Virus record (IMG/VR): IMGVR_UViG_3300023202_000336
Location: 96,001 to 160,000 of that record
From: a virus
DNA length: 64,000 nucleotides
Direction: 5' to 3' (one strand)
Part shown: one piece after another, positions 1 through 64,000 of the stretch
Layout of the letters: each line of letters begins with the position of its first letter
Position numbering within the stretch: position 1 is the first letter of the stretch
Notes under the pieces: model-generated
The model's database searches: none
The model's input: only the letters and a program-made list of their open reading frames with translations
What the model was told of the DNA's origin: nothing
Made by a program: the position numbers and the translations under genes

Positions 1-595
1 CGGCCTGCGATTCGACCCACTGATCGATCTCATCAGCTTTCGACTGCTGGACGCCCCACGTTGCCGCGTACATCGCAGCATCGTCGGTCCCCTCTTTTCC
101 GGGGAGACGATCAGCAGCGAAATCGAGGATCTTCGGGGCACGCGTGAATCCTTCGTCATCGAGGACGACGCGGACGTACTTCTGGATATCGCGCCCCCAC
201 GGCTGTTCGGGTGAGCGTGTCGTAGGGTCAGGGTCGTTCAGCCGGATCTCAGCGACGGCCCAGGCAGTATCGTCGACGCTCGGGACCCCCTGCTCGAGGC
301 CGACCCCTTGGCGATTGAGCGCTGAGATCGTCTCATCGAAGACGGGGACCTGCTTATAGACCGCGTCTGTCGTGAGGACGTTCTGGAGCGCCATCAGCTG
401 GTCGTAGACGCGTCGGGGCATCTCGACCCCGAAATCTTCTTTCACCTGGAGCTGGATCGTCACGCCGTCCCAGTCGATGACCTCGAGACCGTAGGCCTTC
501 ATCAGGCCGGCGAGGAGCACCGTTGCGAAGGTTTCTCGCTCGCCGCTGAGGAACGGGGCGAGATCGACTTTCAGGTGGCGTTCAAGGATCGGCAT
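1..595 (-). CDS. Hypothetical phage protein, partial (runs off the window start)
   Basis: Open frame from ATG at 595 (MPILERHLKVDLAPFLSGERETFATVLL...) to position 1 with no stop; co-oriented with 617..1570. Confidence 0.7.
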   Translation of the reverse strand, partial: MPILERHLKVDLAPFLSGERETFATVLLAGLMKAYGLEVIDWDGVTIQLQVKEDFGVEMPRRVYDQLMALQNVLTTDAVYKQVPVFDETISALNRQGVGLEQGVPSVDDTAWAVAEIRLNDPDPTTRSPEQPWGRDIQKYVRVVLDDEGFTRAPKILDFAADRLPGKEGTDDAAMYAATWGVQQSKADEIDQWVESQA

Positions 596-616
596 GTATC
601 TGTGTACGCGCGAACA

Positions 617-1570
617 CTATTCTGAGAGGCGGACCAGCAGGTCGGCATCACCACGAGGGAGCGTCGGCAGCACCGAGGCGAGCTCACCAGCGTCCAGATC
701 GACCAGCCCCGGATCCACTGCCGCGAGCGCCTCCTTCTGGACCTGCGTCACGTCGATCGACTTCCCGTTCACGAGCTTCGCTTCTGCGTACTTATAGGAG
801 GCCAATTTTGAGAGTTTTTCCGTGGTGCGGCCCGAGGCTATCAGATCCTCAGGAAGCCCAATCTCGCTGCCGTATTTGGCCGTGAGACCCGTCTCTGCAT
901 CGAAGTGCTCGATCGCTTCCATCGCTGCCTTGATGAAGTCCTCGTCAAAACGCAGAGTAGCGTCCTCAGCCATCTTGCTCAGGACTTCGGCCAGCTTCTG
1001 CTTCTCGTCGGTGTAAGCGGCTTCTTTCGCCAGATTCAGCCGTTCGAGAAGGGTCTGCTCGATGGTCTCCTCGGTCGGATACCCGAATCCTGCCGCTTTG
1101 TGCAAGTACGTGTTCAGATAATCCGGGATGTGCGCGGCGAACTTCTCAGCGCGGGCGAGGAGCCTGGCAGCTGCCTTCTTTCGCCACGCGTAGGGGTAGC
1201 GGTGCCGGTTCTCGTAGAGCGCCCGAGCCGCCGTTTTGGTGGATCCAGCGTCGTAGGCCGCGAACTTTCGGATCTTCTGTCCGCCAGCCTCAGCCACCAG
1301 TGCGTAGTCGTGTTCCTGCAGCTTCGGCGGCGCGTAATTGGCGATCTTTTCCTGCGCCTGCGAGCAGTCCTTCTCGATGCGCCAAAACCGTGCGTACTTC
1401 TTCAGTTCATCGATTTCTTCGTCGTGAGCCTCTTTCACAACACCTCTTATGAACGATAAGAAGGTTGCGTTTTTGCTTTTGTGGTGATAGTTATCCGGGT
1501 CAGACGCTTCCTTGACGAGGTCAGAACGACCGACCAACTGAAGCGCTTTCTCGATAGTCAAGGTGCTCAT
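617..1570 (-). CDS. Hypothetical phage protein (317 aa), possibly virion-associated
   Basis: Long ORF with GAGG RBS about 10 nt upstream; no recognisable catalytic motif. Confidence 0.7.
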   Translation of the reverse strand: MSTLTIEKALQLVGRSDLVKEASDPDNYHHKSKNATFLSFIRGVVKEAHDEEIDELKKYARFWRIEKDCSQAQEKIANYAPPKLQEHDYALVAEAGGQKIRKFAAYDAGSTKTAARALYENRHRYPYAWRKKAAARLLARAEKFAAHIPDYLNTYLHKAAGFGYPTEETIEQTLLERLNLAKEAAYTDEKQKLAEVLSKMAEDATLRFDEDFIKAAMEAIEHFDAETGLTAKYGSEIGLPEDLIASGRTTEKLSKLASYKYAEAKLVNGKSIDVTQVQKEALAAVDPGLVDLDAGELASVLPTLPRGDADLLVRLSE

Positions 1571-4004
1571 GCGAATTGACCCTCATGGGACGCTGGCGTT
1601 ACTGGGAGTCGACGTTGGTCGGATATATCCGACATCGACTGATTGTCCACTCTGTAGATCGATCGGCAACCTCGAAATCAGGTCTGCGCACCATTTCCAC
1701 TGCCGGAACTGTCACTTCATCGGCGACATCGTCGAATTCTATGCAAGTGCGAAAGGGCTAGAGCTCGCAGAGGCGGTCAGCGAGCTCCCGCGACTCGGGG
1801 TCGCCGATTTCGAGGGTCGACATAAGTTCTACCTCGAGAAGAAGGAGCAGCAGCAGGAGCTGAAACAGTTCTTCGCCAGCGCTTCCGAGACCTTTACGAA
1901 GAATCCACCGCAGTCGACTCCCGAGATCATCTCGCGCCTGAAGATCCGCCATAATCGGCAGGTCTTCAAGCATCTCCAGCCGCACGTCGGGATCGCTCTT
2001 CGATCGCAATTCAAAGAGCTGGATATGAAGCTCCCGAAGCATGCGAAAGAGGCGCTCAGGCTCTGGGGGGTACGTTGGGCACTCGTGATCCCGACGTGGT
2101 CAGACGCCGACGTAGTCGGGATGTGGGTCATCACGAAGAGCAACGCTTGCTACCTCCCTTTCACGGATGAGATCAACTATCCGGCAGCCTTTGCGATGGT
2201 CCCGTCGATCCACGACGACACGGTCGTTGTGGTCGACGATATTCTGGCGGCGCTCCGCATGAGTGTCTGGTCGGTACTCGAGACGGGGCGTTGCCACGGG
2301 TTCGTCGTACCGTACGGTCTCAACGACCGGGCGGAGCTCTACAGCTGCGGGAAGACCGTTTTCTGGTCGGTAACGCGGAACCTCTCGTGGTTAATGCGCG
2401 CGATTTCGACGCCAACAGCGGCTATTCTCGATTCGAAGCTGATCGGTGACTTCGATCCGCTCGAGTCGTATCCGTGTCGCGGGAGCTTCGTCCAATTCAA
2501 ACGTCTCGTTTCCGAAGCGCTCCCTGCGCATCAGCAGCTCGCGGCGGATCTCACTTCGCTCAAGAAGAGCGAAGCACGATCGATGCTCTCCGGCGCGTCG
2601 TTCGAACCGGGTGAGAAGGCGAAGATGCTCGCGTACGTACAGGGATCGGACAGCATCTTTCTGTCGCAGCTCTTCGACGACGAGGTCGATACGGTCGCGG
2701 TGACGTGGGATGGTGAGACGATTTACGACACCGAAGAAGGATGGCGCCTCCCTGGTGGGAAGGTAATCGCGTCGGCGAAGCTCTTCATTGATCAGATACA
2801 TGCTGCAAGCGACGCGAACGAAGCTCTGGTACGAGGGTCGATCGTCTTCAACAAGCGGAGCTATATTTTCCGAGAGAAGCTCGGAATCATTCAGGAGAAC
2901 CCGGCGAAGTGGATTACAAATTATCTCGTCGGTATCGGTGCTTCGGGCGGTATCCCCTACTTCGATATGAAGTGGAAAAAGAAGTTGATCGAAGTTGCGC
3001 AGCAGTTCCAGGAGCCAGAGGTTATTTCGGAAGCGCAGGGTTACGGCTGGCGCGGGCCGGAGGACCGCAAGTATCTGCGGATGCCGAGCTTCGTAGTCGA
3101 TTCTACGGGGGTCCATCCTACCGCTGGCCTTATGGAAGGCCCTGCGCTCGTCCTCCCGCACCCGCTTTCGTCGCGCGAGTGGAGTGCCTTCCGAAGCATG
3201 AGTTTTGCGCGATTGGTGCTCGTGTTTTTAGGGACGATGGTTCGAACGCGCCAAGGGTTCCCGGGATTTGGAATCATGTTGACGAACGAGCCACATGTAA
3301 TCGCACGAATAGCTTACACGATCTCGGCAGACGTCGTCAGTTGCCCTTCGAACGAATACATCGATCAGCACCTTTTCGATCCGTTGCCGCTCTTCACCGA
3401 GTGGAACGAGCAGAGCATTCCGAAGATTTTCGAGAAGCGCGGAATGAAGAACATCATGCTAAGCGTCGATTCGCATACCGCTGAGGTGAGTAAAATCTAT
3501 ACCGATTGGGTACACCTTCGTATCGGGGACATCGTCGATTATCAGGCGCTTCGAGCAGTCTTTCTCCTGCTCCCGAAGTTACTCCACGACGACAAAATCG
3601 ACCCAGCGTCCCCCGAGTTCTTCAAGCGTATTGCTGCTTCGCTTCAGGCTGAGCTCGATGAGAGTTGTGACGGTCATCAGCTTCTGATGGCCGCGTCTCA
3701 ACTCGATCACTACTGCAGCTGTAGAAATCAGTTTACCTCGGCGAGCCGTCTTCTCGAATTCATATTCTATGGGATCGAGCGAGATTTCATCACCCCGCGT
3801 ATCGAAGACGACGGCGTCGTGATACTTCACGAGGAGTTCCTCGCCGCTACGTCGAGTACGCTCGTACCGGTTCCGTCGCTTTCGGAGCTGACGGAAACGT
3901 TCTCCGAAGCACGTTTCCTCGTTCCCGACCGTAAACCACGTAGCGCGTGGAAAATCAGCCGAACGACCTGGGACGTAAATCAGACACTGATCGCCGCCCG
4001 TTAA
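1569..4004 (+). CDS. Primase-associated protein with an N-terminal CHC2-like zinc finger (~811 aa)
   Basis: CPLC...FHCRNCHFIGDIVEFYASAKGLELAEAVSEL resembles the DnaG-type Zn-binding domain; the remainder is unassigned (possible degenerate Toprim and DUF927-like region). Confidence 0.55.
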   Translation: MRIDPHGTLALLGVDVGRIYPTSTDCPLCRSIGNLEIRSAHHFHCRNCHFIGDIVEFYASAKGLELAEAVSELPRLGVADFEGRHKFYLEKKEQQQELKQFFASASETFTKNPPQSTPEIISRLKIRHNRQVFKHLQPHVGIALRSQFKELDMKLPKHAKEALRLWGVRWALVIPTWSDADVVGMWVITKSNACYLPFTDEINYPAAFAMVPSIHDDTVVVVDDILAALRMSVWSVLETGRCHGFVVPYGLNDRAELYSCGKTVFWSVTRNLSWLMRAISTPTAAILDSKLIGDFDPLESYPCRGSFVQFKRLVSEALPAHQQLAADLTSLKKSEARSMLSGASFEPGEKAKMLAYVQGSDSIFLSQLFDDEVDTVAVTWDGETIYDTEEGWRLPGGKVIASAKLFIDQIHAASDANEALVRGSIVFNKRSYIFREKLGIIQENPAKWITNYLVGIGASGGIPYFDMKWKKKLIEVAQQFQEPEVISEAQGYGWRGPEDRKYLRMPSFVVDSTGVHPTAGLMEGPALVLPHPLSSREWSAFRSMSFARLVLVFLGTMVRTRQGFPGFGIMLTNEPHVIARIAYTISADVVSCPSNEYIDQHLFDPLPLFTEWNEQSIPKIFEKRGMKNIMLSVDSHTAEVSKIYTDWVHLRIGDIVDYQALRAVFLLLPKLLHDDKIDPASPEFFKRIAASLQAELDESCDGHQLLMAASQLDHYCSCRNQFTSASRLLEFIFYGIERDFITPRIEDDGVVILHEEFLAATSSTLVPVPSLSELTETFSEARFLVPDRKPRSAWKISRTTWDVNQTLIAAR

Positions 4005-5662
4005 TCGAGCGGCTGTTTTTCCATCAATTTCGCGAGCTCTTCGTCGGGCTCTTCCGGATCGCGGAGCGTCGAATACTTACCGACCTTCTTCGTGATCCCC
4101 ATATACTCGGCGATCGTATCGGCGTCCCAGCTGATCATTCGAGCACGTTCGGCGATGTTGTACTTCTTATGATGTTCGTGTGGAACACACGAGGGGGTAC
4201 GTTCGTGAAAGAAGTGAGCAAGAGGACCACCTACACGAATTACTTTTGCACCGAGCTTCTGCGCCCGCGCAACCACCTCGTCATCCTCTGCGCCCCAGCC
4301 ACGGAAAAGCTCAGAAAAACCACGAATATGACGAAGGAAAGAAGTACGGTGAAGGCAAATACCGCCGCCAATAACCTGATCAAAAGCATGGTCATAATTC
4401 CTCGGGTCGTTTACGGCGCTGAAGTCGAACTCTCCGTATTTTGCGTCTCGAATGAACTTTCGATGAAGATGATAGAAGATAGAATAAGGCATTGCGATAT
4501 CGGCGTCGCCTTCGACGATATTTTCGTACGCTGTTTGAAGACTCTGCCCTGGGATGATAGTATCGGTATCCCACACTGCTATGGCTTTTGACTCGATCCA
4601 CGGAAGTACCGTATTGAAGGGGCGGCCACGGCACCACACTTCAGCTTTACTTCGTTGTACGAATACGTAGCGGATACGATCATTATCTTTGAAAAAGTTG
4701 AAGAGCTTCGGTTCATCGTCTACTTCTACTACGTAAAGTAATGGTACGTGAAGTCTTTTCGTTACGTACTCTGACACTACTAACAGGTTCTCGAGTCTAT
4801 CGGTCGAATCGATTTTCACGGGCATGATTGCGGTGAGTTCGTTGAGCATAGTTTCGGCCCCTACTGTATTACAGGAATTCGACGCGACATTTTTCGGTCT
4901 TTCTAGGAACTGGCGAGCAGCGACGTTAAAGGTCGTATCTTTTTCAAAGATATCTGATTCACGTATATGTTTAAGGAACGGCTCATACGCCACCTTTTGA
5001 CATAGATCTATTACGTAGGACTGTGAAAAGTTAACGTTGTTTTCGTATAACATAATACGCCCCTGGTCGTCCCAAGTATTTCGGCCGAAGCCATTCAGAA
5101 TCACCCCAGATACAAGCTCTGGATATTTTGATCTGAGCGCCGTCGTGACTTCTCCGGTGTATATCCCCCATCCTTTCAGAATATAGTGCGCGTAAGTAAG
5201 ATAGATTTTTAGAAACTCACTACCAGCCGGTGCTAAAAGTCCGCTGGTCATCAAACGCTGTGAGCCATCAGAGAGGTATTCCCATGGTACAAGGCACTTA
5301 TTAGTATTCAGAAACGGTTTAAGATCTTTGAGGAACAAAGTATCTATATCGTAATAGACCCCGCCCCGTTCGTAAACGATTTCAACTCTTGCAAGGTTTG
5401 AGATAGCTGCGTGGTTCGGCATCGTTTCGCCGTTAATTTCTCGTTTAAAGTTGTAGTACTCGACATTGGCATACTTTTTAGCGCTGTTCCAATACTCGTT
5501 ATCCTCCGGTTCCGGGCCGTCAATATATATTGTAATCGATTCCGGATCCTGCGTATCGTAACATGATTTAATACTTAGGTAATGATAAAGACAAAACGGT
5601 TTAGCATCCTTACCGTTAACAGGGAGTACGAGGAATATAAAATGGAATTTTTTTGGAATCAT
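4001..5662 (-). CDS. Two-domain glycosyltransferase (N-terminal DxD sugar-binding/GT32-like, C-terminal GT2/GT7-like)
   Basis: ERGGVYYDIDTLFLK (DxD); WDTDTII and FRGWGAEDDEV motifs. Confidence 0.8.
   Translation of the reverse strand: MIPKKFHFIFLVLPVNGKDAKPFCLYHYLSIKSCYDTQDPESITIYIDGPEPEDNEYWNSAKKYANVEYYNFKREINGETMPNHAAISNLARVEIVYERGGVYYDIDTLFLKDLKPFLNTNKCLVPWEYLSDGSQRLMTSGLLAPAGSEFLKIYLTYAHYILKGWGIYTGEVTTALRSKYPELVSGVILNGFGRNTWDDQGRIMLYENNVNFSQSYVIDLCQKVAYEPFLKHIRESDIFEKDTTFNVAARQFLERPKNVASNSCNTVGAETMLNELTAIMPVKIDSTDRLENLLVVSEYVTKRLHVPLLYVVEVDDEPKLFNFFKDNDRIRYVFVQRSKAEVWCRGRPFNTVLPWIESKAIAVWDTDTIIPGQSLQTAYENIVEGDADIAMPYSIFYHLHRKFIRDAKYGEFDFSAVNDPRNYDHAFDQVIGGGICLHRTSFLRHIRGFSELFRGWGAEDDEVVARAQKLGAKVIRVGGPLAHFFHERTPSCVPHEHHKKYNIAERARMISWDADTIAEYMGITKKVGKYSTLRDPEEPDEELAKLMEKQPLD
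4822..4850. repeat. 29-bp direct repeat, copy 1 (copy 2 at 5709-5737)
   Basis: gcatgattgcggtgagttcgttgagcata vs gcatgattgcggtgagttcgtttagcata, 28/29 identical. Confidence 0.9.
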
Positions 5663-5708
5663 ATCGTTCCCGTGACGTTTATATAGTTAAGTGGTTCGAT
5701 AAAATACA

Positions 5709-5737
5709 GCATGATTGCGGTGAGTTCGTTTAGCATA
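5709..5737. repeat. 29-bp direct repeat, copy 2; start of a truncated MLNELTAIM remnant on the minus strand
   Basis: Matches 4822-4850. Confidence 0.9.
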
Positions 5738-5802
5738 TGATAAGTTATCGAAAACCCAACCGGGCTTATCAGCAAGTAAAAGTATTTTCATGGCGGTGCC
5801 TA

Positions 5803-6423
5803 TTAGCGTCTAGTTAGGGAAATCCAGGTAGCCTGTTCAGTAACGTCATCTTGTAAAAACAACGGATCGTTAGTAGCAAGTACTATATGTCTCCCCATGT
5901 TACGGGCCAAATATCTATCCGCTGGACAGTTATCGCTTTTAATAGCGCTATCACGGCATGCCTTTGATATTACTTTTAGAGAGTTCTCGACATAACTTTC
6001 AGTAACATGTAACACAGCATGAGTACCACACATATTAAGTATCCGTATACATTTAGAGCTATATTTATATATCGCTACTTTTCCTAGTTCAGAGTGACCG
6101 GGCCCTACTGGGCCATATAGAGAGTGGCCTAAGTATACGCGGTCTGTTTCGTCCGGTATATCTATGATAGGAGTATACCACCCTGTTTCTTTTGCGTCAT
6201 CTTCGAGTACCAAGGCCGGCAGTCTACCGCGTATGTAGCAGGCGGCATGGAAGGCAGCAAGGTTGGCACCAAGATATTTCTTTCTACTCTTAACCCCCGG
6301 GATTCTTTCGTGACGTGTAATACCAAGTCTCTCAAACATATTTTCGATGTTTTTACGACGCGCTACATCTTGATCTAAGTTAATGTAAAATACATTAACA
6401 TCTTTCCTGAGGTCGAGTTTCAT
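5803..6423 (-). CDS. Glycosyltransferase family 25-like protein
   Basis: FYINLDQDVARRKNIE and LVLEDDA motifs; start moved to ATG 6423, which overlaps the upstream gene stop (ATGA). Confidence 0.7.
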   Translation of the reverse strand: MKLDLRKDVNVFYINLDQDVARRKNIENMFERLGITRHERIPGVKSRKKYLGANLAAFHAACYIRGRLPALVLEDDAKETGWYTPIIDIPDETDRVYLGHSLYGPVGPGHSELGKVAIYKYSSKCIRILNMCGTHAVLHVTESYVENSLKVISKACRDSAIKSDNCPADRYLARNMGRHIVLATNDPLFLQDDVTEQATWISLTRR

Positions 6424-7646
6424 ATCATCCCCATCAATCGTAACCACTCGTTTGCAGTTTGTTTCGGTGAAGACTGCACGACTGGAGGCTGCACGTTGTT
6501 TACGGAATGCTCCCTGATTGTTTCAGCAATCATTTCAGCCGCCTCACGCGGATCGACGGTACGAATATACGAGTCGGGAGTATGTTCTGTTTCCCGCCCG
6601 GGATACCATTCGAAACGTGACGCTTCCAGCTCGATACCTCGTCCGTCGATGATCTCACCGGTTACGAAATCGTTCGGTCCAGCGACAAGAGTTCCAGCCG
6701 ACATCGCTTCTGCTACCGTAAAGTTCCAGCTATTTTTAAGTGAAGTGTCGAGTACGAGATCGCACGCGTTGTAGAGGTAGTTCATCTCTTGATCCGAAAG
6801 TCCTGGGGCTTTAGTCTTCTGATCGAAGAATCCGTATCCGAGTAGTATATCGTCCTCGAGTTCCAACTCGTTTCCGATCACGAGTGACTCGATATCGAGC
6901 CATTCGTTCTCGGTGTTAGCGGGTCGATATGGTGACATATGAAGGTAGCCTCTCACTTTTCCATCGATGAACGGATCTTTTTCGTTGAGAGTCTTCAGAT
7001 GCGCGATGGTCTGAATCGCGAGTGGGATCCCCTTCTTGATCGTCGGATTCCCGGAAACCAGTATGAGGAAGTCGTTCGGATCGACCTTTTCGTTGAAGAG
7101 ATGCTGACGAAGTTCCTCGGGCCCGTATTCGCCCGCATGTACGTTGAGTGGACGGAATATCGATGAATCTACCGCAGGCGGGATATACCACATATTCCGC
7201 GCAGCCACGTACGTATCGATATCTACCTTGTTCTCCTGCGTAGCTTCGATGAGTGCTTCCCGATAGGCGGCTCGAGCCATATATGAAGGCGTTACGAAAA
7301 AGTCGAATTTGGATACCGTTTTAAGATACTTCCCGTCGATAAAGGGAGTATCGATAAGGCCGTAACCGATCGAAAGACTATTGCGGACTTCCAGATTATC
7401 TGCCAGATCTTCGAGTGTCCCTATATCGAGTGTATGCGTAATACCCAGCGTTTTCTCAGCAGGTACGGCGTTTAGGACTTCTACGTTATCAGGGGGATCG
7501 AACTGATACGCCCCCTGGTAGGGGGCCCTGACGGCTACGAGAATACGTTCGAAGCGAGGCCCCCAGAGGGGGAGCATATCTTTGAGAAACCGCCCGAAAA
7601 GGTAGTGATCACCCGGGTGGGGGGAGCAGATCATGAGTTGAGCCAT
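6420..7646 (-). CDS. GT-B fold glycosyltransferase (GT4-like)
   Basis: PPAVDSSIFRP, VSGNPTIKKG, YNACDLVLDTSLKNSWNFTVAEAMSAG; start set at MAQLMI. Confidence 0.75.
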   Translation of the reverse strand: MAQLMICSPHPGDHYLFGRFLKDMLPLWGPRFERILVAVRAPYQGAYQFDPPDNVEVLNAVPAEKTLGITHTLDIGTLEDLADNLEVRNSLSIGYGLIDTPFIDGKYLKTVSKFDFFVTPSYMARAAYREALIEATQENKVDIDTYVAARNMWYIPPAVDSSIFRPLNVHAGEYGPEELRQHLFNEKVDPNDFLILVSGNPTIKKGIPLAIQTIAHLKTLNEKDPFIDGKVRGYLHMSPYRPANTENEWLDIESLVIGNELELEDDILLGYGFFDQKTKAPGLSDQEMNYLYNACDLVLDTSLKNSWNFTVAEAMSAGTLVAGPNDFVTGEIIDGRGIELEASRFEWYPGRETEHTPDSYIRTVDPREAAEMIAETIREHSVNNVQPPVVQSSPKQTANEWLRLMGMI

Positions 7647-7693
7647 CGCGCGAACGCTATTCCTATTTGAGGCAGTTGTCAACAACCTTGTGG

Positions 7694-7760
7694 TGCCCCC
7701 TCGAGGGGCTTTCCGTTATCTGTGAACGCGCGTACAAAATCGAAAGCCCCCTGGGGGGCA
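7694..7760. repeat. Imperfect inverted repeat in a divergent intergenic region
   Basis: tgccccctcgaggggctttccg (7694-7715) vs cgaaagccccctggggggca (7741-7760); each arm is itself near-palindromic. Confidence 0.5.
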
Positions 7761-7808
7761 TAGTGAATTCAGAGCCTTATTTACGTATATATAAATGAGG
7801 AAAGTTAT

Positions 7809-8409
7809 GCTATCGCAAGATAGCGTGGCTGGCAGCCGTAAAGCAATTTACGGTGGTCGCGCGGTTCTGAAGAATCGTGCGGCGGCGGAATCGCGATTCG
7901 TCGCGATTTCGTTTTGCCCTTGGTGGGACTGCGGTCCAGCGGACCGGGATCCTAAGGGATCCCGCTGCCGCCTTTCGGCGAAGTACGCCGGCACCTGGAG
8001 AGACGGTAATAAGCTCCGGGTGTAAAGCCCGCAAGGGTCAAAACCCGGAGTGAAATGGCCGTCTAGGAGTAAGCCCTACGTCATGAGGCATCTGAAACCG
8101 TCGTGACTCCTCCACGACAGACCCTCAGGGCAGCGTGAAAACAAAGCGCGTAAGACCAAGGTTCGGGCTGGTCCACGCTCGTAATAGAAGGACAAAACAA
8201 AACAAAAAGGATTAGGAGATGGCGCTCCGACATCCCATCTTCTTAACAGGGTACGTCCCTGAGAAGATGGCCTGCTATGTTACCCCTTGAGTGGGGAAGT
8301 TCCGCGAGGAGCAGGCGATGCCCGTTATCGATAAACGGGAAGTCTAAGGTATACCACCGCCCTTTGGTAGGAGTATATCGGAGGCGTTTTGTCCCGCGAT
8401 AGCAGCCAC
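7809..8409 (+). ncRNA. Candidate large (~600 nt) structured non-coding RNA, family not identified
   Basis: More than 10 hairpins, including three GCAA and one UUCG tetraloop; 5' segments pair with the 3' end (7825-7831/8403-8409; 7809-7816/8396-8403); AT-rich -10-like tatataaat upstream; no credible ORF. Confidence 0.65.
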
Positions 8410-8491
8410 CTCCACGCGGTGCGGGATGGACACTTGGCTTGTTGCCAGGTGACTAGGAGCTGCACGGCTGACCCGGACAGGAGACACGATC

Positions 8492-8896
8492 ATGAACATC
8501 GACCATACCGTCACCATCGACTACCTGCGGGCCTGGCGCGTCCGCCGTCTGCTGCGGCACCTGCCGCAGCACTACGAAGATGGCGGCGACCCCGACATCC
8601 CGCGCGGCGATGTCGGGGTCATCACTGGCCCCGGGATAGGGGCCGGGGAGCCCACGGGATACCGCGTCGAAGAGCGGGTAGTGGATGTCCCCGGATTCGG
8701 GGACATCCACGTCTGGATCCGACTGTCCTCTGGGCACCGGATCCAGGGTGGAGTCGTCGTGGGCTCAGGCACATGGAGGGTCCAGGACGCCTACGTCCCG
8801 GGCATGCAGGAGTTCGACATGGCTCAGCTGTCGGCCATCGTTGACCAGTTGGATGTCGACCTTCTGCGGCAGACTGAGGACCTACTAGACGCCTGA
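8492..8896 (+). CDS. Hypothetical protein (134 aa)
   Basis: AGGAG RBS upstream; GC3-rich codon usage. Confidence 0.65.
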   Translation: MNIDHTVTIDYLRAWRVRRLLRHLPQHYEDGGDPDIPRGDVGVITGPGIGAGEPTGYRVEERVVDVPGFGDIHVWIRLSSGHRIQGGVVVGSGTWRVQDAYVPGMQEFDMAQLSAIVDQLDVDLLRQTEDLLDA

Positions 8897-8989
8897 CCCG
8901 GACCAGGGCACCGTCTCCGCACGGTGCCCGCGCCCTGGCCACGCGTCATCACCACCGGCCCTTCGGGGCACACAGGAGACCTTCATGTT

Positions 8990-9931
8990 ATGACAGACAA
9001 AATAGAAAAACTGACTCCAGAGCAAGAAGCTCTGGTGCCCGTTTACCGCCAGCGATACTTCGATATCGGCTGGTCGACGGACGAGACCGATCGGGAGGCG
9101 GCCGAGAAGGCCATGCGAGAGTTGCACGAGATCAAGGGTTGGGATCAGCCGGAGATCGTCTGGTTCCAGAGCCCCTACGCGGCCGTGGACACGATCATCG
9201 AGTCCTCGGACAAAGATCCCGAAAACACCGATATTTCGATGAACGGCCCCTGCGCCGCGCTGGACGCGGTATGGGGGTGCTTCTACAAGTTCGGCGAGGA
9301 ACTAAAGCCGGACATGTATAAGGAGGAGGACAGTCGTCTGCTCGACGCCTGGGACCGACTGTGCAAGAGCTGCGGCCCCTGCTGGCTCTATACCAATTAT
9401 GTCCTGATGACGGACAAGCCGGTGGAGGCCCACTACAACGATGGGGAGCTCGTGCACTGTGACACGGGCCCCGCACTACGGTATTCAGATGGTCACGAGA
9501 TGTACGCTATCGACGGCGTGCGTTTGCCGCGGTCTATCGCCAAGAAGGCAGTGATGACTCCTTGGGAGATGACGCTCGAGGAGATCGAGGATTCGGATCT
9601 CGACGAGGATGTCCGCACCATCCTGCAAGACAGGTGGTGCTACAATGAGATCGATGATGCCGGCGATTACGTCGGTTCGGGTGGCGGTCGTTTTCTCAAG
9701 GAGACCGGTGCCGTTTCGATTCACGAGGACGTATACAAGGCTTACAAGGACGTGGCCATCATGCGAAGCCTCCTGCGCGACAAGTACGGCAGGAAGTGGT
9801 TGATGTGCGCTGATTCGTCGACCACGCGAGTGTACTACATTCGCGTCGATGACTCGGCGAGCACGTGCGAGGAGGGGCACATGTCGATCAACGGCGGTAC
9901 CCCAGACAGTGATATCCAGGTCAGCTCGTAG
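8990..9931 (+). CDS. DUF6745-like phage protein
   Basis: IEKLTPEQEAL...DREAAEKA...VWFQSP...HCDTGPALRYSDG...YAIDGVRLP pattern; AGGAG RBS before ATG 8990. Confidence 0.6.
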   Translation: MTDKIEKLTPEQEALVPVYRQRYFDIGWSTDETDREAAEKAMRELHEIKGWDQPEIVWFQSPYAAVDTIIESSDKDPENTDISMNGPCAALDAVWGCFYKFGEELKPDMYKEEDSRLLDAWDRLCKSCGPCWLYTNYVLMTDKPVEAHYNDGELVHCDTGPALRYSDGHEMYAIDGVRLPRSIAKKAVMTPWEMTLEEIEDSDLDEDVRTILQDRWCYNEIDDAGDYVGSGGGRFLKETGAVSIHEDVYKAYKDVAIMRSLLRDKYGRKWLMCADSSTTRVYYIRVDDSASTCEEGHMSINGGTPDSDIQVSS

Positions 9932-10005
9932 CAGGCCCTGGTTGCTTTTCCATTTCACACCGTTTTAATTTTTGCCAACCAAAGAACCCGAGAAGGAGCA
10001 ACAAC

Positions 10006-10452
10006 ATGTCCGAAGACAGCATACTCGAGGTCAGCGAACGCATGCATATCTCGGCCCGCAAGGGCGCCGACCCCGAGACCCGCTTGATCGATGGCATTAC
10101 CGCCACGATCGACTACGGCAAGAGGGGCCGCCAGGGCGACGTGTACCTGAAGCGCCTGACATGCGACCGCAAGCTGGTCAAGGGCCTGAGGAAGACAGAC
10201 AACCCGCAGCTGGTGCCCGGTACCTCCATCGGCAGCCGCCACACGCTGCGGATGGACCGCGGTGAGGAGATCTACCTCCGCAAGAATCCCAGTCCCCTCC
10301 AGGGGCCGATCATCTACGCGCCGAACGGGTTCTACCTCGAGCATCCGAAACACGCGGACTTCGATTGCCGTCTGCCCGGCGTTTACGAAGTCACCTTCCC
10401 GGCCGACAAGGTCGCAGAAGAGCTCGGCGAGATCCGTCGCCGGATCGACTAG
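10006..10452 (+). CDS. Hypothetical protein (148 aa)
   Basis: AAGGAG RBS; GC3-rich codon usage. Confidence 0.7.
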   Translation: MSEDSILEVSERMHISARKGADPETRLIDGITATIDYGKRGRQGDVYLKRLTCDRKLVKGLRKTDNPQLVPGTSIGSRHTLRMDRGEEIYLRKNPSPLQGPIIYAPNGFYLEHPKHADFDCRLPGVYEVTFPADKVAEELGEIRRRID

Positions 10453-10470
10453 TCGATCCACTGATCCTCG

Positions 10471-10497
10471 CTGCAGCTCGTCTAGACGAGCTGCAGC
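10471..10497. terminator. Perfect GC-rich hairpin after the 10006..10452 gene
   Basis: ctgcagctcgtctagacgagctgcag inverted repeat; no clear U-tract; ends approximate. Confidence 0.35.
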
Positions 10498-10550
10498 GAG
10501 GACATCCGCCGCGACCTGAAGATCGTCTCATAAGACCGAAAGGAAGAAAC

Positions 10551-10856
10551 GTGGATCGAGGTAATACCTGGCCTGAGCAGGAGGTCATCGAGGCCTGGGC
10601 TCAGCGTCATGGAATCAAGGCGTCGAATAAACAGCTCATGGAGCTCAAAGAAGAAATGACGAAGCTCTCGTGCAGTTTCGATAAAGCGCGACTTGTATTT
10701 CTCGCGGGCGAAGTATTCGATCAGATAGGTGACGTAGATGTACATGAGCAAGCATTTTTATACGCGAGCGCTTTCGGCCGCGAAGAACCGAACGATGACG
10801 ATTACTGTGCTGCGGTACGGGACGCAATCGATCACGGTATGGAACTCGATCTATGA
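10551..10856 (+). CDS. Hypothetical protein (101 aa)
   Basis: GTG start after an AAGGA RBS, within track ORF 10365..10856. Confidence 0.55.
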   Translation: MDRGNTWPEQEVIEAWAQRHGIKASNKQLMELKEEMTKLSCSFDKARLVFLAGEVFDQIGDVDVHEQAFLYASAFGREEPNDDDYCAAVRDAIDHGMELDL

Positions 10857-10880
10857 GGCGAATGTCTTCTATGTTACGAT

Positions 10881-11096
10881 ATGAAAGCAACTATCGAATA
10901 CGAGTTGCCGGATGACGAAAAAGCACTTATCGTGGCATCTTGTATTAACAAAATACTAGGAGGAGCATCTGAAGCTCACGAACAGCTTCGTATGCTTCTC
11001 AAGCACGAAGAAGATATATCGGAAAAGATTCGCGAGAAGATAGTGGACATAATAAAAAACCTCTATGAGGATACGCAAATAATAGATCTCGTTTAA
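10881..11096 (+). CDS. Small hypothetical protein (71 aa)
   Basis: ORF fills the gap between co-oriented genes. Confidence 0.55.
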   Translation: MKATIEYELPDDEKALIVASCINKILGGASEAHEQLRMLLKHEEDISEKIREKIVDIIKNLYEDTQIIDLV

Positions 11097-11108
11097 TAAG
11101 GAGAAGAA

Positions 11109-11627
11109 ATGAGCAAAGTAAAAGCGGTAACGTTTGTTATCGTAGTTGCTGCAGTAACGTTTCTCGTTGTCGAGGGTGTCCTTCCGGTGCTGGTTGCAGC
11201 TTTCGAAGCCGGAGCACAGGACGAACAGAGGTCGTCAACAGCGATAGAAAAGGCAGAGGAACTGCCGAGGACGGTGAAGGTCGAAGCGGTCGCTACGGGC
11301 TACTGTCCGTGCGAGAAGTGCTGCGGTCGATTCGCCGATGGAATAACGGCGAATGGAAGGTCGGTTGAGATGCATCCGTATGGGATTGCCGCTGATCCTT
11401 TGGTATTGCCGTACGGGGCGAAGATCGATGTCCCCGGGTACGGTCGTGCCGAGGTCGACGATACCGGAGCGGCGATGAGTAATTCTGAGGTCCCTCACGT
11501 CGATCTCAGGTTCAAGACACACGACGAGGCTCTCGAGTGGGGTCGACGAGATGTCATCTTAGAGGTCTCGACGGTCAATCTCGTGAGGGACCAGATCGAG
11601 TCCCTCCTCGCCCATACGCTTCGGTAG
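11109..11627 (+). CDS. 3D (Asp-Asp-Asp) domain protein with N-terminal membrane anchor; putative peptidoglycan lytic transglycosylase
   Basis: ATGYCPCEKCC, GITANG, IAADPLVLPYG, VDDTGAA, VDLRF motifs; hydrophobic N-terminus. Confidence 0.85.
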   Translation: MSKVKAVTFVIVVAAVTFLVVEGVLPVLVAAFEAGAQDEQRSSTAIEKAEELPRTVKVEAVATGYCPCEKCCGRFADGITANGRSVEMHPYGIAADPLVLPYGAKIDVPGYGRAEVDDTGAAMSNSEVPHVDLRFKTHDEALEWGRRDVILEVSTVNLVRDQIESLLAHTLR

Positions 11628-11705
11628 CTCAGCGGAAGAGTAAGTCTACTACGTGTGTTGCGTAGTGCGAGGGTCGGCCGGTGATTTCTGGATGTTCGGT
11701 CGGCC

Positions 11706-11777
11706 CTCGTTTATGCTCGCTCAGGAGCTTTGTATCTGAGACTCGGGCGAAATCCGTCGAGGCCCCGTATCTGAGAC
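11706..11777 (+). CRISPR. Degenerate mini-array upstream of the cas12 gene: full variant repeat, 16-nt spacer, 3' half repeat
   Basis: atgctcgctcaggagctttgtatctgagac (11713-11742; 26/30 to array core), tcgggcgaaatccgtc, gaggccccgtatctgagac (11759-11777). Confidence 0.75.
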
Positions 11778-11824
11778 GCATCTGATATCGGAGCCTCGTC
11801 CCACCAACCGCTAAGGAGAACGAG

Positions 11825-13549
11825 ATGCAAAGAGGACGCGATCCAGCGAATATTTACAGCTTCGCTGCATACGTATACCGCGAGGATTACGAGCGGACCG
11901 GCGATATACTGTTCAATGCGAACCGGTTCGGAAACGCGCTTGTCGCGATCGAACTCCACCGTCGCGAAGAGTGCGAGAAAATACTTCGACAGTGCTCGAA
12001 GGATTACACGGACGCGCGCGCCAAGGAAGACGCGCTCGTCGACCACCTTCAAGCGATCGGCAAGGAGCTGGGTCGATATCGCCAAAAGAAGCGTGAAAAG
12101 AAGACGCCGAAGGAGCTCCGTGAAAAGTACACGGAGGTCGAAGGGCAACTCGAGAAGCATCGAAACAGCGTGGTGCTTCCGATCCGCCGGGAGCTCTACA
12201 GGAGCCCCAAAGTCAAGAAGCTCCTGAAGAAGCTACATGAGAAGGTAACCGCGGATAAAAAAGAAGCGCGGGCCAACAGGAACTGTTACTGGGGGACGGG
12301 TGGTCTCGTGGAGAAGGCCCACGAGAATGACGGAGAAGGGCCGCCTCCGTCATTCAAGCGATTCGACGGAACCGGTCGAATCGGTGTGCAGCTCCAACAG
12401 CAGTCAGGAGCTCCTCCGTGGACCCCGGAGCGGCTCACGAGAGAGAACACTCTCCTGATGCTCGATGTGGACCAGATGCCCGATGATTTCGTCGGCGCCG
12501 ATCTGAACACAAGGTACAAGAAAAGTCAGAAGAAACGCTGTCCGGTCCGTATGAGGATCGGTTCGGAGAAAGCCAAGCCGGTGTGGCTCGACTTCATGGT
12601 CAAGTTCCATCGACCGCTTCCAGAAGGCTGCAAGATCAAAGCAGCCTGGATCCTTTTCAAAAAGGTCGGGACGCATACGAAAACGTATTTTCAAACGCAA
12701 GTGGCGCGTCCCGAGGGGTTCATGAGAGACGACGTCGCCGATGGCGGCCATGTCGCGGTCGATCTTGGCTGGAGAAAGTTCGAGGACGACCGGGTCCGCG
12801 TCGCCTACTGGCTCGGAGATGATGGAGAACAGGGTGAGATCGCTCTCGATCCGGAGCTCCTGAGCCGAGACCGGAAGAACCGGTCACTCCAGTCGATCTA
12901 CGATCGACAGTTCGACTCCATGAAGGAGCTCCTCCATGGCTGGATCACCGAGCACAAGAGTTCGGTTCCGGAGTGGCTGAAGGAGGAGACGAAGACCCTG
13001 CCGATCTGGAGATCGAGGTCCCGCTTGGCAAAGGTCATCATCAAGTGGAGGAAACACCAGTTCGACGGCGACGTCGAACTGTATAAAACCGCCGAAAAGT
13101 GGCGGAAGAAGGACAAGCACCTCTTCGACTGGCACAAGTTCCAGGCGAGGATCATCAGGGAAAAGCGGAAGGCGCTTTTCCGAGAGGAAGCGGCAAAGCT
13201 CGCGAGGCGTTATCGCTGCGTCATATTCGAAGATATGAAGATCAGCGATATGGCCAAGGACTCACCGGTGAGCAGCGATGACATGGATCCAATCAAGGAT
13301 ATCATGAAACTCGCGTCGCCAGGGGAGCTTCGAATGGAGTTCGAGAGTCGATTCCGAGACTCCACCAGACAGAAGACGAAGAACACGACGAGAGAATGTT
13401 CGGAGTGCGGTTTCGTTGACGGAGAGTTCGACTTCGTGAATCTGTACCACGAATGCCCGAACTGTCAGGCGGAGAAGGATCAAGATCTCAACGCCTGCGA
13501 GAACCTCCTCGCACGAGAGTTGGGGCCACCAGACGCTTCGGCCGCTTGA
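11825..13549 (+). CDS. cas12: Compact type V CRISPR effector, Cas12m/V-U1-like, 574 aa, RuvC triad D-E-D
   Basis: RuvC-I VAVDLGWR (D313), RuvC-II VIFEDMK (E469), Zn finger CSEC...CPNC, RuvC-III DQDLNA (D554); FKRFDGTGRIGVQLQ and KDKHLFDW motifs recall the V-U1 family; adjacent CRISPR array. Confidence 0.85.
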   Translation: MQRGRDPANIYSFAAYVYREDYERTGDILFNANRFGNALVAIELHRREECEKILRQCSKDYTDARAKEDALVDHLQAIGKELGRYRQKKREKKTPKELREKYTEVEGQLEKHRNSVVLPIRRELYRSPKVKKLLKKLHEKVTADKKEARANRNCYWGTGGLVEKAHENDGEGPPPSFKRFDGTGRIGVQLQQQSGAPPWTPERLTRENTLLMLDVDQMPDDFVGADLNTRYKKSQKKRCPVRMRIGSEKAKPVWLDFMVKFHRPLPEGCKIKAAWILFKKVGTHTKTYFQTQVARPEGFMRDDVADGGHVAVDLGWRKFEDDRVRVAYWLGDDGEQGEIALDPELLSRDRKNRSLQSIYDRQFDSMKELLHGWITEHKSSVPEWLKEETKTLPIWRSRSRLAKVIIKWRKHQFDGDVELYKTAEKWRKKDKHLFDWHKFQARIIREKRKALFREEAAKLARRYRCVIFEDMKISDMAKDSPVSSDDMDPIKDIMKLASPGELRMEFESRFRDSTRQKTKNTTRECSECGFVDGEFDFVNLYHECPNCQAEKDQDLNACENLLARELGPPDASAA

Positions 13550-13556
13550 GAATGTT

Positions 13557-13599
13557 TTCGAGCGGCTACGTCGTCGATAAGATGACGTAGTCGCTCGAA
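13557..13599 (+). terminator. 19-bp hairpin directly after cas12 (terminator or accessory RNA element)
   Basis: ttcgagcggctacgtcgtc-gataa-gatgacgtagtcgctcgaa with two G-U wobbles, followed by gtctttta. Confidence 0.65.
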
Positions 13600-13650
13600 G
13601 TCTTTTATGCGATATTGTTTATATATAAAAATTTTGACAGTACTGTTAGA
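13600..13650 (+). promoter_or_regulatory. AT-rich CRISPR leader / putative array promoter
   Basis: tattgtttatatataaaattttgacagtactgt directly before the first repeat. Confidence 0.5.
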
Positions 13651-14229
13651 TATGCCCGCTCAGAGGCTTCGTATCTGAGACGAGGCGCGTGATCTCGAAC
13701 TCCTGGAGTATCCGCGTCGCTTATGCCCGCTCAGAGGCTTCGTATCTGAGACTGGGGCCTGCCAAACCACGCCCGCTTATGCCCGCTCAGAGGCTTCGTA
13801 TCTGAGACAGCGCTAGGTGAAGGCTGGCGGGGATGCCACGACCGTTTATGCCCGCTCAGAGGCTTCGTATCTGAGACGGATCGTTTTGGTGGTATCCCGC
13901 TTATGCCCGCTCAGAGGCTTCGTATCTGAGACGCCAATCCATCCAGGTACCCGCTGATGCCCGCTCAGAGGCTTCGTATCTGAGACTAGGCGCGTGATCT
14001 CGAACTCCTGGAGTATCCGCGCCGCTTATGCCCGCTCAGAGGCTTCGTATCTGAGACCCGCCTCGAGCACCCGTTTCGGGGGCGTTGATATCCCGCTTAT
14101 GCCCGCTCAGAGGCTTCGTATCTGAGACGACCACGCCTGCCGTCTCCGCGAACTCGGCTTCGCCCGCTGATGCCCGCTCAGAGGCTTCGTATCTGAGACG
14201 CCAATCCATCAAAGCCTCGTACCTGAGAC
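13651..14229 (+). CRISPR. CRISPR array: 9 repeats plus a degenerate terminal half repeat; 37-nt consensus CCCGCTTATGCCCGCTCAGAGGCTTCGTATCTGAGAC
   Basis: Invariant 30-nt core ends at 13681, 13752, 13808, 13877, 13932, 13986, 14057, 14128, 14199; stem CTCAGA/TCTGAG; spacers 34, 19, 32, 18, 17, 34, 34, 34 and ~14 nt. Confidence 0.97.
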
Positions 14230-14248
14230 ACCAACCAAGGAGAAAACC

Positions 14249-14809
14249 ATGCGTTTAGTCTGTGTTCTACTTTTCGTGTTCGGCCTCTGTGCCGAAGAAA
14301 CCTCCAAACTCCCCAGCACCGCCCAGCGTCTCGTCGATCGCCACGATCACGCGCTGGCCGAACTGCGTGAGCGATACCTCGCCGACGTCGCCGACTTGCG
14401 CGAAGACGTCACCCACGACCTCGAGCGGGAACTCAAGAAGACGACCCGTCGCGGCGACCTGGAAGGGGCCCTCGCGATCAAGGAGAAGATCACCGCGCTC
14501 AAGGAGCAAGAGGAGGCGATCGCTGAAGCGCCGACCGATTTCCTCGGACGTAAGAGGCAACCTGAATTCGTCGGAAACACCTACCGATACAGCTCATGGT
14601 GGGTTCGCTTTGATAAGGACGGGTCGGTGAAGACAAACTGGACTTCCCGCGACCTGAGAGACGGTGAATGGAGGATGGAAGGCGAAGAGATCGTCCTCGA
14701 ATTCAACGGGGAAGAGCACGTGAACCGCGCCTTCATCAACGAGGATGGAGATCTGGATTTTAACGGGGCGCAGCTGTTCCGCCTCGAGGAGAAGGACGAG
14801 GACGAATGA
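14249..14809 (+). CDS. Secreted/exported coiled-coil protein, paralog 1
   Basis: Signal-peptide-like N-terminus; LERELKKTTRRGDLEGALAIKEKI; AAGGAG RBS. Confidence 0.75.
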   Translation: MRLVCVLLFVFGLCAEETSKLPSTAQRLVDRHDHALAELRERYLADVADLREDVTHDLERELKKTTRRGDLEGALAIKEKITALKEQEEAIAEAPTDFLGRKRQPEFVGNTYRYSSWWVRFDKDGSVKTNWTSRDLRDGEWRMEGEEIVLEFNGEEHVNRAFINEDGDLDFNGAQLFRLEEKDEDE

Positions 14810-14847
14810 TCCTGATCCTGGATCAGTCGCCAGGAAAGGCGGCGAAG
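14806..14847. repeat. 42-bp exact duplicate of the 5' end of the 15455 gene (truncated remnant)
   Basis: atgatcctgatcctggatcagtcgccaggaaaggcggcgaag is identical at 14806-14847 and 15455-15496. Confidence 0.95.
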
Positions 14848-14882
14848 GCATACGCAGACAACGACCTCGTGGAGGAAGAACC

Positions 14883-15458
14883 GTGCGAATTCTGATGGCT
14901 ACGCTATTCTTGTTGCCGACCCTCTCCCTGTCCTCCGAGGAGGAGCAGGACCCGATGCCCGCGTCTGCCAAACGGACCGTGGCCCAGCACGATCGCGAGG
15001 TGCAGCGCCTCAAAGAACGCTACCTGTCCGACCTCGCCGAAATCCGCGAAGACACCCTTCGCGACCTCGAGCGTGACATGGAAAAGACGACCCGTCGCGG
15101 CGACCTCGAAGGGGCCCTTGCGATCAAGGAGAAGATCACTGCGCTCGAGGAGCAAGAAGAAGAGATCGCTGAGGCACCGACGGATTTCCTCGGGAACGCG
15201 AAGAAGCCGTTTTTTGCTGGTAGAACTTTTAACCATGTGCGCGGTGGTGGTTACCATATCGCATTTTCGGAGGATGGAACGTTGACGACGACGAACTGGG
15301 GCCACAGGTACAACGTCGGCGAATGGACCTTTGAGGACGGAACTATCCACATGGTTTTCGAGAACGGCGGTAACCCACATGAAGCAGAGGTAGATCCAGA
15401 AAACCAGAGGCTCACCTTCATGAACGGTGACGTTTACGTGATCTCGGAAGACAAATGA
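14883..15458 (+). CDS. Secreted/exported coiled-coil protein, paralog 2
   Basis: GTG start after GGAGG; signal-peptide-like N-terminus; shares TTRRGDLEGALAIKEKITAL...EAPTDFLG with paralog 1; different C-terminal domain. Confidence 0.75.
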   Translation: MRILMATLFLLPTLSLSSEEEQDPMPASAKRTVAQHDREVQRLKERYLSDLAEIREDTLRDLERDMEKTTRRGDLEGALAIKEKITALEEQEEEIAEAPTDFLGNAKKPFFAGRTFNHVRGGGYHIAFSEDGTLTTTNWGHRYNVGEWTFEDGTIHMVFENGGNPHEAEVDPENQRLTFMNGDVYVISEDK

Positions 15459-16012
15459 TCCTGATCCTGGATCAGTCGCCAGGAAAGGCGGCGAAGTGCT
15501 ACGCGGATAGAGATATTTCGAGAGGAGTAAATGACGTTATAGAAGTTCTCGAAAACGTGTACCTTCGCCGCCTTCGGCGCGATTATGATGACTCGTCTCC
15601 ATTCGTATCGTGGTGCGGTCTTACGTATCGTAACTTCATGTGGCTTTATTGGCTCGGTTGGTTTCTCGGCATCGAGTACTTCGTGTTAAAAGATAAAGAT
15701 CATAAAAATTCTCTGAAGCTAGATAGCATCAGAACGGAATACGAAAAGCTATCGAAAGGGATGAAGAGACCGCTTCCTCTTTCGTCGTGGCCTCAATCAC
15801 CGTTACCAGCAAAGTTTCGTATGCCGCTCTCAGAGTCGGATCTTCATCCAGCTTCAAAAGGTGACGCGCATCCAGCCGTGTTCGCCTACAGAAACTACTA
15901 CCAGACGTTTCCGGATCGCGAGTGGAGACGTCGAGAAAAACCGTTGTGGTGGGATCCGGCAAGTGCTGAAGATCCCGACGATTTCACCGAGACGATCATG
16001 GCGGTCGTCTAA
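15455..16012 (+). CDS. Pyrimidine-dimer DNA glycosylase (DenV/Pyr_excise)-like protein, divergent
   Basis: MILILDQSPGKAAKCYADRDI N-terminus, WLYWLGWFLGIEY and AYRNYY resemble this family; the usual HxNHP segment is not evident. Confidence 0.45.
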   Translation: MILILDQSPGKAAKCYADRDISRGVNDVIEVLENVYLRRLRRDYDDSSPFVSWCGLTYRNFMWLYWLGWFLGIEYFVLKDKDHKNSLKLDSIRTEYEKLSKGMKRPLPLSSWPQSPLPAKFRMPLSESDLHPASKGDAHPAVFAYRNYYQTFPDREWRRREKPLWWDPASAEDPDDFTETIMAVV

Positions 16013-16024
16013 TTACGCGGAGGA

Positions 16025-16627
16025 ATGATGACGAAAACGCGTAGAAAAATGGTTGAGGTTTTAAATACATCGCTTCTCGATTTGGAAGATCTTGCGCTCA
16101 AAAGATTAGAAGAACGGAAGTTACCGGGTGATCCCAGTATTCCAGACGGTCTCCGTAGAGCTATAGAGGCGTTATCGAGAGCTGATCTGAAACCTGTTAC
16201 TAAGGAGTCGATTTGCGATGCTATGGCAGAATTGGCGCAGTTTCCTATATCAGATCCCGGCTATATAGCCTTCCGTAATAGTAAGTTAGATATAGGGGCA
16301 AGTGTACTCGTTGGTACACCGATTTACGTGAAAGCGAAGCGTAATCCGAATAATCATAATTATGCGACTGGCCACGTGTTTTTTGCAAGTTCAAATATCG
16401 ATAATACTTGGTCGTTAGGTATATTAAACAGCGGCACTATTGGTTTGGGAAATAGTCCTCCCGATTCTTTCGATGGAGTAGAGAGTTATTATCTCAGAAT
16501 AGCTACCGCAGACGAGGTACGTAGGACCATAACCGTTATGGTACAGATTATTAACCGCGAAGCTGTCGAAGTTAAAACCATGGGAATAATAGTAGGTTAC
16601 TTAGATACAGCTTTAAAAGAATTGTAA
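16025..16627 (+). CDS. Hypothetical protein (200 aa)
   Basis: GGAGG RBS; long ORF. Confidence 0.65.
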   Translation: MMTKTRRKMVEVLNTSLLDLEDLALKRLEERKLPGDPSIPDGLRRAIEALSRADLKPVTKESICDAMAELAQFPISDPGYIAFRNSKLDIGASVLVGTPIYVKAKRNPNNHNYATGHVFFASSNIDNTWSLGILNSGTIGLGNSPPDSFDGVESYYLRIATADEVRRTITVMVQIINREAVEVKTMGIIVGYLDTALKEL

Positions 16628-16647
16628 GCAGTATTCTTTTGTTGATT

Positions 16648-16677
16648 ATGCCCGCTTAGGAGTTGCGTATCTGAGAC
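16648..16677 (+). repeat. Solitary variant CRISPR repeat (copy B)
   Basis: atgcccgcttaggagttgcgtatctgagac, 25/30 to array core; stem kept via G-U pairs. Confidence 0.85.
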
Positions 16678-16691
16678 AAAGCAACCAACAG

Positions 16692-16718
16692 CGACCCACT
16701 GGGTCGTTTTTCTTTTTT
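16692..16718 (+). terminator. Intrinsic terminator 14 nt after solo repeat B
   Basis: cgaccc-act-gggtcg followed by tttttctttttt. Confidence 0.7.
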
Positions 16719-16733
16719 ACGGGAGGATTACCT

Positions 16734-17378
16734 ATGGCAAGACTGAGCCAAAAAGAAGTCATCAACACGATTCGCGATTGCTACGGCGATTTCGAATCGG
16801 TAAGGGAGGGCGATAACGTCCGGGCCTACATCGGCCCGGATATCGAGGTCGTCGTTCCCCCTGGCGGCCCATTCAAGGACCCCGTCGTGGTCAGCGTTCC
16901 CGAGGAACGTATGCACTACGAGTTTCCGATTACCGCGGGTGGCATCGGCGATGCGGTCTTCTTCTTGAGAAAGAAGACCGCATCGCTGAAGGTCAAAGAC
17001 GGCAAGCGGCTCAAGAAAAACGAGCTGATCGCCCGTCGTGCCCTGTGGATGGCCTTCAAGGCCGCAGTCCCGCTCGAGAGCAAAATCCTCCACGTCGAAG
17101 ACGAGGAGGTGCTTTCCGAGAAGGAGCTGTGGAAGAAGGTGCAACCGAGCAGAACCGAAACGAAGTGGTCCATATTTCTCCGGTACCACTTCGGTCGGGC
17201 GCTCAACCTCAGCATCTGCTGGAACCGGGACGAGGTATGGATCGAACCCGACATCCTGACTCCCGGACGGCAGTCCTGGGTGAGTTCGTACAAGAGTGGA
17301 AGGGATCTCATCGCGAAAGCGATCGAATCAATCCGCGACGAGATCAAGGCACTGCGCGGTGCAGTGATTTTCAGGTGA
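16734..17378 (+). CDS. Hypothetical protein (214 aa)
   Basis: GGAGG RBS; GC3-rich codon usage. Confidence 0.7.
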   Translation: MARLSQKEVINTIRDCYGDFESVREGDNVRAYIGPDIEVVVPPGGPFKDPVVVSVPEERMHYEFPITAGGIGDAVFFLRKKTASLKVKDGKRLKKNELIARRALWMAFKAAVPLESKILHVEDEEVLSEKELWKKVQPSRTETKWSIFLRYHFGRALNLSICWNRDEVWIEPDILTPGRQSWVSSYKSGRDLIAKAIESIRDEIKALRGAVIFR

Positions 17379-17380
17379 TC

Positions 17381-18496
17381 ATGAAAGGTTGGAAAGAGCT
17401 ACGGCCGAATGGTCGCCAACTTGCCGAGTACTGCGGAGAAGACGGAATCGGGTTCGACTATATCCGTTTCTCCAAAGGACCCGGCAGAACCGAGGCGAAG
17501 GAATTCGCCTCGGAAGAATCCCTCGCCGAATTCCTCGATTCAGGAGGTTTTACGCGATTTCCCTGCGTGTACGTAAAAGCACGAGGATACAAATCAAAGC
17601 GTAAAGCCAGAGTCCATGTCGGTGAGGGGACGCTCGTGGTAGCCATGGAGAACGGTATCACCGTTTCTCGCATGAGAGTTACCGTGAGCAACAGCTACCA
17701 AGAGGAGAGCTACGTGAGGGACAAAAAAGAGTCTCTGCAGGTGCGCAGAGAAAAAGTTCTCGACCGCTTGAGAGTGGTCGAGGCCAACGAGAGTAATACA
17801 GGCGCTGAATCTGCGTTGGGTTCGCGCTACCGTCATCAACTCAGTGAGATTGAGAAAGCAATTTCACGTGCCGAGGAAAGGGACGAAATGTCCGACATCG
17901 ATAAGACCGAAACCGAGATCGAGAAGACCGAGGTCAGCAAGGCCATCGAACCCCACGAGGAGCAGGAGAAGGCGATCGAGCGCAGCCTCGCGCGTGTCTC
18001 CGCCAGCGACGACGACAAGGGCAAGGCCAAGGAGGCCGAGAAGCCCGCGGACCGCAAGCGTGACCATCGCCCGCGCAATCGTCGTCACGAGATCACGGAT
18101 GAAGATGCGTTCAACTTCATCTTCTACGGCTCGCTGACTCCTCCGAGTACCGAGTACCTCCTCGCCGACGAGGTCCTCGATCGTCACGGCGGCTTCCTCG
18201 ACATCGGCGCCATCAAGCGTCTCATGAAGGCCGGCCGGTGCACCATCTGGCTCAACCCGGATGAAAACCCCGTCGAGCAGCTCGGCGGCGAAAAGGTAAA
18301 ACCCACCTACAACGGGTTCCTGGTCAAGAACGACCACGGGAAGTGGGTCGACCCCGAGTGCCGCGTGAACGGCGTGGTGGTGCGGATGGCCGCGATCGAG
18401 ATCGCCTTCAAATACCGGTACTACGATCGTACCGATACCTACATGATGCAGGTGGACTTCCGCATCCACCGCGCTGCACTCGACGTCGTCGAGTGA
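17381..18496 (+). CDS. Hypothetical protein (371 aa), with a possible second in-frame start at 17888
   Basis: Within track ORF 17045..18496; codon bias shifts at MSDIDKTE (17888), which has its own RBS-like ggaaaggga. Confidence 0.55.
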   Translation: MKGWKELRPNGRQLAEYCGEDGIGFDYIRFSKGPGRTEAKEFASEESLAEFLDSGGFTRFPCVYVKARGYKSKRKARVHVGEGTLVVAMENGITVSRMRVTVSNSYQEESYVRDKKESLQVRREKVLDRLRVVEANESNTGAESALGSRYRHQLSEIEKAISRAEERDEMSDIDKTETEIEKTEVSKAIEPHEEQEKAIERSLARVSASDDDKGKAKEAEKPADRKRDHRPRNRRHEITDEDAFNFIFYGSLTPPSTEYLLADEVLDRHGGFLDIGAIKRLMKAGRCTIWLNPDENPVEQLGGEKVKPTYNGFLVKNDHGKWVDPECRVNGVVVRMAAIEIAFKYRYYDRTDTYMMQVDFRIHRAALDVVE

Positions 18497-18536
18497 AGAA
18501 AGAGGGGCCGGCTGTACGGCCGGCCCCTCTTTCTTC
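18495..18536. terminator. Bidirectional intrinsic terminator
   Basis: Perfect 18-bp inverted repeat gaagaaagaggggccggc / gccggcccctctttcttc with a 6-nt loop. Confidence 0.9.
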
Positions 18537-18598
18537 TTTAGTTTGGCGGGCGTAATCCCGTCACGGGGTAGTTGTACCCTACAAAAAGGAGGTCGTGT

Positions 18599-19171
18599 AT
18601 GACCATGATAAGAGTGGACGCGACGGATCTCGCGAAAGATCTCGTGAAGGCGGCGTATTCGCATCGCGGGATCATCAGCGAAGGACGTCTCGTCCAGTTT
18701 CGGCTTCTCATCGGGAAAACCGACGTCTCGTTGTCGTCGGTTCTCGAAGAGATAGCCCTCATACCGGGGAACTGGATAGAGGGGAAAGTAACCCCCGAAG
18801 TCGAAGGCAAAGAGAAGTCGGCGCATATGGTCATCAAGATCGTTGCGAACATGATCGGAGCCTACATATCGACGTCGTTCAAGTTCCTGGGAGAAAAGCT
18901 GGAAGCACACAAAAACAATTCAGAAGAAGTCTTCGAAGAGTTCAAGTCGATGAGAAGTCGGCTCCTTCGTGCGTCGAAGCTGATCCAGCCCCTGGTATTT
19001 CTCGATAAGAAGTGGGAGATGGTGGAGCCCCACCATGTCGAAGCAATCGCGGAGAACATCGAAGACGCTCACAAAAGGCTCGGCTCCACCGGTCTTACGA
19101 TGTTCTTGGGTCCGGGGACACTGGACGCAGTCCGCACATGGTACTCCGAACTCGAACTCGAGGAGGAGTAG
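18599..19171 (+). CDS. Hypothetical protein (190 aa)
   Basis: AAGGAGG RBS before ATG 18599. Confidence 0.7.
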   Translation: MTMIRVDATDLAKDLVKAAYSHRGIISEGRLVQFRLLIGKTDVSLSSVLEEIALIPGNWIEGKVTPEVEGKEKSAHMVIKIVANMIGAYISTSFKFLGEKLEAHKNNSEEVFEEFKSMRSRLLRASKLIQPLVFLDKKWEMVEPHHVEAIAENIEDAHKRLGSTGLTMFLGPGTLDAVRTWYSELELEEE

Positions 19172-19186
19172 TAGGAGGCACTTTTA

Positions 19187-19882
19187 GTGGATGACGAACC
19201 TCAACCGGAAGGTGTCGAGGTTGAGGTACCCGAGAAGCAGGATGGTCAGCGGTCCCTGAACAGGCACGGCCTGTTCAAACCGTTGACCATCCACTTCAAC
19301 GGTATTTCTGCGGACACCCCTTTACCACGCATACGAGAGCGACTCATATGGTTGAAGGTGTTAATCGAAAATGCCGCGAGGCCTGATAACAATGCCGTTT
19401 ATTCGTTGAAGTTGAAGAGAACGGCAACGATTGATTTCGCTATAAATGCGGTAGAGAGAAAAGCAAAACGTATACATACGCCCCGCAAGACGGCTGAAGG
19501 TTACACGTTGATGAGCAGGTCGGAAGCGTACTATAAGACAGTTGGTTCGGCGATTATGTATCTCGACGCGATGATCAGGTATAACGATTTCGCGCAGCTG
19601 TTAGAAATGATTGATACGCTTCGTCACAATGATCCGTCGGTCCTCGACGAGCTTCCTGAACGTCATTACTCAAAGTACTTTCGGTTCAATAGACCGATAT
19701 ACGGCACCAAATATAAAGAGCTGCACCATAAGTTGTTAAAAGAGAAGGAGTCGTACGAGCGCCGAGCAGCGATATTGGAGGTAATTGGAATTGAGAAGAA
19801 TGCAAAACGCGACACTATCAGAGAGGCCCTCCAGGACATCTTGCCTGAAGGGTTGTCAATCGTTTCGAATGAACCTACGTGA
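19187..19882 (+). CDS. Hypothetical protein (231 aa)
   Basis: AGGAGG RBS, GTG start. Confidence 0.65.
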   Translation: MDDEPQPEGVEVEVPEKQDGQRSLNRHGLFKPLTIHFNGISADTPLPRIRERLIWLKVLIENAARPDNNAVYSLKLKRTATIDFAINAVERKAKRIHTPRKTAEGYTLMSRSEAYYKTVGSAIMYLDAMIRYNDFAQLLEMIDTLRHNDPSVLDELPERHYSKYFRFNRPIYGTKYKELHHKLLKEKESYERRAAILEVIGIEKNAKRDTIREALQDILPEGLSIVSNEPT

Positions 19883-20022
19883 GCCCCCTCTTCGTTTCGT
19901 GAATCATTACCCTTGACCCAACAGCGTCGAGGAGTATTGATCTCGGGACGAGAGGAGGCACCAACGGCCTATACGGTCGCGATGCCATCTATCTTATTTT
20001 TTAGCTATCAGTCGGGACCGTC

Positions 20023-20328
20023 GTGAAAACAGTTACAACGCGTATATTAGCCGAAGCGGTGATACTCGATAAGAGCCTCTATCGAGAGATGGGAAGCCCG
20101 TCGAAATTGACGCTGATATATAGCGATGCCGATTTACTGTTGTTTCCCGGATCAACGAAGCAGGTGTACAAGAAGAATAGGTCGATATTAATACCTCTGC
20201 TCGACGAGATAAGAGTCGATGGTGACATCAAGAAAGGCGAATTCGACACTACCGTAGAGTACGCTTGTGGATACCCTATATATAGGGTCAGAGACTGTTT
20301 AACAAAAAGATTTCCTTTTGTTTGCTAG
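20023..20328 (+). CDS. Hypothetical protein (101 aa)
   Basis: ORF in a co-oriented run. Confidence 0.55.
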   Translation: MKTVTTRILAEAVILDKSLYREMGSPSKLTLIYSDADLLLFPGSTKQVYKKNRSILIPLLDEIRVDGDIKKGEFDTTVEYACGYPIYRVRDCLTKRFPFVC

Positions 20329-20340
20329 AAAGGAGCAAAC

Positions 20341-21090
20341 GTGCTAGAATTAGGAGATATCACACTCGCTGTTGATGATAGTAAGCACGCTCTCATTATC
20401 CTCACCGAGAACTTCGATCATGTACCAGAATGGGCACGAACTTCTAAAGAGAACGACAAGGTATCCCTAAATATCAAGGGTGGCCTTGTCGAGTTGGAAG
20501 TCCCATACACAACTCTAAGGCTCGATAGCGATCAGGAAGAGAGTGCGTCAGAGGTGACAGCGCCTCCTCCACCTAATGAGTCGCGCGAAACAGATAAGCC
20601 TAAAAAGAAGAGTAAAAGAAGCGCATATAAGACGCGTTTAAGGGCGACGGCATGGCTCCCCTATTTGAAGGGGGTACTCGCTAAGCACGGGTTTACTTAC
20701 GCGGAAAAGCACGACCACGGCGGAGGCGGTAACCCTAAAATCTGGGAATTCGTCACCGATGGGAAGCGTAAAAATCTTCGGTGTACGGCGTTTACCGAAA
20801 GTCCGAAACGGAAATCAGAGCCTGCGAGGGCTACGCTTAACATCGAGCCTTTCCGTAAGTATAGTGACCTTGTGGACTATTACGCGTTTACATACATGTC
20901 GAAAGAAAAGGTGTATCTCGTCTCGAAGAGTTACATCAATGTAGTAGTCGACGAGCACGTGAAGTCAGTCACCGATAAGCGAGGCGAAGCTCCGGTTACC
21001 TACACCGTCACTCCGCGGCATCTCGACGATATTTGGCTTCGCGAGAGGCGGAAGCCAGCTCATAAGCGCATACTCGAGGTCCTGACGTAG
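20341..21090 (+). CDS. Hypothetical protein (249 aa)
   Basis: AAGGAG RBS; converges on the terminase stop. Confidence 0.65.
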   Translation: MLELGDITLAVDDSKHALIILTENFDHVPEWARTSKENDKVSLNIKGGLVELEVPYTTLRLDSDQEESASEVTAPPPPNESRETDKPKKKSKRSAYKTRLRATAWLPYLKGVLAKHGFTYAEKHDHGGGGNPKIWEFVTDGKRKNLRCTAFTESPKRKSEPARATLNIEPFRKYSDLVDYYAFTYMSKEKVYLVSKSYINVVVDEHVKSVTDKRGEAPVTYTVTPRHLDDIWLRERRKPAHKRILEVLT

Positions 21091-22809
21091 TCATATCGAC
21101 TCGACGAATACCTCAGCGAGCTTCGGCCATCTATTGAGCATGTGATAGATGGCCATCACCCCGAAATTAATGGCGTGTACCACGTCGTCGGTTCTTCTAC
21201 TCATCCGTTTAACGAGTCTCTTCGGAGATCCGCGCGGATTATCGATGGACTCTTCGTAGATGTTAAGGAAGTCACGAAGATGGTCATCGAGGTACTCATC
21301 GTTCTTCGGCAGGAGCACCTGTCCTGACTTGATAAGTTCACAGAGTAGGAGGACCGAGCGTGGTTTGTCGAGTGTAAAGCTCGAACGAGCGCCGATTAGT
21401 TTCGCCGGCTTGTTGTAAAAGACGAGCGGTTTAGTAGTAGCGGTAACGCTATAAGTAAAAGGAATTACTCTTTCAGCCGGCCACCCAGCGGCGTTGAGCA
21501 TCTGCTCCTGAACGTTTCCTTGTCCGCCGTAATCGATAGCTACATATTCGGAATGACTCATACGTGCGACGTTTGCGACGAGTTCCGCTTCGTGTGCATG
21601 ATCTGTCTCATACGGGATCTTATGAAGCCATTTCACTTCTATCACACCCGACGTGAGCACGCCCATCAAGGCGACTGCGGTATTAGATACGAAGTCTTCC
21701 GTATCGGTGGTTTTCTCTTTACCACGTCCGCCCCAGTCAACTCCCACCAGCTGCATGATGTACTGACCGTGAGGCATGTTCTCAGGGTGACACGGTTCGA
21801 CCTTACATGCTTCGCGAATCTGTTCGGCGGTAATAACTTTCGCACCGACGTCGTACGACTCTCCGAGAATCTCGTTATGAAAGACATATGCGGGCTTGTT
21901 CTTCTGAACTTCGAGTATTTCCTGCCACGAATTCGGAGATTCGTAGTGCATAGGAAGGGTCGGTTGTGAGACGTGATATCCTGCGAATTTAGCCCGGCGC
22001 TCGGGAAAATCGTGAACGAAAAATCCGAGCTTACTATTCAGCGGCTTACCGCACTTAGAGCATACGAGCGTCTTGGACCCTAACATCTGAAGCAAGTCAC
22101 CATCGACCGCCGATCGGTTTACACGTTTGCATCCGATTTCCTGACACGGTATATGCCATATCCCTTGAGAAGAGTCCTCCCAGTACAGCTGTATCGGATT
22201 ATCAAATGTTTTCGGCGTACCCGTCATTCGCATGATTTTAAACGGAGACGCACCCATACAGGCTTCGATGATAGGTATGTCCTCGATAGCGAAATCCTGG
22301 GTTTCATCGAGATCTACTTCGTCTGCAGGAACTCCTCGAATGCGGTTCGGATCCCCGTGTGAGTACATGTAGTAAAGATTCGATTCGTTACCAATGCTTC
22401 TCTGTAGTACAGTATCGATGCTTTTATCTCCGATTATGAACCGCTTCGCAGGAGACGTCGAGAGGAACGGTTTCACGTAGTTCTGACTGAATTTACGTAC
22501 CTGCTCGAAGAGAGGCATGACTGTGAGAATGTTGTAGAACGGTTGCGCAGATGCTCTCAGTATCTGAGACGCCGCCATATTTGTACTTTTCGACGTCTGG
22601 CGCCCGGTACGGAAAATCATACGTCTGGGCATATTTTTCAGGCGAAACATCGGTTCGAAGAGAAAATGAGACCACTCGAGAGAGTACGGTTTTCCTCTTA
22701 AACTAAATAACAGCGGGAGCATCTTTGAAAGTGGGCGATCATCGCAGTGGTCGTATTTTTCGAGATACGACTCGACCTGATCCGCGACCTGTAAGGGACT
22801 CCCCGTCAT
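21091..22809 (-). CDS. terL: Terminase large subunit (GpA-like)
   Basis: Walker A RTGRQTSKST, Walker B ADEVDLDETQD, motif III MTGTPKT, nuclease VGVDWGG...DDVVHA; start set at MTGSP (track ORF extends to 22932, overlapping fic). Confidence 0.85.
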   Translation of the reverse strand: MTGSPLQVADQVESYLEKYDHCDDRPLSKMLPLLFSLRGKPYSLEWSHFLFEPMFRLKNMPRRMIFRTGRQTSKSTNMAASQILRASAQPFYNILTVMPLFEQVRKFSQNYVKPFLSTSPAKRFIIGDKSIDTVLQRSIGNESNLYYMYSHGDPNRIRGVPADEVDLDETQDFAIEDIPIIEACMGASPFKIMRMTGTPKTFDNPIQLYWEDSSQGIWHIPCQEIGCKRVNRSAVDGDLLQMLGSKTLVCSKCGKPLNSKLGFFVHDFPERRAKFAGYHVSQPTLPMHYESPNSWQEILEVQKNKPAYVFHNEILGESYDVGAKVITAEQIREACKVEPCHPENMPHGQYIMQLVGVDWGGRGKEKTTDTEDFVSNTAVALMGVLTSGVIEVKWLHKIPYETDHAHEAELVANVARMSHSEYVAIDYGGQGNVQEQMLNAAGWPAERVIPFTYSVTATTKPLVFYNKPAKLIGARSSFTLDKPRSVLLLCELIKSGQVLLPKNDEYLDDHLRDFLNIYEESIDNPRGSPKRLVKRMSRRTDDVVHAINFGVMAIYHMLNRWPKLAEVFVESI

Positions 22810-22858
22810 TATGCCGCAACTTTTATTGCACAATTGCGAAAATGCAAGGAGCTTTTCG

Positions 22859-23404
22859 ATGACCAAGCCATTACCCCTTGATGTAACGAAACTTAGGGAT
22901 TTCGTGATAGAATCAAATACGGTCGAAGGCATCGTCAGAGACGAGAAAACACTTAAGGAGGAGGTAGAAGCTCACGAGCGACTGCTTCGGTGCAAAAAGG
23001 TCGAGGTTCGAGACGTCGTAAGACTCGTGAACACAGTGCAGCCGAACGCTCAGTTCAGGGATCATCAAGATATCCCGGGAGTCTGCGTGATAGCGAGGGT
23101 GCAGCGTCGGCATCATACCGAGACAGTCGTTATGTCCGAACCTCCAGAGAGTGGACCGCTCATCAGGGCCCGTCTACAAGACGTGCTCGATAAAGTCGAG
23201 AGGATGGAGAACGTTTATACGAATCATCTTCTTTATGAAGAGCTTCACCCTTTTACCGACGGGAACGGTCGTTCAGGACGGGCGGTATGGCTATGGCAGA
23301 TGTTGCGTACTGATATACCGTGGGGTTATCGATTCGAGCTACCGTTCCTGCAGAAGTGGTACTATGACTCGTTCTCTATGCTCGCTCAGGAGCCTCGTAT
23401 CTGA
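22859..23404 (+). CDS. fic: Fic-domain protein (AMPylase-type motif)
   Basis: Canonical HPFTDGNGRSGR; AAGGA RBS before ATG 22859. Confidence 0.9.
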   Translation: MTKPLPLDVTKLRDFVIESNTVEGIVRDEKTLKEEVEAHERLLRCKKVEVRDVVRLVNTVQPNAQFRDHQDIPGVCVIARVQRRHHTETVVMSEPPESGPLIRARLQDVLDKVERMENVYTNHLLYEELHPFTDGNGRSGRAVWLWQMLRTDIPWGYRFELPFLQKWYYDSFSMLAQEPRI

Positions 23405-23407
23405 GAC
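23334..23407 (+). repeat. 73-bp direct repeat copy 1 (fic 3' end plus solitary CRISPR repeat C at 23378-23407)
   Basis: 69/73 identical to 23916-23988; repeat C atgctcgctcaggagcctcgtatctgagac is 26/30 to array core and contains the fic stop codon. Confidence 0.9.
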
Positions 23408-23470
23408 GAGATGGATCATCGAGGTAGGCATATATGAGGCAGATAGACACCCGAGTATAGGAGTATATAT

Positions 23471-23534
23471 GAGAAAGTAATCGCGAGCTACTAATGCACG
23501 AGAAGTAATAGCGAGCTACTAACGTACGAGAAAG
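23471..23534. repeat. Tandem 28-29-bp repeat (2.2 copies)
   Basis: gagaaagtaatcgcgagctactaatgcac / gagaagtaatagcgagctactaacgtac / gagaaag. Confidence 0.7.
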
Positions 23535-23548
23535 AAGAGGATACTAGA

Positions 23549-23860
23549 GTGAAGTATACGAGAGTGAAACATGCGAGAAACAAGAGTGCCGCGACCTCCG
23601 GTGAGAAATTCATTTGGAGTGTATTCGCGTGGTCAGCGTTAGGCGCTATCGTTCTAATAGCCTTTGATTACATATGGCCCTACGCAGTCGCAGCCGCGTT
23701 CTGGTGGTCAGTTTTATGGAGCCTTTGCTGGGTTCTGAATACTCTATTCGACAAAGTTGAGTGGCTGGATGACTGGCTTGTAGGAGGGCCCGGACTGAGA
23801 GAAGTAAAAAGGGAGGTCGCTAAATACCATAAAGAACAAGTATTAAAAAAAGAAAGTTGA
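23549..23860 (+). CDS. Small membrane protein (103 aa, two hydrophobic segments)
   Basis: GAGG RBS, GTG start; Trp-rich hydrophobic stretch. Confidence 0.65.
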   Translation: MKYTRVKHARNKSAATSGEKFIWSVFAWSALGAIVLIAFDYIWPYAVAAAFWWSVLWSLCWVLNTLFDKVEWLDDWLVGGPGLREVKREVAKYHKEQVLKKES

Positions 23861-23879
23861 TAGCGCCGAGTGATTGTTC

Positions 23880-23907
23880 GGGCGGGACAAGCCCCCGCCC
23901 TCTTTTT
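23880..23907 (+). terminator. Intrinsic terminator
   Basis: gggcggg...cccgccc followed by tcttttt. Confidence 0.7.
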
Positions 23908-23915
23908 AAATCGAG

Positions 23916-23989
23916 TCGAGCTACCGTTCCTGCAGAAGTGGTACTATGACCCGTTCACTATGCTCGCTCAGGAGCTCCGTATCTGAGAT
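23916..23989 (+). repeat. 73-bp direct repeat copy 2, containing solitary CRISPR repeat D (23960-23989)
   Basis: atgctcgctcaggagctccgtatctgagat, 25/30 to array core. Confidence 0.9.
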
Positions 23990-24075
23990 AAAAAAAACTA
24001 GTGAATCAGAAAATAGATGATATAGGGTATAATAAAACGAAGGTAGGCGTATTTCTGTAATAAAGGGGGGACGTC

Positions 24076-24765
24076 ATGATAGATGCGATGGTAGCATATT
24101 ACGGTAGGCAATTTCGAGTACGTAATAAGAACGTGTATAGATACCTTTCAGGAATGCAAAAGGATTATAACGAGAGAGCTCGAACGAGGTGTAGAGGGTT
24201 CGAATACATGCGTTTACGGAATAGAGGGTCAAATTACTGTGGGAACCCATTTTGCCCGACGTGTTGGCACCGTAAACAAGAACATCTTATTAGCTTCATC
24301 ATGGATGCTCGATCAGATTTATTATTTTTGAGAGTAACTGACGAGGTCCACTGGGAAGATACACTTAACAAAAGATATCTCGATAAACTAAAAAGTAGAA
24401 AATATAGACTCATAGCTCAATGTATTTCTTTTGATAACCTTATAGGCGTGATCGATGATATCGGGTATAAAATAGCAGGCATATATAGCGCGAGTAGAGA
24501 GGTTCACGATGAGGATACACCAGGAGTGTCTTATGTACACGAGCAGGCGAATGATCCTTTGTCGGAGGTGATAGGAGCGGTAGAAAAGCTCGAATACGAA
24601 GGAAGCGATAAAGAGAGTCTTATACATGATTGGCAAGATACTATGAAGCACCCGTATAAGTTTCGTAGGCACTCGAGGTTTAACGAGTATATTCGTAGGT
24701 TTGAAACGTTTCGTATTGAACGAAGTTGGGCGAAACGCGGAATTGTACCCCGAGGAGGACGTTGA
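24076..24765 (+). CDS. Hypothetical protein with a CxxxxCPxC zinc motif (229 aa)
   Basis: YCGNPFCPTCWHRK; low-GC segment. Confidence 0.6.
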   Translation: MIDAMVAYYGRQFRVRNKNVYRYLSGMQKDYNERARTRCRGFEYMRLRNRGSNYCGNPFCPTCWHRKQEHLISFIMDARSDLLFLRVTDEVHWEDTLNKRYLDKLKSRKYRLIAQCISFDNLIGVIDDIGYKIAGIYSASREVHDEDTPGVSYVHEQANDPLSEVIGAVEKLEYEGSDKESLIHDWQDTMKHPYKFRRHSRFNEYIRRFETFRIERSWAKRGIVPRGGR

Positions 24766-25859
24766 TGGCTAATCCGGCATTTATAGCTCTCGGAGATCTT
24801 CATCTTGATTTCTATATTTGGCGTAAATTCAAGCAAGTAAAAGGCGATTCGTTTCTAGGATTCACCTCTTTGATAAATAGAGGTATAGCTCTCGGCGTTC
24901 CGGTCGTACTCGTAGGCGACATATTCGATACAGTCGAGCCAGACCCAGCTATTATACGATTTTTTCGAAGAGAGATGGATAGATGCAGGGATAACGACGT
25001 TGAAGTATACGCGATTCAAGGGAATCACGATCGACGCCCGATACCCTGGTACTCCGCAGTCCACGACTGGCCTATTCATATCGGAGACGGTGAGGAAGTA
25101 GATATAAACGGTATCGGATGCGTTGCTTTCGACAATATGACGCGCGATAAAATAGAAGACGCTATAATGAGCCTGAGAGACTGCGTGCCGAAGCCAGACG
25201 TCCTGTTTCTTCATCAAGCGGTGCGTCAGATGCTGTCATTCGAAGGGGCGTGGAATTGCGATCTCGATTGGATACCGGAAGGCATCCCGGCCACTATAAT
25301 GGGTGATATACATAAAGAATGGGAACATAAAATACGCGAAGGACAGAAGGCGTATTATACCGGCTCGAGCCATCCGAGAGAAGCGCCGGAGATAGGTTCG
25401 AAATCATGTATCGTCGTAAATGACGATCTTTCGGTTGAGAGACTTCCAATTGATTATAGGCCTATGACGAAACTCTATGTGAGATCTGATAAAGAACTAG
25501 AGGATCTGCGATCATGGGTCAACGAGGCTGTCGAGTCGAATCCGAAACTTCCTCCGTTCGCCTGGGTTGTGGCGTCTCCGGAGAAAGAGAGCGATATACT
25601 GGAGTTCAGAGAATCCTTCGAGGACGGCTCAGTTATAATCATAACCGAACCTTTCACATTTAAAGATGATATAGAAGATCCAATAGTTGATGATGAGGAA
25701 TGTTTAAGTATAGAAGCGCTACTTTCAAGATTCTTCGATCCAGATGAAGAACCAAAGAGTTATTCGTTTGCGGCTGACCTGCTCGGTCAGTCGAAGAGCG
25801 TTCTCGACGTAATAGGAGAACGCAGGGACCAATTCTATCAGGAGACCGAAGGTTCATGA
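24765..25859 (+). CDS. sbcD: Mre11/SbcD-like metallophosphoesterase nuclease
   Basis: GDLH, VGDIFD, QGNHD, FLHQ, MGDIH, YTGS motifs; GGAGG RBS. Confidence 0.9.
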   Translation: MANPAFIALGDLHLDFYIWRKFKQVKGDSFLGFTSLINRGIALGVPVVLVGDIFDTVEPDPAIIRFFRREMDRCRDNDVEVYAIQGNHDRRPIPWYSAVHDWPIHIGDGEEVDINGIGCVAFDNMTRDKIEDAIMSLRDCVPKPDVLFLHQAVRQMLSFEGAWNCDLDWIPEGIPATIMGDIHKEWEHKIREGQKAYYTGSSHPREAPEIGSKSCIVVNDDLSVERLPIDYRPMTKLYVRSDKELEDLRSWVNEAVESNPKLPPFAWVVASPEKESDILEFRESFEDGSVIIITEPFTFKDDIEDPIVDDEECLSIEALLSRFFDPDEEPKSYSFAADLLGQSKSVLDVIGERRDQFYQETEGS

Positions 25860-27388
25860 CGGACACCGCCGAACTGGTATACGTGATAAGAGATTCGCTG
25901 AAGAGCGATCTGCTGAGAGAGCTGGAAATAGAGGTTGAAGAGGACTCGTTGACTTTTCCGGCTACCGACGATGAAGAAGAGTTCACTATCGAATGCTGGC
26001 GTTTCCCGAAAGAAGAGGTGAGTAAGTTAATTGATTATGGGTACAACTGTACCTCGCTCGCTACTCCTACTAACGAAGACCTTGGGGAAGAGATTCCGGA
26101 GGGGCGAAAGATCGAATTCTTGGCTCTGATGAATCCGGACAATTCCCCCGCACATCACGATGTAGATCCTCGTGAAAGATTCACGGTCGATATCAATAGC
26201 TGGAACAGCCCAGCGCCCGAAAAATTCAAGAGTCGAATCAAGGAGATATTCGAGGAGAGGCTGATGCCGGTAGTTCGAAAGAACATCGGCATTACGGTCC
26301 CTCACGCCGTAAAGGCGTCCACGGTTACTGAGGGAAACACTTTCATCGTCCATGTATGGTCCTCTCCGGTCAGTGCGCCAGACCATGGATATGTTGTTCC
26401 TCCGCAGATGTGGGGAATACCAGTTCCTTGCGTCGATGGTAGTTCCCTTGGGATATGGGCGGACGGTAATCCAGTTATAACAGAGGAAGGTGATGAAGTC
26501 GCTGCTTTCGATGAATATAATCTCTACATCTATTTCGACGCTGTTGAGACCGGCAGTGAAAGTGAGGTTGCTATTCTCGAAAAGATCGCAGAAAGTGTCG
26601 CAACGCAACTTCGTGATGGCCTCGAATACGATCTCGATAAAGTAAAGACTAGTTATATAAAGCAGTGTGGTAAGCGTGTAGAGATGCAGAAGAAAAATCT
26701 TAAGAAGCAGATGACGGATCTCGAAACTAGAGCTACAGAGTTGCAGCAGGAGATGGTGCGTACTCTGCGAGAACATAAGGAAGCTCGAGTACGGGTGGAA
26801 ACGTTCGATAAGCATTCAGATGACATTAACAAGATGCTTTCGGAAGAGTTCGACGCGCTTACCGAGATGCCGAAAATCGAGAGGGTGGAGTACCGTGGTA
26901 ACAGTCTCGCTGTTCATACGAAAACTCTTTTCTGTACCGACCCGAGGACCGATAAGGTACACGAAATCGGGGCTTTCAAGCTGGTTATCGATGAGCTGAG
27001 AGGCGATGTATACTTCTATAACAAAACGAGAAAGATAAATGCGTATAAAGCTCAAATGAACGGTCCCCACCTCTTCCCCGACGGGAGAGCGTGTCTCGGG
27101 AACATGACGAAGGTGTTTCCGCAGCTCATTTCGAGTTATGAGTGGAGCGCGGCTATCAACATGGCGTTGAGTTTTATCGAGCACGTAAATGTGGACGATA
27201 CCGCCGGCGCCCATATCGACATGTGGCCGATAGCTACTGACCCGAGTAAGGAACGTAGAGAAGCTGTGGAAGAGGTTGCTGAAGCCGCAGAGGTTGTAAC
27301 AGAAGGGCATGATGTCCCGGTTACAGAAAACACCGTACCCGCTGCTGCGACGGAAGACGCAGCAGATACCGTAGAAAGAGAGGGATAA
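25856..27388 (+). CDS. Prokaryotic E2-like (UBC fold) protein with N-terminal unknown domain and coiled coil (module 1)
   Basis: C-terminal NGPHLFPDGRACLGN...SFIEHVNVDD matches the HPH-x4-6-C-LG E2 signature; upstream of JAB and E1 genes. Confidence 0.7.
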   Translation: MTDTAELVYVIRDSLKSDLLRELEIEVEEDSLTFPATDDEEEFTIECWRFPKEEVSKLIDYGYNCTSLATPTNEDLGEEIPEGRKIEFLALMNPDNSPAHHDVDPRERFTVDINSWNSPAPEKFKSRIKEIFEERLMPVVRKNIGITVPHAVKASTVTEGNTFIVHVWSSPVSAPDHGYVVPPQMWGIPVPCVDGSSLGIWADGNPVITEEGDEVAAFDEYNLYIYFDAVETGSESEVAILEKIAESVATQLRDGLEYDLDKVKTSYIKQCGKRVEMQKKNLKKQMTDLETRATELQQEMVRTLREHKEARVRVETFDKHSDDINKMLSEEFDALTEMPKIERVEYRGNSLAVHTKTLFCTDPRTDKVHEIGAFKLVIDELRGDVYFYNKTRKINAYKAQMNGPHLFPDGRACLGNMTKVFPQLISSYEWSAAINMALSFIEHVNVDDTAGAHIDMWPIATDPSKERREAVEEVAEAAEVVTEGHDVPVTENTVPAAATEDAADTVEREG

Positions 27389-27393
27389 GATAG

Positions 27394-28062
27394 ATGTTTC
27401 TCCCCCATAGTTTCAAAACAGAAGTAGGGGGCGTTCCCGAGATAATCATCTCTCAGCAGGCGTACTACGACATGTGGACCATCGTCGACAAAGTTACGAC
27501 CGAAGTGGGGTGGATGGGAACAGCTCACCGTAGAGACGACGGCAATCTTTTCATCGAAGAAATTCTCTTGCTGAAGCAGCAGTGCCACTCGACCACTACC
27601 GAGATGTCCCCTGAGGGGTACGCAGATGCTGTTACGCGTCTTGCGATGGAGGACGCCGAGAAAGGAATCAATCCGGAGTCGCCAGACTACAGGGCCAACA
27701 AACTTTTCTTCTGGGGCCATTCTCACGTAAACATGGATACGTCTCCTTCGTCGCAAGACGATGCCCAGATCGAAATATTCAGAGGCGATGGATGTCCGTG
27801 GTTTATCCGCGGCATCTTCAACAAGAAGAAGAGAGCAGAGTTCACTGTATTTTTCTTCGACGCGAATCTGGCGGTCATAGACTGCCCGTGGTCGATAGAG
27901 GCTACCGTCGACGATGGTAGAAGAGAATTCTGGGAGAAGGAAATCAGTGATAAGGTCAGTACTTTCTCGTCGAGCTCGTATTACGGAAGTAACAAGCACA
28001 AAGGCAGCAGCTATACCCCTCGTAGGACGGGTGGTCAGTTCAGTGATCGGTGGAGTAAGTAA
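27394..28062 (+). CDS. JAB/MPN+ metallopeptidase (module 1)
   Basis: TEVGW glutamate plus WGHSHVNMDTSPSSQD (HxH-x7-S-x2-D). Confidence 0.85.
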   Translation: MFLPHSFKTEVGGVPEIIISQQAYYDMWTIVDKVTTEVGWMGTAHRRDDGNLFIEEILLLKQQCHSTTTEMSPEGYADAVTRLAMEDAEKGINPESPDYRANKLFFWGHSHVNMDTSPSSQDDAQIEIFRGDGCPWFIRGIFNKKKRAEFTVFFFDANLAVIDCPWSIEATVDDGRREFWEKEISDKVSTFSSSSYYGSNKHKGSSYTPRRTGGQFSDRWSK

Positions 28063-28769
28063 TGAGCGATACCGTGGATACTCTTCGGCATATCAAGGTA
28101 TTCGACGCCGAGGAGTTCGCGAGCAAGCGGGTCGACGTGATAGGGGCCGGAGCTACCGGCTCCCGAATCGCGCTCGCGTTGGCGAAGCTCGGGATCACGA
28201 ATCTTCACGTGTGGGATTTCGATAAGATAGAGTCTCATAATATAGCTAATCAGGCTTACGGACTTAAAGATGTCGGTAAGCCGAAAGTACGTGCGTTGGA
28301 AGAGCTTATTCACGAGCAGACGGGGATTAGTATCGCTCCTCACGAAGAGGCTGCTACGAAAGAGTCCGATCTGGGAGCATATGTGTTCCTTCTCACGGAT
28401 ACCATGGCTTCGAGAAAAGAGATTTGGAAAGGTGCTTTGAAGTACAAAGCCCACGTAGAACTCGTCGTAGAAACGAGGATGGGAATCAGCGAAGGAAGAG
28501 TCTATTCCGTAGTTCCGTCAGAACCGGCGGAAGTTTCATTTTACGAAAAGACGTTCTGCGACGATGACGAAGCAGAGGAGAGCATGTGCGGTGCTCGGAC
28601 CGTAGTCGGCTCCACCGCTGAGTTGGTGAGCGGCTACGCTGTGTGGGCTTTTCTCAGGTACTATAAGTATAATCTCGAACGAAAAGAAGAGCGACCAGAG
28701 GTAGAAATGCTGTTTTTTGCCAGCCCGGCAATGACTATGACGAACTCGCCGAAACCGGTGCTCGTCTAA
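28062..28769 (+). CDS. ThiF/E1-like ubiquitin-activating enzyme (module 1)
   Basis: VIGAGATGS, WDFDKIESHNIANQ, GKPKV; candidate catalytic Cys in ESMCG; no CxxC zinc pairs. Confidence 0.9.
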   Translation: MSDTVDTLRHIKVFDAEEFASKRVDVIGAGATGSRIALALAKLGITNLHVWDFDKIESHNIANQAYGLKDVGKPKVRALEELIHEQTGISIAPHEEAATKESDLGAYVFLLTDTMASRKEIWKGALKYKAHVELVVETRMGISEGRVYSVVPSEPAEVSFYEKTFCDDDEAEESMCGARTVVGSTAELVSGYAVWAFLRYYKYNLERKEERPEVEMLFFASPAMTMTNSPKPVLV

Positions 28770-28795
28770 CCAACTTCAAAAGGGAAGAACAAACT

Positions 28796-29047
28796 ATGAT
28801 CGACATTTCCATCGGAGCGCCTCCCCGCTCTCCCATGCGCACCGTCACCGTCCCCGACGATGCTTCCGTCGCGGATGCCATCGAAGCGGCTGGGCTCAAC
28901 GGCCCGGAGTATCGGAACTTCGAGATCCGGGCGGGCGGCAACCACATCGATCACCCCGAGCGCGAACGCGCCACTCCGGGGATGACGGTGATCCTGGCCC
29001 CTCAGGTGAAGGGGAACGAGTTCGAAATTCGCATCAAGACACGATAG
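28796..29047 (+). CDS. Ubiquitin-like (beta-grasp) protein with a VKG|NEFEIRIKTR pro-tail (module 1)
   Basis: 83 aa; TVTVPDDASVADAI...EIRAGG...GMTVILAPQVKG pattern; follows the E1 gene. Confidence 0.75.
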   Translation: MIDISIGAPPRSPMRTVTVPDDASVADAIEAAGLNGPEYRNFEIRAGGNHIDHPERERATPGMTVILAPQVKGNEFEIRIKTR

Positions 29048-29060
29048 ATGGCCAGAAATA

Positions 29061-29084
29061 CCGGGGAGGAATCGTTCTCCCCGG
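29061..29084 (+). promoter_or_regulatory. GC-rich hairpin after the Ubl gene (stabilising or partial terminator)
   Basis: ccggggag-gaatcgtt-ctccccgg; no U-tract. Confidence 0.5.
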
Positions 29085-29110
29085 CGTCATCTATGAGGAA
29101 GTGAGATAGC

Positions 29111-31474
29111 ATGATTACGAGAGTAAAAATTAAGAACTTCGGCGTTCATAAGTATATGGATATCGAGTTAGAAAAAGGTATAAACGGGATCATTGGTACG
29201 AATGGTTCCGGTAAATCAACGATACTCGAAGCTATTAGATTCGGATTTACTGGTCAGGTATCTATGTCGGGGAATAAAGACGATAATGTTTCATGGGGCG
29301 AAGATCGCGGTAGTGTAGAGATTTGGTTCACGTACGGTGACACTGATTATCAGCTGAAACGTACTCTTGGAGCTGGTTCTTCTCAGCGTCTGATCACCCC
29401 GGAAGACACTTATCGTCGAAAGACTGAAATCGAGCAGTATTTGAGAGAGCTTCTCGGCGCGAGTGCTGACGCGCTTTTGAACAATATTTTTCCTCCACAA
29501 GGAGATATAGATAAGATACTTTTCGATACGCGTACCCAACGTTTGAAAGAGATGCAGCAAACCGTAGGGCTCCAAAGAGCTGCGGAAGCTGAAAAAGCCC
29601 TCGGTAACGAGATTAACAGTTATATATTAACGATAGGTCTTGACGCACAGATAGAGGCAATCGAAGAAGAATTTGAAAAAGTAGACGAAGAGCTGAAAGA
29701 TGCCACTCGACATAAAAGTTCAGTAGATGACGAGATAGATTGTCTCGAAACCTATAGAGATAAGCTCAACGAGTTCATGATTTCGCAAGAAAATAGGGTC
29801 ATATTGGATGATACCAAAAAGGAAATAGACGGCCTCGAACGAGAGCTCTACAAATCTAATCATGAGCGTCTTGAAATATCCAGTCATATAGAGGCAATGG
29901 CGTATCTTCGTGACTCGAAGAAACCGCTCGTAGAGGATGCTCAGGAGAAACTTCTCGACATCAGGTCGAGAGAGAAACAGATCAAAACGGTCGAATCTTT
30001 GAAAGAGAAACTCGTAAAGATAGATAAAGCGATAGTGGATCTCACAGAGTCGCGAGATGACCTTCTCGATATTATAGAGTCTAAGGAAGATCTCTTACGA
30101 AAGAAGCGTTCCAAGCTCGATCAATTAGTAGACATCGAGAAGGAAAAGATCCCATACCCGGAGACAGAAGAGGAAAAAGAATATAAAGAAGAATATCAGA
30201 ACATCGCAGCTGAGCTCGATGATCTGACGAAAAAGGAGCTGTTTTCGGAAGAGCTGGACGATCTTCAGAAGAAGTTAGAGGGTAGGAATCTCATGCTCGA
30301 GTCTATCGACGAGGGTAGCTGCTACGCATGCGGAGCTCCTGTAGACGACGTTAAGAGGGCCTTTGTTGAGAATGAAATAGAGGAGCTAGAAGGGTCGATT
30401 TCGGAGGTTTCAAAGGCTCTTCGCGCAGAACGCGATGAGAAGGTACGCGAGTTGACCGAGTATCTCTCTGGTCTCGAAAAGAAAATAGAGTATTACATTA
30501 AGACGGCCCGCGAGGTAATATCCTCGAGAAGAAAGAAAATCGAAAAAGAAGTAGAGGAGCTCGAGAATGACTTGAAGATGCTCAGGTCCGAGAAAGAAAC
30601 GCTCGGCGAGCTTCGTGCAAAGAAAACAGCAGTAGAAGAGCAGATATCCAATAACGAAGTAGTAGAGTCTCATGACGTGGATATCGACGAGCTTAAGAGC
30701 ACGGTCGATAAATACGATAAGGTTCTTACGAAATTGAGTGATCTCGAGAGCGAACTTAAGTTAAAGGAACAGAAAATAGAGAATATAGAATCCTCGTTAC
30801 AGCGAGCTAATGAAAGGAAAGAAAAGATAGAAAGTAATACCGTCAGTTTTAGTGATGAGGAAATAGCTGAGGCGAAGGAGAAAGTGGACGTTCTTGCTGA
30901 GAGACTAAATTTTCGTAAGAGCCTCATAGAGGCCCTCACTGGACTGGAAGTGAAATATAAGGAATACTCTTCTTCGCTTAAGAGCCTTCATGAGAAATAT
31001 GAGAGGGAAAAGAAAGATCAAGAATGGGTGAAATTCTGTAAAAAAGTAAGAGACGTGTTTCATGTAAGTGCACTTCCGTCCCTCGCCATGAGAGAATACG
31101 CGACGGTACTGAACAAGCGTGTCGACTACTATCTGTCTACGTGGGAGGCTCATTTTACTATGGAGCTCGACGAAGAGCTGTCATTTATAGCTAAATTCGA
31201 CGATAGAATACATCCGGCGAAGAGGTTGTCGGGTGGACAAAGGATAATTGCGAGTACAAGTTTTAGACTCGCGATGGGTGATACGTTCGCCAAACGCGTC
31301 GGATTGCTAGTTTTAGATGAGCCATCAGTCTATCTAGACAAAGATAACATCATACATCTACAGAGACTTTTACTGAAGTTGAAGGAGCTGGCCGGCGCGA
31401 CCGGTAAACAGATCCTCTTGGTTACACACGAAGAGACATTAAGTGGTTTCTTCGATAACATCATCAGACTGTAA
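29111..31474 (+). CDS. sbcC: Rad50/SbcC-like SMC ATPase
   Basis: Walker A GTNGSGKST, long coiled coil with CYAC zinc hook, LSGGQ signature, Walker B LLVLDEP, VTH. Confidence 0.92.
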   Translation: MITRVKIKNFGVHKYMDIELEKGINGIIGTNGSGKSTILEAIRFGFTGQVSMSGNKDDNVSWGEDRGSVEIWFTYGDTDYQLKRTLGAGSSQRLITPEDTYRRKTEIEQYLRELLGASADALLNNIFPPQGDIDKILFDTRTQRLKEMQQTVGLQRAAEAEKALGNEINSYILTIGLDAQIEAIEEEFEKVDEELKDATRHKSSVDDEIDCLETYRDKLNEFMISQENRVILDDTKKEIDGLERELYKSNHERLEISSHIEAMAYLRDSKKPLVEDAQEKLLDIRSREKQIKTVESLKEKLVKIDKAIVDLTESRDDLLDIIESKEDLLRKKRSKLDQLVDIEKEKIPYPETEEEKEYKEEYQNIAAELDDLTKKELFSEELDDLQKKLEGRNLMLESIDEGSCYACGAPVDDVKRAFVENEIEELEGSISEVSKALRAERDEKVRELTEYLSGLEKKIEYYIKTAREVISSRRKKIEKEVEELENDLKMLRSEKETLGELRAKKTAVEEQISNNEVVESHDVDIDELKSTVDKYDKVLTKLSDLESELKLKEQKIENIESSLQRANERKEKIESNTVSFSDEEIAEAKEKVDVLAERLNFRKSLIEALTGLEVKYKEYSSSLKSLHEKYEREKKDQEWVKFCKKVRDVFHVSALPSLAMREYATVLNKRVDYYLSTWEAHFTMELDEELSFIAKFDDRIHPAKRLSGGQRIIASTSFRLAMGDTFAKRVGLLVLDEPSVYLDKDNIIHLQRLLLKLKELAGATGKQILLVTHEETLSGFFDNIIRL

Positions 31475-31488
31475 AAAAGGGTCACATA

Positions 31489-32226
31489 ATGCCCAGAATC
31501 ACTTTCATCAACGACGACGGCGCCGGATTCGGATCCCCGCGCGAGGTCCCCTACGGCACCACCATGGCCGGTCTCTTCCGCGAGATCTGGCCGACGGGTA
31601 ATCCGGAGCACTTCCGGTTTACTCTCAACGGTCGCTCCGCTACCGGTGACGATCGTCTCTCGGATGGCGATCGTGTCGCCATGATCGCCGCTACCGACGA
31701 GGCGCGTTACCCGGGTTACGGCCAGCGCCTCGGCGGTACCGTCGGTGGTTATGGTGCGGTCGACCGCGATGGTGGCGACCGCGTCGCTTTCATCGCTCCG
31801 CACGGCACCGGTTTCGCCGATTGGTACTACATCCGTCCTGGTACCACTCTCGAGCAGTTCGTTTATGAGCGTCTCGGTCGTCATTTCGACGTTCGCAATC
31901 ACGTCATCAGCGTCGATGGCGTTCAGGGTCCCCCGGCCTCGCAGGTTCTCCGGGCGAACAACCATATCTCGGTCACTCCGCGCAACATCAAGGCTGCGTC
32001 GGATGTCGAGATCACCCTCATCAAGGGTTCCGGTGCCGGTTATGCGGCTCGTCGGCGTATCCCCCAGGGGACCACGCTCGGCGAGCTGTTTCACCGGGAG
32101 ACCGAGGGTGACGATCCGGAGCGGACTCACATCATCAAGCTCAACGGTGAGACCGCCACCCGCGATCGGGTTCTCGAGAACGGCGACTCGGTGACGATCT
32201 CTCCGAAGAACGTCAAAGGCGCCTGA
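31489..32226 (+). CDS. Multi-ubiquitin protein, three tandem Ubl domains ending in NVKG|A (module 2)
   Basis: Three repeats of GxG...GTT[ML]..LF...[LV][ND]G...L..[GN][DN].[VI]; Gly-rich linker after domain 1. Confidence 0.8.
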   Translation: MPRITFINDDGAGFGSPREVPYGTTMAGLFREIWPTGNPEHFRFTLNGRSATGDDRLSDGDRVAMIAATDEARYPGYGQRLGGTVGGYGAVDRDGGDRVAFIAPHGTGFADWYYIRPGTTLEQFVYERLGRHFDVRNHVISVDGVQGPPASQVLRANNHISVTPRNIKAASDVEITLIKGSGAGYAARRRIPQGTTLGELFHRETEGDDPERTHIIKLNGETATRDRVLENGDSVTISPKNVKGA

Positions 32227-32233
32227 GCAGTTA

Positions 32234-32270
32234 GAGGGGAGGCAGCATTCGTCTGCCTCCCCTCGTTTTT
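32234..32270 (+). terminator. Intrinsic terminator after the multi-Ubl gene
   Basis: gaggggaggcag-cattcgt-ctgcctcccctc followed by gttttt. Confidence 0.85.
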
Positions 32271-32328
32271 GTTTACCCCATCTCACCACGATCGAGAGAT
32301 CGAGAGATCGAAAACCATAAGGAGCGTT

Positions 32329-34401
32329 ATGGCCTCAATCGAGGATACTCTGCAAGGAACGTTCGTTCCTACTCCTCATCAGATCCAGAAGTACAAGTTC
32401 GTAGGTGATGATCTCTCCATATACCCGTGCGAAGGGCTCGAAGAGCGTAGGTTCCTAAGGCTTTTGATGCTCGCTGCAAGATTCTATAGTATTCTCTGTG
32501 AGAACGAAGGTAAGACGGCTCTCAATAGAAACAGGCAGTTGATACAGTCAGAGATTGAAGGATTCTCGCGATCGATCAATAATCTCCGAAGATCAGTTGG
32601 AGAGTTAAATCAAAAGAGTTCCGTGAAATTCATGAAGGAAGTTCAGAAGACTTCTGGATACGTGGAAGCTATGGAAAAGACGATAGGAGAAATAGTAGAC
32701 CGTGGAGTAGAGAAGTCGTCTCTTTTCGATTTTATGACGATCTATAAAGACTTCTACCATATGAGTGTCGGTGACGTTTACGAAGGGGTTTACCCCATTT
32801 TCTACGAAGATATCAAAAAAGACAAAAAGTTGGCAGTTATAGGTAAACCAGAGGCGGAAGTTTTTAATGACAAGATCGTAATACTTACAAAGCCGGCATC
32901 TATTAAGCACAATAAGAGAATTATTGACTTCGGAAACTATTTTATCACGTACTCTTTCCAGGTGTTGAACGATGCTTTACGGTCTGGAAACTCGGCTGCA
33001 ATTCATAGCGGTTTGCGCCTCTCATCGCCGTCTCCACGTTACCCAAAAGACGATGACGGGGATAATATACACCCTCACATATCCGGTAACGGTATGTGCA
33101 CAGGAGAGGCAGGTTACCGTATCTTGAGCTTTCTCCAGCAGGGCGTACTTTCAGGGGTTTTCCAACTCGTAAACAGCATCCTGAATACACTCGGATCAGG
33201 TCCCTACAGAGCGATCAGCGCCTGGGATCCTCGCCCGTCGTGTGCGGGGTGTGGCGAGATTATCGGTGAAGATGACGAAAGGGTCAATTGTTCTTCGAAT
33301 GGTGCAGCGCTTCACAAGTCGTGCGCATATGAAGACGAGGATGGGAACTTTCACGAACATCGCTTCGTCAAGACTTGTACCTTCTGTTTCAACGAGGGTG
33401 TTTTCGATGACAGGACTACGCGTGGAGGCAATGTCGGATGTCCTCTGTGCATTGAGGAGCTTTCGCGAGTCGAAAATCTCGTCAACGAAGGAAAGTTCCC
33501 TTGCCCGAACTGTAATCACGTTCATGAAGGCGAAGACGCGTTCGATCATAAGATAGAGCTCGGAGAGAAGGACTACGCGTGTACCAGATGTGTGAGCTGG
33601 GTCAGAGAGCCCAACGAGGACGGCGTCGGCACCTGTGAAGTAGAAGGAATAGGTCGCGTCACTACAAGTCGCATGATAACCCAGAGGAGTCGCCGCTCTT
33701 TTCCGCGTATTCCGAATATCGTCGTCTGCAGCTGCGGATCGAGAGTAGCCGAAGAAAATATCAGAAGAGACGATTTCGCAATGTCCAACTGTTGCCAGGT
33801 ATGCGACCCCGATAATCTCGGAATGTCTCAGTCGTTCCTTGCGCAGGTGCCTATCATGGAAGCGTGGCTGTGGAACTTTTACGGAACGCATATAGGTGAG
33901 ATGACGACGCAGTATTGCCGCCTCTATAGTTTCGTCGGCGAAGACGTTTCTGCCGAACGGGCTGCGAGCGTGGTCAAGAGATTGCGATGCTGGGAGATTA
34001 ACCTGAGTAGAACCATGTGCTACGTCGATCGCCATACCTCTCTGAGAGAGAAGGCCATATTCTGGGAAACCGTTTTAGCCGATACCGGCTTCATCATCCT
34101 GACCGCAGACGAGGAAAGCATCCGTATCCATGACGAAATCCAAAGATTCCGAACAGAAGACGCGACGCGCGCCGGTAACGCGCCGGAAGGCGTCCTCGAA
34201 AGAGAAAGAGAAAGGATCCAGGAAACCCTCCGGCGGCTCAGAGACTTCTTCTCCGGAAGAAGAGCCGCAAGAGATGAAGAAGGAAGAGAAGAAGAAGGAA
34301 GAGAAGAAGACGGAAGAGAAAGAACCGACGAAGATCGAGAAGAAATCCGAGCAGGCGAAGCAGGAGTCGTCGAGGCCGTCGATACCGGTGACGGCGCCTG
34401 A
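32329..34401 (+). CDS. Prokaryotic E2-like domain fused to multiple Cys/His zinc fingers and a charged tail (module 2)
   Basis: NIHPHISGNGMCTGE E2 signature; then CAGC...C...HKSC, CTFC/CPLC, CPNC/CTRC, CSC/CCQVC; AAGGAG RBS before ATG 32329. Confidence 0.7.
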   Translation: MASIEDTLQGTFVPTPHQIQKYKFVGDDLSIYPCEGLEERRFLRLLMLAARFYSILCENEGKTALNRNRQLIQSEIEGFSRSINNLRRSVGELNQKSSVKFMKEVQKTSGYVEAMEKTIGEIVDRGVEKSSLFDFMTIYKDFYHMSVGDVYEGVYPIFYEDIKKDKKLAVIGKPEAEVFNDKIVILTKPASIKHNKRIIDFGNYFITYSFQVLNDALRSGNSAAIHSGLRLSSPSPRYPKDDDGDNIHPHISGNGMCTGEAGYRILSFLQQGVLSGVFQLVNSILNTLGSGPYRAISAWDPRPSCAGCGEIIGEDDERVNCSSNGAALHKSCAYEDEDGNFHEHRFVKTCTFCFNEGVFDDRTTRGGNVGCPLCIEELSRVENLVNEGKFPCPNCNHVHEGEDAFDHKIELGEKDYACTRCVSWVREPNEDGVGTCEVEGIGRVTTSRMITQRSRRSFPRIPNIVVCSCGSRVAEENIRRDDFAMSNCCQVCDPDNLGMSQSFLAQVPIMEAWLWNFYGTHIGEMTTQYCRLYSFVGEDVSAERAASVVKRLRCWEINLSRTMCYVDRHTSLREKAIFWETVLADTGFIILTADEESIRIHDEIQRFRTEDATRAGNAPEGVLERERERIQETLRRLRDFFSGRRAARDEEGREEEGREEDGRERTDEDREEIRAGEAGVVEAVDTGDGA
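34276..34320. repeat. Tandem 15-bp repeat x3 (encodes EEGRE)
   Basis: gaagaaggaagagaa, gaagaaggaagagaa, gaagacggaagagaa. Confidence 0.9.
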
Positions 34402-36094
34402 AGAGAAGAGAAAAGAGGCAGAGGATCTTCCAGCCTCTCCCGTGAGGCCTATACTCGAGTATTCCGAGGGAGTCGACGCCCTGTATTTCACGCCGTATGC
34501 TTGGGCGAAGCTCCAGTTCATGTGTCACTCCGTCGATACCGAAATCGGCGGAATGGCACTTACGGCAGCAGACAATCCGTTTCTCATCGAGGATATAGGT
34601 ATCGTCAAGCAGAAGGCGAGTGCAGCTTTCGTTGATTTCGATGACGAGGCGTTGAACGATTTCATGACCGAGCAGTTCGTAAAGCACGATCGTCAGCCGA
34701 TCAACTGCATGAGGATCTGGATACATACGCATCCGCATGGATGCACGAAGCCTTCGGGACAGGACGAAAATACGTTCAGAGACGCTTTCGGAAGCGCAGA
34801 CTGGGCAGTGATGTTCATTCTTGCGAAATCAGGAGAGGTCTACGCGCGTATGCGGGCTGATACTGCGCACGGCGTTTCGATCAACAAGCATCTCGACGTA
34901 GATATAGACTGGTCCAAACCTTTCGAGGGTTCGGACCACGACAGCTGGCTCGAAGAGATCCGTGAGAAGGTCACTATCAGAACGTATTCGACTCCAGCAA
35001 AAGTAACGAGGTTCCCTGGTACGAGAAGCCGCGGCGTAAACGCGCTGATAAGCGATAAGAGATCGAGCTCGAACTCCACGAAGTCTTACATCGATGATGA
35101 TTATATTTTAGATAATGAGTGGTACGGCGGTGGATACGGTTACGGAGACGGTTACGGCGGTCAGAGAAGGTATTCCCGCGATAGTACGACGCACGGGAGG
35201 AAGGTGGAGATTCGCCTGTATCCTGAACACGTCTGCTACGATATGCCGAACCAGCTTTATATCAATCTGCTGAAGATGCCCCGTAAGAATTCGTTCTTCA
35301 TTCATTCGGATAAGAAGGTTCTCGAGAAACTCGGGGCGGTGATGGTTCCGTACAAGAAGCACGAGGGCAAAGAGACCGCTAAGTTCCTCTGCTATATCAA
35401 GAGTCATGGCAAGAAGTATACAGTCGATTCGAGAGCACTCACTATGATGGTCGACCACCCCGTTCCCGTCCTCAAAGCTATTTTGGAAGAGCGTCACGAA
35501 GCCGAACAGAAGCTTCTGAAGATAGCGGATGGCAGGAACGAGAACATGTACGGTTTTACCGATATCTTCGGTAAACGGTGTCATGTAATCGTTCCTTGGT
35601 TCTGCCTGAACAGGAGGCTGATCTGGCTTTCGGAGGACGAGTATGTGACGATGGAAGAGATAAACGACGGTATTACTTCGCTTGAAGAGTCACTCGATAA
35701 AGAGGAAGATGATACGAAGGAGCTTACGACAGTGGGCAGCGAGGACGATAAGGGTGACGAACAGTTTTTGGATAAGGAAATCGAAGATTTGGAGACCGGG
35801 TTCTTCTTGGAAGAGAAGGAGCTGGCGGACGGTAAGCGTAAGATAAATCTCAGTTTCGATCACTTCTTCTCGGAAGCGTGGGATAACGTAATAGCGTACC
35901 TTAAGGCAGCGAACTATTTCGGAGCGAGTGAGAAGGACATCGAGACGAGACTCTTCAAGTACGAAATGGAAGCCAAAGCAGATGTAGAGAGAGAAGCTTA
36001 CGAGGCGGTGAATAAGCTGGTGAGGTTGAAGGGTTACGACGTAGAAGCTCTCAAAGCCGTGATGATCAGTGACCAGAAGGAGGAAGAGGAATGA
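34388..36094 (+). CDS. JAB/MPN+ metallopeptidase with a long C-terminal extension (module 2)
   Basis: DTEIGG glutamate plus WIHTHPHGCTKPSGQD; start set at GTG 34388 (track ORF begins at 34130 inside the E2 tail). Confidence 0.8.
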   Translation: MTAPEEKRKEAEDLPASPVRPILEYSEGVDALYFTPYAWAKLQFMCHSVDTEIGGMALTAADNPFLIEDIGIVKQKASAAFVDFDDEALNDFMTEQFVKHDRQPINCMRIWIHTHPHGCTKPSGQDENTFRDAFGSADWAVMFILAKSGEVYARMRADTAHGVSINKHLDVDIDWSKPFEGSDHDSWLEEIREKVTIRTYSTPAKVTRFPGTRSRGVNALISDKRSSSNSTKSYIDDDYILDNEWYGGGYGYGDGYGGQRRYSRDSTTHGRKVEIRLYPEHVCYDMPNQLYINLLKMPRKNSFFIHSDKKVLEKLGAVMVPYKKHEGKETAKFLCYIKSHGKKYTVDSRALTMMVDHPVPVLKAILEERHEAEQKLLKIADGRNENMYGFTDIFGKRCHVIVPWFCLNRRLIWLSEDEYVTMEEINDGITSLEESLDKEEDDTKELTTVGSEDDKGDEQFLDKEIEDLETGFFLEEKELADGKRKINLSFDHFFSEAWDNVIAYLKAANYFGASEKDIETRLFKYEMEAKADVEREAYEAVNKLVRLKGYDVEALKAVMISDQKEEEE

Positions 36095-36768
36095 GCGAAG
36101 AGCAGACCACTGTAGAAGAGCGCTATAGCCGACAGGCATCTCTGATACCTCCCGATAAAATCGCTACTTTGACGGTATGCGTGATCGGTGTCGGCGCTAT
36201 CGGGAGGCAAGCTGCACTTCAGCTTGCCGCCTCAGGTGTCGGACGTCTGAAACTGATAGATCACGACGATATCGAAAGGGTGAATCTCGGTCCTCAGGGC
36301 TATTACGAGTCGGACATCGGGAAGAAGAAAGTCGAAGCGACAGCTGACGTGGCGCGATCGAACAACCCGGAGATCAGCATCGAGGCGGTAGATCGACGTT
36401 ACAATCCTGTAGACGGCGATTGTGATGCGGTCTTCATGTGCGTCGATAGCATCGAGACTCGAAGGTTCATCTATGAATCTTTGATGGATCGGAAGCCGTT
36501 CCTTGTCGACGGCAGGATGGCCGCTGAGACGCTGAGAATCGTGACCGCCTACGATGATTCGACTTACGAGGACTACGAAGAGACACTCTTTTCAGATGAT
36601 GAAGCTTTCGAGGGAGAGTGTACTGCAAGAAGCACTATCTATTCGGCGAACATCGCCGCAGGACTGATGGTTGCGCAGTTCGCAAAGTGGGTTAGAGAGA
36701 TGGAGATGATTATCAAGCCTGACTTCATTCTTAATCTTCTGAGTGGAGAGCTATTCGAAACGGAGTAA
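36091..36768 (+). CDS. ThiF/E1-like ubiquitin-activating enzyme (module 2)
   Basis: VIGVGAIG, DHDDIERVNLGPQ, GKKKV, VDGRM; candidate catalytic Cys in GECTARST. Confidence 0.9.
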   Translation: MSEEQTTVEERYSRQASLIPPDKIATLTVCVIGVGAIGRQAALQLAASGVGRLKLIDHDDIERVNLGPQGYYESDIGKKKVEATADVARSNNPEISIEAVDRRYNPVDGDCDAVFMCVDSIETRRFIYESLMDRKPFLVDGRMAAETLRIVTAYDDSTYEDYEETLFSDDEAFEGECTARSTIYSANIAAGLMVAQFAKWVREMEMIIKPDFILNLLSGELFETE

Positions 36769-36769
36769 A

Positions 36770-38236
36770 ATGGCGTATCTCGCGTATATCGGTAGAGCTT
36801 TGGCGCTATACCCAGCGAAACTGGGTGAGCTTTTCGAAGAGCACTGTACGGTAGAAAAAGTAGTTAGCGAAGAGGTATGGAAAACCAGTAGGTCGACCGG
36901 TCGACGGTATCGTAAAGTCGAGCGGATAGGCAAAAAGGTAGAGATGTACTGGTACGCCGAAGACGATGGAAAAGAAGTTTTCTGTGCCTATTCAGGGTAC
37001 GGTGCTCATATCGAAAAGACGCTAAAGCAACGAAAGATTCCATACACCACCGAGAACCGTGTCGATCACGGTCTTCCGAAACCAAATCTTGAAGCGATCA
37101 GACATATAGAATGGCGGCCACGGCAAAAAGAAGTCGTGGCCGCCATTCTGGCTTACAACGGGGGTGCTATCGATTGCCCGACGGCGTTCGGTAAAACCTT
37201 TATAGTTAAGCAGATCGCAAAAGTTTATCCGGAGTCCCCTATTATCGTAACTGTTCCGTCCGTGGATATCGCAAATGACATCTACGATGGATTACGTTTC
37301 GATATACCGGGGGTGGGAATGGTCGGCGACGGAAAGAATAAACCAGATAGGGTTACAGTTGCGGTAAGCCAGTCGTTACACAAGTGCGATAGGCACGCGA
37401 GTTTGGTTCTTGTAGACGAGTGTCATGCGATTCTCACGACGAATTTCATAAAGAAGCTTCATAGATTCTATCGGGCAAAGTTCTTCGGATTTACCGCTTC
37501 TCCGGAAGGTAGAAGCGACAAGGCAGACAGGTTTTTAGAGGCTTTATTCGGGGAGGTATTAGTCCGTGTTTCCTATCAAGAGTGCGTAGAGAGCGGAAAC
37601 GTTGCTCCTATTAAAGTACACGCTTACACCGTAGAAGACGGGCCTGACGTTTCAGCAATAGAGAATCATACGAAGGCAGATCGCCTCGGTATATGGACGA
37701 ACCGTACAAGAAACGAATTCATTGCGCGTGTAGTAAGAAAAGTAGAAAAGGATGTTGGCGACAACGAACAGATTCTGATTATGGTCGATAAGACCGAGCA
37801 CGCCTATGCTCTTGGGCAGTATCTCGACGACTACACCGTTGTTTCAGCCGAACCCGATCCGAGACGAGTTGCCCAAATGCGACGAAACGGGTCGATGTTA
37901 CGGGCGCAAAAGATATGTACTAAGAAGTCGCGGGGATATTATAAACGTATGTTCGAGCTCGGGAGACTCAAAAAGGTTATCGCAACGAAGGTGTGGAAAC
38001 AGGGAGTCGATTTTCAGGACCTTTCGGTTCTCGTACGCGCTGATGCCGTTTCAACTCCGATACAGTCTACACAGATCCCGGGAAGACTTAGTAGACTCGG
38101 ACGAGAAAAAGAGAAAGATTACGGCATACTTATAGATTTCTTCGATAAGTTTAGTGGGAATTTGTACGCGCGTTCACTAAATAGATTCAAGGTGTATCGC
38201 AGCAAAGGGTGGAGTATCGAGAACAAGACATGTTAA
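36770..38236 (+). CDS. Superfamily 2 DExH helicase (UvsW/XPB-like)
   Basis: CPTAFGKT, VDECH, FTASP, QIPGRLSR. Confidence 0.88.
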   Translation: MAYLAYIGRALALYPAKLGELFEEHCTVEKVVSEEVWKTSRSTGRRYRKVERIGKKVEMYWYAEDDGKEVFCAYSGYGAHIEKTLKQRKIPYTTENRVDHGLPKPNLEAIRHIEWRPRQKEVVAAILAYNGGAIDCPTAFGKTFIVKQIAKVYPESPIIVTVPSVDIANDIYDGLRFDIPGVGMVGDGKNKPDRVTVAVSQSLHKCDRHASLVLVDECHAILTTNFIKKLHRFYRAKFFGFTASPEGRSDKADRFLEALFGEVLVRVSYQECVESGNVAPIKVHAYTVEDGPDVSAIENHTKADRLGIWTNRTRNEFIARVVRKVEKDVGDNEQILIMVDKTEHAYALGQYLDDYTVVSAEPDPRRVAQMRRNGSMLRAQKICTKKSRGYYKRMFELGRLKKVIATKVWKQGVDFQDLSVLVRADAVSTPIQSTQIPGRLSRLGREKEKDYGILIDFFDKFSGNLYARSLNRFKVYRSKGWSIENKTC

Positions 38237-38781
38237 CTTTCGATGAGATTATAGATGAGGAGGGGAATCACCGAGTTCCTGATCCAGAGCTCGTAAAGCT
38301 TGCAAACGAGATATTAGATGCTTTCAAAGAGATAGCCCCAGAGATACCGATCCCCCGTAAAAGTAAGATGCAGTTCTATAAAGCTGCTGCGATATGTAAA
38401 GAACACGGAATGGCGCCGATCGACTTCGTACGGTCGCGAGTGCACGATATGAGAACTTCTGGTATGAAGTGGGCAACAGCGATCGCCTGTGATAGATTCG
38501 GTACGGTGGAGTCCGACCACAACATATTGTGTATCGAAGATATTAGGCACTATAAATCGCAGGTTGACCTTTTCCGCCGGCTCTCAAGTATCTACGGCTC
38601 TCAGCTCACAGTAGAGGATCGGTCGAACGCGTTTACTCCGCTTTTCCGTTGTATGCTCGCGTATACCTATGGGAACGAGGAGGTTTTTAAGCAGTACAAA
38701 GAGGCTGCGAAGGAAGAGTTGAAGATTGTTTCGGTGGCGAAAGAGATATTTAAGGAGTTAGCGAAGGTGCTTGATGACTAA
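38230..38781 (+). CDS. Hypothetical replication-cluster protein
   Basis: Overlaps both neighbouring genes. Confidence 0.65.
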   Translation: MLTFDEIIDEEGNHRVPDPELVKLANEILDAFKEIAPEIPIPRKSKMQFYKAAAICKEHGMAPIDFVRSRVHDMRTSGMKWATAIACDRFGTVESDHNILCIEDIRHYKSQVDLFRRLSSIYGSQLTVEDRSNAFTPLFRCMLAYTYGNEEVFKQYKEAAKEELKIVSVAKEIFKELAKVLDD

Positions 38782-40207
38782 ATCTTTCACACGACTGCAG
38801 TACTGTATTATGCTGTATCATATTATGCAGTCCGAAACAGTCGCTGACATAGCTCTCGATAGACTCGAGCCTCGGCACATCGTTGAGATGTCGGGAAGGA
38901 AGTCTTTTGGACTCGTATTTAAAGTAATTGGAAGTTATAGAAAGAGATACGATAGTCTTCCAGATCTCGCAGTTATAGTCACGGAAATAAGGAGGTTTGT
39001 AAAAGAGCATTTGCATAACGATACTGAGGTAAGAGATAACATATTAAAAGATGTACGAGCATTTATAGAGATATCGAAGGTAGCTGACGAGCGCAGTGAA
39101 GAGATGGCGCGAGATATGATCACCTACATAGTAGATGAGTGTATACTTACGCCAGAGCTCCACAATATTCTCGACGAAGCAAAAGAGTCCGAAGTGATAG
39201 AAGGCCTTGGTGAGCGCATTACAAACCTCGAGGATAGAAAGAGATCGCTAAGTGGCGGACGTTCATTTACCGGTATTTTCGATGACGATGATACCTTCGG
39301 GGAGCGTGTACCCACTAATATACCGTGGCTGGATTCTCGCTTCGGAGGAGGAAGAGGTCTCGTAAAAGGGTCTACAATTGGAATCATAGCTCCGCAAGGT
39401 ACAGGTAAAACGTCTCTTGGGATACAGCTCGCAGTAGGTCAAGCGCTCGCCGGTAGTAGCGCTTTGCTGGTTCTGGCGGAGGAAGGTCTTTCGCGGTCGA
39501 TGCGGTATAAAATACAGGCGGCAGCGCTCGGATTCTCGTACACCGAACTAGAAGAGACTAAAGGCGACTTGAACGCAGTACTGAAGAAAAATGATATACC
39601 GAAAGAAATTGCTGATAAGAAGATAGAAATGATGCAGAAGAATTTTAACGTACTTGATTTGGTGGATAAAGAAAATGATCTCGAAGCGATACAAGATGAG
39701 TTACAACATCTTATGCGGCAAGACCGGACGCCAGTTTACACATACGTAGATTGGGCGGGAGTAATCGCAGACAAGATGGTAGGGTCGAAGGTAAAAGGGA
39801 GGACCTTTAACACAAAGGAAGAGGCTCTGAAAACTATTAGCTATACGCTTTCAAGATATGCTCAGAGAACGGATAGTATCGTAGCAATCAGCCAGCAGAT
39901 GGCTGGAAGGTTCGCCGCTAGAGGGCCTTTCGCAATAAACGACCATTACTGCGCTGCGGATTGTAGAGGCTTTACGGAGCCTATGAAATACGTGTTGGTT
40001 ATTAACCCTCAAGATAGCCGAACGAGACTTTCCCTTATGAACGTGGCAAAAGCTCGGGACGATAAAGTCTGTCAGCCGTTTCCTATTCGGCTGAGGGGCG
40101 AGATCCCAGTGATAGAAGACGCGAGTAATCAGTTCTCTATGAAGGGTAAGCGGTTCGTGAGCAAGCGTTCGAGTCTGAGTAAGGATCGGGTGCCGAGCGA
40201 GGTGTAA
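38774..40207 (+). CDS. DnaB-like replicative helicase
   Basis: Walker A APQGTGKT, LAEE, YVDW, AISQ, NVAKAR; next to the primase gene. Confidence 0.8.
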   Translation: MTKSFTRLQYCIMLYHIMQSETVADIALDRLEPRHIVEMSGRKSFGLVFKVIGSYRKRYDSLPDLAVIVTEIRRFVKEHLHNDTEVRDNILKDVRAFIEISKVADERSEEMARDMITYIVDECILTPELHNILDEAKESEVIEGLGERITNLEDRKRSLSGGRSFTGIFDDDDTFGERVPTNIPWLDSRFGGGRGLVKGSTIGIIAPQGTGKTSLGIQLAVGQALAGSSALLVLAEEGLSRSMRYKIQAAALGFSYTELEETKGDLNAVLKKNDIPKEIADKKIEMMQKNFNVLDLVDKENDLEAIQDELQHLMRQDRTPVYTYVDWAGVIADKMVGSKVKGRTFNTKEEALKTISYTLSRYAQRTDSIVAISQQMAGRFAARGPFAINDHYCAADCRGFTEPMKYVLVINPQDSRTRLSLMNVAKARDDKVCQPFPIRLRGEIPVIEDASNQFSMKGKRFVSKRSSLSKDRVPSEV

Positions 40208-40208
40208 G

Positions 40209-41264
40209 ATGGTATTAAATCCAAGCCTTTACGCTGCTCTGAAGCATAAATTCGGAGAAGTGTACGTTACTAACGAGAATGAACGGCGGCTAGAATCGAG
40301 AGTACCCGGTGAGAGGTTTCCAGAGGTTATAGAGAGAGGAGAGCACTACAACGTATGCTGTCCGTACTGTGGAGATACGAGAAATAGACTTTCTATTTCG
40401 TACAAATGGCTCGATAAGCACCCGTTCAGCGGAAAGTTGATGACGCATCTTATAAACTGTTACAACGAGTCTTGCGAAGATATCAGGTCTGAAGACTTTT
40501 ATCTCGACATTATCGAGAAGATGGAGCTTGCGGACCTCGGGATGCTCCCCGAAGCCGATAACATTCCGGCCGGAACGCCGAAAGTGCAGCAATATGCTAT
40601 ACCGATGCCTGAAGGCTGCGTTCCTATAGGGTCGCTTCCAGAAGAGCATGAGGCGATACAATTCATAAAGCATAAGTACAATTTCAACATAAGATTCATA
40701 GACAAATTTTATGAAGTGAAATGGTGTGGATATACCGATCCAAAATTTAAATGTTCGAAAAATAGAATCATCTTCCCGATACGTAAAGACGGGGAGCTGG
40801 TTGCTTGGCAAGGGAGGACTATAGAGGCCGACAATAGTATGCGATGGTTCCTACCTCCCGGCTTTGTAAAATGCTTCTATAACGGCGATATGGTAGATCC
40901 TATCGAGACGCCAGTCATAACCGAAGGTATTCCAGCGTCTATCGCTTGTGGTCCTAAGGGGATATGTATATTTGGTAAAAAGCTGAGCCTTATGAGAAGC
41001 AAGGAGTTTTCTGATAAATGGACGTCCGCTATAGTAGCTACCGACCCTGATACGTTCGTGAAAGACCCTAAAAGCGGTAGAATACCTGCGTACGATACGA
41101 AGAGTAATCTTGAAAGATTTATAAACGATGTCAGGCTGATAAGATGGCCGAGTGAGATACTTACTCGAGCGAAAAGGAAGTTAGACGGGGAAGATATTTT
41201 CGTCCCGGATCCGGCAGATATCGGGATGAAAGCTATGAAACGACTTATAGAAGAAGCGAGATAG
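40209..41264 (+). CDS. DNA primase (Zn finger plus Toprim)
   Basis: CPYCGD...CYNESC; RIIFPI...VAWQGR; ITEG Toprim glutamate. Confidence 0.82.
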   Translation: MVLNPSLYAALKHKFGEVYVTNENERRLESRVPGERFPEVIERGEHYNVCCPYCGDTRNRLSISYKWLDKHPFSGKLMTHLINCYNESCEDIRSEDFYLDIIEKMELADLGMLPEADNIPAGTPKVQQYAIPMPEGCVPIGSLPEEHEAIQFIKHKYNFNIRFIDKFYEVKWCGYTDPKFKCSKNRIIFPIRKDGELVAWQGRTIEADNSMRWFLPPGFVKCFYNGDMVDPIETPVITEGIPASIACGPKGICIFGKKLSLMRSKEFSDKWTSAIVATDPDTFVKDPKSGRIPAYDTKSNLERFINDVRLIRWPSEILTRAKRKLDGEDIFVPDPADIGMKAMKRLIEEAR

Positions 41265-41266
41265 AT

Positions 41267-44200
41267 ATGCCTACAGTAGTAACTTCTTCGACAGTAAACG
41301 AAGACCATTTCGATTTTTTCGAAAGGATAAACGAGGATGAACCTAGCACGCCATACTCGTTGATCTGGAAAGTATGTAACCAGGGGCTGGTCCTCCCGGA
41401 AGAGAAGGTAGGAAATGCCTTTCATCTCCCGGCGTGTAAACTTGATGGACCGCTCAGTCAGAGCTACGTGCCAGAGAGAAGAGAGAGAGAAGAAGCCGTA
41501 TACAAGTGTCAGAGGCTTGGATGGGGTCATCGGAAGTATCTTTTAGTTCTTCCATCCCCAGACGATATAGACTTTATGGACCAGATAGCATTACACCCTA
41601 AATCACGTGGTGGCGCATTTCTTAGGAATGAGCTGGAACTCGCTGGGTTTAATCCTACGGAGGTAATCGTTACTCACGTATGTAGATTTCCGCTTCCGCA
41701 AGGTATGAAGCGATATCGCTCTAAACATGTGAAAGCATGCCTTCCGTATCTCCTAGCCGACATATACCATATAAATCCGGACGTTATGATACTATGTGGA
41801 AGCGATTCACTGAAAGCATTATACGGTAAGAACGCGAAGCTTGATACATATAGAGGTAACGTACTCAACTATAAATTCGGAAAAGAGGAGACGGAGATAA
41901 AAGTAATTCCTACGGTCAGTCATCTTGCGTTTCTTGGAGGCTACGCAAATCTCAGCGTGTTCAGAAGCGAGCTTATAAGAGCTCGGAATATAGGTAAATC
42001 GATCGACATAGCAAAAGTTGAGGAAGAGGAGAAAGATTACAGAGTTTGTGATACCATAGAAAGCGTTAAGGAACTGATCGAAGACATCAGGAAAGATAGC
42101 CCTAGGCATATAGCTGTCGATACCGAGTTTGGAAATGATTATGCGAGAGAAGAATATACGTACACACTATCGATACAGCTTTGTTGGGCTAAGGGAAAAG
42201 CTGCGTTTATAAAATTGAGAGACCAGATAAAAAGGCCTCCTCACGATTTCGTAAAGTTTCACGGTACGCGAAGGAAAGATGGTACGAGAAGAGCAAAGGT
42301 AGAGAAAAGGAATACACCTGATCGTGTAGGCGTTCCTATGTTTTCGAAAGAAGATGAATCGAAAATATGGGAGATGGTACACGGCCTTCTTTCAGACGAG
42401 GGCATTAGGCTCGACGGACAGCATTTGAGAGCTGACGTTAACCAGTTTTATATCAACGGGTGGCCTCTCGATGAGAAAGTAACAACTGGGTTCGATACGA
42501 TGCTAGTTCATCATCTTCTTTACGGCGATGAGCATCAGGGCCTGGATCATCTCGTCCGTAAGTACGTACCAGAATACGGTGCGTACTGGCAAGAGCTAGA
42601 AGAATGGTTAGGCAATAATAGTAGACAGTCTAGGCTTAGGTTTGGATATCGAGATATACCCCTCGATATACTGATACCTTATGCTTTGAAGGACGCCGAT
42701 GCTACGTGGGAGATAGCTGAATTCCTCGAGGAGGAGCTCAGGAAGAATAATAAACTTTGGAAGCTCTACTGGACTCAAAGCGCTCCTACTTCGCTACATC
42801 TTATGGATATCGAGCGTAACGGGATATTGATAGACGAAGAACAGCGTCAGTTCATCCGTGACACGTACGAACCGATATATAACGATCTTTTGAGTAGATT
42901 CCAGGAAGAGAACAACTGGCCTGGGTTTAATCCTCGCAGCAGATATGACGTGTCAGCGTTCCTCTACAGCGATACTGAATATTCTGATAAGAAAGATGCT
43001 CCTCCGGGGGCAAGGGTATTAAGTCTGAAACCTCTTTATAACACGGATAAGTATCCTAAGAGCTGGGAAGAGATCGAAGAGCGCGGTGAACAGCGGTTCC
43101 ATAATCCTTCGATTAAATCTACTACGCTAGAGGTTCTACAGACGGTCTATCCTGACGTTAAAGAGATCAAAGCTATAAGACAGCTGAGCGTCATAGGTAA
43201 GTTTCTTACTGCGTATCTAAAGCCGCAGGTGCCGAACGAGTTCGGAGTTCCAGCCGGTGGGGATGGATTTCATAATAATATATGGAGTGATGGGCGTGTA
43301 CGTACGCATCTTTCGCAACTGACTCAGACGGGTAGATATTCATCTAAAGCTGCGAATCTCCAGACGAAGCCAAAGAAACAGGAAGCTGCTGCGTTCGAGG
43401 TACTGGTTGACTACTATTTTGGTGTAAGCGTCGAGGAGTATAATAGACGGATAGAGCCCGATTACGACGGGCCCGATAAGATATCCGAAGAGGAAAGAGT
43501 ACCTTATATACCTTTCGCATCATGTTTCATAGCTCCTGAAGACTACTGTCTTATCGAAGCCGACTTCAAAAATGCAGAGATTTTTATATGGGCATACTGC
43601 AGCGGTGATAAGGAACTGATACGGGTTGTTGATAGCGGAAGAGATCTTCATTCGGAAGTAGCTTGCAGATCGTTTAATCTCGATCCGCTCCCGGAGTTGA
43701 ATAGGGTGCTTAGGACACTCGAGGAATCAGGTGATATTGGTCCCTATAAGGAGTGGAATAAAGACTTTAAAGCGAGATTCGAGTCTCAGAGAGTTGCTGC
43801 GAAAACTGTTAATTTCGGTGTGATGTACGGGCGACGCGCTCCGGCGCTTGCTCGTGAAATTATACGCCAAGGTGTTGATGTATCTATTAGCGACTGTGAA
43901 AGCATCATTAACGGTGTTGCGAATAACTTCAAAGTAGCTTGGAAATGGCTGAATGACAACGCAGAGTTCGCAGTAGAAAACGAATATATCGAGAATGCTT
44001 TTGGAAGAAGACGGTACTTTCAAGGAGTTCGGGAACTTTCTGAAAGAGACCAGGCCTCTGTAAAAAGAGAGGCGAAAAATAGCCCGATCCAGGGAACTGT
44101 CGCAGACCTCCTTGCCCGCGCTGGAATAAATCTTTATACATTAATGAATAAAACAGACGTCGGAAATAAATTAGATTTCAAAATATTGCTCCCTATCCAT

Positions 44201-44353
44201 GACGCTTTTCTTTTCGAGGTACGGAAGTCTCAGGTCAAAGAAATATCGAAAGCGATAAACCTGTGCATGTCAAAGATGAATCCAGTTCCAAATACGGACT
44301 ACAGACTAAAGCTTGATATAGAGGTAATGGATCATAGGTGGAGTGACCACTAG
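41267..44353 (+). CDS. polA: Family A DNA polymerase with an N-terminal uracil-DNA-glycosylase-like domain and 3'-5' exonuclease
   Basis: UDG-like CLPYL..I..INPDVMILCG...YRG...PTVSH; ExoI AVDTE, ExoIII YALKD; motifs A EADFKNAE, B KTVNFGVMYG, C IHDAF. Confidence 0.92.
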   Translation: MPTVVTSSTVNEDHFDFFERINEDEPSTPYSLIWKVCNQGLVLPEEKVGNAFHLPACKLDGPLSQSYVPERREREEAVYKCQRLGWGHRKYLLVLPSPDDIDFMDQIALHPKSRGGAFLRNELELAGFNPTEVIVTHVCRFPLPQGMKRYRSKHVKACLPYLLADIYHINPDVMILCGSDSLKALYGKNAKLDTYRGNVLNYKFGKEETEIKVIPTVSHLAFLGGYANLSVFRSELIRARNIGKSIDIAKVEEEEKDYRVCDTIESVKELIEDIRKDSPRHIAVDTEFGNDYAREEYTYTLSIQLCWAKGKAAFIKLRDQIKRPPHDFVKFHGTRRKDGTRRAKVEKRNTPDRVGVPMFSKEDESKIWEMVHGLLSDEGIRLDGQHLRADVNQFYINGWPLDEKVTTGFDTMLVHHLLYGDEHQGLDHLVRKYVPEYGAYWQELEEWLGNNSRQSRLRFGYRDIPLDILIPYALKDADATWEIAEFLEEELRKNNKLWKLYWTQSAPTSLHLMDIERNGILIDEEQRQFIRDTYEPIYNDLLSRFQEENNWPGFNPRSRYDVSAFLYSDTEYSDKKDAPPGARVLSLKPLYNTDKYPKSWEEIEERGEQRFHNPSIKSTTLEVLQTVYPDVKEIKAIRQLSVIGKFLTAYLKPQVPNEFGVPAGGDGFHNNIWSDGRVRTHLSQLTQTGRYSSKAANLQTKPKKQEAAAFEVLVDYYFGVSVEEYNRRIEPDYDGPDKISEEERVPYIPFASCFIAPEDYCLIEADFKNAEIFIWAYCSGDKELIRVVDSGRDLHSEVACRSFNLDPLPELNRVLRTLEESGDIGPYKEWNKDFKARFESQRVAAKTVNFGVMYGRRAPALAREIIRQGVDVSISDCESIINGVANNFKVAWKWLNDNAEFAVENEYIENAFGRRRYFQGVRELSERDQASVKREAKNSPIQGTVADLLARAGINLYTLMNKTDVGNKLDFKILLPIHDAFLFEVRKSQVKEISKAINLCMSKMNPVPNTDYRLKLDIEVMDHRWSDH

Positions 44354-44463
44354 ATATAGTCCGTTTCGGCCAGTAGCCACAATATATAGTAGACGTTTTC
44401 ACTATGGAACCCTGCGGAGAACCGGCATACTGCCGTACCCGCTTACATTAAGGACGAACTAAT

Positions 44464-45549
44464 ATGGGATGGAAGCACAAGAAGGATAGCGACGACCAGC
44501 GTCAGCGTCGGGAGGACTGGTTTCAGACCTGTCTCAACCCCGGTACGCTTCAGGCGGCAAAACCTGCCGGGAAGGAAGGCGAGACTGTCATCCGTTTGAT
44601 ACCAGAGTACAAAGATGGCGAACGCCTTCCGATGGTGATCGCCGATTCCGAAGAAGGACCTGAGTTCAGCAACGGGTTTAACGAATCGATGTCCATCAAC
44701 GTCGGTCTTGACGAAAAGTTTACCGGCTTCACCCTGGCGTCTGACCAGGAAGAGGGCACGAAGGACCTGAATAAGGTGTTTAGTGGCCTTTACATCCGGC
44801 TGAAAAATCGTCTGAAGAACAACAAGGTTCCCGAAGATAAGCTCGAGAAGGTGAAGAGCCTGTTCGAGCGCCCCACCCGTGACGGGCGTGAGCTTCCTCC
44901 ACCTCTTCCGAATTCGTCAGAATGGACACTGGTGCAGGGAATCGTTTACGTGTTTAACGGGGAACGTCTTCCGAAGCCGAAGGGTAAGCAGTGCATCTTT
45001 CTCAATCCGACGACGTCGTCTTCGGTAGGAGAACTGCTCGTTAAGGCCCATGAGGACAACGTCGATTTGTTCGATCCGAAGGAGGGCCGCCTGATCATTT
45101 TGAAGCCCGAGAGGTCTCGTATCGGAGGGTTCATGCTTCTCTCCGCCGAAATGGGGGAGGCTACCTCGATTCCTGAGGATACGTGCAAGAAGCTGTGGAC
45201 GCCGTGGAGCAAGGTGATCAAGAGGTATACGTACGACGAGCATCTTCAGCAGGCTTTCAAGTGTTTCGGACGTGACATCATTCGCATCGCGTTCCCCGAC
45301 GAGGTTGCGCAGTATGAAGCGCGTCACGAAGGTAAGGCGTCGACTCCGGAGGCTTCTCCGGAGAGGGTTTCTGAGAAGCCGGAATCGTCGGGAGGTATGG
45401 AGATCGATGTTGACGTCGAAGGAGGGCCGCTGGGGTCGTCTGACGACTCGCCGACTGAGCCGACTTCTGATGATCTCGACGTTAAGTCTCCTGAAGAGAT
45501 GAAGAGTGAGTATGAGAAGTTGCTCGATATGGAAGACCTCGAAGATTAG
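44464..45549 (+). CDS. Putative ssDNA-binding protein (acidic C-terminal tail)
   Basis: Located between polymerase and recA-like genes; very acidic tail; no diagnostic motif. Confidence 0.45.
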   Translation: MGWKHKKDSDDQRQRREDWFQTCLNPGTLQAAKPAGKEGETVIRLIPEYKDGERLPMVIADSEEGPEFSNGFNESMSINVGLDEKFTGFTLASDQEEGTKDLNKVFSGLYIRLKNRLKNNKVPEDKLEKVKSLFERPTRDGRELPPPLPNSSEWTLVQGIVYVFNGERLPKPKGKQCIFLNPTTSSSVGELLVKAHEDNVDLFDPKEGRLIILKPERSRIGGFMLLSAEMGEATSIPEDTCKKLWTPWSKVIKRYTYDEHLQQAFKCFGRDIIRIAFPDEVAQYEARHEGKASTPEASPERVSEKPESSGGMEIDVDVEGGPLGSSDDSPTEPTSDDLDVKSPEEMKSEYEKLLDMEDLED

Positions 45550-45583
45550 ACAGTGAATGCGCGGTCACAATCAGGAGTAGGAT

Positions 45584-46825
45584 ATGAGCGAACATAACGA
45601 GCTAGTAGATGATCTGATTTCTGTGATGAACAAGAGCTCGACGAGCTCGAAGGCTTACCTTCAGGGAGATCATGCCCAACATACATGGGGCGTTGAGATA
45701 CCGTGGCTTCCGTTCCAGTGGTTGATCGGTGGGTCAAATGTATTACCAGCCCAGCGATACTTTGGAGTAAGCGGAGAGCCGAAAACATTCAAATCGACTA
45801 TGATTACGGAAATAGGCAATTGGTTCATAGCGAGTGGCGGCATTCACGTTCTCATCGATAACGAGAACAAGACGTCGCCGACTATGTTAGATGCGATGAC
45901 GTGGCATAATGAAACGATCGCATCGAGAAACTCGCGGATATTCAAGGTAACAACATCAGTATCAGAGTGGCAGACTCAGATGACGAAAGTTATCGAGTTC
46001 AATAGATCCAAGGGGGAGCAGGAGAAAGGATCGAGAATCCCGGTATTCGTTTCGGTAGACTCGCTCGCGGCTCGCGGGACCGAGTCTGCCGACCGGGACC
46101 TCCGGAAAGAAGGTGCAGCAGCAGAGCGAGGATATCCGATCGGGTCGCTCCAGATTACGAACTATTTCGAGACGCTGAACCTTCTCGGTACGACGGCCTC
46201 TATAGGCTTCGTTCAGCACTCGAAAAGGGCTATGGAGCAGAGCGGCGGGTACGGCGGCCCCGATCTTAAAGAGAAAGGGGCGCAGTCCGCCGCTTTTTCG
46301 TCGTCTACTCACATCCGTATTGCAAAGGGTAAGTCACTGCATGCTGCGAAGCATGACTCGGCGGTCGATCCGAGCATTCCGGTCGAGGGTTACACGTTGT
46401 ATCTGAAGACGATTAGAGCATGTACCGGGCCCGCCGATAACCGGGTTCTTCCGGTAGATCTCCTGTGGCAGTACATCAAGGATGAAGAAGGTCGTAAGCG
46501 CCAGGCGATGTGGTTTGACTGGCATGGCGCGCTCGGTCGTATGCTGATTTATATGAAGTACTCGGATAAGTGGCGTCCGAAGTTGTTCAAATCGGAGAAG
46601 GATGAGCTGAACGATATCATTCACTTCACCGAGCCGAATACCAATAGAGTTAACTGCAAGCGGCTTGATCTGAAGGAAGTGAGCTACACTGAGTTTGGAA
46701 GAGCTATTTACGACAATATGGACGTTTACGACGAGCTCATGAAGTTTCTCGGGATCTCTGAGTACCCCGATATCCAGGCTGCTGACATCGACTTTTCTGC
46801 AGGCGACCTTCCGAGTAAGAGATGA
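45584..46825 (+). CDS. RecA/UvsX-like recombinase
   Basis: SGEPKTFKST Walker A variant, IDNE, VSVDSLAA, FVQH. Confidence 0.75.
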   Translation: MSEHNELVDDLISVMNKSSTSSKAYLQGDHAQHTWGVEIPWLPFQWLIGGSNVLPAQRYFGVSGEPKTFKSTMITEIGNWFIASGGIHVLIDNENKTSPTMLDAMTWHNETIASRNSRIFKVTTSVSEWQTQMTKVIEFNRSKGEQEKGSRIPVFVSVDSLAARGTESADRDLRKEGAAAERGYPIGSLQITNYFETLNLLGTTASIGFVQHSKRAMEQSGGYGGPDLKEKGAQSAAFSSSTHIRIAKGKSLHAAKHDSAVDPSIPVEGYTLYLKTIRACTGPADNRVLPVDLLWQYIKDEEGRKRQAMWFDWHGALGRMLIYMKYSDKWRPKLFKSEKDELNDIIHFTEPNTNRVNCKRLDLKEVSYTEFGRAIYDNMDVYDELMKFLGISEYPDIQAADIDFSAGDLPSKR

Positions 46826-47322
46826 CAGACGTTACAGATTACGCTGATAACCTTAAGGACCTCCTCGATGAGGAGGGGGCCCAGAAGATTGCGAAAAACA
46901 TCTCGTTCGAGCAGTCTACGCTTGCGTATGTTCTCAGACAGCTCGGATACCCCGCAAAAAAGGTCAAAGGACTACAAAGAGATTTCGGGGCAGGGTTCAC
47001 GTTCGACTGGTTTAACCACGAAGGATTCATCTATCCGACTGTAGAGTCGGTGCGCATCTTCGATTTCAACTTCAAAGATATTCTTTTCGAATCGGAGAAG
47101 CATCCGATTTCCCGTCACGTGAAGTCGATCTTCTCTCAGGAGGTTTTGGCTGCAGACGAATTCTGTCTCGTCTTTAAGGCCTACGATCTTGGACGCATGG
47201 TTGCTACGAATATAGACGTATCTTTATATACGCACATCCACGTGCCATTATCAGACTACAGTTATTCAATCACCCCTTTCAAAGGATTTTTTAAATCCAA
47301 ATTTGGAAGTATTACAGACTAA
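46822..47322 (+). CDS. Hypothetical protein (166 aa)
   Basis: ATGA coupling to the recA-like gene. Confidence 0.65.
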   Translation: MTDVTDYADNLKDLLDEEGAQKIAKNISFEQSTLAYVLRQLGYPAKKVKGLQRDFGAGFTFDWFNHEGFIYPTVESVRIFDFNFKDILFESEKHPISRHVKSIFSQEVLAADEFCLVFKAYDLGRMVATNIDVSLYTHIHVPLSDYSYSITPFKGFFKSKFGSITD

Positions 47323-47450
47323 GGAGGCGTGACCTAGGTATCGAAAAGGTAGACGGGTTTACAACTGATCGTTGAAATATGGCATTCTATATCTTTCTAT
47401 GGCATGGGTTCAATGTTGACACAGTGCATAGGTGATGTAGGTTTTCAATC

Positions 47451-47594
47451 ATGAAGATGCACCGGACACAGATAAGCCTCCCGCCCGTCCTCTTCGGTTG
47501 GCTCAAAGCCGAAGCTGAAAGAAAAGGAATCAGCATCGCTGAACTCATTCGCCGCGTCTTGGATCGTGAATATGAAGATCAGCAGAAGCAGTAA
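47451..47594 (+). CDS. Ribbon-helix-helix (CopG-like) protein, 47 aa, absent from the ORF track
   Basis: MKMHRTQISLPPVLFGWLKAEAERKGISIAELIRRVLDREYEDQQKQ; overlaps the tnpB start; TTGACA upstream. Confidence 0.75.
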   Translation: MKMHRTQISLPPVLFGWLKAEAERKGISIAELIRRVLDREYEDQQKQ

Positions 47595-48654
47595 GTGCTC
47601 CCTCAAGTTTACGACGGCATCAAAACTGTCGAAACTGGATGTCGTGCTCACCGAGTACGGTCAGGTGGTCAACCGCTTCATCGACCTGTTCTGGGTTGAG
47701 TGCCCAGCCAAGAGCAGGCTACTCAAACCTATCGTGGATTCGGTTGATAGCTGGTTCACTGCCCGTCTCCGTAAGGTTGCTGCTCGTGAAGCCATCGACA
47801 TGGTGAAGGCCGCTAAAGAGCGTTGGGGCGAGAAGGCCGTAAAGCCGACCCACCGTGGACAACGGATGTGCGTCAGTAGCACCATTGCTCGACTGGACGT
47901 TGCCAAGGATTCAACCTTCGACTGCTGGCTGCACCTATCGTCCATCGGCAATGGCATCATCCTCGACCTGCCGATTAAACGGCACAGGCACTTCAACGAT
48001 CTGGCTACTGCCGGTCGTAGGCAAGAGTCTTACATTATCACCAGGGATTCAGTGCAGTTCTGCTTTGAGATCGAAACTGGGCCGAAACAGGAACCGGATC
48101 GCTGTGTCGGTGTTGATACTGGAATCAACGCCTTAGCCAGTTTGTCCACTGGTGATCAGTTAGGCACTGAAATCAAGGTTGGTATCGAACGAATCAAACG
48201 CTGTAAGCACGGAAGCAAAGGTCAGAAGCGAGCCGTTCGTGCGTTGCGACAGCGGATGGATGAAGTCGCCAAAGAGGTGGTTGGAAAAGCCTCGTTGGTT
48301 GCTGTCGAGAACTTGAAGAACATCACGAAGAATACCAAACGCCGCTTGGGTAAAAATATGCGGCGCTCTATCGGTCGTTGGAATGTGCGATACTGGTTGA
48401 CGAGATTGCAGCAAGTCTGTGAACGAAACCGTGTTTCGTTCCGGTCTGTCTCGCCACGCTACACTTCGCAGCAGTGTTCCAAATGTGGCTTCACCGATAG
48501 GAGGAATCGAAACGGTGAGTTGTTCCGTTGCCTCAGTTGTGGCTATGAGGCAAACGCAGATGTGCAGGCATCACGGAACATCCTCACCCGATTCCTTACC
48601 GGACCCTACGGTGCCGGTTGCAAACCTCTCGTGTCCTGTAATGGGATACTTTGA
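47566..48654 (+). CDS. tnpB: IS200/IS605-family TnpB RNA-guided nuclease
   Basis: VGVDTG, AVENL, VSPRYTSQQCSKCG...FRCLSCG...ADVQASRNI; D-E-D triad present. Confidence 0.92.
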   Translation: MNMKISRSSKCSLKFTTASKLSKLDVVLTEYGQVVNRFIDLFWVECPAKSRLLKPIVDSVDSWFTARLRKVAAREAIDMVKAAKERWGEKAVKPTHRGQRMCVSSTIARLDVAKDSTFDCWLHLSSIGNGIILDLPIKRHRHFNDLATAGRRQESYIITRDSVQFCFEIETGPKQEPDRCVGVDTGINALASLSTGDQLGTEIKVGIERIKRCKHGSKGQKRAVRALRQRMDEVAKEVVGKASLVAVENLKNITKNTKRRLGKNMRRSIGRWNVRYWLTRLQQVCERNRVSFRSVSPRYTSQQCSKCGFTDRRNRNGELFRCLSCGYEANADVQASRNILTRFLTGPYGAGCKPLVSCNGIL

Positions 48655-48824
48655 GGAACGGTATCCTCCAGGACCAACCGACTCGCCGAAGCAGGAACTT
48701 GGTAAATAAGGTCTCTCCATGAGCCTTATCCCAGGACGTGAGAGGACGTGAGCAGGGCTGTGAGAGGATTGTGAGAATCACCGGCGGCTTCTACAAGTTG
48801 CCACATTTAGGAAGGAAGGATACT

Positions 48825-49763
48825 ATGCCCGGTACTCTTACTGCCGCGGATAGACGCTATAACGCTCTCATCGATAAGATCTGCGAAGATGTGAAGTCGA
48901 TTGAGGTCAACAATCTGAAGAGATATCATCATCTCGGGAAGCACTTTACCGGGTTCTGTAGAGCTGTGAGCAGCGAAGACGGTGCTGATCGCAACCCGTA
49001 CGGAGATCGCACTGTCGATCGCCTCGCTGAGGATCTCGTTGAGAGAGGTGTTTTTCAGGCGAGTGAAAACGGCTCTGTTACGAATGTCCGGAGAGCTCTC
49101 TATTGGGCGAAGAATCTCTATGATTCCTATACCGATTTTACGAGCCTCCAGAATCTCGCTGACCAGGGCTTCACCCTGGCGCACGCGAAGCCGCTCTTTT
49201 CGCTCGATGATAAGACCAGAGAAGAAGTCGAGAACAACATGATCGTCGATGGGAAGGTTATCCCATCGCGATCGCTTCCCGATTTGATCACGAAGACACA
49301 GAAGAAGATGTTGACCCGTCACGCTGAGGAAGCTCTCGACGATCTCGAGAGAGCGAAGAAAGGAGAGACTCCTGTCGCAGAAGAAGCGAAGGGAGACGAA
49401 GCTGGAGACGGGGATATCGAAATTCCGGATCAGGGAGAGGGGGAAAAGGAAGAGGAAGGGTCCGATAAGAAGGAAGGTAACCCTCCTCAGGCCGTGAGGC
49501 CGAGGGAGTGGTCGGTTCAGAACCCTCTGAAGGTTGTCCGAGCGATGGATAAGACGGTTACGAAGGCTCACTCTTTGGTAGGAGATGTTTGCACGGTTAT
49601 CCGTGAGGCTTCCACGATCGGATTCGATAGCGACCGCGCTATGCAGAACTACAACAAGTCCATCGGTGAACTTCGCGACTCGCTGACCGACGCCACGGAG
49701 CTGCTCAACTCTCTTCTGAAGCAGATCCACGAGGAGGTAGGCGGTCTCCCCGCGAGGAGCTAG
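48825..49763 (+). CDS. Hypothetical protein (312 aa)
   Basis: AAGGA RBS before ATG 48825. Confidence 0.7.
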   Translation: MPGTLTAADRRYNALIDKICEDVKSIEVNNLKRYHHLGKHFTGFCRAVSSEDGADRNPYGDRTVDRLAEDLVERGVFQASENGSVTNVRRALYWAKNLYDSYTDFTSLQNLADQGFTLAHAKPLFSLDDKTREEVENNMIVDGKVIPSRSLPDLITKTQKKMLTRHAEEALDDLERAKKGETPVAEEAKGDEAGDGDIEIPDQGEGEKEEEGSDKKEGNPPQAVRPREWSVQNPLKVVRAMDKTVTKAHSLVGDVCTVIREASTIGFDSDRAMQNYNKSIGELRDSLTDATELLNSLLKQIHEEVGGLPARS

Positions 49764-49816
49764 TCATCGGACTCCCTCGACTCAATATTAAAGAAATAGA
49801 TATACGCTACAGTAAC

Positions 49817-50605
49817 ATGCTGCAGCTGTTCGGTGAGTACTACGGCCAGCCGTTGTCGCGCGATGCGTGTCACCGGCTGGCCGATCTTATTTGTAAATCG
49901 ATAGAGTTTCTCCGAGGCGTTAGGAACACCGTCGTGCAGACGGTACTTCAATACGAAGGTGCAGTGCTCTCGAGGAGGCGTGCTCGGATACTGGCCCGCC
50001 AGCTCGCCGCAAGAGATAGCGATCTCAAAAAGGGCCCCCTCCAGCCGTTCGAGCGTCCGATAAGAGACGAATGGGTGCCTATGGAGGTCAGTCGTACGGA
50101 GCCTTGCGTATGGAGAGAGGACGAAGAAGGATACATCCTTCACCTCTTCTGTCTCGCAGGTCATCCGGCGGGCCACTTGCTCCAGAAGAAAGTTCCGGAG
50201 ACGTGGCTGGCGTGGCTGGCGTATCAGATCGGATTCAGCAAGAAGGTGCCTTACACCTATGAGCCCGAGATGTTCATCGGGCTACGGTTCTGGGGTTACC
50301 TCCTGGCAGAGGAGAGCGAGGGGTCTGGCCTCTTGACATTCGAGAGGTGGGATATTAGCTTAAAGTTCCGTAAGTATAATCGTACCATAATCTTACGTAG
50401 GAGCAGGCTCGATCTCGGCCTGGATGACTACGACGGTGAAACAGGTCGGAAGTTAGAACACTCTTGCCCTTTTGATTTCGAGCACTATTGTTCTGAATGT
50501 TCAGTAGACGTAAATGATTGTGTAGCATCGTATAATCGCGACGTACTTAACGACGGGGCAGCACGTGGAGTCGACAGACGGGAAACCGGGGTTCGAGGAC
50601 TATGA
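49817..50605 (+). CDS. Hypothetical protein (262 aa)
   Basis: Long ORF; C-terminal CPFDFEHYCSEC...C. Confidence 0.65.
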   Translation: MLQLFGEYYGQPLSRDACHRLADLICKSIEFLRGVRNTVVQTVLQYEGAVLSRRRARILARQLAARDSDLKKGPLQPFERPIRDEWVPMEVSRTEPCVWREDEEGYILHLFCLAGHPAGHLLQKKVPETWLAWLAYQIGFSKKVPYTYEPEMFIGLRFWGYLLAEESEGSGLLTFERWDISLKFRKYNRTIILRRSRLDLGLDDYDGETGRKLEHSCPFDFEHYCSECSVDVNDCVASYNRDVLNDGAARGVDRRETGVRGL

Positions 50606-51182
50606 AGAGGCCCGGTCGGCTCATGAGGTACTTGCTCGCCCGAGCGGCGTTCCAAGGGGCCACGAGCGCCTGGGGATGCTCCGTAAGTCGCACGTAGAAG
50701 AGATCGCACCGTCACCGAAGTATCTCGACCGTGAACGAACATGGTTTATCCCTGCACTTGCTTACTGCATGATGCGGATGGACCGGTCGCTTTTCGAACT
50801 CTACTCTTGGGCGATTGATAAAGATATAGATGTAGTTTCGTATAGAACTGATTCGCCTCTAGTAACATTCTCGGGGGTCGATATATCGAAGAATCCGTGG
50901 TTCCACACGGTACAGGGGGCTGAAACTCCGATAGCAGGCGCGTTCACAGAGTATATCAAAACGTATAAATTTAACGACACCATCAATAACGTTGAGTGGT
51001 GTCTTCACGCAGCGCCTTTACGTATCGCAGATCCATTCCACGATGGAGAGATGAGATCTGGTATCGATGCTATAGTATTTCTTCCGGAGTGTATGACCAC
51101 GAAACGGAAAGTGTGCGTTATAAAAGGAGCAGGACTCCACCTGGGGATACCTGAACTCGGTATCGTCGGGAGCCCTGAATGA
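50565..51182 (+). CDS. Hypothetical protein (205 aa)
   Basis: Coupled in a co-oriented run. Confidence 0.6.
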   Translation: MESTDGKPGFEDYEEARSAHEVLARPSGVPRGHERLGMLRKSHVEEIAPSPKYLDRERTWFIPALAYCMMRMDRSLFELYSWAIDKDIDVVSYRTDSPLVTFSGVDISKNPWFHTVQGAETPIAGAFTEYIKTYKFNDTINNVEWCLHAAPLRIADPFHDGEMRSGIDAIVFLPECMTTKRKVCVIKGAGLHLGIPELGIVGSPE

Positions 51183-51511
51183 GCTCGATCCCCTTTAGAA
51201 TTACGACTATTTTCAAAACTACGGAAGCAGGGTATAGCTTTGGTACAGATGAATACCTTTCTCGTAGTCTCGTTTCCGAGCGAGAAGAGAAGGTTTTTGC
51301 ATTTGCGATTACTGAGCGATCGAGACCCCGAGTTTTCGAATACGACTACGATAGAGACGGTTTAGAAGCTCTTGCGAATCTAATCAGGAGCGAAGAGGTT
51401 ATATCGGTCGTGAAAGGTCGGAGAGCCGACTTTGCTCACGAATCGGTGGTTTCGTTATCGGACGGGCGTGATCGGATGGAAAACAGAATCATAGTATCGA
51501 GGAATATATGA
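51179..51511 (+). CDS. Hypothetical protein (110 aa)
   Basis: ATGA coupling at both ends. Confidence 0.65.
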   Translation: MSSIPFRITTIFKTTEAGYSFGTDEYLSRSLVSEREEKVFAFAITERSRPRVFEYDYDRDGLEALANLIRSEEVISVVKGRRADFAHESVVSLSDGRDRMENRIIVSRNI

Positions 51512-51918
51512 CCACGAAACGGCGTAAAAAGAAGAAAGCTGGTCCGAAGAAAATCCCGATACGTTACGTCGACGGTAACGAGCACGTGGAGTACGTTCCG
51601 CGTACTTCGAAAGAACTTAAGACGGAACTAGAAAGAATACAACTCGCTATTCGTCGCGCACTGCGCGTTCTCTCTAAATTACGAAGAAAGAGGCATATCG
51701 TCCTCGTGACCGTAAGGTTTCAGCTTCGTAACTGTTTAAAAGAGATCGTGAACGACGCTTCTGACGAAGCAGTGGCTGACGAGATAGCGCGCCTCAGTTA
51801 TGTTATGGAGGACACGGTAATGCTTCTTGAGCATCTGAAGCATTCGAGAATCCCGTGCCTCGAAGAGGCAAGATTTTTGTTAACCTACGGGCAAACCCCT
51901 AAGCAACGAGAAACGTAG
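51508..51918 (+). CDS. Basic hypothetical protein (136 aa)
   Basis: ATGA coupling; K/R-rich N-terminus. Confidence 0.65.
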   Translation: MTTKRRKKKKAGPKKIPIRYVDGNEHVEYVPRTSKELKTELERIQLAIRRALRVLSKLRRKRHIVLVTVRFQLRNCLKEIVNDASDEAVADEIARLSYVMEDTVMLLEHLKHSRIPCLEEARFLLTYGQTPKQRET

Positions 51919-51941
51919 CATCCCGGAAGGTAACAGACAAA

Positions 51942-52580
51942 ATGGGTAAAATTTTAGTTACAGCAGATAGAGAAATTATCGTACGGGGGACACCGCCGTT
52001 CCGTCTTCCAGACATTGTTGCTCCGGATCTCGCGATCGCGCTCCTTGCGACTGAACCCGGTGACAAATATTTCGTAGCTGAAGTAGCGAGGTGTTTTACG
52101 CCGTCAGATAAAAAGCGGCTCAGAAAAGAATGTAAAAGAATAGGAGGAAGCGTATGGGACCTGTACAGGAGTAAGGCTACAAAATGGTCCTCGCTTATCA
52201 ATAACGATAATAGGTGGCATATCGAAGACTTCGATGTGATCTATCGAGTAGAGATCGGAAGTGATCATGCTAAAGAGATCATTGTTACTTCAGCGAATGT
52301 AAGGTTTGTTTCAAACGGAGAGCGACTATTGACGTTTCCTGAGTTCGAATTGACCTATGGGATTAACGTGAGCCACTATCTCGAGGAGTTTAGACACTCT
52401 ATCAATGAAACGATCGATGAATGTCAGCGGCATATTACTTCGGATGTCATTCAAAAAAATATGTCGGTGATCGATCCGAACGGTCACGTACAGACGAAAG
52501 GATTCATAGTCCTCGAGTCTCAGGACGAGAAAGACTGGCGTCTCCCGAATGGGTACACGCTCCTTTCTCCCGACGAATAG
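51942..52580 (+). CDS. Hypothetical protein (212 aa)
   Basis: Long ORF in a co-oriented run. Confidence 0.65.
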   Translation: MGKILVTADREIIVRGTPPFRLPDIVAPDLAIALLATEPGDKYFVAEVARCFTPSDKKRLRKECKRIGGSVWDLYRSKATKWSSLINNDNRWHIEDFDVIYRVEIGSDHAKEIIVTSANVRFVSNGERLLTFPEFELTYGINVSHYLEEFRHSINETIDECQRHITSDVIQKNMSVIDPNGHVQTKGFIVLESQDEKDWRLPNGYTLLSPDE

Positions 52581-52633
52581 ACTCTTGACAAACCTACCTA
52601 CGAACACTAGCGTCCCATCGCAACGGAGACATT

Positions 52634-52933
52634 ATGGCTATTGAGCAGTTCGATTTCGAGGTTCATTCACCGGAGGAATTCCCTGAATCTCATTCTTTCA
52701 CTATTACTATTCACGTTCCTGTTCCCGAGGAGGGCAAGCAGTCGGGCGTTCTGAATTACCTGCGCTCGAAGCAGCTCAAGGAAGACGTCGTGAACAACTG
52801 GGTGCGGAAGAACGCGACCGGATACGGTATCGAGATCCGTAATGGTCCTCGGCCGGTACATTCGGTCGATAACGACCGCAATTCCCCGGTAATTGCGTAT
52901 GAGCAGGACTTCCGTCTGACGAGGCCTATCTAA
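52634..52933 (+). CDS. Hypothetical protein (99 aa)
   Basis: GGAG RBS; TAATG coupling to the next gene. Confidence 0.7.
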   Translation: MAIEQFDFEVHSPEEFPESHSFTITIHVPVPEEGKQSGVLNYLRSKQLKEDVVNNWVRKNATGYGIEIRNGPRPVHSVDNDRNSPVIAYEQDFRLTRPI

Positions 52934-53400
52934 TGCAGGATATGTCGAGTCCCGAGGAAGCGGCGCATTCGGCGTTCTCACAAGGGTATCAGCAGGATTC
53001 GGTCACGAAGTTTCTGCTGGGGGTCGGTCTCGCTGAACACGAGCCGATCTTCAGAATGACTTTGAAGACCATTTCTGACAGGCCGGATGAGCCGGGTATA
53101 CGAGAAATTACGATAGCTACTATTTCGCTTTTGATGACCCTCGGGCAGATATCGATGCCGGTTATCATGTATACGGTCGGTCATCTGAACAAACGTAGTG
53201 AAGAAGAGATCAAAGGTGATGCGATTGCAATTATGAACGGAGCGTATATAGTTTTGCCCGATTCAGAACGGGAGAGCGGTAACATCATACTGAGCTTGGA
53301 GACCATGAAGGAAGTTGATACCAGACCGGTATCGTTCGTTTCATCTGTTTACTCACTGGCGGCAATATGGGAAGAAGCGGAGAGAATTCTCGAAAGTTGA
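52933..53400 (+). CDS. Hypothetical protein (155 aa)
   Basis: TAATG coupling. Confidence 0.65.
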   Translation: MQDMSSPEEAAHSAFSQGYQQDSVTKFLLGVGLAEHEPIFRMTLKTISDRPDEPGIREITIATISLLMTLGQISMPVIMYTVGHLNKRSEEEIKGDAIAIMNGAYIVLPDSERESGNIILSLETMKEVDTRPVSFVSSVYSLAAIWEEAERILES

Positions 53401-53933
53401 GAAGTAGGTGCTCGATATGTGGCACCGAATACGAAGAATCTTCGCTCGAAACATTAAAGAAAAGAATAGTAAACTGCTGCAAATCTCCTACGCGGAGAAA
53501 ATATACTATACCTAACATACAGAAAACCGGGGTAAGCTTGCCGGCCTCTCAGCCGGCAAGCTTACCCTTTTCGGTCGAATTCGACCGGCATATCGAAAGT
53601 CAAAATTCATCACACTACGCTCATTGGTCGAGAGGGCGTAAAGATAAGACCGATTGGATGCGGCGAGTCGCTATAAAGCTCGGGAAGATGCGCGGACTGC
53701 TACTCCCCTGGTCTTCATGGATGATTCAACGCATTTACTGTCATCCGAAACGCGAAATGGATTTCGCGAATATCGTTGGGGGCGCGAAACCTCTCATCGA
53801 TTCCTTGCGGGATTGCTCGATTATCAAGGACGATAGTCCTCGGTACTTTCATTGTGAATACGAGCAGCATAAAGGTGACCGAAATGTTACCGTTCTCACC
53901 CTTGTCGAGGTAACCTATGACGACAACGATTAG
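53397..53933 (+). CDS. RusA-like Holliday junction resolvase with an N-terminal Cys motif
   Basis: REMDFANIVGGAKPLIDSLRDCSIIKDD resembles the RusA D.DN..K...D.L....DD motif; TTG 53397 overlaps the upstream stop (alternative start 53367). Confidence 0.6.
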   Translation: MRSRCSICGTEYEESSLETLKKRIVNCCKSPTRRKYTIPNIQKTGVSLPASQPASLPFSVEFDRHIESQNSSHYAHWSRGRKDKTDWMRRVAIKLGKMRGLLLPWSSWMIQRIYCHPKREMDFANIVGGAKPLIDSLRDCSIIKDDSPRYFHCEYEQHKGDRNVTVLTLVEVTYDDND

Positions 53934-54882
53934 GCCCGTTTCGTTTGAGGAGTTTCATGGTCAAGAACCCGCAGTGGAGTATCTCAAGGTAGCTATCAAA
54001 TCAGCGTTGAAGCAAAAGAAACCTTTCGGACATGTCCTTCTCGTCGGAATGGCTGGGATTGGTAAAACCACGCTCGGAGCGTCGGTGATACCGCATGAGC
54101 TCGGCGCAGAAGTAGCGTCACTCAACTGCGCGTCGATCGAGAAGGTATCCGAGTTCATCCCTACGATTACCAGTGTGCCGGAAGGCAGTGTTTTGTTTCT
54201 CGACGAGATCCATAGTTTAATCCCGCCGGCGCGAGAGCATCTCCTTACAGTGATGGAGGACCGGTACATCAACGTACCGATGGGGAACGGCGAAGAGGTT
54301 ATGAGGGTGTCGCTCGACCCGTTTACGGTCATAGGCGCGACTACACGGCAAGGCGTGCTTCCCGCACCCCTCCTGAGTAGATTCGCACACGACCTGAGGC
54401 TATCGCTTTATAATGATGACGAGATGCTAGAGGTACTTTGCTGGACCGTCGACAAGCGTGCTCTCAAGATTGATCATCGAGCGGCTGAGAAGTTGGTTCC
54501 CGTATGTCATGGGACTGCGCGTAGATGCGTGAACTTAGTAGAGGCATGCGCCGACACGCTGTTCGGCATTGGTTCTGAAGATGTAACTAGAGACGGAAAG
54601 AACGTCATAAACAGCGAAAATGTAGATCTTACGTTAGAGCGACTCGGATATCGAGGAGAATTTAGTCGCGACGAGTGGCGTTATCTCGAGACGATAGTAG
54701 AGACCCCCAAAAAGAGGGCAGGAATCAAGACGTTGAGTACCCTTCTCGACGAGACGGAGCGTACAATCGAAGATATCTACGAACCGTGGCTTATTCAGAG
54801 AGGGTATATCATGAAGGAGAGCCATGGCCGCCACGTCACTGAGAAAGGATTAGAAGCTTATGATAGGTTATGTGAACGGTAA
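53917..54882 (+). CDS. ruvB: Holliday junction branch migration ATPase RuvB
   Basis: IRPVSFEEFHGQ, GMAGIGKTT, FLDEIH, IGATT, PLLSRF, EDIYEPWLIQRG. Confidence 0.92.
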   Translation: MTTTIRPVSFEEFHGQEPAVEYLKVAIKSALKQKKPFGHVLLVGMAGIGKTTLGASVIPHELGAEVASLNCASIEKVSEFIPTITSVPEGSVLFLDEIHSLIPPAREHLLTVMEDRYINVPMGNGEEVMRVSLDPFTVIGATTRQGVLPAPLLSRFAHDLRLSLYNDDEMLEVLCWTVDKRALKIDHRAAEKLVPVCHGTARRCVNLVEACADTLFGIGSEDVTRDGKNVINSENVDLTLERLGYRGEFSRDEWRYLETIVETPKKRAGIKTLSTLLDETERTIEDIYEPWLIQRGYIMKESHGRHVTEKGLEAYDRLCER

Positions 54883-55492
54883 GGTTATATACGTCGATGA
54901 CGAGTCGGTAACTATTTCAATATCGACGAGCGAAACTGATGAAATCGGTTACGATCTAAAATTTCGAGATGCTTCTTCGTTTTTTGACGTCTATTCTCCA
55001 AAATACGCGGCAGGCCGCATCATAGTAGCCTCCCTATGGGTCTGGTCGGTACTGACCGAACGAGGAGCGTCGCTTTACGGGTTTTTCAGTCCGGCGGACA
55101 AGGTCGCGGCGAAACTCATCAGCAAAACTCCGAAAGTCGGTCCAGCGCTCGCGTCGAGACTCGTACAACCCCACGGAACAGATTACATAAAGAGCCTTGT
55201 ACGGGCGGGTGATGCGAAGGCGATGGCGAAGACCTGTTCAGGCCTTGGAGAACAGAAAGCAAAGGCCATAATACAAGGCTTGCAGCGGAGCTTCCCGAAA
55301 ACTCTAGAGGCTCACGACGGCGAGCCGGAGCATCCGATGACGAGTCGATTGGCGGAGACCTTAGCTGGTATTGGCGTAGACGTGGATAGGAAAGTCGTAT
55401 CTCAAGTAATCGAAGAGGCAGCTGAGAAGAGTCTTCCGATGTCTCAATGTCTTGAACTTTATTTTCGTGCAACGAAACGGAGCCGTAAATGA
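54860..55492 (+). CDS. ruvA: Holliday junction binding protein RuvA (divergent)
   Basis: MIGYVNGKV, IGY, SLYGF, KVGPALA and GLGEQKA HhH motifs; adjacent to ruvB. Confidence 0.8.
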   Translation: MIGYVNGKVIYVDDESVTISISTSETDEIGYDLKFRDASSFFDVYSPKYAAGRIIVASLWVWSVLTERGASLYGFFSPADKVAAKLISKTPKVGPALASRLVQPHGTDYIKSLVRAGDAKAMAKTCSGLGEQKAKAIIQGLQRSFPKTLEAHDGEPEHPMTSRLAETLAGIGVDVDRKVVSQVIEEAAEKSLPMSQCLELYFRATKRSRK

Positions 55493-56703
55493 CAAATGAA
55501 AGCTATCATGACTCTCGTGTAGAGTCGATCAAAAAGTCGTCTGAGAAGGCGTTCAGAGAACTCCCCGAGTCGGAGGTCGATACTGCGAAGGCAATGCGAG
55601 CGCAGCTTTTCGAATGGCTCGTTCAGATGGACTCGACATATCGGGATGTACGAAATCTCGCGAACGATGACATGGCGAATATCGCTGCAAACGCCGCAGA
55701 AGCGTACGCTTCCTCTCAGAAGCACGGGGCGTTGAAGAAGGCGCTCGAAGATCTTTCGGACGATGAGCAGCTCAATTTGATGCGGTACGTTCTGCGTTCC
55801 GTATTCGGGGTTTACGCGAGAGGCGCTGCGCTCATGACCCGCGCCGGCGATGACCGTCCGTGGGATAGTATCGGTTTTCATGTCGATGCAGGTTGTAACG
55901 GTGTTTTCGCGAAGGTCGGATCGAACCCGTATCAGCCGATCGGATTTGATGACGGCGAAAAGTATATCGGAACCGAAGGATCGAAGACGCTTTGGATACG
56001 AGATTTCGCATTTGCGCTTATGTTGCCGTATGCGCCTCCTTTCGAGGTCGAATCGGCAGAGATTGATACCGAGCGCGTTTCGGATGAAGTGTCGCTTTCC
56101 GATAAGGAACGTGAGCTCATCCAGGAAGCGATTGATGCGTTTGATGAAGATATCTCGAAGCATTCCAAAGCGAAAAATAAGAAAGAACGTAATGAGACTG
56201 AAGACTTCATGCGTGATACTACTCTGAAACTGATGCGACTCAGGGTCCCACGCCTTGACAAGAAGCTCGATGAGGTTTCAGAAGAGCATCCGGAGCTTGG
56301 AAGCGATTTTAGAAATTCGAATATCGTCGAGCTTTTTCTCGCGATGCGAGAGTTTCTTTCCTTGAAGCTCGAAGACGACGCTGTGAAACGGGACATCGAA
56401 GCAACGCAGCTTCGTATCAAGAGTTCTGAAGATGCAGCGCGGGGGCTTGTCGTTCAGCTCCTTGACAAGCTCGCCGCGGAGATCCCGAAGGAAGGCGAAG
56501 GTCCGGACTCGGATAACATCCAGCGCATAGTTACGGAGGTAGAAGTAGCTTTCCCTAAAGTGAAAGAGATTACGAGCGAAATGGTAGGTAAGTCAGACGT
56601 TACAGAGGCTGCGAAGGCAGTTATGGTGTTCCTCCAGAGGGAACTCGATCATATCAACTCAGCAGAGGAGTCTGCGAATGGAGACACCGAACTCGAGTCT
56701 TGA
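55489..56703 (+). CDS. Hypothetical acidic/helical protein (404 aa)
   Basis: Long coupled ORF. Confidence 0.7.
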   Translation: MTNESYHDSRVESIKKSSEKAFRELPESEVDTAKAMRAQLFEWLVQMDSTYRDVRNLANDDMANIAANAAEAYASSQKHGALKKALEDLSDDEQLNLMRYVLRSVFGVYARGAALMTRAGDDRPWDSIGFHVDAGCNGVFAKVGSNPYQPIGFDDGEKYIGTEGSKTLWIRDFAFALMLPYAPPFEVESAEIDTERVSDEVSLSDKERELIQEAIDAFDEDISKHSKAKNKKERNETEDFMRDTTLKLMRLRVPRLDKKLDEVSEEHPELGSDFRNSNIVELFLAMREFLSLKLEDDAVKRDIEATQLRIKSSEDAARGLVVQLLDKLAAEIPKEGEGPDSDNIQRIVTEVEVAFPKVKEITSEMVGKSDVTEAAKAVMVFLQRELDHINSAEESANGDTELES

Positions 56704-57124
56704 AGGTAAAGGCAATTTTGTTCGATGCGGGCAGCAATTCGAGTTCTATAGTGAGAGTTTTAAGCTTTCTATACTCGTCGAGAAAGAGGCTGGCGAAGAG
56801 AGTACCATTACGATTAATATGTTTGATAAGAAGCAGCTGAAAGAGAAGGATCCGAAGCCGTTCCTTACGATCCCCGATCAGACAGAGGCAGTTATCGACG
56901 AGTTCATGGACCTCATCGGTAATATAGGTCTCATAAAGAATCATTTGAGGAAGGATCATTCTTTCAGGATGCTCTCCAGAGCTGCTGAAGACGAGGACGA
57001 GGACGAAGAAAAGAAAGAGATTACGAAGAAAGATGTTACAGGTGAAGATGTAAAAAGGCTCACGCATAGACCGTCGCCGCCGAGCACCACCGGCTCCAAA
57101 GACAGAGTCCCGGCGAAGATATGA
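56678..57124 (+). CDS. Hypothetical protein (148 aa)
   Basis: GAGGAG RBS. Confidence 0.6.
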   Translation: METPNSSLEGKGNFVRCGQQFEFYSESFKLSILVEKEAGEESTITINMFDKKQLKEKDPKPFLTIPDQTEAVIDEFMDLIGNIGLIKNHLRKDHSFRMLSRAAEDEDEDEEKKEITKKDVTGEDVKRLTHRPSPPSTTGSKDRVPAKI

Positions 57125-58035
57125 CTTACGTCAGTATGAGCAAAGTAAGAAGCTATTCACCAGTAATAATCGATATTTTAAGTAAAGAGATGTGCGTATA
57201 TAAAGGCTACATTTTTAACTATGATGGGAAGTCCACAAAAGAAGAGATACCTAGTCTTAATGAGCTGGCGGCGAAAGAAACTCGAAAATCTTTAGGGTAT
57301 ATATTTAAAGTATTGTCCTCATTAGGCGTGGATACATTAGTAAAATTTTACGGCGATAGCGATTCGAAAATCCCTATTATACGCGCTTCTCAATCGAAAA
57401 CAGGTGAGCATTTGGCGCCTATATCTAAAGTGTGCTTAGATCGGATTACTTTAGCTAAAGAGCTCTTGATGGAGGGTGGTTTCAGCTACTCGCAAGGGGT
57501 CAAAAATGGGTATAAAAAGCTAATAAATGAAATTGCATATAGGGCCCAGCGTAGCGTCGTAACGGTTCGTAGTTATTTGAACAGGGCCGGTTTCAGTAGA
57601 AAGGGGGCTGCTAAGTGGGCGAAAAAGAACGGGTGTTTCGAAAAGAACTGGTTCGGCGATGTATTGAGCGAGTCTCTCGAGTCTCCTAATAATGGTTCAA
57701 GAGAGGGCCTTTTCGACATGGGACTCGAGAAGGAAGGTATAGACGTTGAAGAGGGCGAAGATACCCCAGAGAGTATCGAGGCTAGTCTAGTCGAAGAGCA
57801 TAAGAAGCGGGTTCAGATAGCTGAAGAGCTAATAGAGCATGTAAAGAAAAGTGGATATATCGAGAGCGATAAAAAGCTGAGATTGCTAGTACATTATTAC
57901 GATACGGCACGTAGGACGATTAACATAATGAGCGACTGGTTAAGCATAGAGCTCTCAGATGAATACGAATCTGAGATGAACAAGCCTCAAGGGTCTCCCG
58001 ATATTCTTGAAGTACTTAAAGCCGGCGAAAGGTGA
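57121..58035 (+). CDS. Hypothetical protein (304 aa)
   Basis: ATGA coupling. Confidence 0.65.
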   Translation: MTYVSMSKVRSYSPVIIDILSKEMCVYKGYIFNYDGKSTKEEIPSLNELAAKETRKSLGYIFKVLSSLGVDTLVKFYGDSDSKIPIIRASQSKTGEHLAPISKVCLDRITLAKELLMEGGFSYSQGVKNGYKKLINEIAYRAQRSVVTVRSYLNRAGFSRKGAAKWAKKNGCFEKNWFGDVLSESLESPNNGSREGLFDMGLEKEGIDVEEGEDTPESIEASLVEEHKKRVQIAEELIEHVKKSGYIESDKKLRLLVHYYDTARRTINIMSDWLSIELSDEYESEMNKPQGSPDILEVLKAGER

Positions 58036-58037
58036 TA

Positions 58038-58673
58038 ATGGCTAAGAAAGCAAAAGCAAAGGCAAGAACAAAAACGAGTCAGTCTTCGGGCTCGCGGAGC
58101 GTCCCTCCACTGAACCAGATTCAGCTGAGTGAGGGTCCGGTCGGTACCGATAAAGCGATGACTTTCGATACATGCATGGATATGTACAAGGCTATCCAGG
58201 CGATGTGGTATGACTTCAACCTTCTCCCTTCGAAAGATAAAACGGTCATCATGAGTCTCGCCTTCAACGGTGGTTTCACGAAGCTCGCACGAGACGCCGC
58301 AAACAAGTTCAAAACCATACTCGAGCAGGACAGGCACAAGGTGAAGGAGATCGTCTACAAGATTAAGCAGTCCGTCATCCAGAAGGTTGCGAGCTATCTC
58401 AATCATATCGACGTGGGCTTCCGCCGGATGTACCCGGCTTCGGTGAGGATCTACTGTTCCCGCTATCCGAGTATAGCGGGCAAGTCCCTGGTACAGAGAG
58501 CGAACCGCCATTCGAGGTTGTCCGTGAAGCACGCAAAAGCGTCGCAGGATATATATGCGAAGCTTCCTGCAGCACAGAAACAACGGGCGGCTCCTGCTTG
58601 TGCCGTTGAGATGTCTCGGTCTGCGCTCGCGAGTGAACGACGTATCATTCGGAAGCTTCTGTTACTTCCTTGA
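58038..58673 (+). CDS. Basic hypothetical protein (~211 aa)
   Basis: AAGGT RBS; K/R-rich. Confidence 0.65.
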   Translation: MAKKAKAKARTKTSQSSGSRSVPPLNQIQLSEGPVGTDKAMTFDTCMDMYKAIQAMWYDFNLLPSKDKTVIMSLAFNGGFTKLARDAANKFKTILEQDRHKVKEIVYKIKQSVIQKVASYLNHIDVGFRRMYPASVRIYCSRYPSIAGKSLVQRANRHSRLSVKHAKASQDIYAKLPAAQKQRAAPACAVEMSRSALASERRIIRKLLLLP

Positions 58674-58704
58674 CAAACCAGCGATTTACGAATAATGATC
58701 TCGA

Positions 58705-59052
58705 ATGAGACCAAGTTGCTCCAATTGTGTACGTAAACACCTTGCGCAAGCGGTAGTCCTCGTCTCGGAAGCCGAACGGGGATATCCGCTTCACGCTTGG
58801 TACGCTGTCGGTCATATAGCTGAGGCGGAGGAGGAGCTCGTCGTCGAGCATCCGGACCTCGCAAACGAGCTGAGACAAGAGCGCCTTGGCTATATGAGCT
58901 ATGTGACCGGCGGCGAACGTTACGTACCGAAGCTCGGTGATTTCATAGAAAAGATCTGCCTCATAGAAGATGACCTACGAGAAGATAGTTACGTGATAGA
59001 CTTACCAGAAGAAGAGAAAGACTTCTTCACAGAACCTCAGAAAAAGGAATAG
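58705..59052 (+). CDS. Hypothetical protein with CxxC...H metal-binding-like residues (115 aa)
   Basis: CSNCVRKHLAQA...GYPLHAWYAVGHIAEAE. Confidence 0.65.
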   Translation: MRPSCSNCVRKHLAQAVVLVSEAERGYPLHAWYAVGHIAEAEEELVVEHPDLANELRQERLGYMSYVTGGERYVPKLGDFIEKICLIEDDLREDSYVIDLPEEEKDFFTEPQKKE

Positions 59053-59059
59053 GAATATA

Positions 59060-59758
59060 ATGACCAACGAGAACCTCACAGCGGTGATACTCGTCCTCGA
59101 CCGTTCGTCGTCTATGTTTGCGGTTCGAGGCGAAACCATCGAAGGCGTCAATAACATGATCGAAGATCAGAAGGAAGGGGAAGGTGACGCACTCTTCTAT
59201 ATGGTCTCGTTCGCGAGCGCTGGGGACTATCAAGTAGTAAACGAATGGTCCGACATGAAGAGTGTCCGCCGTTTGACTTCGGAAGACTACGAGCCTTCTG
59301 GATTGACTGCGCTCATGGATGCGACAGTCAAGACGATAGACGACGTAGGACGCTATTTCGAGTCTCTTCCCGAAGAGAAGCGCCCCGGAAAGATCGTGTT
59401 TGCAATCATGACCGATGGTCACGAGAACAACTCGCAGCACGCGAGTATTAGAGATATGAACAGTAAGATCGAACATCAGAAGAAGAAATATAACTGGCAG
59501 TTCCTCTACCTGGGGGCCAATCAGAATGCGATCGATGTCGCTCAGGCCTACGGGATCCATCCTTCGAAGGCTATGACCTATGGTCATAGCGGAGAGAAGA
59601 CTCAGTCGGCGATTCGCAGCTTTTCCGGATCTATCCGGCGTGCTCGAATGGCTCATGGAGCTATGATATCGAACTCGGTCGCATTTACGGCCGAAGACAG
59701 AAAGTCAGCCGCCCCTGAAGGGGATGAGATCCATTATGCGGAGGAAGAACAGAAGTGA
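59060..59758 (+). CDS. von Willebrand factor A domain protein
   Basis: MIDAS LDRSSSM, TALMDA, IMTDGHEN, FLYLGAN. Confidence 0.88.
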   Translation: MTNENLTAVILVLDRSSSMFAVRGETIEGVNNMIEDQKEGEGDALFYMVSFASAGDYQVVNEWSDMKSVRRLTSEDYEPSGLTALMDATVKTIDDVGRYFESLPEEKRPGKIVFAIMTDGHENNSQHASIRDMNSKIEHQKKKYNWQFLYLGANQNAIDVAQAYGIHPSKAMTYGHSGEKTQSAIRSFSGSIRRARMAHGAMISNSVAFTAEDRKSAAPEGDEIHYAEEEQK

Positions 59759-59937
59759 TGAAAAAGTACGGTGTCAGTACGCCGTTCGATAAAGGGTTTC
59801 AGAGGGGGCTGTCCGGGCTGGACAGCTCCCCTGATCCTTCTATCGAGACACGGCAAGATTACATAGCATATATGGAAGGTGTCGCACAAGGGCATCTTGC
59901 TCGCAAGGAGCGACAAGAAAACAAGGATAAGAAATGA
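59755..59937 (+). CDS. Small hypothetical protein (60 aa)
   Basis: Coupled overlaps at both ends. Confidence 0.55.
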   Translation: MMKKYGVSTPFDKGFQRGLSGLDSSPDPSIETRQDYIAYMEGVAQGHLARKERQENKDKK

Positions 59938-60563
59938 CCGATCCTGTTATACTTCTCGATATGGACGGTGTATTATCGGATTTTGCTTCAGCCGTATCTC
60001 GAGTATCGCCCGACCCGCATTACGTGTACAACTCATTTGAGGCAAAGTTGATGTTCGGGGAGAAGGATCCAGCTCTTCTGGAGGAAGAGTTCGGATTCGA
60101 TTCCGTAAATGAAATGTGGAGAGCGATCGATTCTCGAGGAATAGAATTCTGGTCGGAGATGCCGACGTATCCGTGGGCGAAACACCTCGTCGAGACGCTG
60201 TCCGGATTCGATGCGAAACTCGTCGTATGCACCGCACCGTCGCTTTCAGAAAACTCTGCGGCGGGAAAGGTAGTATGGCTTCAAAGATTTTTCAATTCCA
60301 GAAATTTCCGTGATTACATGCTCACCCCGGCTAAATGGGCAGCCGCTTCAGAAAACACGTTTCTGATAGACGATAGCGAAAGTAATATCGAAAAATTCAG
60401 GCGACGGCGAGGAGGGGCTGCTCTCTGGCCTGCCCCGTGGAACAGTCTCCATAGTCGGTACTCGGATAATGGTATCAAACAGCTCGAGTACGTTCTCGAG
60501 CCGTTGAAAAAATGGTATGATGACATTACGGCTGATACCCGCGCAGATATGATACACGGTTAG
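59934..60563 (+). CDS. HAD-family 5'(3')-deoxyribonucleotidase-like protein
   Basis: LLDMDGVLSDF, AGKVVWL, LIDDSESNI. Confidence 0.85.
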   Translation: MTDPVILLDMDGVLSDFASAVSRVSPDPHYVYNSFEAKLMFGEKDPALLEEEFGFDSVNEMWRAIDSRGIEFWSEMPTYPWAKHLVETLSGFDAKLVVCTAPSLSENSAAGKVVWLQRFFNSRNFRDYMLTPAKWAAASENTFLIDDSESNIEKFRRRRGGAALWPAPWNSLHSRYSDNGIKQLEYVLEPLKKWYDDITADTRADMIHG

Positions 60564-60620
60564 ACGCGTTTACTCAGCCGCATCAGAACCGATACACGCA
60601 CATCTCAACGGAGGGCGTAC

Positions 60621-61106
60621 ATGTCACGCTTCTTTAGCTTTCTTGGTGACGTCTTTGACGGTATGTCTATGGTTCAAGGGTCGTTCAAGTATCTATTCGC
60701 TGCGCTCGTGTTTTATACTTTTGGATATCTGCCTGCGCTAATGGCATTCAAATACGATAGTTTCACGACACTTATGGTGATGTTCGGGTTCGTTACGTCA
60801 CTGACCTGCGTGGCATTCTTCTATCAGCACGTCCATCAAGAGCTTCGACACTATGGCTTCGGCGTGAGGTATCCGCATGATAACGGATATACGCAAAGGT
60901 TGGAGAAGAAGCTCGCGGAGCGGAGTAAGAAGCAACAAGCAGCAGCCGAAGCACTTGAAGAGGGGTACTATATGATTTACCGTGATTACAAAAGGACGCT
61001 TCTTAATGGGACTAGCGAAGATATAGCTCGCGCTCACAAGACCCTGAGTAGATGTTGTAAAGAGATTGACGAAAGCAGAAGCCTTAGTGGAATACCAACT
61101 CTCTAA
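60621..61106 (+). CDS. Membrane protein (two N-terminal TM segments, 161 aa)
   Basis: GGAGG RBS; hydrophobic stretches. Confidence 0.65.
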   Translation: MSRFFSFLGDVFDGMSMVQGSFKYLFAALVFYTFGYLPALMAFKYDSFTTLMVMFGFVTSLTCVAFFYQHVHQELRHYGFGVRYPHDNGYTQRLEKKLAERSKKQQAAAEALEEGYYMIYRDYKRTLLNGTSEDIARAHKTLSRCCKEIDESRSLSGIPTL

Positions 61107-61123
61107 CCGAAAGGAATGATACT

Positions 61124-61399
61124 ATGCCACAATTTACGGTACGTAGAGCGCGTCTTGAGATCGAAGAGTTCGATGTCGACGCTGCTGACGAAGTCCATGC
61201 GAAAGCTATCGTCGAGGACGGTCTCGATCAAGCTACTCTCACGCCAGATAGGACCGAGACGAAAGATGTACGTTTTGATGAATTCCAGACCAGTTCCGAT
61301 CCCGCTGCGAGTACGCTCACTGTGACCACCTCGCAGCAAAACTTCATCACGCCGAATGAGCTTTCGGATATACAAGCCCTCGGCGCAACCATCCAGTGA
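61124..61399 (+). CDS. Hypothetical protein (91 aa)
   Basis: AAGGA RBS. Confidence 0.6.
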   Translation: MPQFTVRRARLEIEEFDVDAADEVHAKAIVEDGLDQATLTPDRTETKDVRFDEFQTSSDPAASTLTVTTSQQNFITPNELSDIQALGATIQ

Positions 61400-61470
61400 A
61401 AGGAACCCATGGATAGACTTATAGACAAAATCATACCAATCACTAGCTTTCAGGGCCCGAGATAAGTCCG

Positions 61471-61770
61471 ATGGGTAGGGTCCTCAAGTATATCGTCTAT
61501 AATAAGGGGAATCTGGATTTTTTCGTCGTAGCTCCAGAGATCGCAAAACACGTCGACTTTGTGCCTCGAACCGTTGAAAACGAAGACCTGTTATCCGCTG
61601 GATTCTGTAAGGTCTATTACACCGGACAGTTGCGTCTGCACCCGGAAACGTTTGAAGCTGGCTATCAAGAAGTTCGCGTCAGATGCTACGGAAGATCCGT
61701 CTCGCTAGGTTTAGAGAGTCGACCTAAAGAAGACTCGAAGCTGCTGACGCGTTATATTACACTGTTCTAA
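61471..61770 (+). CDS. Hypothetical protein (99 aa)
   Basis: ORF in a co-oriented run. Confidence 0.55.
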   Translation: MGRVLKYIVYNKGNLDFFVVAPEIAKHVDFVPRTVENEDLLSAGFCKVYYTGQLRLHPETFEAGYQEVRVRCYGRSVSLGLESRPKEDSKLLTRYITLF

Positions 61771-61793
61771 ACTATAATACCGAAAGGAACAGG

Positions 61794-63170
61794 ATGCAGG
61801 ATATCCTTCAGTTCCTGAAGGAACAGATGAAAGACAATCAGTTTCTTCAGGGTGGCCTCGTTTTGGGCCTCGTCGGGAGCGCTATTGTATACTTGAGGCA
61901 TTTGCCCGTGCTCGTTTATCGGTGGATAAAGTTTTTACTAACGGTGACGGTAACCTTCGAGAGTAGAGATCCACTTTTTGATTTCTTTAAACAATGGACG
62001 AATGACCAAGAATTCATTTACAAGAAGCGTAACGTCATGGTATCGACGAATGAACACGTTGATCCACCGGTCATAAGGCAAGAGATGGGGAGATCGAGGT
62101 ATGTACTTCGGATGCATGGATTTTGGCTGACCGTATCAAGGTACCGCGACGAAGCAGTTGCCGACAAGAAGGCTGATCGAATGAGCTTTTCGCAGCTTAT
62201 GAATCCGGAGATGATCACGGTGACGTGTTTCGTCTGGAACAGAAAGAAGCTCGTCTCTATTCTCGACGAGGTAATCGATTCGTACGGTTCGAACGTGAAA
62301 TTCGGAGTACCGACGTATCAGTTCGGGTACTGGAGTTGGGTATCCAGCGGTGTCCAGAGCAAACGCGATGTCGATTCTCTGGTTCTTCGCGAGGGGCTCA
62401 AGGAAGAGATACTACGCGACGTTGAAGATTTTTACGCTTCGAAGGAATGGTACGATCGATTGCATATCCCTCATCAACGCGGGTATCTCCTCAAAGGACC
62501 CCCGGGGACAGGTAAGACCAGCCTTGTTGGGACTATGGCTGGCTTCTTCAACTTGAAGCTATGCCCGTTGGAACTCGGGAGCATCGATGACGACTCGACA
62601 CTGAGACGAGCATTCACCAATGTACCGGGTAGAGCGATTATCGTTATCGAAGATTTCGATTCGTTTTTTGAAGGCCGCAAACCGAAAAATCCAGATTCGA
62701 AGATAACCTTTAGCGGCCTTCTCAATGCCGTTAACGGCATCATACATAGCCCCGGGAGACTTCTTGTGCTGACAACTAACAGGGTTGAGAATATCGACCC
62801 AGCTCTGAGCCGTGTCGGACGTATCGACCGGATATTCGAACTTGGTTACGTCGATGAGTATCAAGCGGGAACGTTGCTTCGTAAATTCGACCCGAGAATT
62901 AACGAGGATATCGTAGACGACTTTGCGAAAAGGTGTGCTGAAAATAAGCTTACGCCGGCGGATCTTCTCGGTTACTTTCAAATGTGCAAGAATGATCCGG
63001 AGCGTGTCATCGATGTCGAAGCTATCGTTGAAGAGCGGAGAAAGCGCGACGCGCTTAGCGAAGAGATAGATAGGGAGGCGGAACTGCAGTTAAAGGAGCA
63101 GAGACGGAGAGAGGCCGAGACAAAGCCTGAAGTATCTCAGGCGGGCGTCCACCACGGGAGGCCGGTATAA
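61794..63170 (+). CDS. BCS1-like AAA+ ATPase with an N-terminal TM segment
   Basis: FYASKEWYDRLHIPHQRGYLLKGPPGTGKTS, IEDFD, ITFSGLLNAVNG, TTNRVENIDPALSRVGRID. Confidence 0.85.
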   Translation: MQDILQFLKEQMKDNQFLQGGLVLGLVGSAIVYLRHLPVLVYRWIKFLLTVTVTFESRDPLFDFFKQWTNDQEFIYKKRNVMVSTNEHVDPPVIRQEMGRSRYVLRMHGFWLTVSRYRDEAVADKKADRMSFSQLMNPEMITVTCFVWNRKKLVSILDEVIDSYGSNVKFGVPTYQFGYWSWVSSGVQSKRDVDSLVLREGLKEEILRDVEDFYASKEWYDRLHIPHQRGYLLKGPPGTGKTSLVGTMAGFFNLKLCPLELGSIDDDSTLRRAFTNVPGRAIIVIEDFDSFFEGRKPKNPDSKITFSGLLNAVNGIIHSPGRLLVLTTNRVENIDPALSRVGRIDRIFELGYVDEYQAGTLLRKFDPRINEDIVDDFAKRCAENKLTPADLLGYFQMCKNDPERVIDVEAIVEERRKRDALSEEIDREAELQLKEQRRREAETKPEVSQAGVHHGRPV

Positions 63171-63668
63171 ATGAGTGAGCTTATATCACTACGGTTGATA
63201 ATAACTGTACTCGCATTGAGCGCCGGGGCTAGTTATGGAGCCTTGACCAGGCATAGCTTCAAAAGTCTTTATGACAAGGTTTATATAGTTTTCGGTCGCG
63301 TTTTTTATTCGTTTTTTCCGTTCGCACTTTTGTTCACAATTGCTGGTGTATTAGTATTGATAAACGCAATACTATTCCTTCCTGAACCTTTCAAGCTGTG
63401 TTTTTGTATTTTCCTTGGTTTTCCAGCATACGCGGTTGGTAATATATCTGCAGCATGGCTTGCCCGAGTTAGTGTAATATCGGTCCAATGTCCGAATCCG
63501 ACATGCCGGTATATATGTACAAACTGGAGTGCGTTCAATCCACGGCCGGTAATGAAGTGTAAAAGGTGTCACAGTGAGTTCATGTTTCATATGCTCAAGG
63601 ACAATATGGTGTACGCCAAGACACTCCAAGACTGTGCTCGCCGGAGCCTCGTATCTGATGCTCGCTAG
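63171..63668 (+). CDS. Membrane protein with a C-terminal Zn-ribbon-like motif (165 aa)
   Basis: Three hydrophobic segments, then CPNPTC...CKRC. Confidence 0.6.
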   Translation: MSELISLRLIITVLALSAGASYGALTRHSFKSLYDKVYIVFGRVFYSFFPFALLFTIAGVLVLINAILFLPEPFKLCFCIFLGFPAYAVGNISAAWLARVSVISVQCPNPTCRYICTNWSAFNPRPVMKCKRCHSEFMFHMLKDNMVYAKTLQDCARRSLVSDAR

Positions 63669-63685
63669 AGCTTCGTATCTGAGAC
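63634..63685 (+). repeat. Two fused degenerate CRISPR-repeat copies (copy E) over the gene 3' end
   Basis: gtgctcgccggagcctcgtatctga (63634-63658) then atgctcgctagagcttcgtatctgagac (63658-63685). Confidence 0.75.
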
Positions 63686-64000
63686 TGAGATGTAGCTGAG
63701 ACTACAGCCGTTTACACCGTTCCCTCCCCACCCCTCTGCCGAAAGGAAGGCTGATTTTGAGTAAGCAGCACGAACATCTATTTGAAAAAATTTTAGGAGT
63801 AGCCTATGGTACCGCTGGCGCCGAGGGCGAAGAAATACCGAAATCGAAAGCTAAATTTTGGAGTCGCGACGATAATGGTAACTACCTTTGCTTCTATCCG
63901 GAGCTAAACCCACAGAAGCGTCTTGCCCCGGGGGTTTACAAAGTTTACAAAGTACCTATGGGTACTGTATTTCATCGAGACGACGTCAAACGTATTGATA

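Follow-up and report, generated by a model that had tools for sequence, protein, structure and literature searches.

Solitary CRISPR repeats are known to regulate cas genes and, in phages, to serve as decoys for the Cas proteins of the host. The CreR regulators carry spacers partly complementary to a PAM-flanked site in the cas promoter (bioRxiv 10.1101/2023.03.03.530964; 10.1101/2023.03.10.532045); the Racrs mimic the repeats of the host, and their cognate Cas protein is that of the host (PMC10651486). Cas12m enzymes bind DNA but leave it uncut, and they mature their pre-crRNA themselves by a cut upstream of a ~36-nt scaffold, nearly the whole repeat being kept (PMC10442227, PMC11013384). In Cas12m2, a 12-bp intermediate precedes the full 17-bp guide-target duplex (PMC11013384, PMC10442227), and the scaffold of MmCas12m2 combines a 6-bp 'PK' helix, a terminal AC and a short second helix that links the 5' segment with the loop (PMC10442227). 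Phage-borne Cas12m was reported in a 2026 preprint, without dispersed repeats. No paper was found in the literature on a phage scattering its own Cas12m scaffold through its own transcripts, or on Cas12m scaffolds in phage mRNAs.

The DNA analysed here (the window, 64,000 nt) corresponds to positions 96001-160000 of a phage record that is complete, has terminal repeats and measures 180,134 bp; coordinates are those of the window unless marked as genome. It carries a solitary repeat, solo repeat B, followed by 14 nt and an intrinsic terminator. With the standalone repeats beside cas12a and the CreR/crlRNA mini-arrays, the closest elements described so far, it has in common a degenerate repeat that keeps the effector-binding fold and a short spacer-like stretch behind it; its further likeness to the cas12a standalone repeats and CreR is the type V locus, where the effector is one protein and does its own RNA processing. 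However, a promoter target is a property of CreR/crlRNA, and B has no such site in the phage genome. Moreover, B lies 3.1 kb downstream of cas12m and behind four genes, is one of 18 dispersed copies, and belongs to a Cas12m and to a phage. The Racrs come second and are comparable as solitary phage repeats, with a possible small RNA that would occupy a Cas protein without a productive guide. In contrast to them, the phage carrying B owns cas12m and a nine-repeat array with the same repeat, and no promoter of its own was found for B. A first-pass annotation of this DNA had likened the element to such RNA anti-CRISPRs, a comparison that loses its footing in a phage that itself carries the matching effector and array.

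The type V-M crRNA (MmCas12m2, GoCas12m) is alike in its ~36-nt scaffold, the 6-bp helix with AC, the second helix and the effector family, and processing upstream of the scaffold would be expected for B too. Unlike this crRNA, B has 14 nt instead of a guide of 17-20 nt, with a terminator hairpin at the place of the distal guide; its second helix is weakened, and it stands outside the array. The terminal repeat of an array with its trailer offers another likeness: the repeat that has diverged most stands last in the array's unit, and non-spacer sequence and a terminator come after it. In contrast to an ordinary terminal repeat, B has 2.4 kb with four ORFs between itself and the last array repeat.

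Solo repeat B, its terminator and the Cas12m array

Solo repeat B (16641..16677, + strand) is a diverged copy of the 37-nt CRISPR repeat and matches the phage's own array. In an nhmmer search of both strands of the 180,134-bp genome it scored 29.4 bits (E 9.4e-8) with a family model that excluded B, and 19.3 bits (E 1.4e-4) with a model of the array repeats only, ranking 22nd of the 27 full copies and thus among the most diverged. The crRNA-like architecture originally described (one repeat, 14 nt and an intrinsic terminator) was confirmed; the start given for it, 16648, is that of the 30-nt core, and the full repeat begins at 16641.

The 6-bp stem of B (16655-16660 with 16670-16675, + strand) is preserved with four Watson-Crick and two G-U pairs around a loop at 16661-16669, and the terminal AC (16676-16677) follows directly. 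The 3'-terminal 12 nt are identical to the array repeat. The second short helix, with its 5' strand at 16650-16652 (+), is reduced to one G-U pair, one C-G pair and one C/A mismatch, versus three pairs in the array and most of the dispersed copies. In the copy alignment the 5' half of B is of the array type rather than the dispersed type. For the free RNA of B the scaffold stem is not predicted, a 5-bp alternative pairing of the loop with the 14 nt being preferred. With its second helix worn and the scaffold stem not predicted in free RNA, B may be bound poorly by Cas12m, and binding appears plausible from the sequence, perhaps weak. A search of Rfam gave no family.

The spacer position (16678..16691, + strand) is occupied by a 14-nt A/C-rich stretch (8 A, 4 C, 2 G and no T), whose last two bases are able to join the stem of the terminator. 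The latter (16690..16719, + strand) has a G+C-rich stem of 6-8 bp, a 3-nt loop and a T tract at 16707-16718; the core stem pairs 16692-16697 with 16701-16706 and is extendable to eight pairs (five of them G-C) from 16690. It was reported by a consensus scan, with a fold of -11.6 kcal/mol, and a strict scan (perfect stem, at least four G-C pairs and a T run) gave only one other perfect-stem site on the + strand of the whole genome. The terminator of B is among the cleanest intrinsic terminators of this genome. Its module has no other copy in the genome, and no second locus was found at which a scaffold is paired with a canonical terminator.

The unit is intergenic. Upstream, with a gap of 13 nt before the scaffold, lies the stop codon (16625-16627) of a 200-aa ORF (16025..16627, + strand), the last gene of a low-GC island; downstream, a 214-aa ORF (16734-17378) has its ATG at 16734 and a strong ribosome-binding site (RBS) at 16721-16726 (together 16721..16736, + strand). 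In contigs of four metagenome DNA runs no variant is listed at B; three of the runs cover B, two of these the whole unit, and the fourth covers B only in part. Breaks in the assembly of these contigs fall at the repeats.

The presumed scaffold binder is the product of cas12m (11825..13549, + strand; 574 aa). Compared with solved structures, this ORF matched 23vw with an E value of 6e-47, Cas12m2 (8hhl) with 1e-24 and 8pm4 (entry title 'Transposase') with 4e-22, and the D, E, D residues of its RuvC motifs are aligned and conserved versus 23vw. By these matches the effector is a Cas12m, a member of a DNA-binder family, and the earlier assignment of the repeat to type V is correct. A peptide-pattern search of viral contigs found no close relatives of the effector. 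The cas12m leader itself carries solo repeat A with a 16-nt spacer and a 3' half repeat (11706..11777, + strand), the ATG following 47 nt downstream.

A strong terminator with a 20-pair stem (13556..13600, + strand) lies in the gap between cas12m and the array, so that transcription of the array must begin separately, in the A+T-rich leader (13601-13644, + strand). The array (13645..14229, + strand) consists of nine full 37-nt repeats (13645-14199), followed by a short spacer and a 3' half repeat that ends at 14229, 19 nt ahead of the ATG at 14249. Its spacers are 17-35 nt long, two of them duplicated, and the last one measures 11-14 nt depending on the chosen start of the terminal half repeat; the observation that it equals the 14 nt of B in length is therefore roughly right. 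Among the ORFs profiled around the array, 4 upstream and 10 downstream of it, neither cas1 nor cas2 was seen. The array spacers had no protospacers in exact scans of viral contigs, blastn against phage records returned only a related repeat, and self-target searches with all array spacers and all post-scaffold stretches gave chance-level matches only.

Two weak leads to spacer targets were noted. The duplicated spacers 1 and 6 (13682-13716, 13987-14021) have a 24-nt match with the flank ATTC in the Woeseiaceae MAG JBFFOM010000030 (L029:4650-4673), falling in a 691-aa ORF without a Pfam family; in a Woeseiaceae sample, near-matches to the first 20 nt of spacer 1 (up to three mismatches) were several-fold commoner than for the reversed control. 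The first 22 nt of spacer 8 (14129-14162) match an alanine racemase gene, antisense and in its N-terminal domain, with the flank CCTT, on a 2-kb metagenome contig (L030:1201-1222), and have no match in the Woeseiaceae genome. Together, these leads indicate no common host.

Between the array and 16690 only a weak terminator-like site, within the 200-aa ORF, was seen on the + strand. With a strong terminator before the array and none strong until 16690, the array, the four ORFs at 14249-16627 and B look like one unit. As far as its boundaries can be inferred from terminators, B seems to close this transcription unit, which would begin at the array leader. No sigma-70-like site adjoins B over the ~200 nt covered upstream, a consensus that may not be the promoter type of the phage. 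Lacking an adjoining promoter-like site, B does not appear to be the self-contained unit that it had been taken for, and the 5' end of its RNA would need Cas12m processing of a longer transcript. On the other side of the terminator, only ~15 nt lead from the T tract to the RBS of gene 16734, which leaves no space for a promoter, so expression of this gene depends on read-through. To this extent, the earlier idea that the unit could attenuate read-through into 16734 is supported.

The GC content, ~0.58 in the surroundings, drops to 0.41-0.47 over ~15500-16700 and recovers immediately past the terminator; B, its terminator and the two ORFs before them may therefore have come in together. Relatives of the ORFs flanking B were found only as near-identical copies, the sole database match of the 200-aa ORF being a 99%-identical cluster (3 sequences, 4.2-kb contig). 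Internal duplications of 83-90% identity (14369-14547/15015-15193; 14798-14858/15447-15507) are present in the ORFs that separate the array from B, and metagenome contigs carry variant copies in this block, which indicates a gene block evolving by duplication.

Dispersed scaffold copies in this and other phages

Profile searches of the whole genome recovered 27 full scaffold copies, nine of them array repeats and the other 18 dispersed; every copy is on the + strand, and the - strand has none. The dispersed copies are clustered at genome 107-120 kb and at genome 159-180 plus 0-3 kb, with several 3' fragments besides. With up to one mismatch allowed, the last 11 nt of the repeat have 37 occurrences genome-wide on the + strand, versus a single one on the - strand; in a crude ORF map, 166 of 205 ORFs are on the + strand. 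The copies are mostly intergenic and oriented along the direction of the genes, all being on the coding strand, and by 9-mer counting the scaffold was the sole widely dispersed intergenic motif found. At 7 of 20 listed sites, some loci counting twice, the last scaffold-derived base lies 14-28 nt ahead of an RBS-bearing start codon; the gene after the array is included among the seven, and an eighth candidate is a doubtful 59-aa ORF. For B the distance to the start codon is 56 nt, or 28 nt once the terminator module of ~28 nt is subtracted.

Within the window, one dispersed copy (23371..23407, + strand) covers the end of a Fic-domain ORF (22811-23404), and a second (23953..23989, + strand) has ~44 nt of 5' flank in common with it, the likeness ending at the 3' end of the scaffold. 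Such a common 5' flank, 31-44 nt long, is found in two pairs of copies, and in both the likeness stops exactly at the scaffold's 3' end. A degenerate scaffold with a partial copy of its last 11 nt (63649..63702, + strand) stands 54 nt before a start codon.

Both helices of the Cas12m2 scaffold, i.e., one of 6 bp ending two bases before the guide and a second one formed by three bases of the 5' segment with the first three loop bases, are kept in the copies. In the 20-copy alignment, 92.7% of the cells are paired, versus at most 52.5% with slid partners. In 15 of the 20 copies a G-U pair tops the stem, which agrees with + strand RNA rather than with a DNA motif, and one pair changes from C-G to U-A between array-type and dispersed-type copies. 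Compensatory changes were found in both helices across four phages, and because the helices are kept in this way, the scaffold copies are, by their sequences, RNA elements.

These changes were seen in the IMG/VR record 3300027832_000009, in L012, in L014 and in virus Rctr197k. The first of them is distantly related, its proteins being 25-34% identical, and its cluster of 13 copies has stems of four kinds and, in the second helix, one replacement by A-U. The phage-like contig L012 has an array with three stem variants, and in the array of virus Rctr197k (KX853510) the second helix is formed by different letters. The distant phage L014, with a Cas12m ~28% identical, has heterogeneous scaffolds, the last one ~25 nt before the cas12m ATG; the spacers of its mini-arrays beside cas12m are 14, 14, 17, 17 and 20 nt long. 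A scaffold before cas12m was not evident in Rctr197k or L011, so that this layout is not universal.

The 13-scaffold cluster (L010, reverse strand, ~5650-7040, equal to ~73-74.3 kb of 3300027832_000009) has spacers of 17-33 nt and adjoins a homologue of the window's 613-aa terminase-like ORF; cas12m was not found in this 87-kb fragment, which is 44% complete. In L012, a scaffold-like element with both helices intact (L012:1997-2032) lies within the cas12m coding sequence.

Possible roles of solo repeat B

Membership of B in a set of 18 dispersed copies makes a cis-acting RNA element, and no longer a trans-acting guide, the likeliest reading. The explanation that we tentatively prefer, at somewhat less than even chances, is that B is a cis-acting site of Cas12m binding and processing at an operon junction, its product being a terminated crRNA-like RNA of ~70 nt. 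Transcription would begin in the array leader and run through the nine array repeats and the four ORFs (14249-16627); scaffold B would then be copied, and the polymerase would mostly stop at the terminator 14 nt further on. We infer that Cas12m would bind scaffold B and cut just upstream of it, as in pre-crRNA, splitting the upstream mRNA from a Cas12m-bound RNA of ~70 nt that consists of the scaffold, the 14 nt and the terminator hairpin. Read-through transcripts would have this Cas12m handle at the start of the 16734-18496 message. B would thus act in cis, through punctuation of the RNA and through Cas12m sitting on the message, and competition with the array guides for Cas12m would be a side effect.

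Should Cas12m bind these sites, a virus would be using a CRISPR effector as a post-transcriptional or operon-punctuating factor. Solo repeat B offers a compact test piece of ~80 nt for this, with a scaffold, a short leader and a terminator, for which one protein and one reporter would be enough. A wider version of the cis-acting reading, which we consider distinctly unlikely, has Cas12m as an RNA-binding regulator of phage messages: the ~18 embedded scaffolds would let Cas12m cut, mark or occlude mRNAs, and B alone would wire this occupancy to a terminator, setting read-through into 16734-18496 and releasing a short-guide ribonucleoprotein.

The small RNA with a 14-nt guide envisaged in the first-pass annotation remains a reasonable prediction as regards the RNA, given the scaffold and the terminator; the guide role is left without a target in the phage genome. 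At up to two mismatches the 14-mer has no match in the 180-kb phage genome. Its 10-nt seed has one match there versus ~0.3 expected, which is at chance level and has the flank GGA (non-T/C), and 12-nt matches in the window are also at chance level (6 versus 3.5 expected). The best partial match (48292-48305, - strand) lies within an ORF. In one candidate host genome (Woeseiaceae) nothing better than two mismatches was found, with fewer matches than for the reversed control. The search for PAM-adjacent targets of the 14 nt thus gave no supported target in the phage genome, and the proposed likeness to CreA/CreR-type guides was not substantiated. In composition (12 of the 14 bases are A or C, none is T), the stretch is similar to the leaders that stand behind other scaffolds before an RBS; on the cis-acting reading it would be an A/C-rich remnant of a translation leader rather than a selected guide.

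Accordingly, it is unlikely that B makes a trans-acting short-guide RNA of the CreR/crlRNA type, which would send Cas12m to host or rival-phage DNA or compete with the array guides. The 14 nt fall short of the 17-bp duplex tied to robust binding by Cas12m2, resemble an ordinary leader and come without a promoter-like site of their own, in addition to the missing matches. Nevertheless, spacers of 14-20 nt are normal in the mini-arrays of related phage Cas12m loci, L014 among them, and the array of the present phage holds spacers of 17-19 nt, which makes the length of 14 nt compatible with a real guide. Moreover, Cas12m binds DNA without cutting it, so a short guide could still act; the 12-bp intermediate of Cas12m2 comes before the full duplex, and the terminator hairpin would supply a defined and protected 3' end.

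Taken alone, B may perhaps be only a worn terminal repeat. The corresponding explanation, that it is the array's old last repeat with its trailer, or came with the low-GC cassette, and is kept for the terminator only, is doubtful. Terminal repeats of CRISPR arrays are typically degenerate, with the array terminator behind them. In line with this, B has an array-type 5' half, a damaged second helix and a place among the most diverged copies, the intervening genes are internally duplicated, and the GC trough ends exactly at the terminator. On the other hand, both substitutions in the stem of B retain pairing as G-U, the 3' 12 nt are untouched, and the scaffold family overall is maintained at gene heads; furthermore, 2.4 kb of coding sequence separate B from the array.

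A Cas12m-sensitive attenuator is very unlikely. In such a device, Cas12m bound to the nascent scaffold would hold the bases behind it, among them the terminator's 5' arm (spacer positions 13-20), and suppress termination, making expression of 16734-18496 dependent on Cas12m. The arm does fall within the 17-20 nt that Cas12m2 holds as guide, gene 16734 is expressible by read-through only, and the distance from scaffold to start codon fits the 14-28-nt class when the terminator module is removed. These are points of geometry, however, and a hairpin from position 13 may still form; the scaffold-terminator pairing also lacks a second locus. In free Cas12 ribonucleoproteins, the PAM-distal part of the guide is usually flexible.

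Least of all, B could be a DNA-level element (a promoter or a cassette-bounding recombination site that coincides with a CRISPR repeat), as might be suggested by the clustering of copies near the genome ends, where early promoters might lie, by the two copy pairs with their sharply ending common flank and by the scaffold's standing as the only widely dispersed intergenic motif, but this is highly improbable, since the two helices, one of them of pseudoknot type, match the Cas12m RNA scaffold and covary across phages, the frequent G-U pairs work solely in + strand RNA, which with the covariation makes the promoter reading unlikely, and the identical sequence is the repeat of the array beside cas12m.

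Other scaffold-derived and repeated sequences

Several loci outside the window carry scaffold-derived sequences in other arrangements. A tandem second copy of the scaffold's last 11 nt, with one or two changes, was seen at genome 161618, 164395, 165142 and 172930 and after genome 168835, i.e., at four or five independent loci. The 11-mer inside every scaffold is preceded by TTC, TCC or CTC, so a guide made of it would match all scaffold loci beside a T/C-rich flank. The copy at genome 172930 has 15 of 16 matches with the array's first repeat-spacer junction. The site around it (genome 172893-173041; L028:2893-3041) has a scaffold, ~12 nt and a very stable hairpin (-33 kcal/mol, z -5.5) without a U tract; the 12 nt are a near-copy of the scaffold's last 11 nt, and a further scaffold then follows, 14 nt before a start codon. 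Exact 11-nt scaffold ends without a scaffold occur on the + strand at 22560-22570 of the window and at genome 167814-167824 (~0.09 expected), one of the two being antisense within the 613-aa ORF.

A second mini-array (genome 165760-165882; L027:6760-6882) consists of one 3' fragment and two full scaffolds with spacers of 17-20 nt. Behind it, ~16 nt lead to a weak hairpin, and a T/C-rich tract longer than 30 nt comes next. At both ends of the genome (179700-180134 and 1-900), the + strand carries long, coding-like 12-nt tandem repeats with a four-residue period, and each of these runs finishes in the same short leader and ATG.

What the first reader, a model, noticed from the sequence alone, without database searches (positions are those of the whole stretch)
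25856..36768. Two complete paralogous ubiquitin-like conjugation modules in one phage
Module 1: E2-like, JAB, E1, Ubl (25856-29047). Module 2: tri-Ubl, E2/Zn-finger, JAB, E1 (31489-36768). Both E1s have GxGxxG and a candidate catalytic Cys without the ThiF/MoeB zinc CxxC pairs. Both E2s keep HPH/GPH...C. Both JABs have intact HxH-x7-SxxD. Both Ubls end in VKG-X, needing trimming to expose Gly. No thiamine, molybdopterin or cysteine synthesis genes are nearby, arguing against sulfur transfer. Bacterial Bil/Bub-type systems are known from host genomes; a duplicated, possibly orthogonal pair inside a phage replication operon suggests virus-directed protein tagging (inference).
Basis: partly seen in the sequence, partly recalled or inferred. 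Interest (0 to 1): 0.85.

Follow-up and report, generated by a model that had tools for sequence, protein, structure and literature searches.

The report
Two ubiquitin-like tagging kits in phage
A complete 180-kb bacteriophage carries two separate four-gene kits for attaching a small ubiquitin-like protein to other proteins, placed among its DNA replication and repair genes. In the papers I could search, such kits are described only as bacterial defences against phages.

Summary
All eight genes are real. There are two ThiF-type E1s, two JAB/JAMM proteases with intact E...HxH...S..D motifs, and two ubiquitin-like proteins (one single, one triple) with a conserved C-terminal glycine followed by extra residues. 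Two large proteins have cores that fold as UBC/E2 domains with an invariant P-H-x6-7-C-x-G motif.

The modules are not a duplication inside this phage. They belong to two anciently diverged types, here M1 and M2, and each type has its own relatives in other phages and in bacteria.

The layout SbcD, M1, SbcC, M2, helicase is kept in at least three sister phages; a fourth, partial contig shows the M1 half. The E1s are minimal, at 225-235 residues. The E2 families are not recognised by Pfam, NCBIfam, PHROGs or PADLOC. Defining features of Bil, Bub, CBASS Cap2/3 and ThiF/MoeB are not met.

The most likely reading is two orthogonal conjugation cascades run by the phage during replication. No chemistry, target or benefit has been shown.

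This scan has already found phage-borne Ubl-E2-JAB-E1 kits on other DNA. What is new here is the conserved twin arrangement of two types around SbcC. I found no paper describing it.

The parts
24726..25859 (+). Context: SbcD/Mre11-like phosphoesterase. Its stop overlaps the E2-1 start by 4 nt.
   Evidence: Pfam Metallophos 1.8e-7; PHROG metallo-phosphoesterase; the same neighbour is found in L003, L006, L010 and L011.
25856..27388 (+). E2-1 (510 aa): N-terminal domain of unknown fold, a coiled coil at about residues 255-335, a UBC core at residues 335-465 (26858-27250) and an acidic tail. The motif G-P-H-x7-C-L-G lies at 27062-27100, with Cys413.
27394..28062 (+). JAB-1 (222 aa), a JAMM/MPN+ metalloprotease. 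Glu37 lies within 27499-27513; H-x-H-x7-S-xx-D is at 27718-27759.
   Evidence: BLASTP to JAB-2 gives E 1e-5. E..G, WxHxH and PSxxD are invariant across 14 phage and bacterial homologues.
28062..28769 (+). E1-1 (235 aa), a minimal ThiF-type adenylating enzyme. GxGxxG is at 28143-28160 and the invariant Cys176 lies within 28584-28598. There is no CxxC pair.
   Evidence: Pfam ThiF 4.7e-21 over residues 15-227. It scores below every NCBIfam cut-off. Invariant residues are listed.
28796..29047 (+). Ubl-1 (83 aa). The beta-grasp-like body ends at V-K-G73 (29006-29014). Ten further residues (29015-29044) are presumably removed by JAB-1.
   Evidence: Gly73 is invariant in 11 homologous units, and the extensions behind it run from 1 to 18 residues. 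In the complex model the partner pLDDT is 87 and the tail sits in the E1 active site. No Pfam hit.
29111..31474 (+). Context: SbcC/Rad50-like SMC ATPase, lying between the two modules.
   Evidence: Pfam AAA_23 1.2e-22 and SMC_N; PHROG SbcC-like 1.2e-40.
31489..32226 (+). Tri-Ubl (245 aa) with three beta-grasp repeats. Only the last repeat ends in Gly (V-K-G244-A, 32212-32220). Repeat 2 ends in I-K-A-A.
   Evidence: Pfam ThiS 4.9e-10 in 2 stretches; repeat alignment; motif coordinates.
32234..32264 (+). 12-bp GC-rich hairpin followed by a T-run, between the tri-Ubl gene and E2-2. It looks like a terminator or attenuator.
   Evidence: Best-scoring terminator-like site in 22-39 kb. The total number of sites found is no more than chance would give, so its function is inferred.
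32329..34401 (+). E2-2: 690 aa from the ATG at 32329, or 710 aa from the TTG at 32269. It has a helical N-terminus and a UBC core at 32686-33258. H-P-H-x6-C-x-G lies at 33070-33105 (Cys277 in 710-aa numbering). About four zinc-ribbon-like Cys clusters lie at 33241-33804, followed by a C-terminal domain and an acidic low-complexity tail.
34130..36094 (+). JAB-2 (up to 654 aa): a K/E-rich head that overlaps the E2-2 tail, a JAB domain at about 34430-35020 (Glu138 within 34538-34552; H-x-H-x7-S-xx-D at 34724-34765), then about 350 residues of unknown fold.
   Evidence: PADLOC JAB 5.9e-6; Pfam Prok-JAB 0.0049, below its cut-off; alignment.
36091..36768 (+). E1-2 (225 aa), a minimal ThiF-type E1. 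GxGxxG is at 36187-36204 and the invariant Cys177 lies within 36616-36630. There is no CxxC pair.
   Evidence: Pfam ThiF 5.5e-30; 31% identical to E1-1; falls in the M2 clade of the E1 tree.
36743..38236 (+). Context: superfamily-2 helicase, overlapping the end of E1-2. A DnaB-like ATPase and PolA follow downstream.
   Evidence: Pfam ResIII and Helicase_C; KaiC-type ATPase at 38771-40207; DNA_pol_A at 41267-44353.

Best explanation
The phage encodes two separate, complete ubiquitin-like conjugation cascades of two anciently diverged types (M1 at 25856-29047, M2 at 31489-36768).

Proposed steps in each cascade:
1. The JAB metalloprotease trims the residues behind the conserved C-terminal glycine of the Ubl: ten residues in Ubl-1 and one in the tri-Ubl.
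2. The minimal, probably homodimeric ThiF-type E1 adenylates that glycine and takes it onto its single invariant cysteine.
3. The Ubl passes to the cysteine of a UBC-fold E2 (P-H-x6-7-C-x-G).
4. No E3 is encoded, so the E2's own extra domains choose the targets. These are an N-terminal domain plus coiled coil in E2-1, and about four zinc-binding Cys clusters plus a C-terminal domain in E2-2.
5. JAB may also reverse the tagging.

The genes are translationally coupled to SbcD, SbcC, the helicase and the polymerase genes, and they hold the same place in sister phages. I therefore read the cascades as core early or middle phage functions that tag host or phage proteins for the phage's benefit: takeover, counter-defence, or control of recombination and replication. 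The two cascades are probably orthogonal.

Shown: gene content, folds, motifs, conservation, synteny and a modelled E1-Ubl interface. Inferred: every chemical step, orthogonality, the targets and the benefit.

The confidence given is for the whole statement. For 'two functional conjugation cascades' alone I would say about 0.75; for the pro-phage role alone, about 0.5.
For: All four parts are present twice:
- Both E1s match ThiF.
- The JAMM motif is invariant in 14 homologues.
- Both E2 cores adopt the UBC fold, with only E2 enzymes heading the match lists.
- P-H...C-x-G is invariant in 56 and in 7 family members. The two E2 families are homologous (hhalign 95.4%, E 1.9e-8).

One Cys is invariant in 16 E1s of both types, at the end of the acidic crossover loop, and none has a CxxC pair.

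Every Ubl of both types, in 10 loci, ends in a conserved Gly followed by 1-18 non-conserved residues. Two phages encode di-Ubl precursors in which each unit ends IKG+N/A.

Complex model of two E1-1 chains plus Ubl-1 residues 1-73:
- The score is 0.66 and the best of 3 controls is 0.00. This mark was reached by 58 of 80 solved complexes and 2 of 110 mismatched pairs.
- The runs agree in at least 88% of contacts, and the partner pLDDT is at least 86.
- Ubl residues 68-73 touch E1 residues 111-115, 138-146 and 166-172, which hold the invariant D113, R139, R146 and the crossover loop.
- E1-Ubl complexes have been solved, so this pass may reflect likeness to them.

Core-gene behaviour:
- The order SbcD, E2, JAB, E1, Ubl, SbcC, Ubl, E2, JAB, E1, helicase recurs in L006/L007, L010 and L011, at only 20-55% protein identity. 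L003, an 11.9-kb contig that ends inside its SbcC gene, shows the M1 half of that order.
- The genes overlap or abut one another.

No sulfur-pathway partner occurs in the genome.
Against: - No biochemical data exist for any member of these families.
- The E1-Ubl model may pass because similar complexes have been solved.
- M1-type modules in other phages (L013, L014, L015) and in a cyanobacterial contig (L004) are not next to SbcCD. The link to recombination therefore holds only in this lineage.
- M2-type modules also sit in a bacterial contig near conjugation genes (L009). That fits mobile defence cargo equally well.
- Nothing identifies a target.
Confidence: 0.55

Rival explanations
1. Defence cargo. 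The modules conjugate as described, but they serve like Bil: they tag proteins of competing phages or other mobile elements, excluding superinfection and protecting the infected cell for the resident phage.
For: The characterised bacterial E1/E2/JAB(/Ubl) systems with a demonstrated role (Bil, type II CBASS) are anti-phage, and Bub is predicted to be from its genomic context (PMC11601596; 10.1101/2023.09.04.556158). M2-type modules occur in a 381-kb bacterial contig beside DUF87/TraG-like genes, and M1-type modules occur in a cyanobacterial contig. In the E1 tree, the window's E1-2 groups with E1s of another phage lineage and of that bacterial contig rather than with the syntenic sister phages (95/89). 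Exchange of that kind is typical of conflict genes.
Against: The modules lie inside the replication and recombination block, are translationally coupled to SbcD and the helicase, and hold the same position in sister phages that have diverged to 20-55% identity. Phage-borne defence genes usually sit in variable accessory regions. The record shows no sign of lysogeny in this region.
Confidence: 0.2
2. Deconjugation or decoy only. The JABs strip host Ubl or CD-NTase conjugates (counter-Bil, counter-CBASS), and the E1/E2/Ubl parts soak up or jam host enzymes without building conjugates of their own.
For: [quoted passage not shown] Cultured crAss-like and Flavobacterium phages carry a JAB next to a short E1, and my profiles found no E2 there.
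Against: The catalytic Cys of both E1s and both E2s, the adenylation-site residues and the Ubl C-terminal Gly are all invariant across distant relatives. That is purifying selection on the full forward pathway.
Confidence: 0.07
3. Sulfur carrier systems. The Ubls are ThiS/MoaD-like thiocarboxylate carriers, activated by the E1s after JAB trimming, and serve a thio-modification such as tRNA, cofactor or DNA modification.
For: The tri-Ubl matches Pfam ThiS (4.9e-10) and both E1s match ThiF models. JAB plus ThiS/MoaD plus E1 operons for sulfur transfer are known (Iyer et al. 2006, PMC1779556, rows 3-4).
Against: E1 scores are far below the ThiF/MoeB/UbaA equivalog cut-offs, for example 67-81 bits against 159. 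There are no CxxC zinc pairs. ThiG, MoaE, rhodanese and PP-loop thiolase are absent from the whole phage genome. Each module keeps a UBC-fold E2 with an invariant Cys, which sulfur pathways do not use.
Confidence: 0.03

Closest known systems
BilABCD (Type I and II Bil; operon classes 6d/6c of Iyer et al. 2006; Chambers et al. 10.1101/2023.09.26.559546; Hor et al. 10.1101/2023.09.04.556158)
   Same: Four separate proteins: Ubl, E2, JAB and E1. M2 has the Bil gene order Ubl-E2-JAB-E1. The Ubls carry one to three beta-grasp domains. A conserved C-terminal Gly is followed by a few residues that the JAB removes. No E3 is encoded, so the E2 is thought to pick the target.
   Different: The Bil E1 is a multidomain IAD-AAD-CYS protein; here the E1 is a single adenylation domain of 225-235 aa. 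The Bil E2 has a conserved His after the Cys and lacks the HPN-type His; here P-H precedes the Cys and no later His is invariant. Bil is a bacterial defence that tags a phage tail fibre; here the genes belong to the phage's replication block. No Bil chain appeared in the PDB sequence searches.
Bub (Type I/II; operon class 6e / DUF6527; Ye et al., PMC11601596)
   Different: Bub works through Tyr and Ser oxyesters and lacks catalytic cysteines; here cysteines are invariant in both E1 and E2. Bub proteins are fused (Ubl-E2, JAB-E1 or E2-E1) and come with a DUF6527 serine protease. Neither feature is present here.
Type II CBASS Cap2/Cap3 and the 6A-MBL system
   Same: E1, E2 and JAB domains of the same superfamilies. 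The Rossmann part of both E1s matches PADLOC 'E1-E2' models (1e-16) and Cap2 chains (3.5e-6).
   Different: Cap2 is an E2-E1 fusion that conjugates a CD-NTase, not a Ubl. No CD-NTase, effector or MBL gene is present here.
Canonical eukaryotic and archaeal UBC E2 enzymes (Pfam UQ_con; HPN motif)
   Different: No hit to the UQ_con model. The Asn of HPN is a His here. The first His is not kept in the M1 type. Large extra domains are fused. The partner E1 is a minimal ThiF-like protein without a UFD or a separate Cys domain.
Virus-encoded E1-like genes noted before: Asgard virus 'Nidhogg', three ThiF/E1-like genes (10.1101/2021.07.29.454249); 'ThiF' genes of crAss-like, Fipvunavirus and Xanthomonas jumbo phages
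   Same: Short ThiF-type E1 genes in tailed viruses. E1-1 and E1-2 match those of cultured phages at 29-34% identity, with a JAB gene directly upstream in DAC17 and FpV4.
   Different: Those records are annotated as thiamine biosynthesis genes, or were read as hijacking a host ubiquitin system. No E2 or Ubl was reported with them. Here each of the two kits is complete.

Membership tests
BilABCD (Type I/II) | Separate Ubl, E2, JAB peptidase and E1 genes in one operon, in the order Ubl-E2-JAB-E1 | tested here: met
   All four parts are present in both modules. M2 has the Bil order. M1 has E2-JAB-E1-Ubl in this phage, but its cyanobacterial relative L004 has Ubl-E2-JAB-E1.
BilABCD (Type I/II) | [quoted passage not shown] | tested here: not met
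   The E1s are 235 and 225 aa, and one ThiF domain spans nearly the whole protein (residues 15-227 and 22-201). The same short length is found in all 16 aligned relatives.
BilABCD (Type I/II) | E2 (BilB) with a catalytic Cys and a conserved His a few residues after it, without the HPN-type His | tested here: not met
   The invariant residues are P-H before the Cys and a Gly two residues after it. No His after the Cys is invariant in 56 M2-type or 7 M1-type sequences.
BilABCD (Type I/II) | Ubl with a conserved C-terminal Gly followed by a few residues that the JAB removes | tested here: met
   A conserved Gly followed by 1-18 residues is seen in all Ubls of 10 loci. This covers the sequence feature only; cleavage cannot be tested with these tools.
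BilABCD (Type I/II) | Detectable sequence kinship to solved Bil proteins | tested here: inconclusive
   PDB sequence searches with E2-1, E2-2, E1-1, E1-2 and the JAB-2 domain listed no Bil chain. Absence from a list does not exclude distant kinship.
Bub (Type I/II, 6e/DUF6527) | E1 and E2 without catalytic Cys (Tyr and Ser oxyester intermediates) | tested here: not met
   There is an invariant Cys in the E1s (C176/C177) and in the E2s (C413/C277).
Bub (Type I/II, 6e/DUF6527) | DUF6527 (Pfam PF20137) serine protease, and fused Ubl-E2 / JAB-E1 or E2-E1 proteins | tested here: not met
   None of the ten proteins of 24.7-36.8 kb hits DUF6527. All parts are separate genes.
Type II CBASS Cap2/Cap3 | E2-E1 fusion protein acting on a CD-NTase, with an effector gene | tested here: not met
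   E2 and E1 are separate genes. PADLOC 'E1-E2' hits cover only the Rossmann part of the E1s, and no CD-NTase or effector model was hit.
ThiF/ThiS and MoeB/MoaD sulfur-carrier systems | E1 reaching the equivalog score, CxxC zinc pairs, and thiazole or molybdopterin synthase partners | tested here: not met
   The best NCBIfam ThiF scores are 67 and 81 bits against a cut-off of 159. There are no CxxC pairs. ThiG, MoaE, rhodanese and PP-loop ATPase are absent from the genome.
UBC-fold E2 superfamily | UBC fold with the catalytic Cys in the loop after an HPN-like turn | tested here: met
Pfam UQ_con / Prok-E2_A-E families | Match to the family profile | tested here: not met
   Neither the window proteins nor any of the 56 + 7 family members scanned gave a hit. 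The only link is a structural lead to Prok-E2_D (TM 0.57) and UQ_con (TM 0.48) in the ESM Atlas.
JAMM/MPN+ metalloproteases | E ... H-x-H-x7-S-xx-D zinc site | tested here: met
   The motif is intact in both JABs and invariant in 14 homologues. PADLOC JAB gives 5.9e-6 for JAB-2.

The most novel reading that the evidence does not exclude
Tailed phages run their own ubiquitin-like signalling. Two orthogonal cascades, each with an E2 that carries its own target-recognition domains, are switched on together with the replication and recombination genes. They tag host defence or repair proteins, or the phage's own SbcCD and replisome proteins, to the phage's advantage. This would be the mirror image of the bacterial Bil defence, and a prokaryotic-virus counterpart to the way eukaryotic viruses exploit ubiquitination. 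The P-H...C E2 with a minimal E1 would then be a separate, old branch of the ubiquitin machinery, spread by viruses.
Probability: 0.4. Interest if true: 0.85.

Novelty: new variant of a known kind. Interest (0 to 1): 0.72.

Why it matters
- Function: in the papers I could search, ubiquitin-like conjugation in bacteria is described only as anti-phage defence (Bil, type II CBASS, probably Bub). A complete kit owned by the virus, kept in its core replication block, points to protein tagging used from the virus side. Two kits of different types make it likely that there are separate target sets.
- Evolution: the kits use a minimal E1 and an E2 family with a eukaryote-like H-P-x...C loop that no profile library recognises. 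This bears on how the E1-E2 relay evolved and spread.
- Tools: two naturally orthogonal, small E1/E2/Ubl/protease sets could serve as tools for site-specific protein ligation.
- Annotation: related short E1 genes in cultured phages are labelled 'thiamine biosynthesis protein ThiF'. That label is very probably wrong.

Tried and rejected
- INPHARED phages: megablast with the whole region and tblastn with E2-2 found no match, so no cultured close relative is available.
- The search for related loci with single E2 sequences confirmed no relatives. With the long-form alignment A6 it found only the two IMG/VR contigs already in hand.
- The word-indexed protein search with E2-2 found only the protein itself. 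The exhaustive search was needed to find its 190 relatives.
- PDB sequence searches gave nothing for E2-1 or the JAB-2 domain, and only chance-level rows for E2-2.
- Pfam, PHROGs, NCBIfam and PADLOC have no family for E2-1, E2-2, JAB-1 or Ubl-1.
- My own E2 profiles found no E2 beside the E1 of Xanthomonas phage PhiXhv-12, Flavobacterium phage FpV4 or Bacteroides phage DAC17. That does not show they lack one.
- Pfam scans of neighbours of M1-type modules in L013-L015 gave no common theme: a sigma factor, ribonucleotide reductase, and otherwise unknowns.
- Ledvina et al. 2023 (PMC10292035) is not held, so its operon classification could not be checked.
- I considered that the SbcC-like gene is a Lamassu LmuB (PADLOC 3.6e-35). 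I rejected this in favour of SbcC/Rad50, because of the Mre11-like partner gene, the PHROG SbcC match (1.2e-40) and the replication-gene context.


Full report
**Where we are.** The window is bases 96001-160000 of a 180,134-bp virus record with direct terminal repeats, rated complete. Between 24.7 and 44.4 kb all genes lie on the + strand and abut or overlap. In order they are:
- an SbcD/Mre11-like phosphoesterase
- four genes (module 1, M1)
- an SbcC/Rad50-like ATPase
- four genes (module 2, M2)
- a superfamily-2 helicase
- a DnaB-like ATPase
- a family-A DNA polymerase with an N-terminal UDG-like domain

The finding therefore sits in the replication and recombination block of a large phage.

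**The E1s, JABs and Ubls.**
- Both E1s match Pfam ThiF (4.7e-21 and 5.5e-30). They are the only ThiF matches in the genome.
- The tri-Ubl matches ThiS (4.9e-10). It resolves into three beta-grasp repeats, and only the last ends in glycine.
- JAB-2 matches PADLOC JAB models (5.9e-6).
- JAB-1 has no library hit but aligns to JAB-2 over 190 residues, including the metal site (E 1e-5).
- In an alignment of 14 homologues from phages and bacteria, the Glu, the W-x-H-x-H and the P-S-x-x-D are invariant.

**The E2s.** The two putative E2s were the weak point of the finding, since no library recognises them.
- For E2-2 an exhaustive search found 190 relatives. H-P-H, a Cys seven residues on, a Gly, a Trp and the first CxxC are invariant in them.
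- For E2-1 six relatives were found, with P-H-x7-C-L-G invariant.
- AlphaFold models built on these alignments are confident (pLDDT 82.7 and 88.4).

**Ubl-1 and its E1.**
- Ubl-1 has no family hit, but it has ten homologous units in other loci. All end in a conserved Gly.
- A complex model of two E1-1 chains with Ubl-1 cut at Gly73 supports binding. The score is 0.66 and the best of three controls is 0.00. That mark was reached by 58 of 80 solved complexes and 2 of 110 mismatched pairs. The runs agree in at least 88% of contacts and the partner pLDDT is at least 86.
- The Ubl tail (residues 68-73) lies against E1 residues 111-115, 138-146 and 166-172. These include the invariant Asp113, Arg139 and Arg146 and the crossover loop that ends in the invariant Cys176.
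- E1-Ubl complexes have been solved, so this shows likeness to them, not proof of binding.

**Are the modules duplicates? No.**
- The E1s share 31% identity and the JABs 24%. The E2s are linked only by profile comparison (95.4%, E 1.9e-8). The Ubls are not linked at all by BLAST.
- In a maximum-likelihood tree the E1s fall into two clades separated with 100/98 support.
- Each type occurs without the other. M1-type sets are found in three other large phages (L013, L014, L015) and in a contig of a cyanobacterial assembly (L004). M2-type sets are found in a second phage lineage (L008, L019, L020, there with two E2 paralogues) and in a 381-kb bacterial contig near conjugation genes (L009).
- L015 carries two M1-type sets.
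- The window's E1-2 groups with L008/L009 rather than with the E1 at the same position in the sister phages (95/89). This suggests exchange at a fixed locus.

**Conservation of the twin layout.** The order SbcD, E2, JAB, E1, Ubl, SbcC, Ubl, E2, JAB, E1, helicase recurs in these places:
- L006/L007, whose E2 protein was seen on 24 or more contigs
- two IMG/VR genomes of 179 and 191 kb (L010, L011)
- partly in L003, which has the M1 half

Protein identities across these are only 20-55%. In the sister phages the M2 Ubl is single; here it is triple. This stability, the 4-nt overlaps (SbcD with E2-1, JAB-2 with E1-2) and the 26-nt overlap of E1-2 with the helicase argue that both modules are core genes co-expressed with replication functions.

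**Ubl ends.**
- In all ten loci the Ubl ends in [K/E/A/D]-G followed by 1 to 18 non-conserved residues. This is the arrangement that, in Type II Bil, the JAB removes before adenylation (10.1101/2023.09.26.559546).
- Two phages encode two Ubl units in tandem, each ending I-K-G-N/A, like a polyubiquitin precursor.
- A strong hairpin with a T-run follows the tri-Ubl gene (32234-32264). It may keep Ubl transcripts in excess over enzyme transcripts. That is an inference, because the scan finds no more such sites than chance.

**Mechanism.** I propose the canonical relay:
1. JAB trims the Ubl.
2. The minimal E1 dimer adenylates it and forms a thioester on the invariant Cys.
3. The Ubl is transferred to the E2 Cys.
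4. The E2 transfers it to a lysine of a target chosen by its accessory domains.

No E3 gene is present. The long-form E2-2 keeps 15 invariant cysteines behind the UBC core, enough for about four zinc sites. A few relatives touch IBR/RING-like models weakly, so a built-in E3-like part is possible but untested. All of these steps are inferred from motifs and conservation.

**Sulfur transfer is unlikely.**
- The E1s are far below the ThiF/MoeB/UbaA cut-offs and lack CxxC pairs.
- The genome has no ThiG, MoaE, rhodanese or PP-loop thiolase.
- E2s with invariant cysteines have no place in such pathways.

**Comparison with known systems.**
- Bil shares the four-part make-up, the M2 gene order and the Gly-plus-extension Ubl. 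It differs in having a multidomain E1 and an E2 whose conserved His follows the Cys (10.1101/2023.09.26.559546; PMC1779556, rows 6c and 6d).
- Bub lacks catalytic cysteines, is built of fusions and has a DUF6527 protease (PMC11601596).
- Cap2 is an E2-E1 fusion that acts on a CD-NTase.

None of these families fits, so the two modules represent further types of prokaryotic E1-E2-JAB-Ubl systems. They are marked by a minimal E1 and a P-H...C E2 with large fused domains.

**Literature.** In ten look-ups I found no description of complete phage-encoded kits. The sources checked were the Bil and Bub papers, the 2006 survey (which lists only the lambda-type TAPI/TAPK tail proteins for phages), a comparative overview of jumbo phages (PMC7824862) and recent reviews. 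An Asgard-virus preprint reports three E1-like genes and reads them as hijacking the host system (10.1101/2021.07.29.454249). Subscription journals are largely outside the library, so this is not proof of absence.

**Cultured phages.** Related short E1s occur in crAss-like phages, Flavobacterium phages of the FpV4 group and Xanthomonas jumbo phages, where they are annotated as ThiF. A JAB gene lies directly upstream in DAC17 and FpV4. BFVD holds uncharacterised phage proteins with the same E2-like fold (best E 8.3e-4, TM 0.65 by query).

**Earlier notes of this scan.** Phage-borne Ubl-E2-E1-JAB kits have been reported by this scan on other genomes (e1-5409318, e1-5379787, e1-3685341 and others). 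The kind of thing is therefore not new to the scan. What this window adds:
- two different types side by side in a conserved arrangement around SbcC
- direct fold evidence for both E2 families, and their mutual homology
- the invariant E1 cysteine
- the membership tests against Bil, Bub and Cap2

**Verdict.** Function on the phage's behalf is the best reading, but it is unproven.

Noticed in passing
window 34130-34401: The acidic tail of E2-2 and the K/E-rich head of JAB-2 are open in two frames over 272 nt, across a purine-rich 15-bp tandem repeat (34269-34320). The same long two-frame overlap occurs in the sister phages L006, L010 and L011. The true JAB-2 start is unclear, and a frameshift-made E2-JAB fusion cannot be excluded.
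   Followed up: partly
window 32234-32264: A 12-bp GC-rich hairpin plus T-run lies directly after the tri-Ubl gene and before E2-2. It may be a terminator or attenuator that gives more Ubl than enzyme.
   Followed up: no
L013:12237-12647 and L015:5026-5448: Other large phages encode di-Ubl proteins whose two units each end in I-K-G followed by N or A, like a polyubiquitin precursor cut into monomers. L015 also has two M1-type E2/JAB/E1 sets.
   Followed up: partly
window 36091-36768 versus L008, L009, L006, L010, L011: In the E1 tree the window's E1-2 groups with E1s of another phage lineage and of a bacterial contig (95/89), not with the E1 at the same position in the sister phages. E2-2, by contrast, is of the sister phages' long form. 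This points to mosaic exchange within module 2.
   Followed up: partly
window 23328-23406 and 23910-23988: A 79-nt direct repeat (94% identical) flanks a small gene just upstream of the block. A second strong hairpin terminator lies at 23880-23900.
   Followed up: no
window 47566-48654: A TnpB/Cas12f-like protein (Cas12f1-like TNB domain 6.9e-18) lies downstream of the polymerase. L008, the other phage lineage with an M2-type module, also carries one.
   Followed up: no
L018 (Bacteroides phage DAC17), L017 (Flavobacterium phage FpV4), L016 (Xanthomonas phage PhiXhv-12): Cultured phages carry related short E1 genes annotated as 'thiamine biosynthesis protein ThiF'. A JAB protein is encoded directly upstream in DAC17 and FpV4. 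An 893-aa unknown protein lies upstream and a 70-aa ORF downstream in PhiXhv-12. The annotation is probably wrong.
   Followed up: partly
L019 (contig of an assembly labelled Promethearchaeota): A 177-kb contig binned as an Asgard archaeon carries the five-gene M2-type set (Ubl-E2-E2'-JAB-E1) among phage-like genes (Peptidase_S74, SpoU, NUDIX), in the same order as phage-like contigs L008 and L020. It is probably a phage contig in the bin.
   Followed up: no
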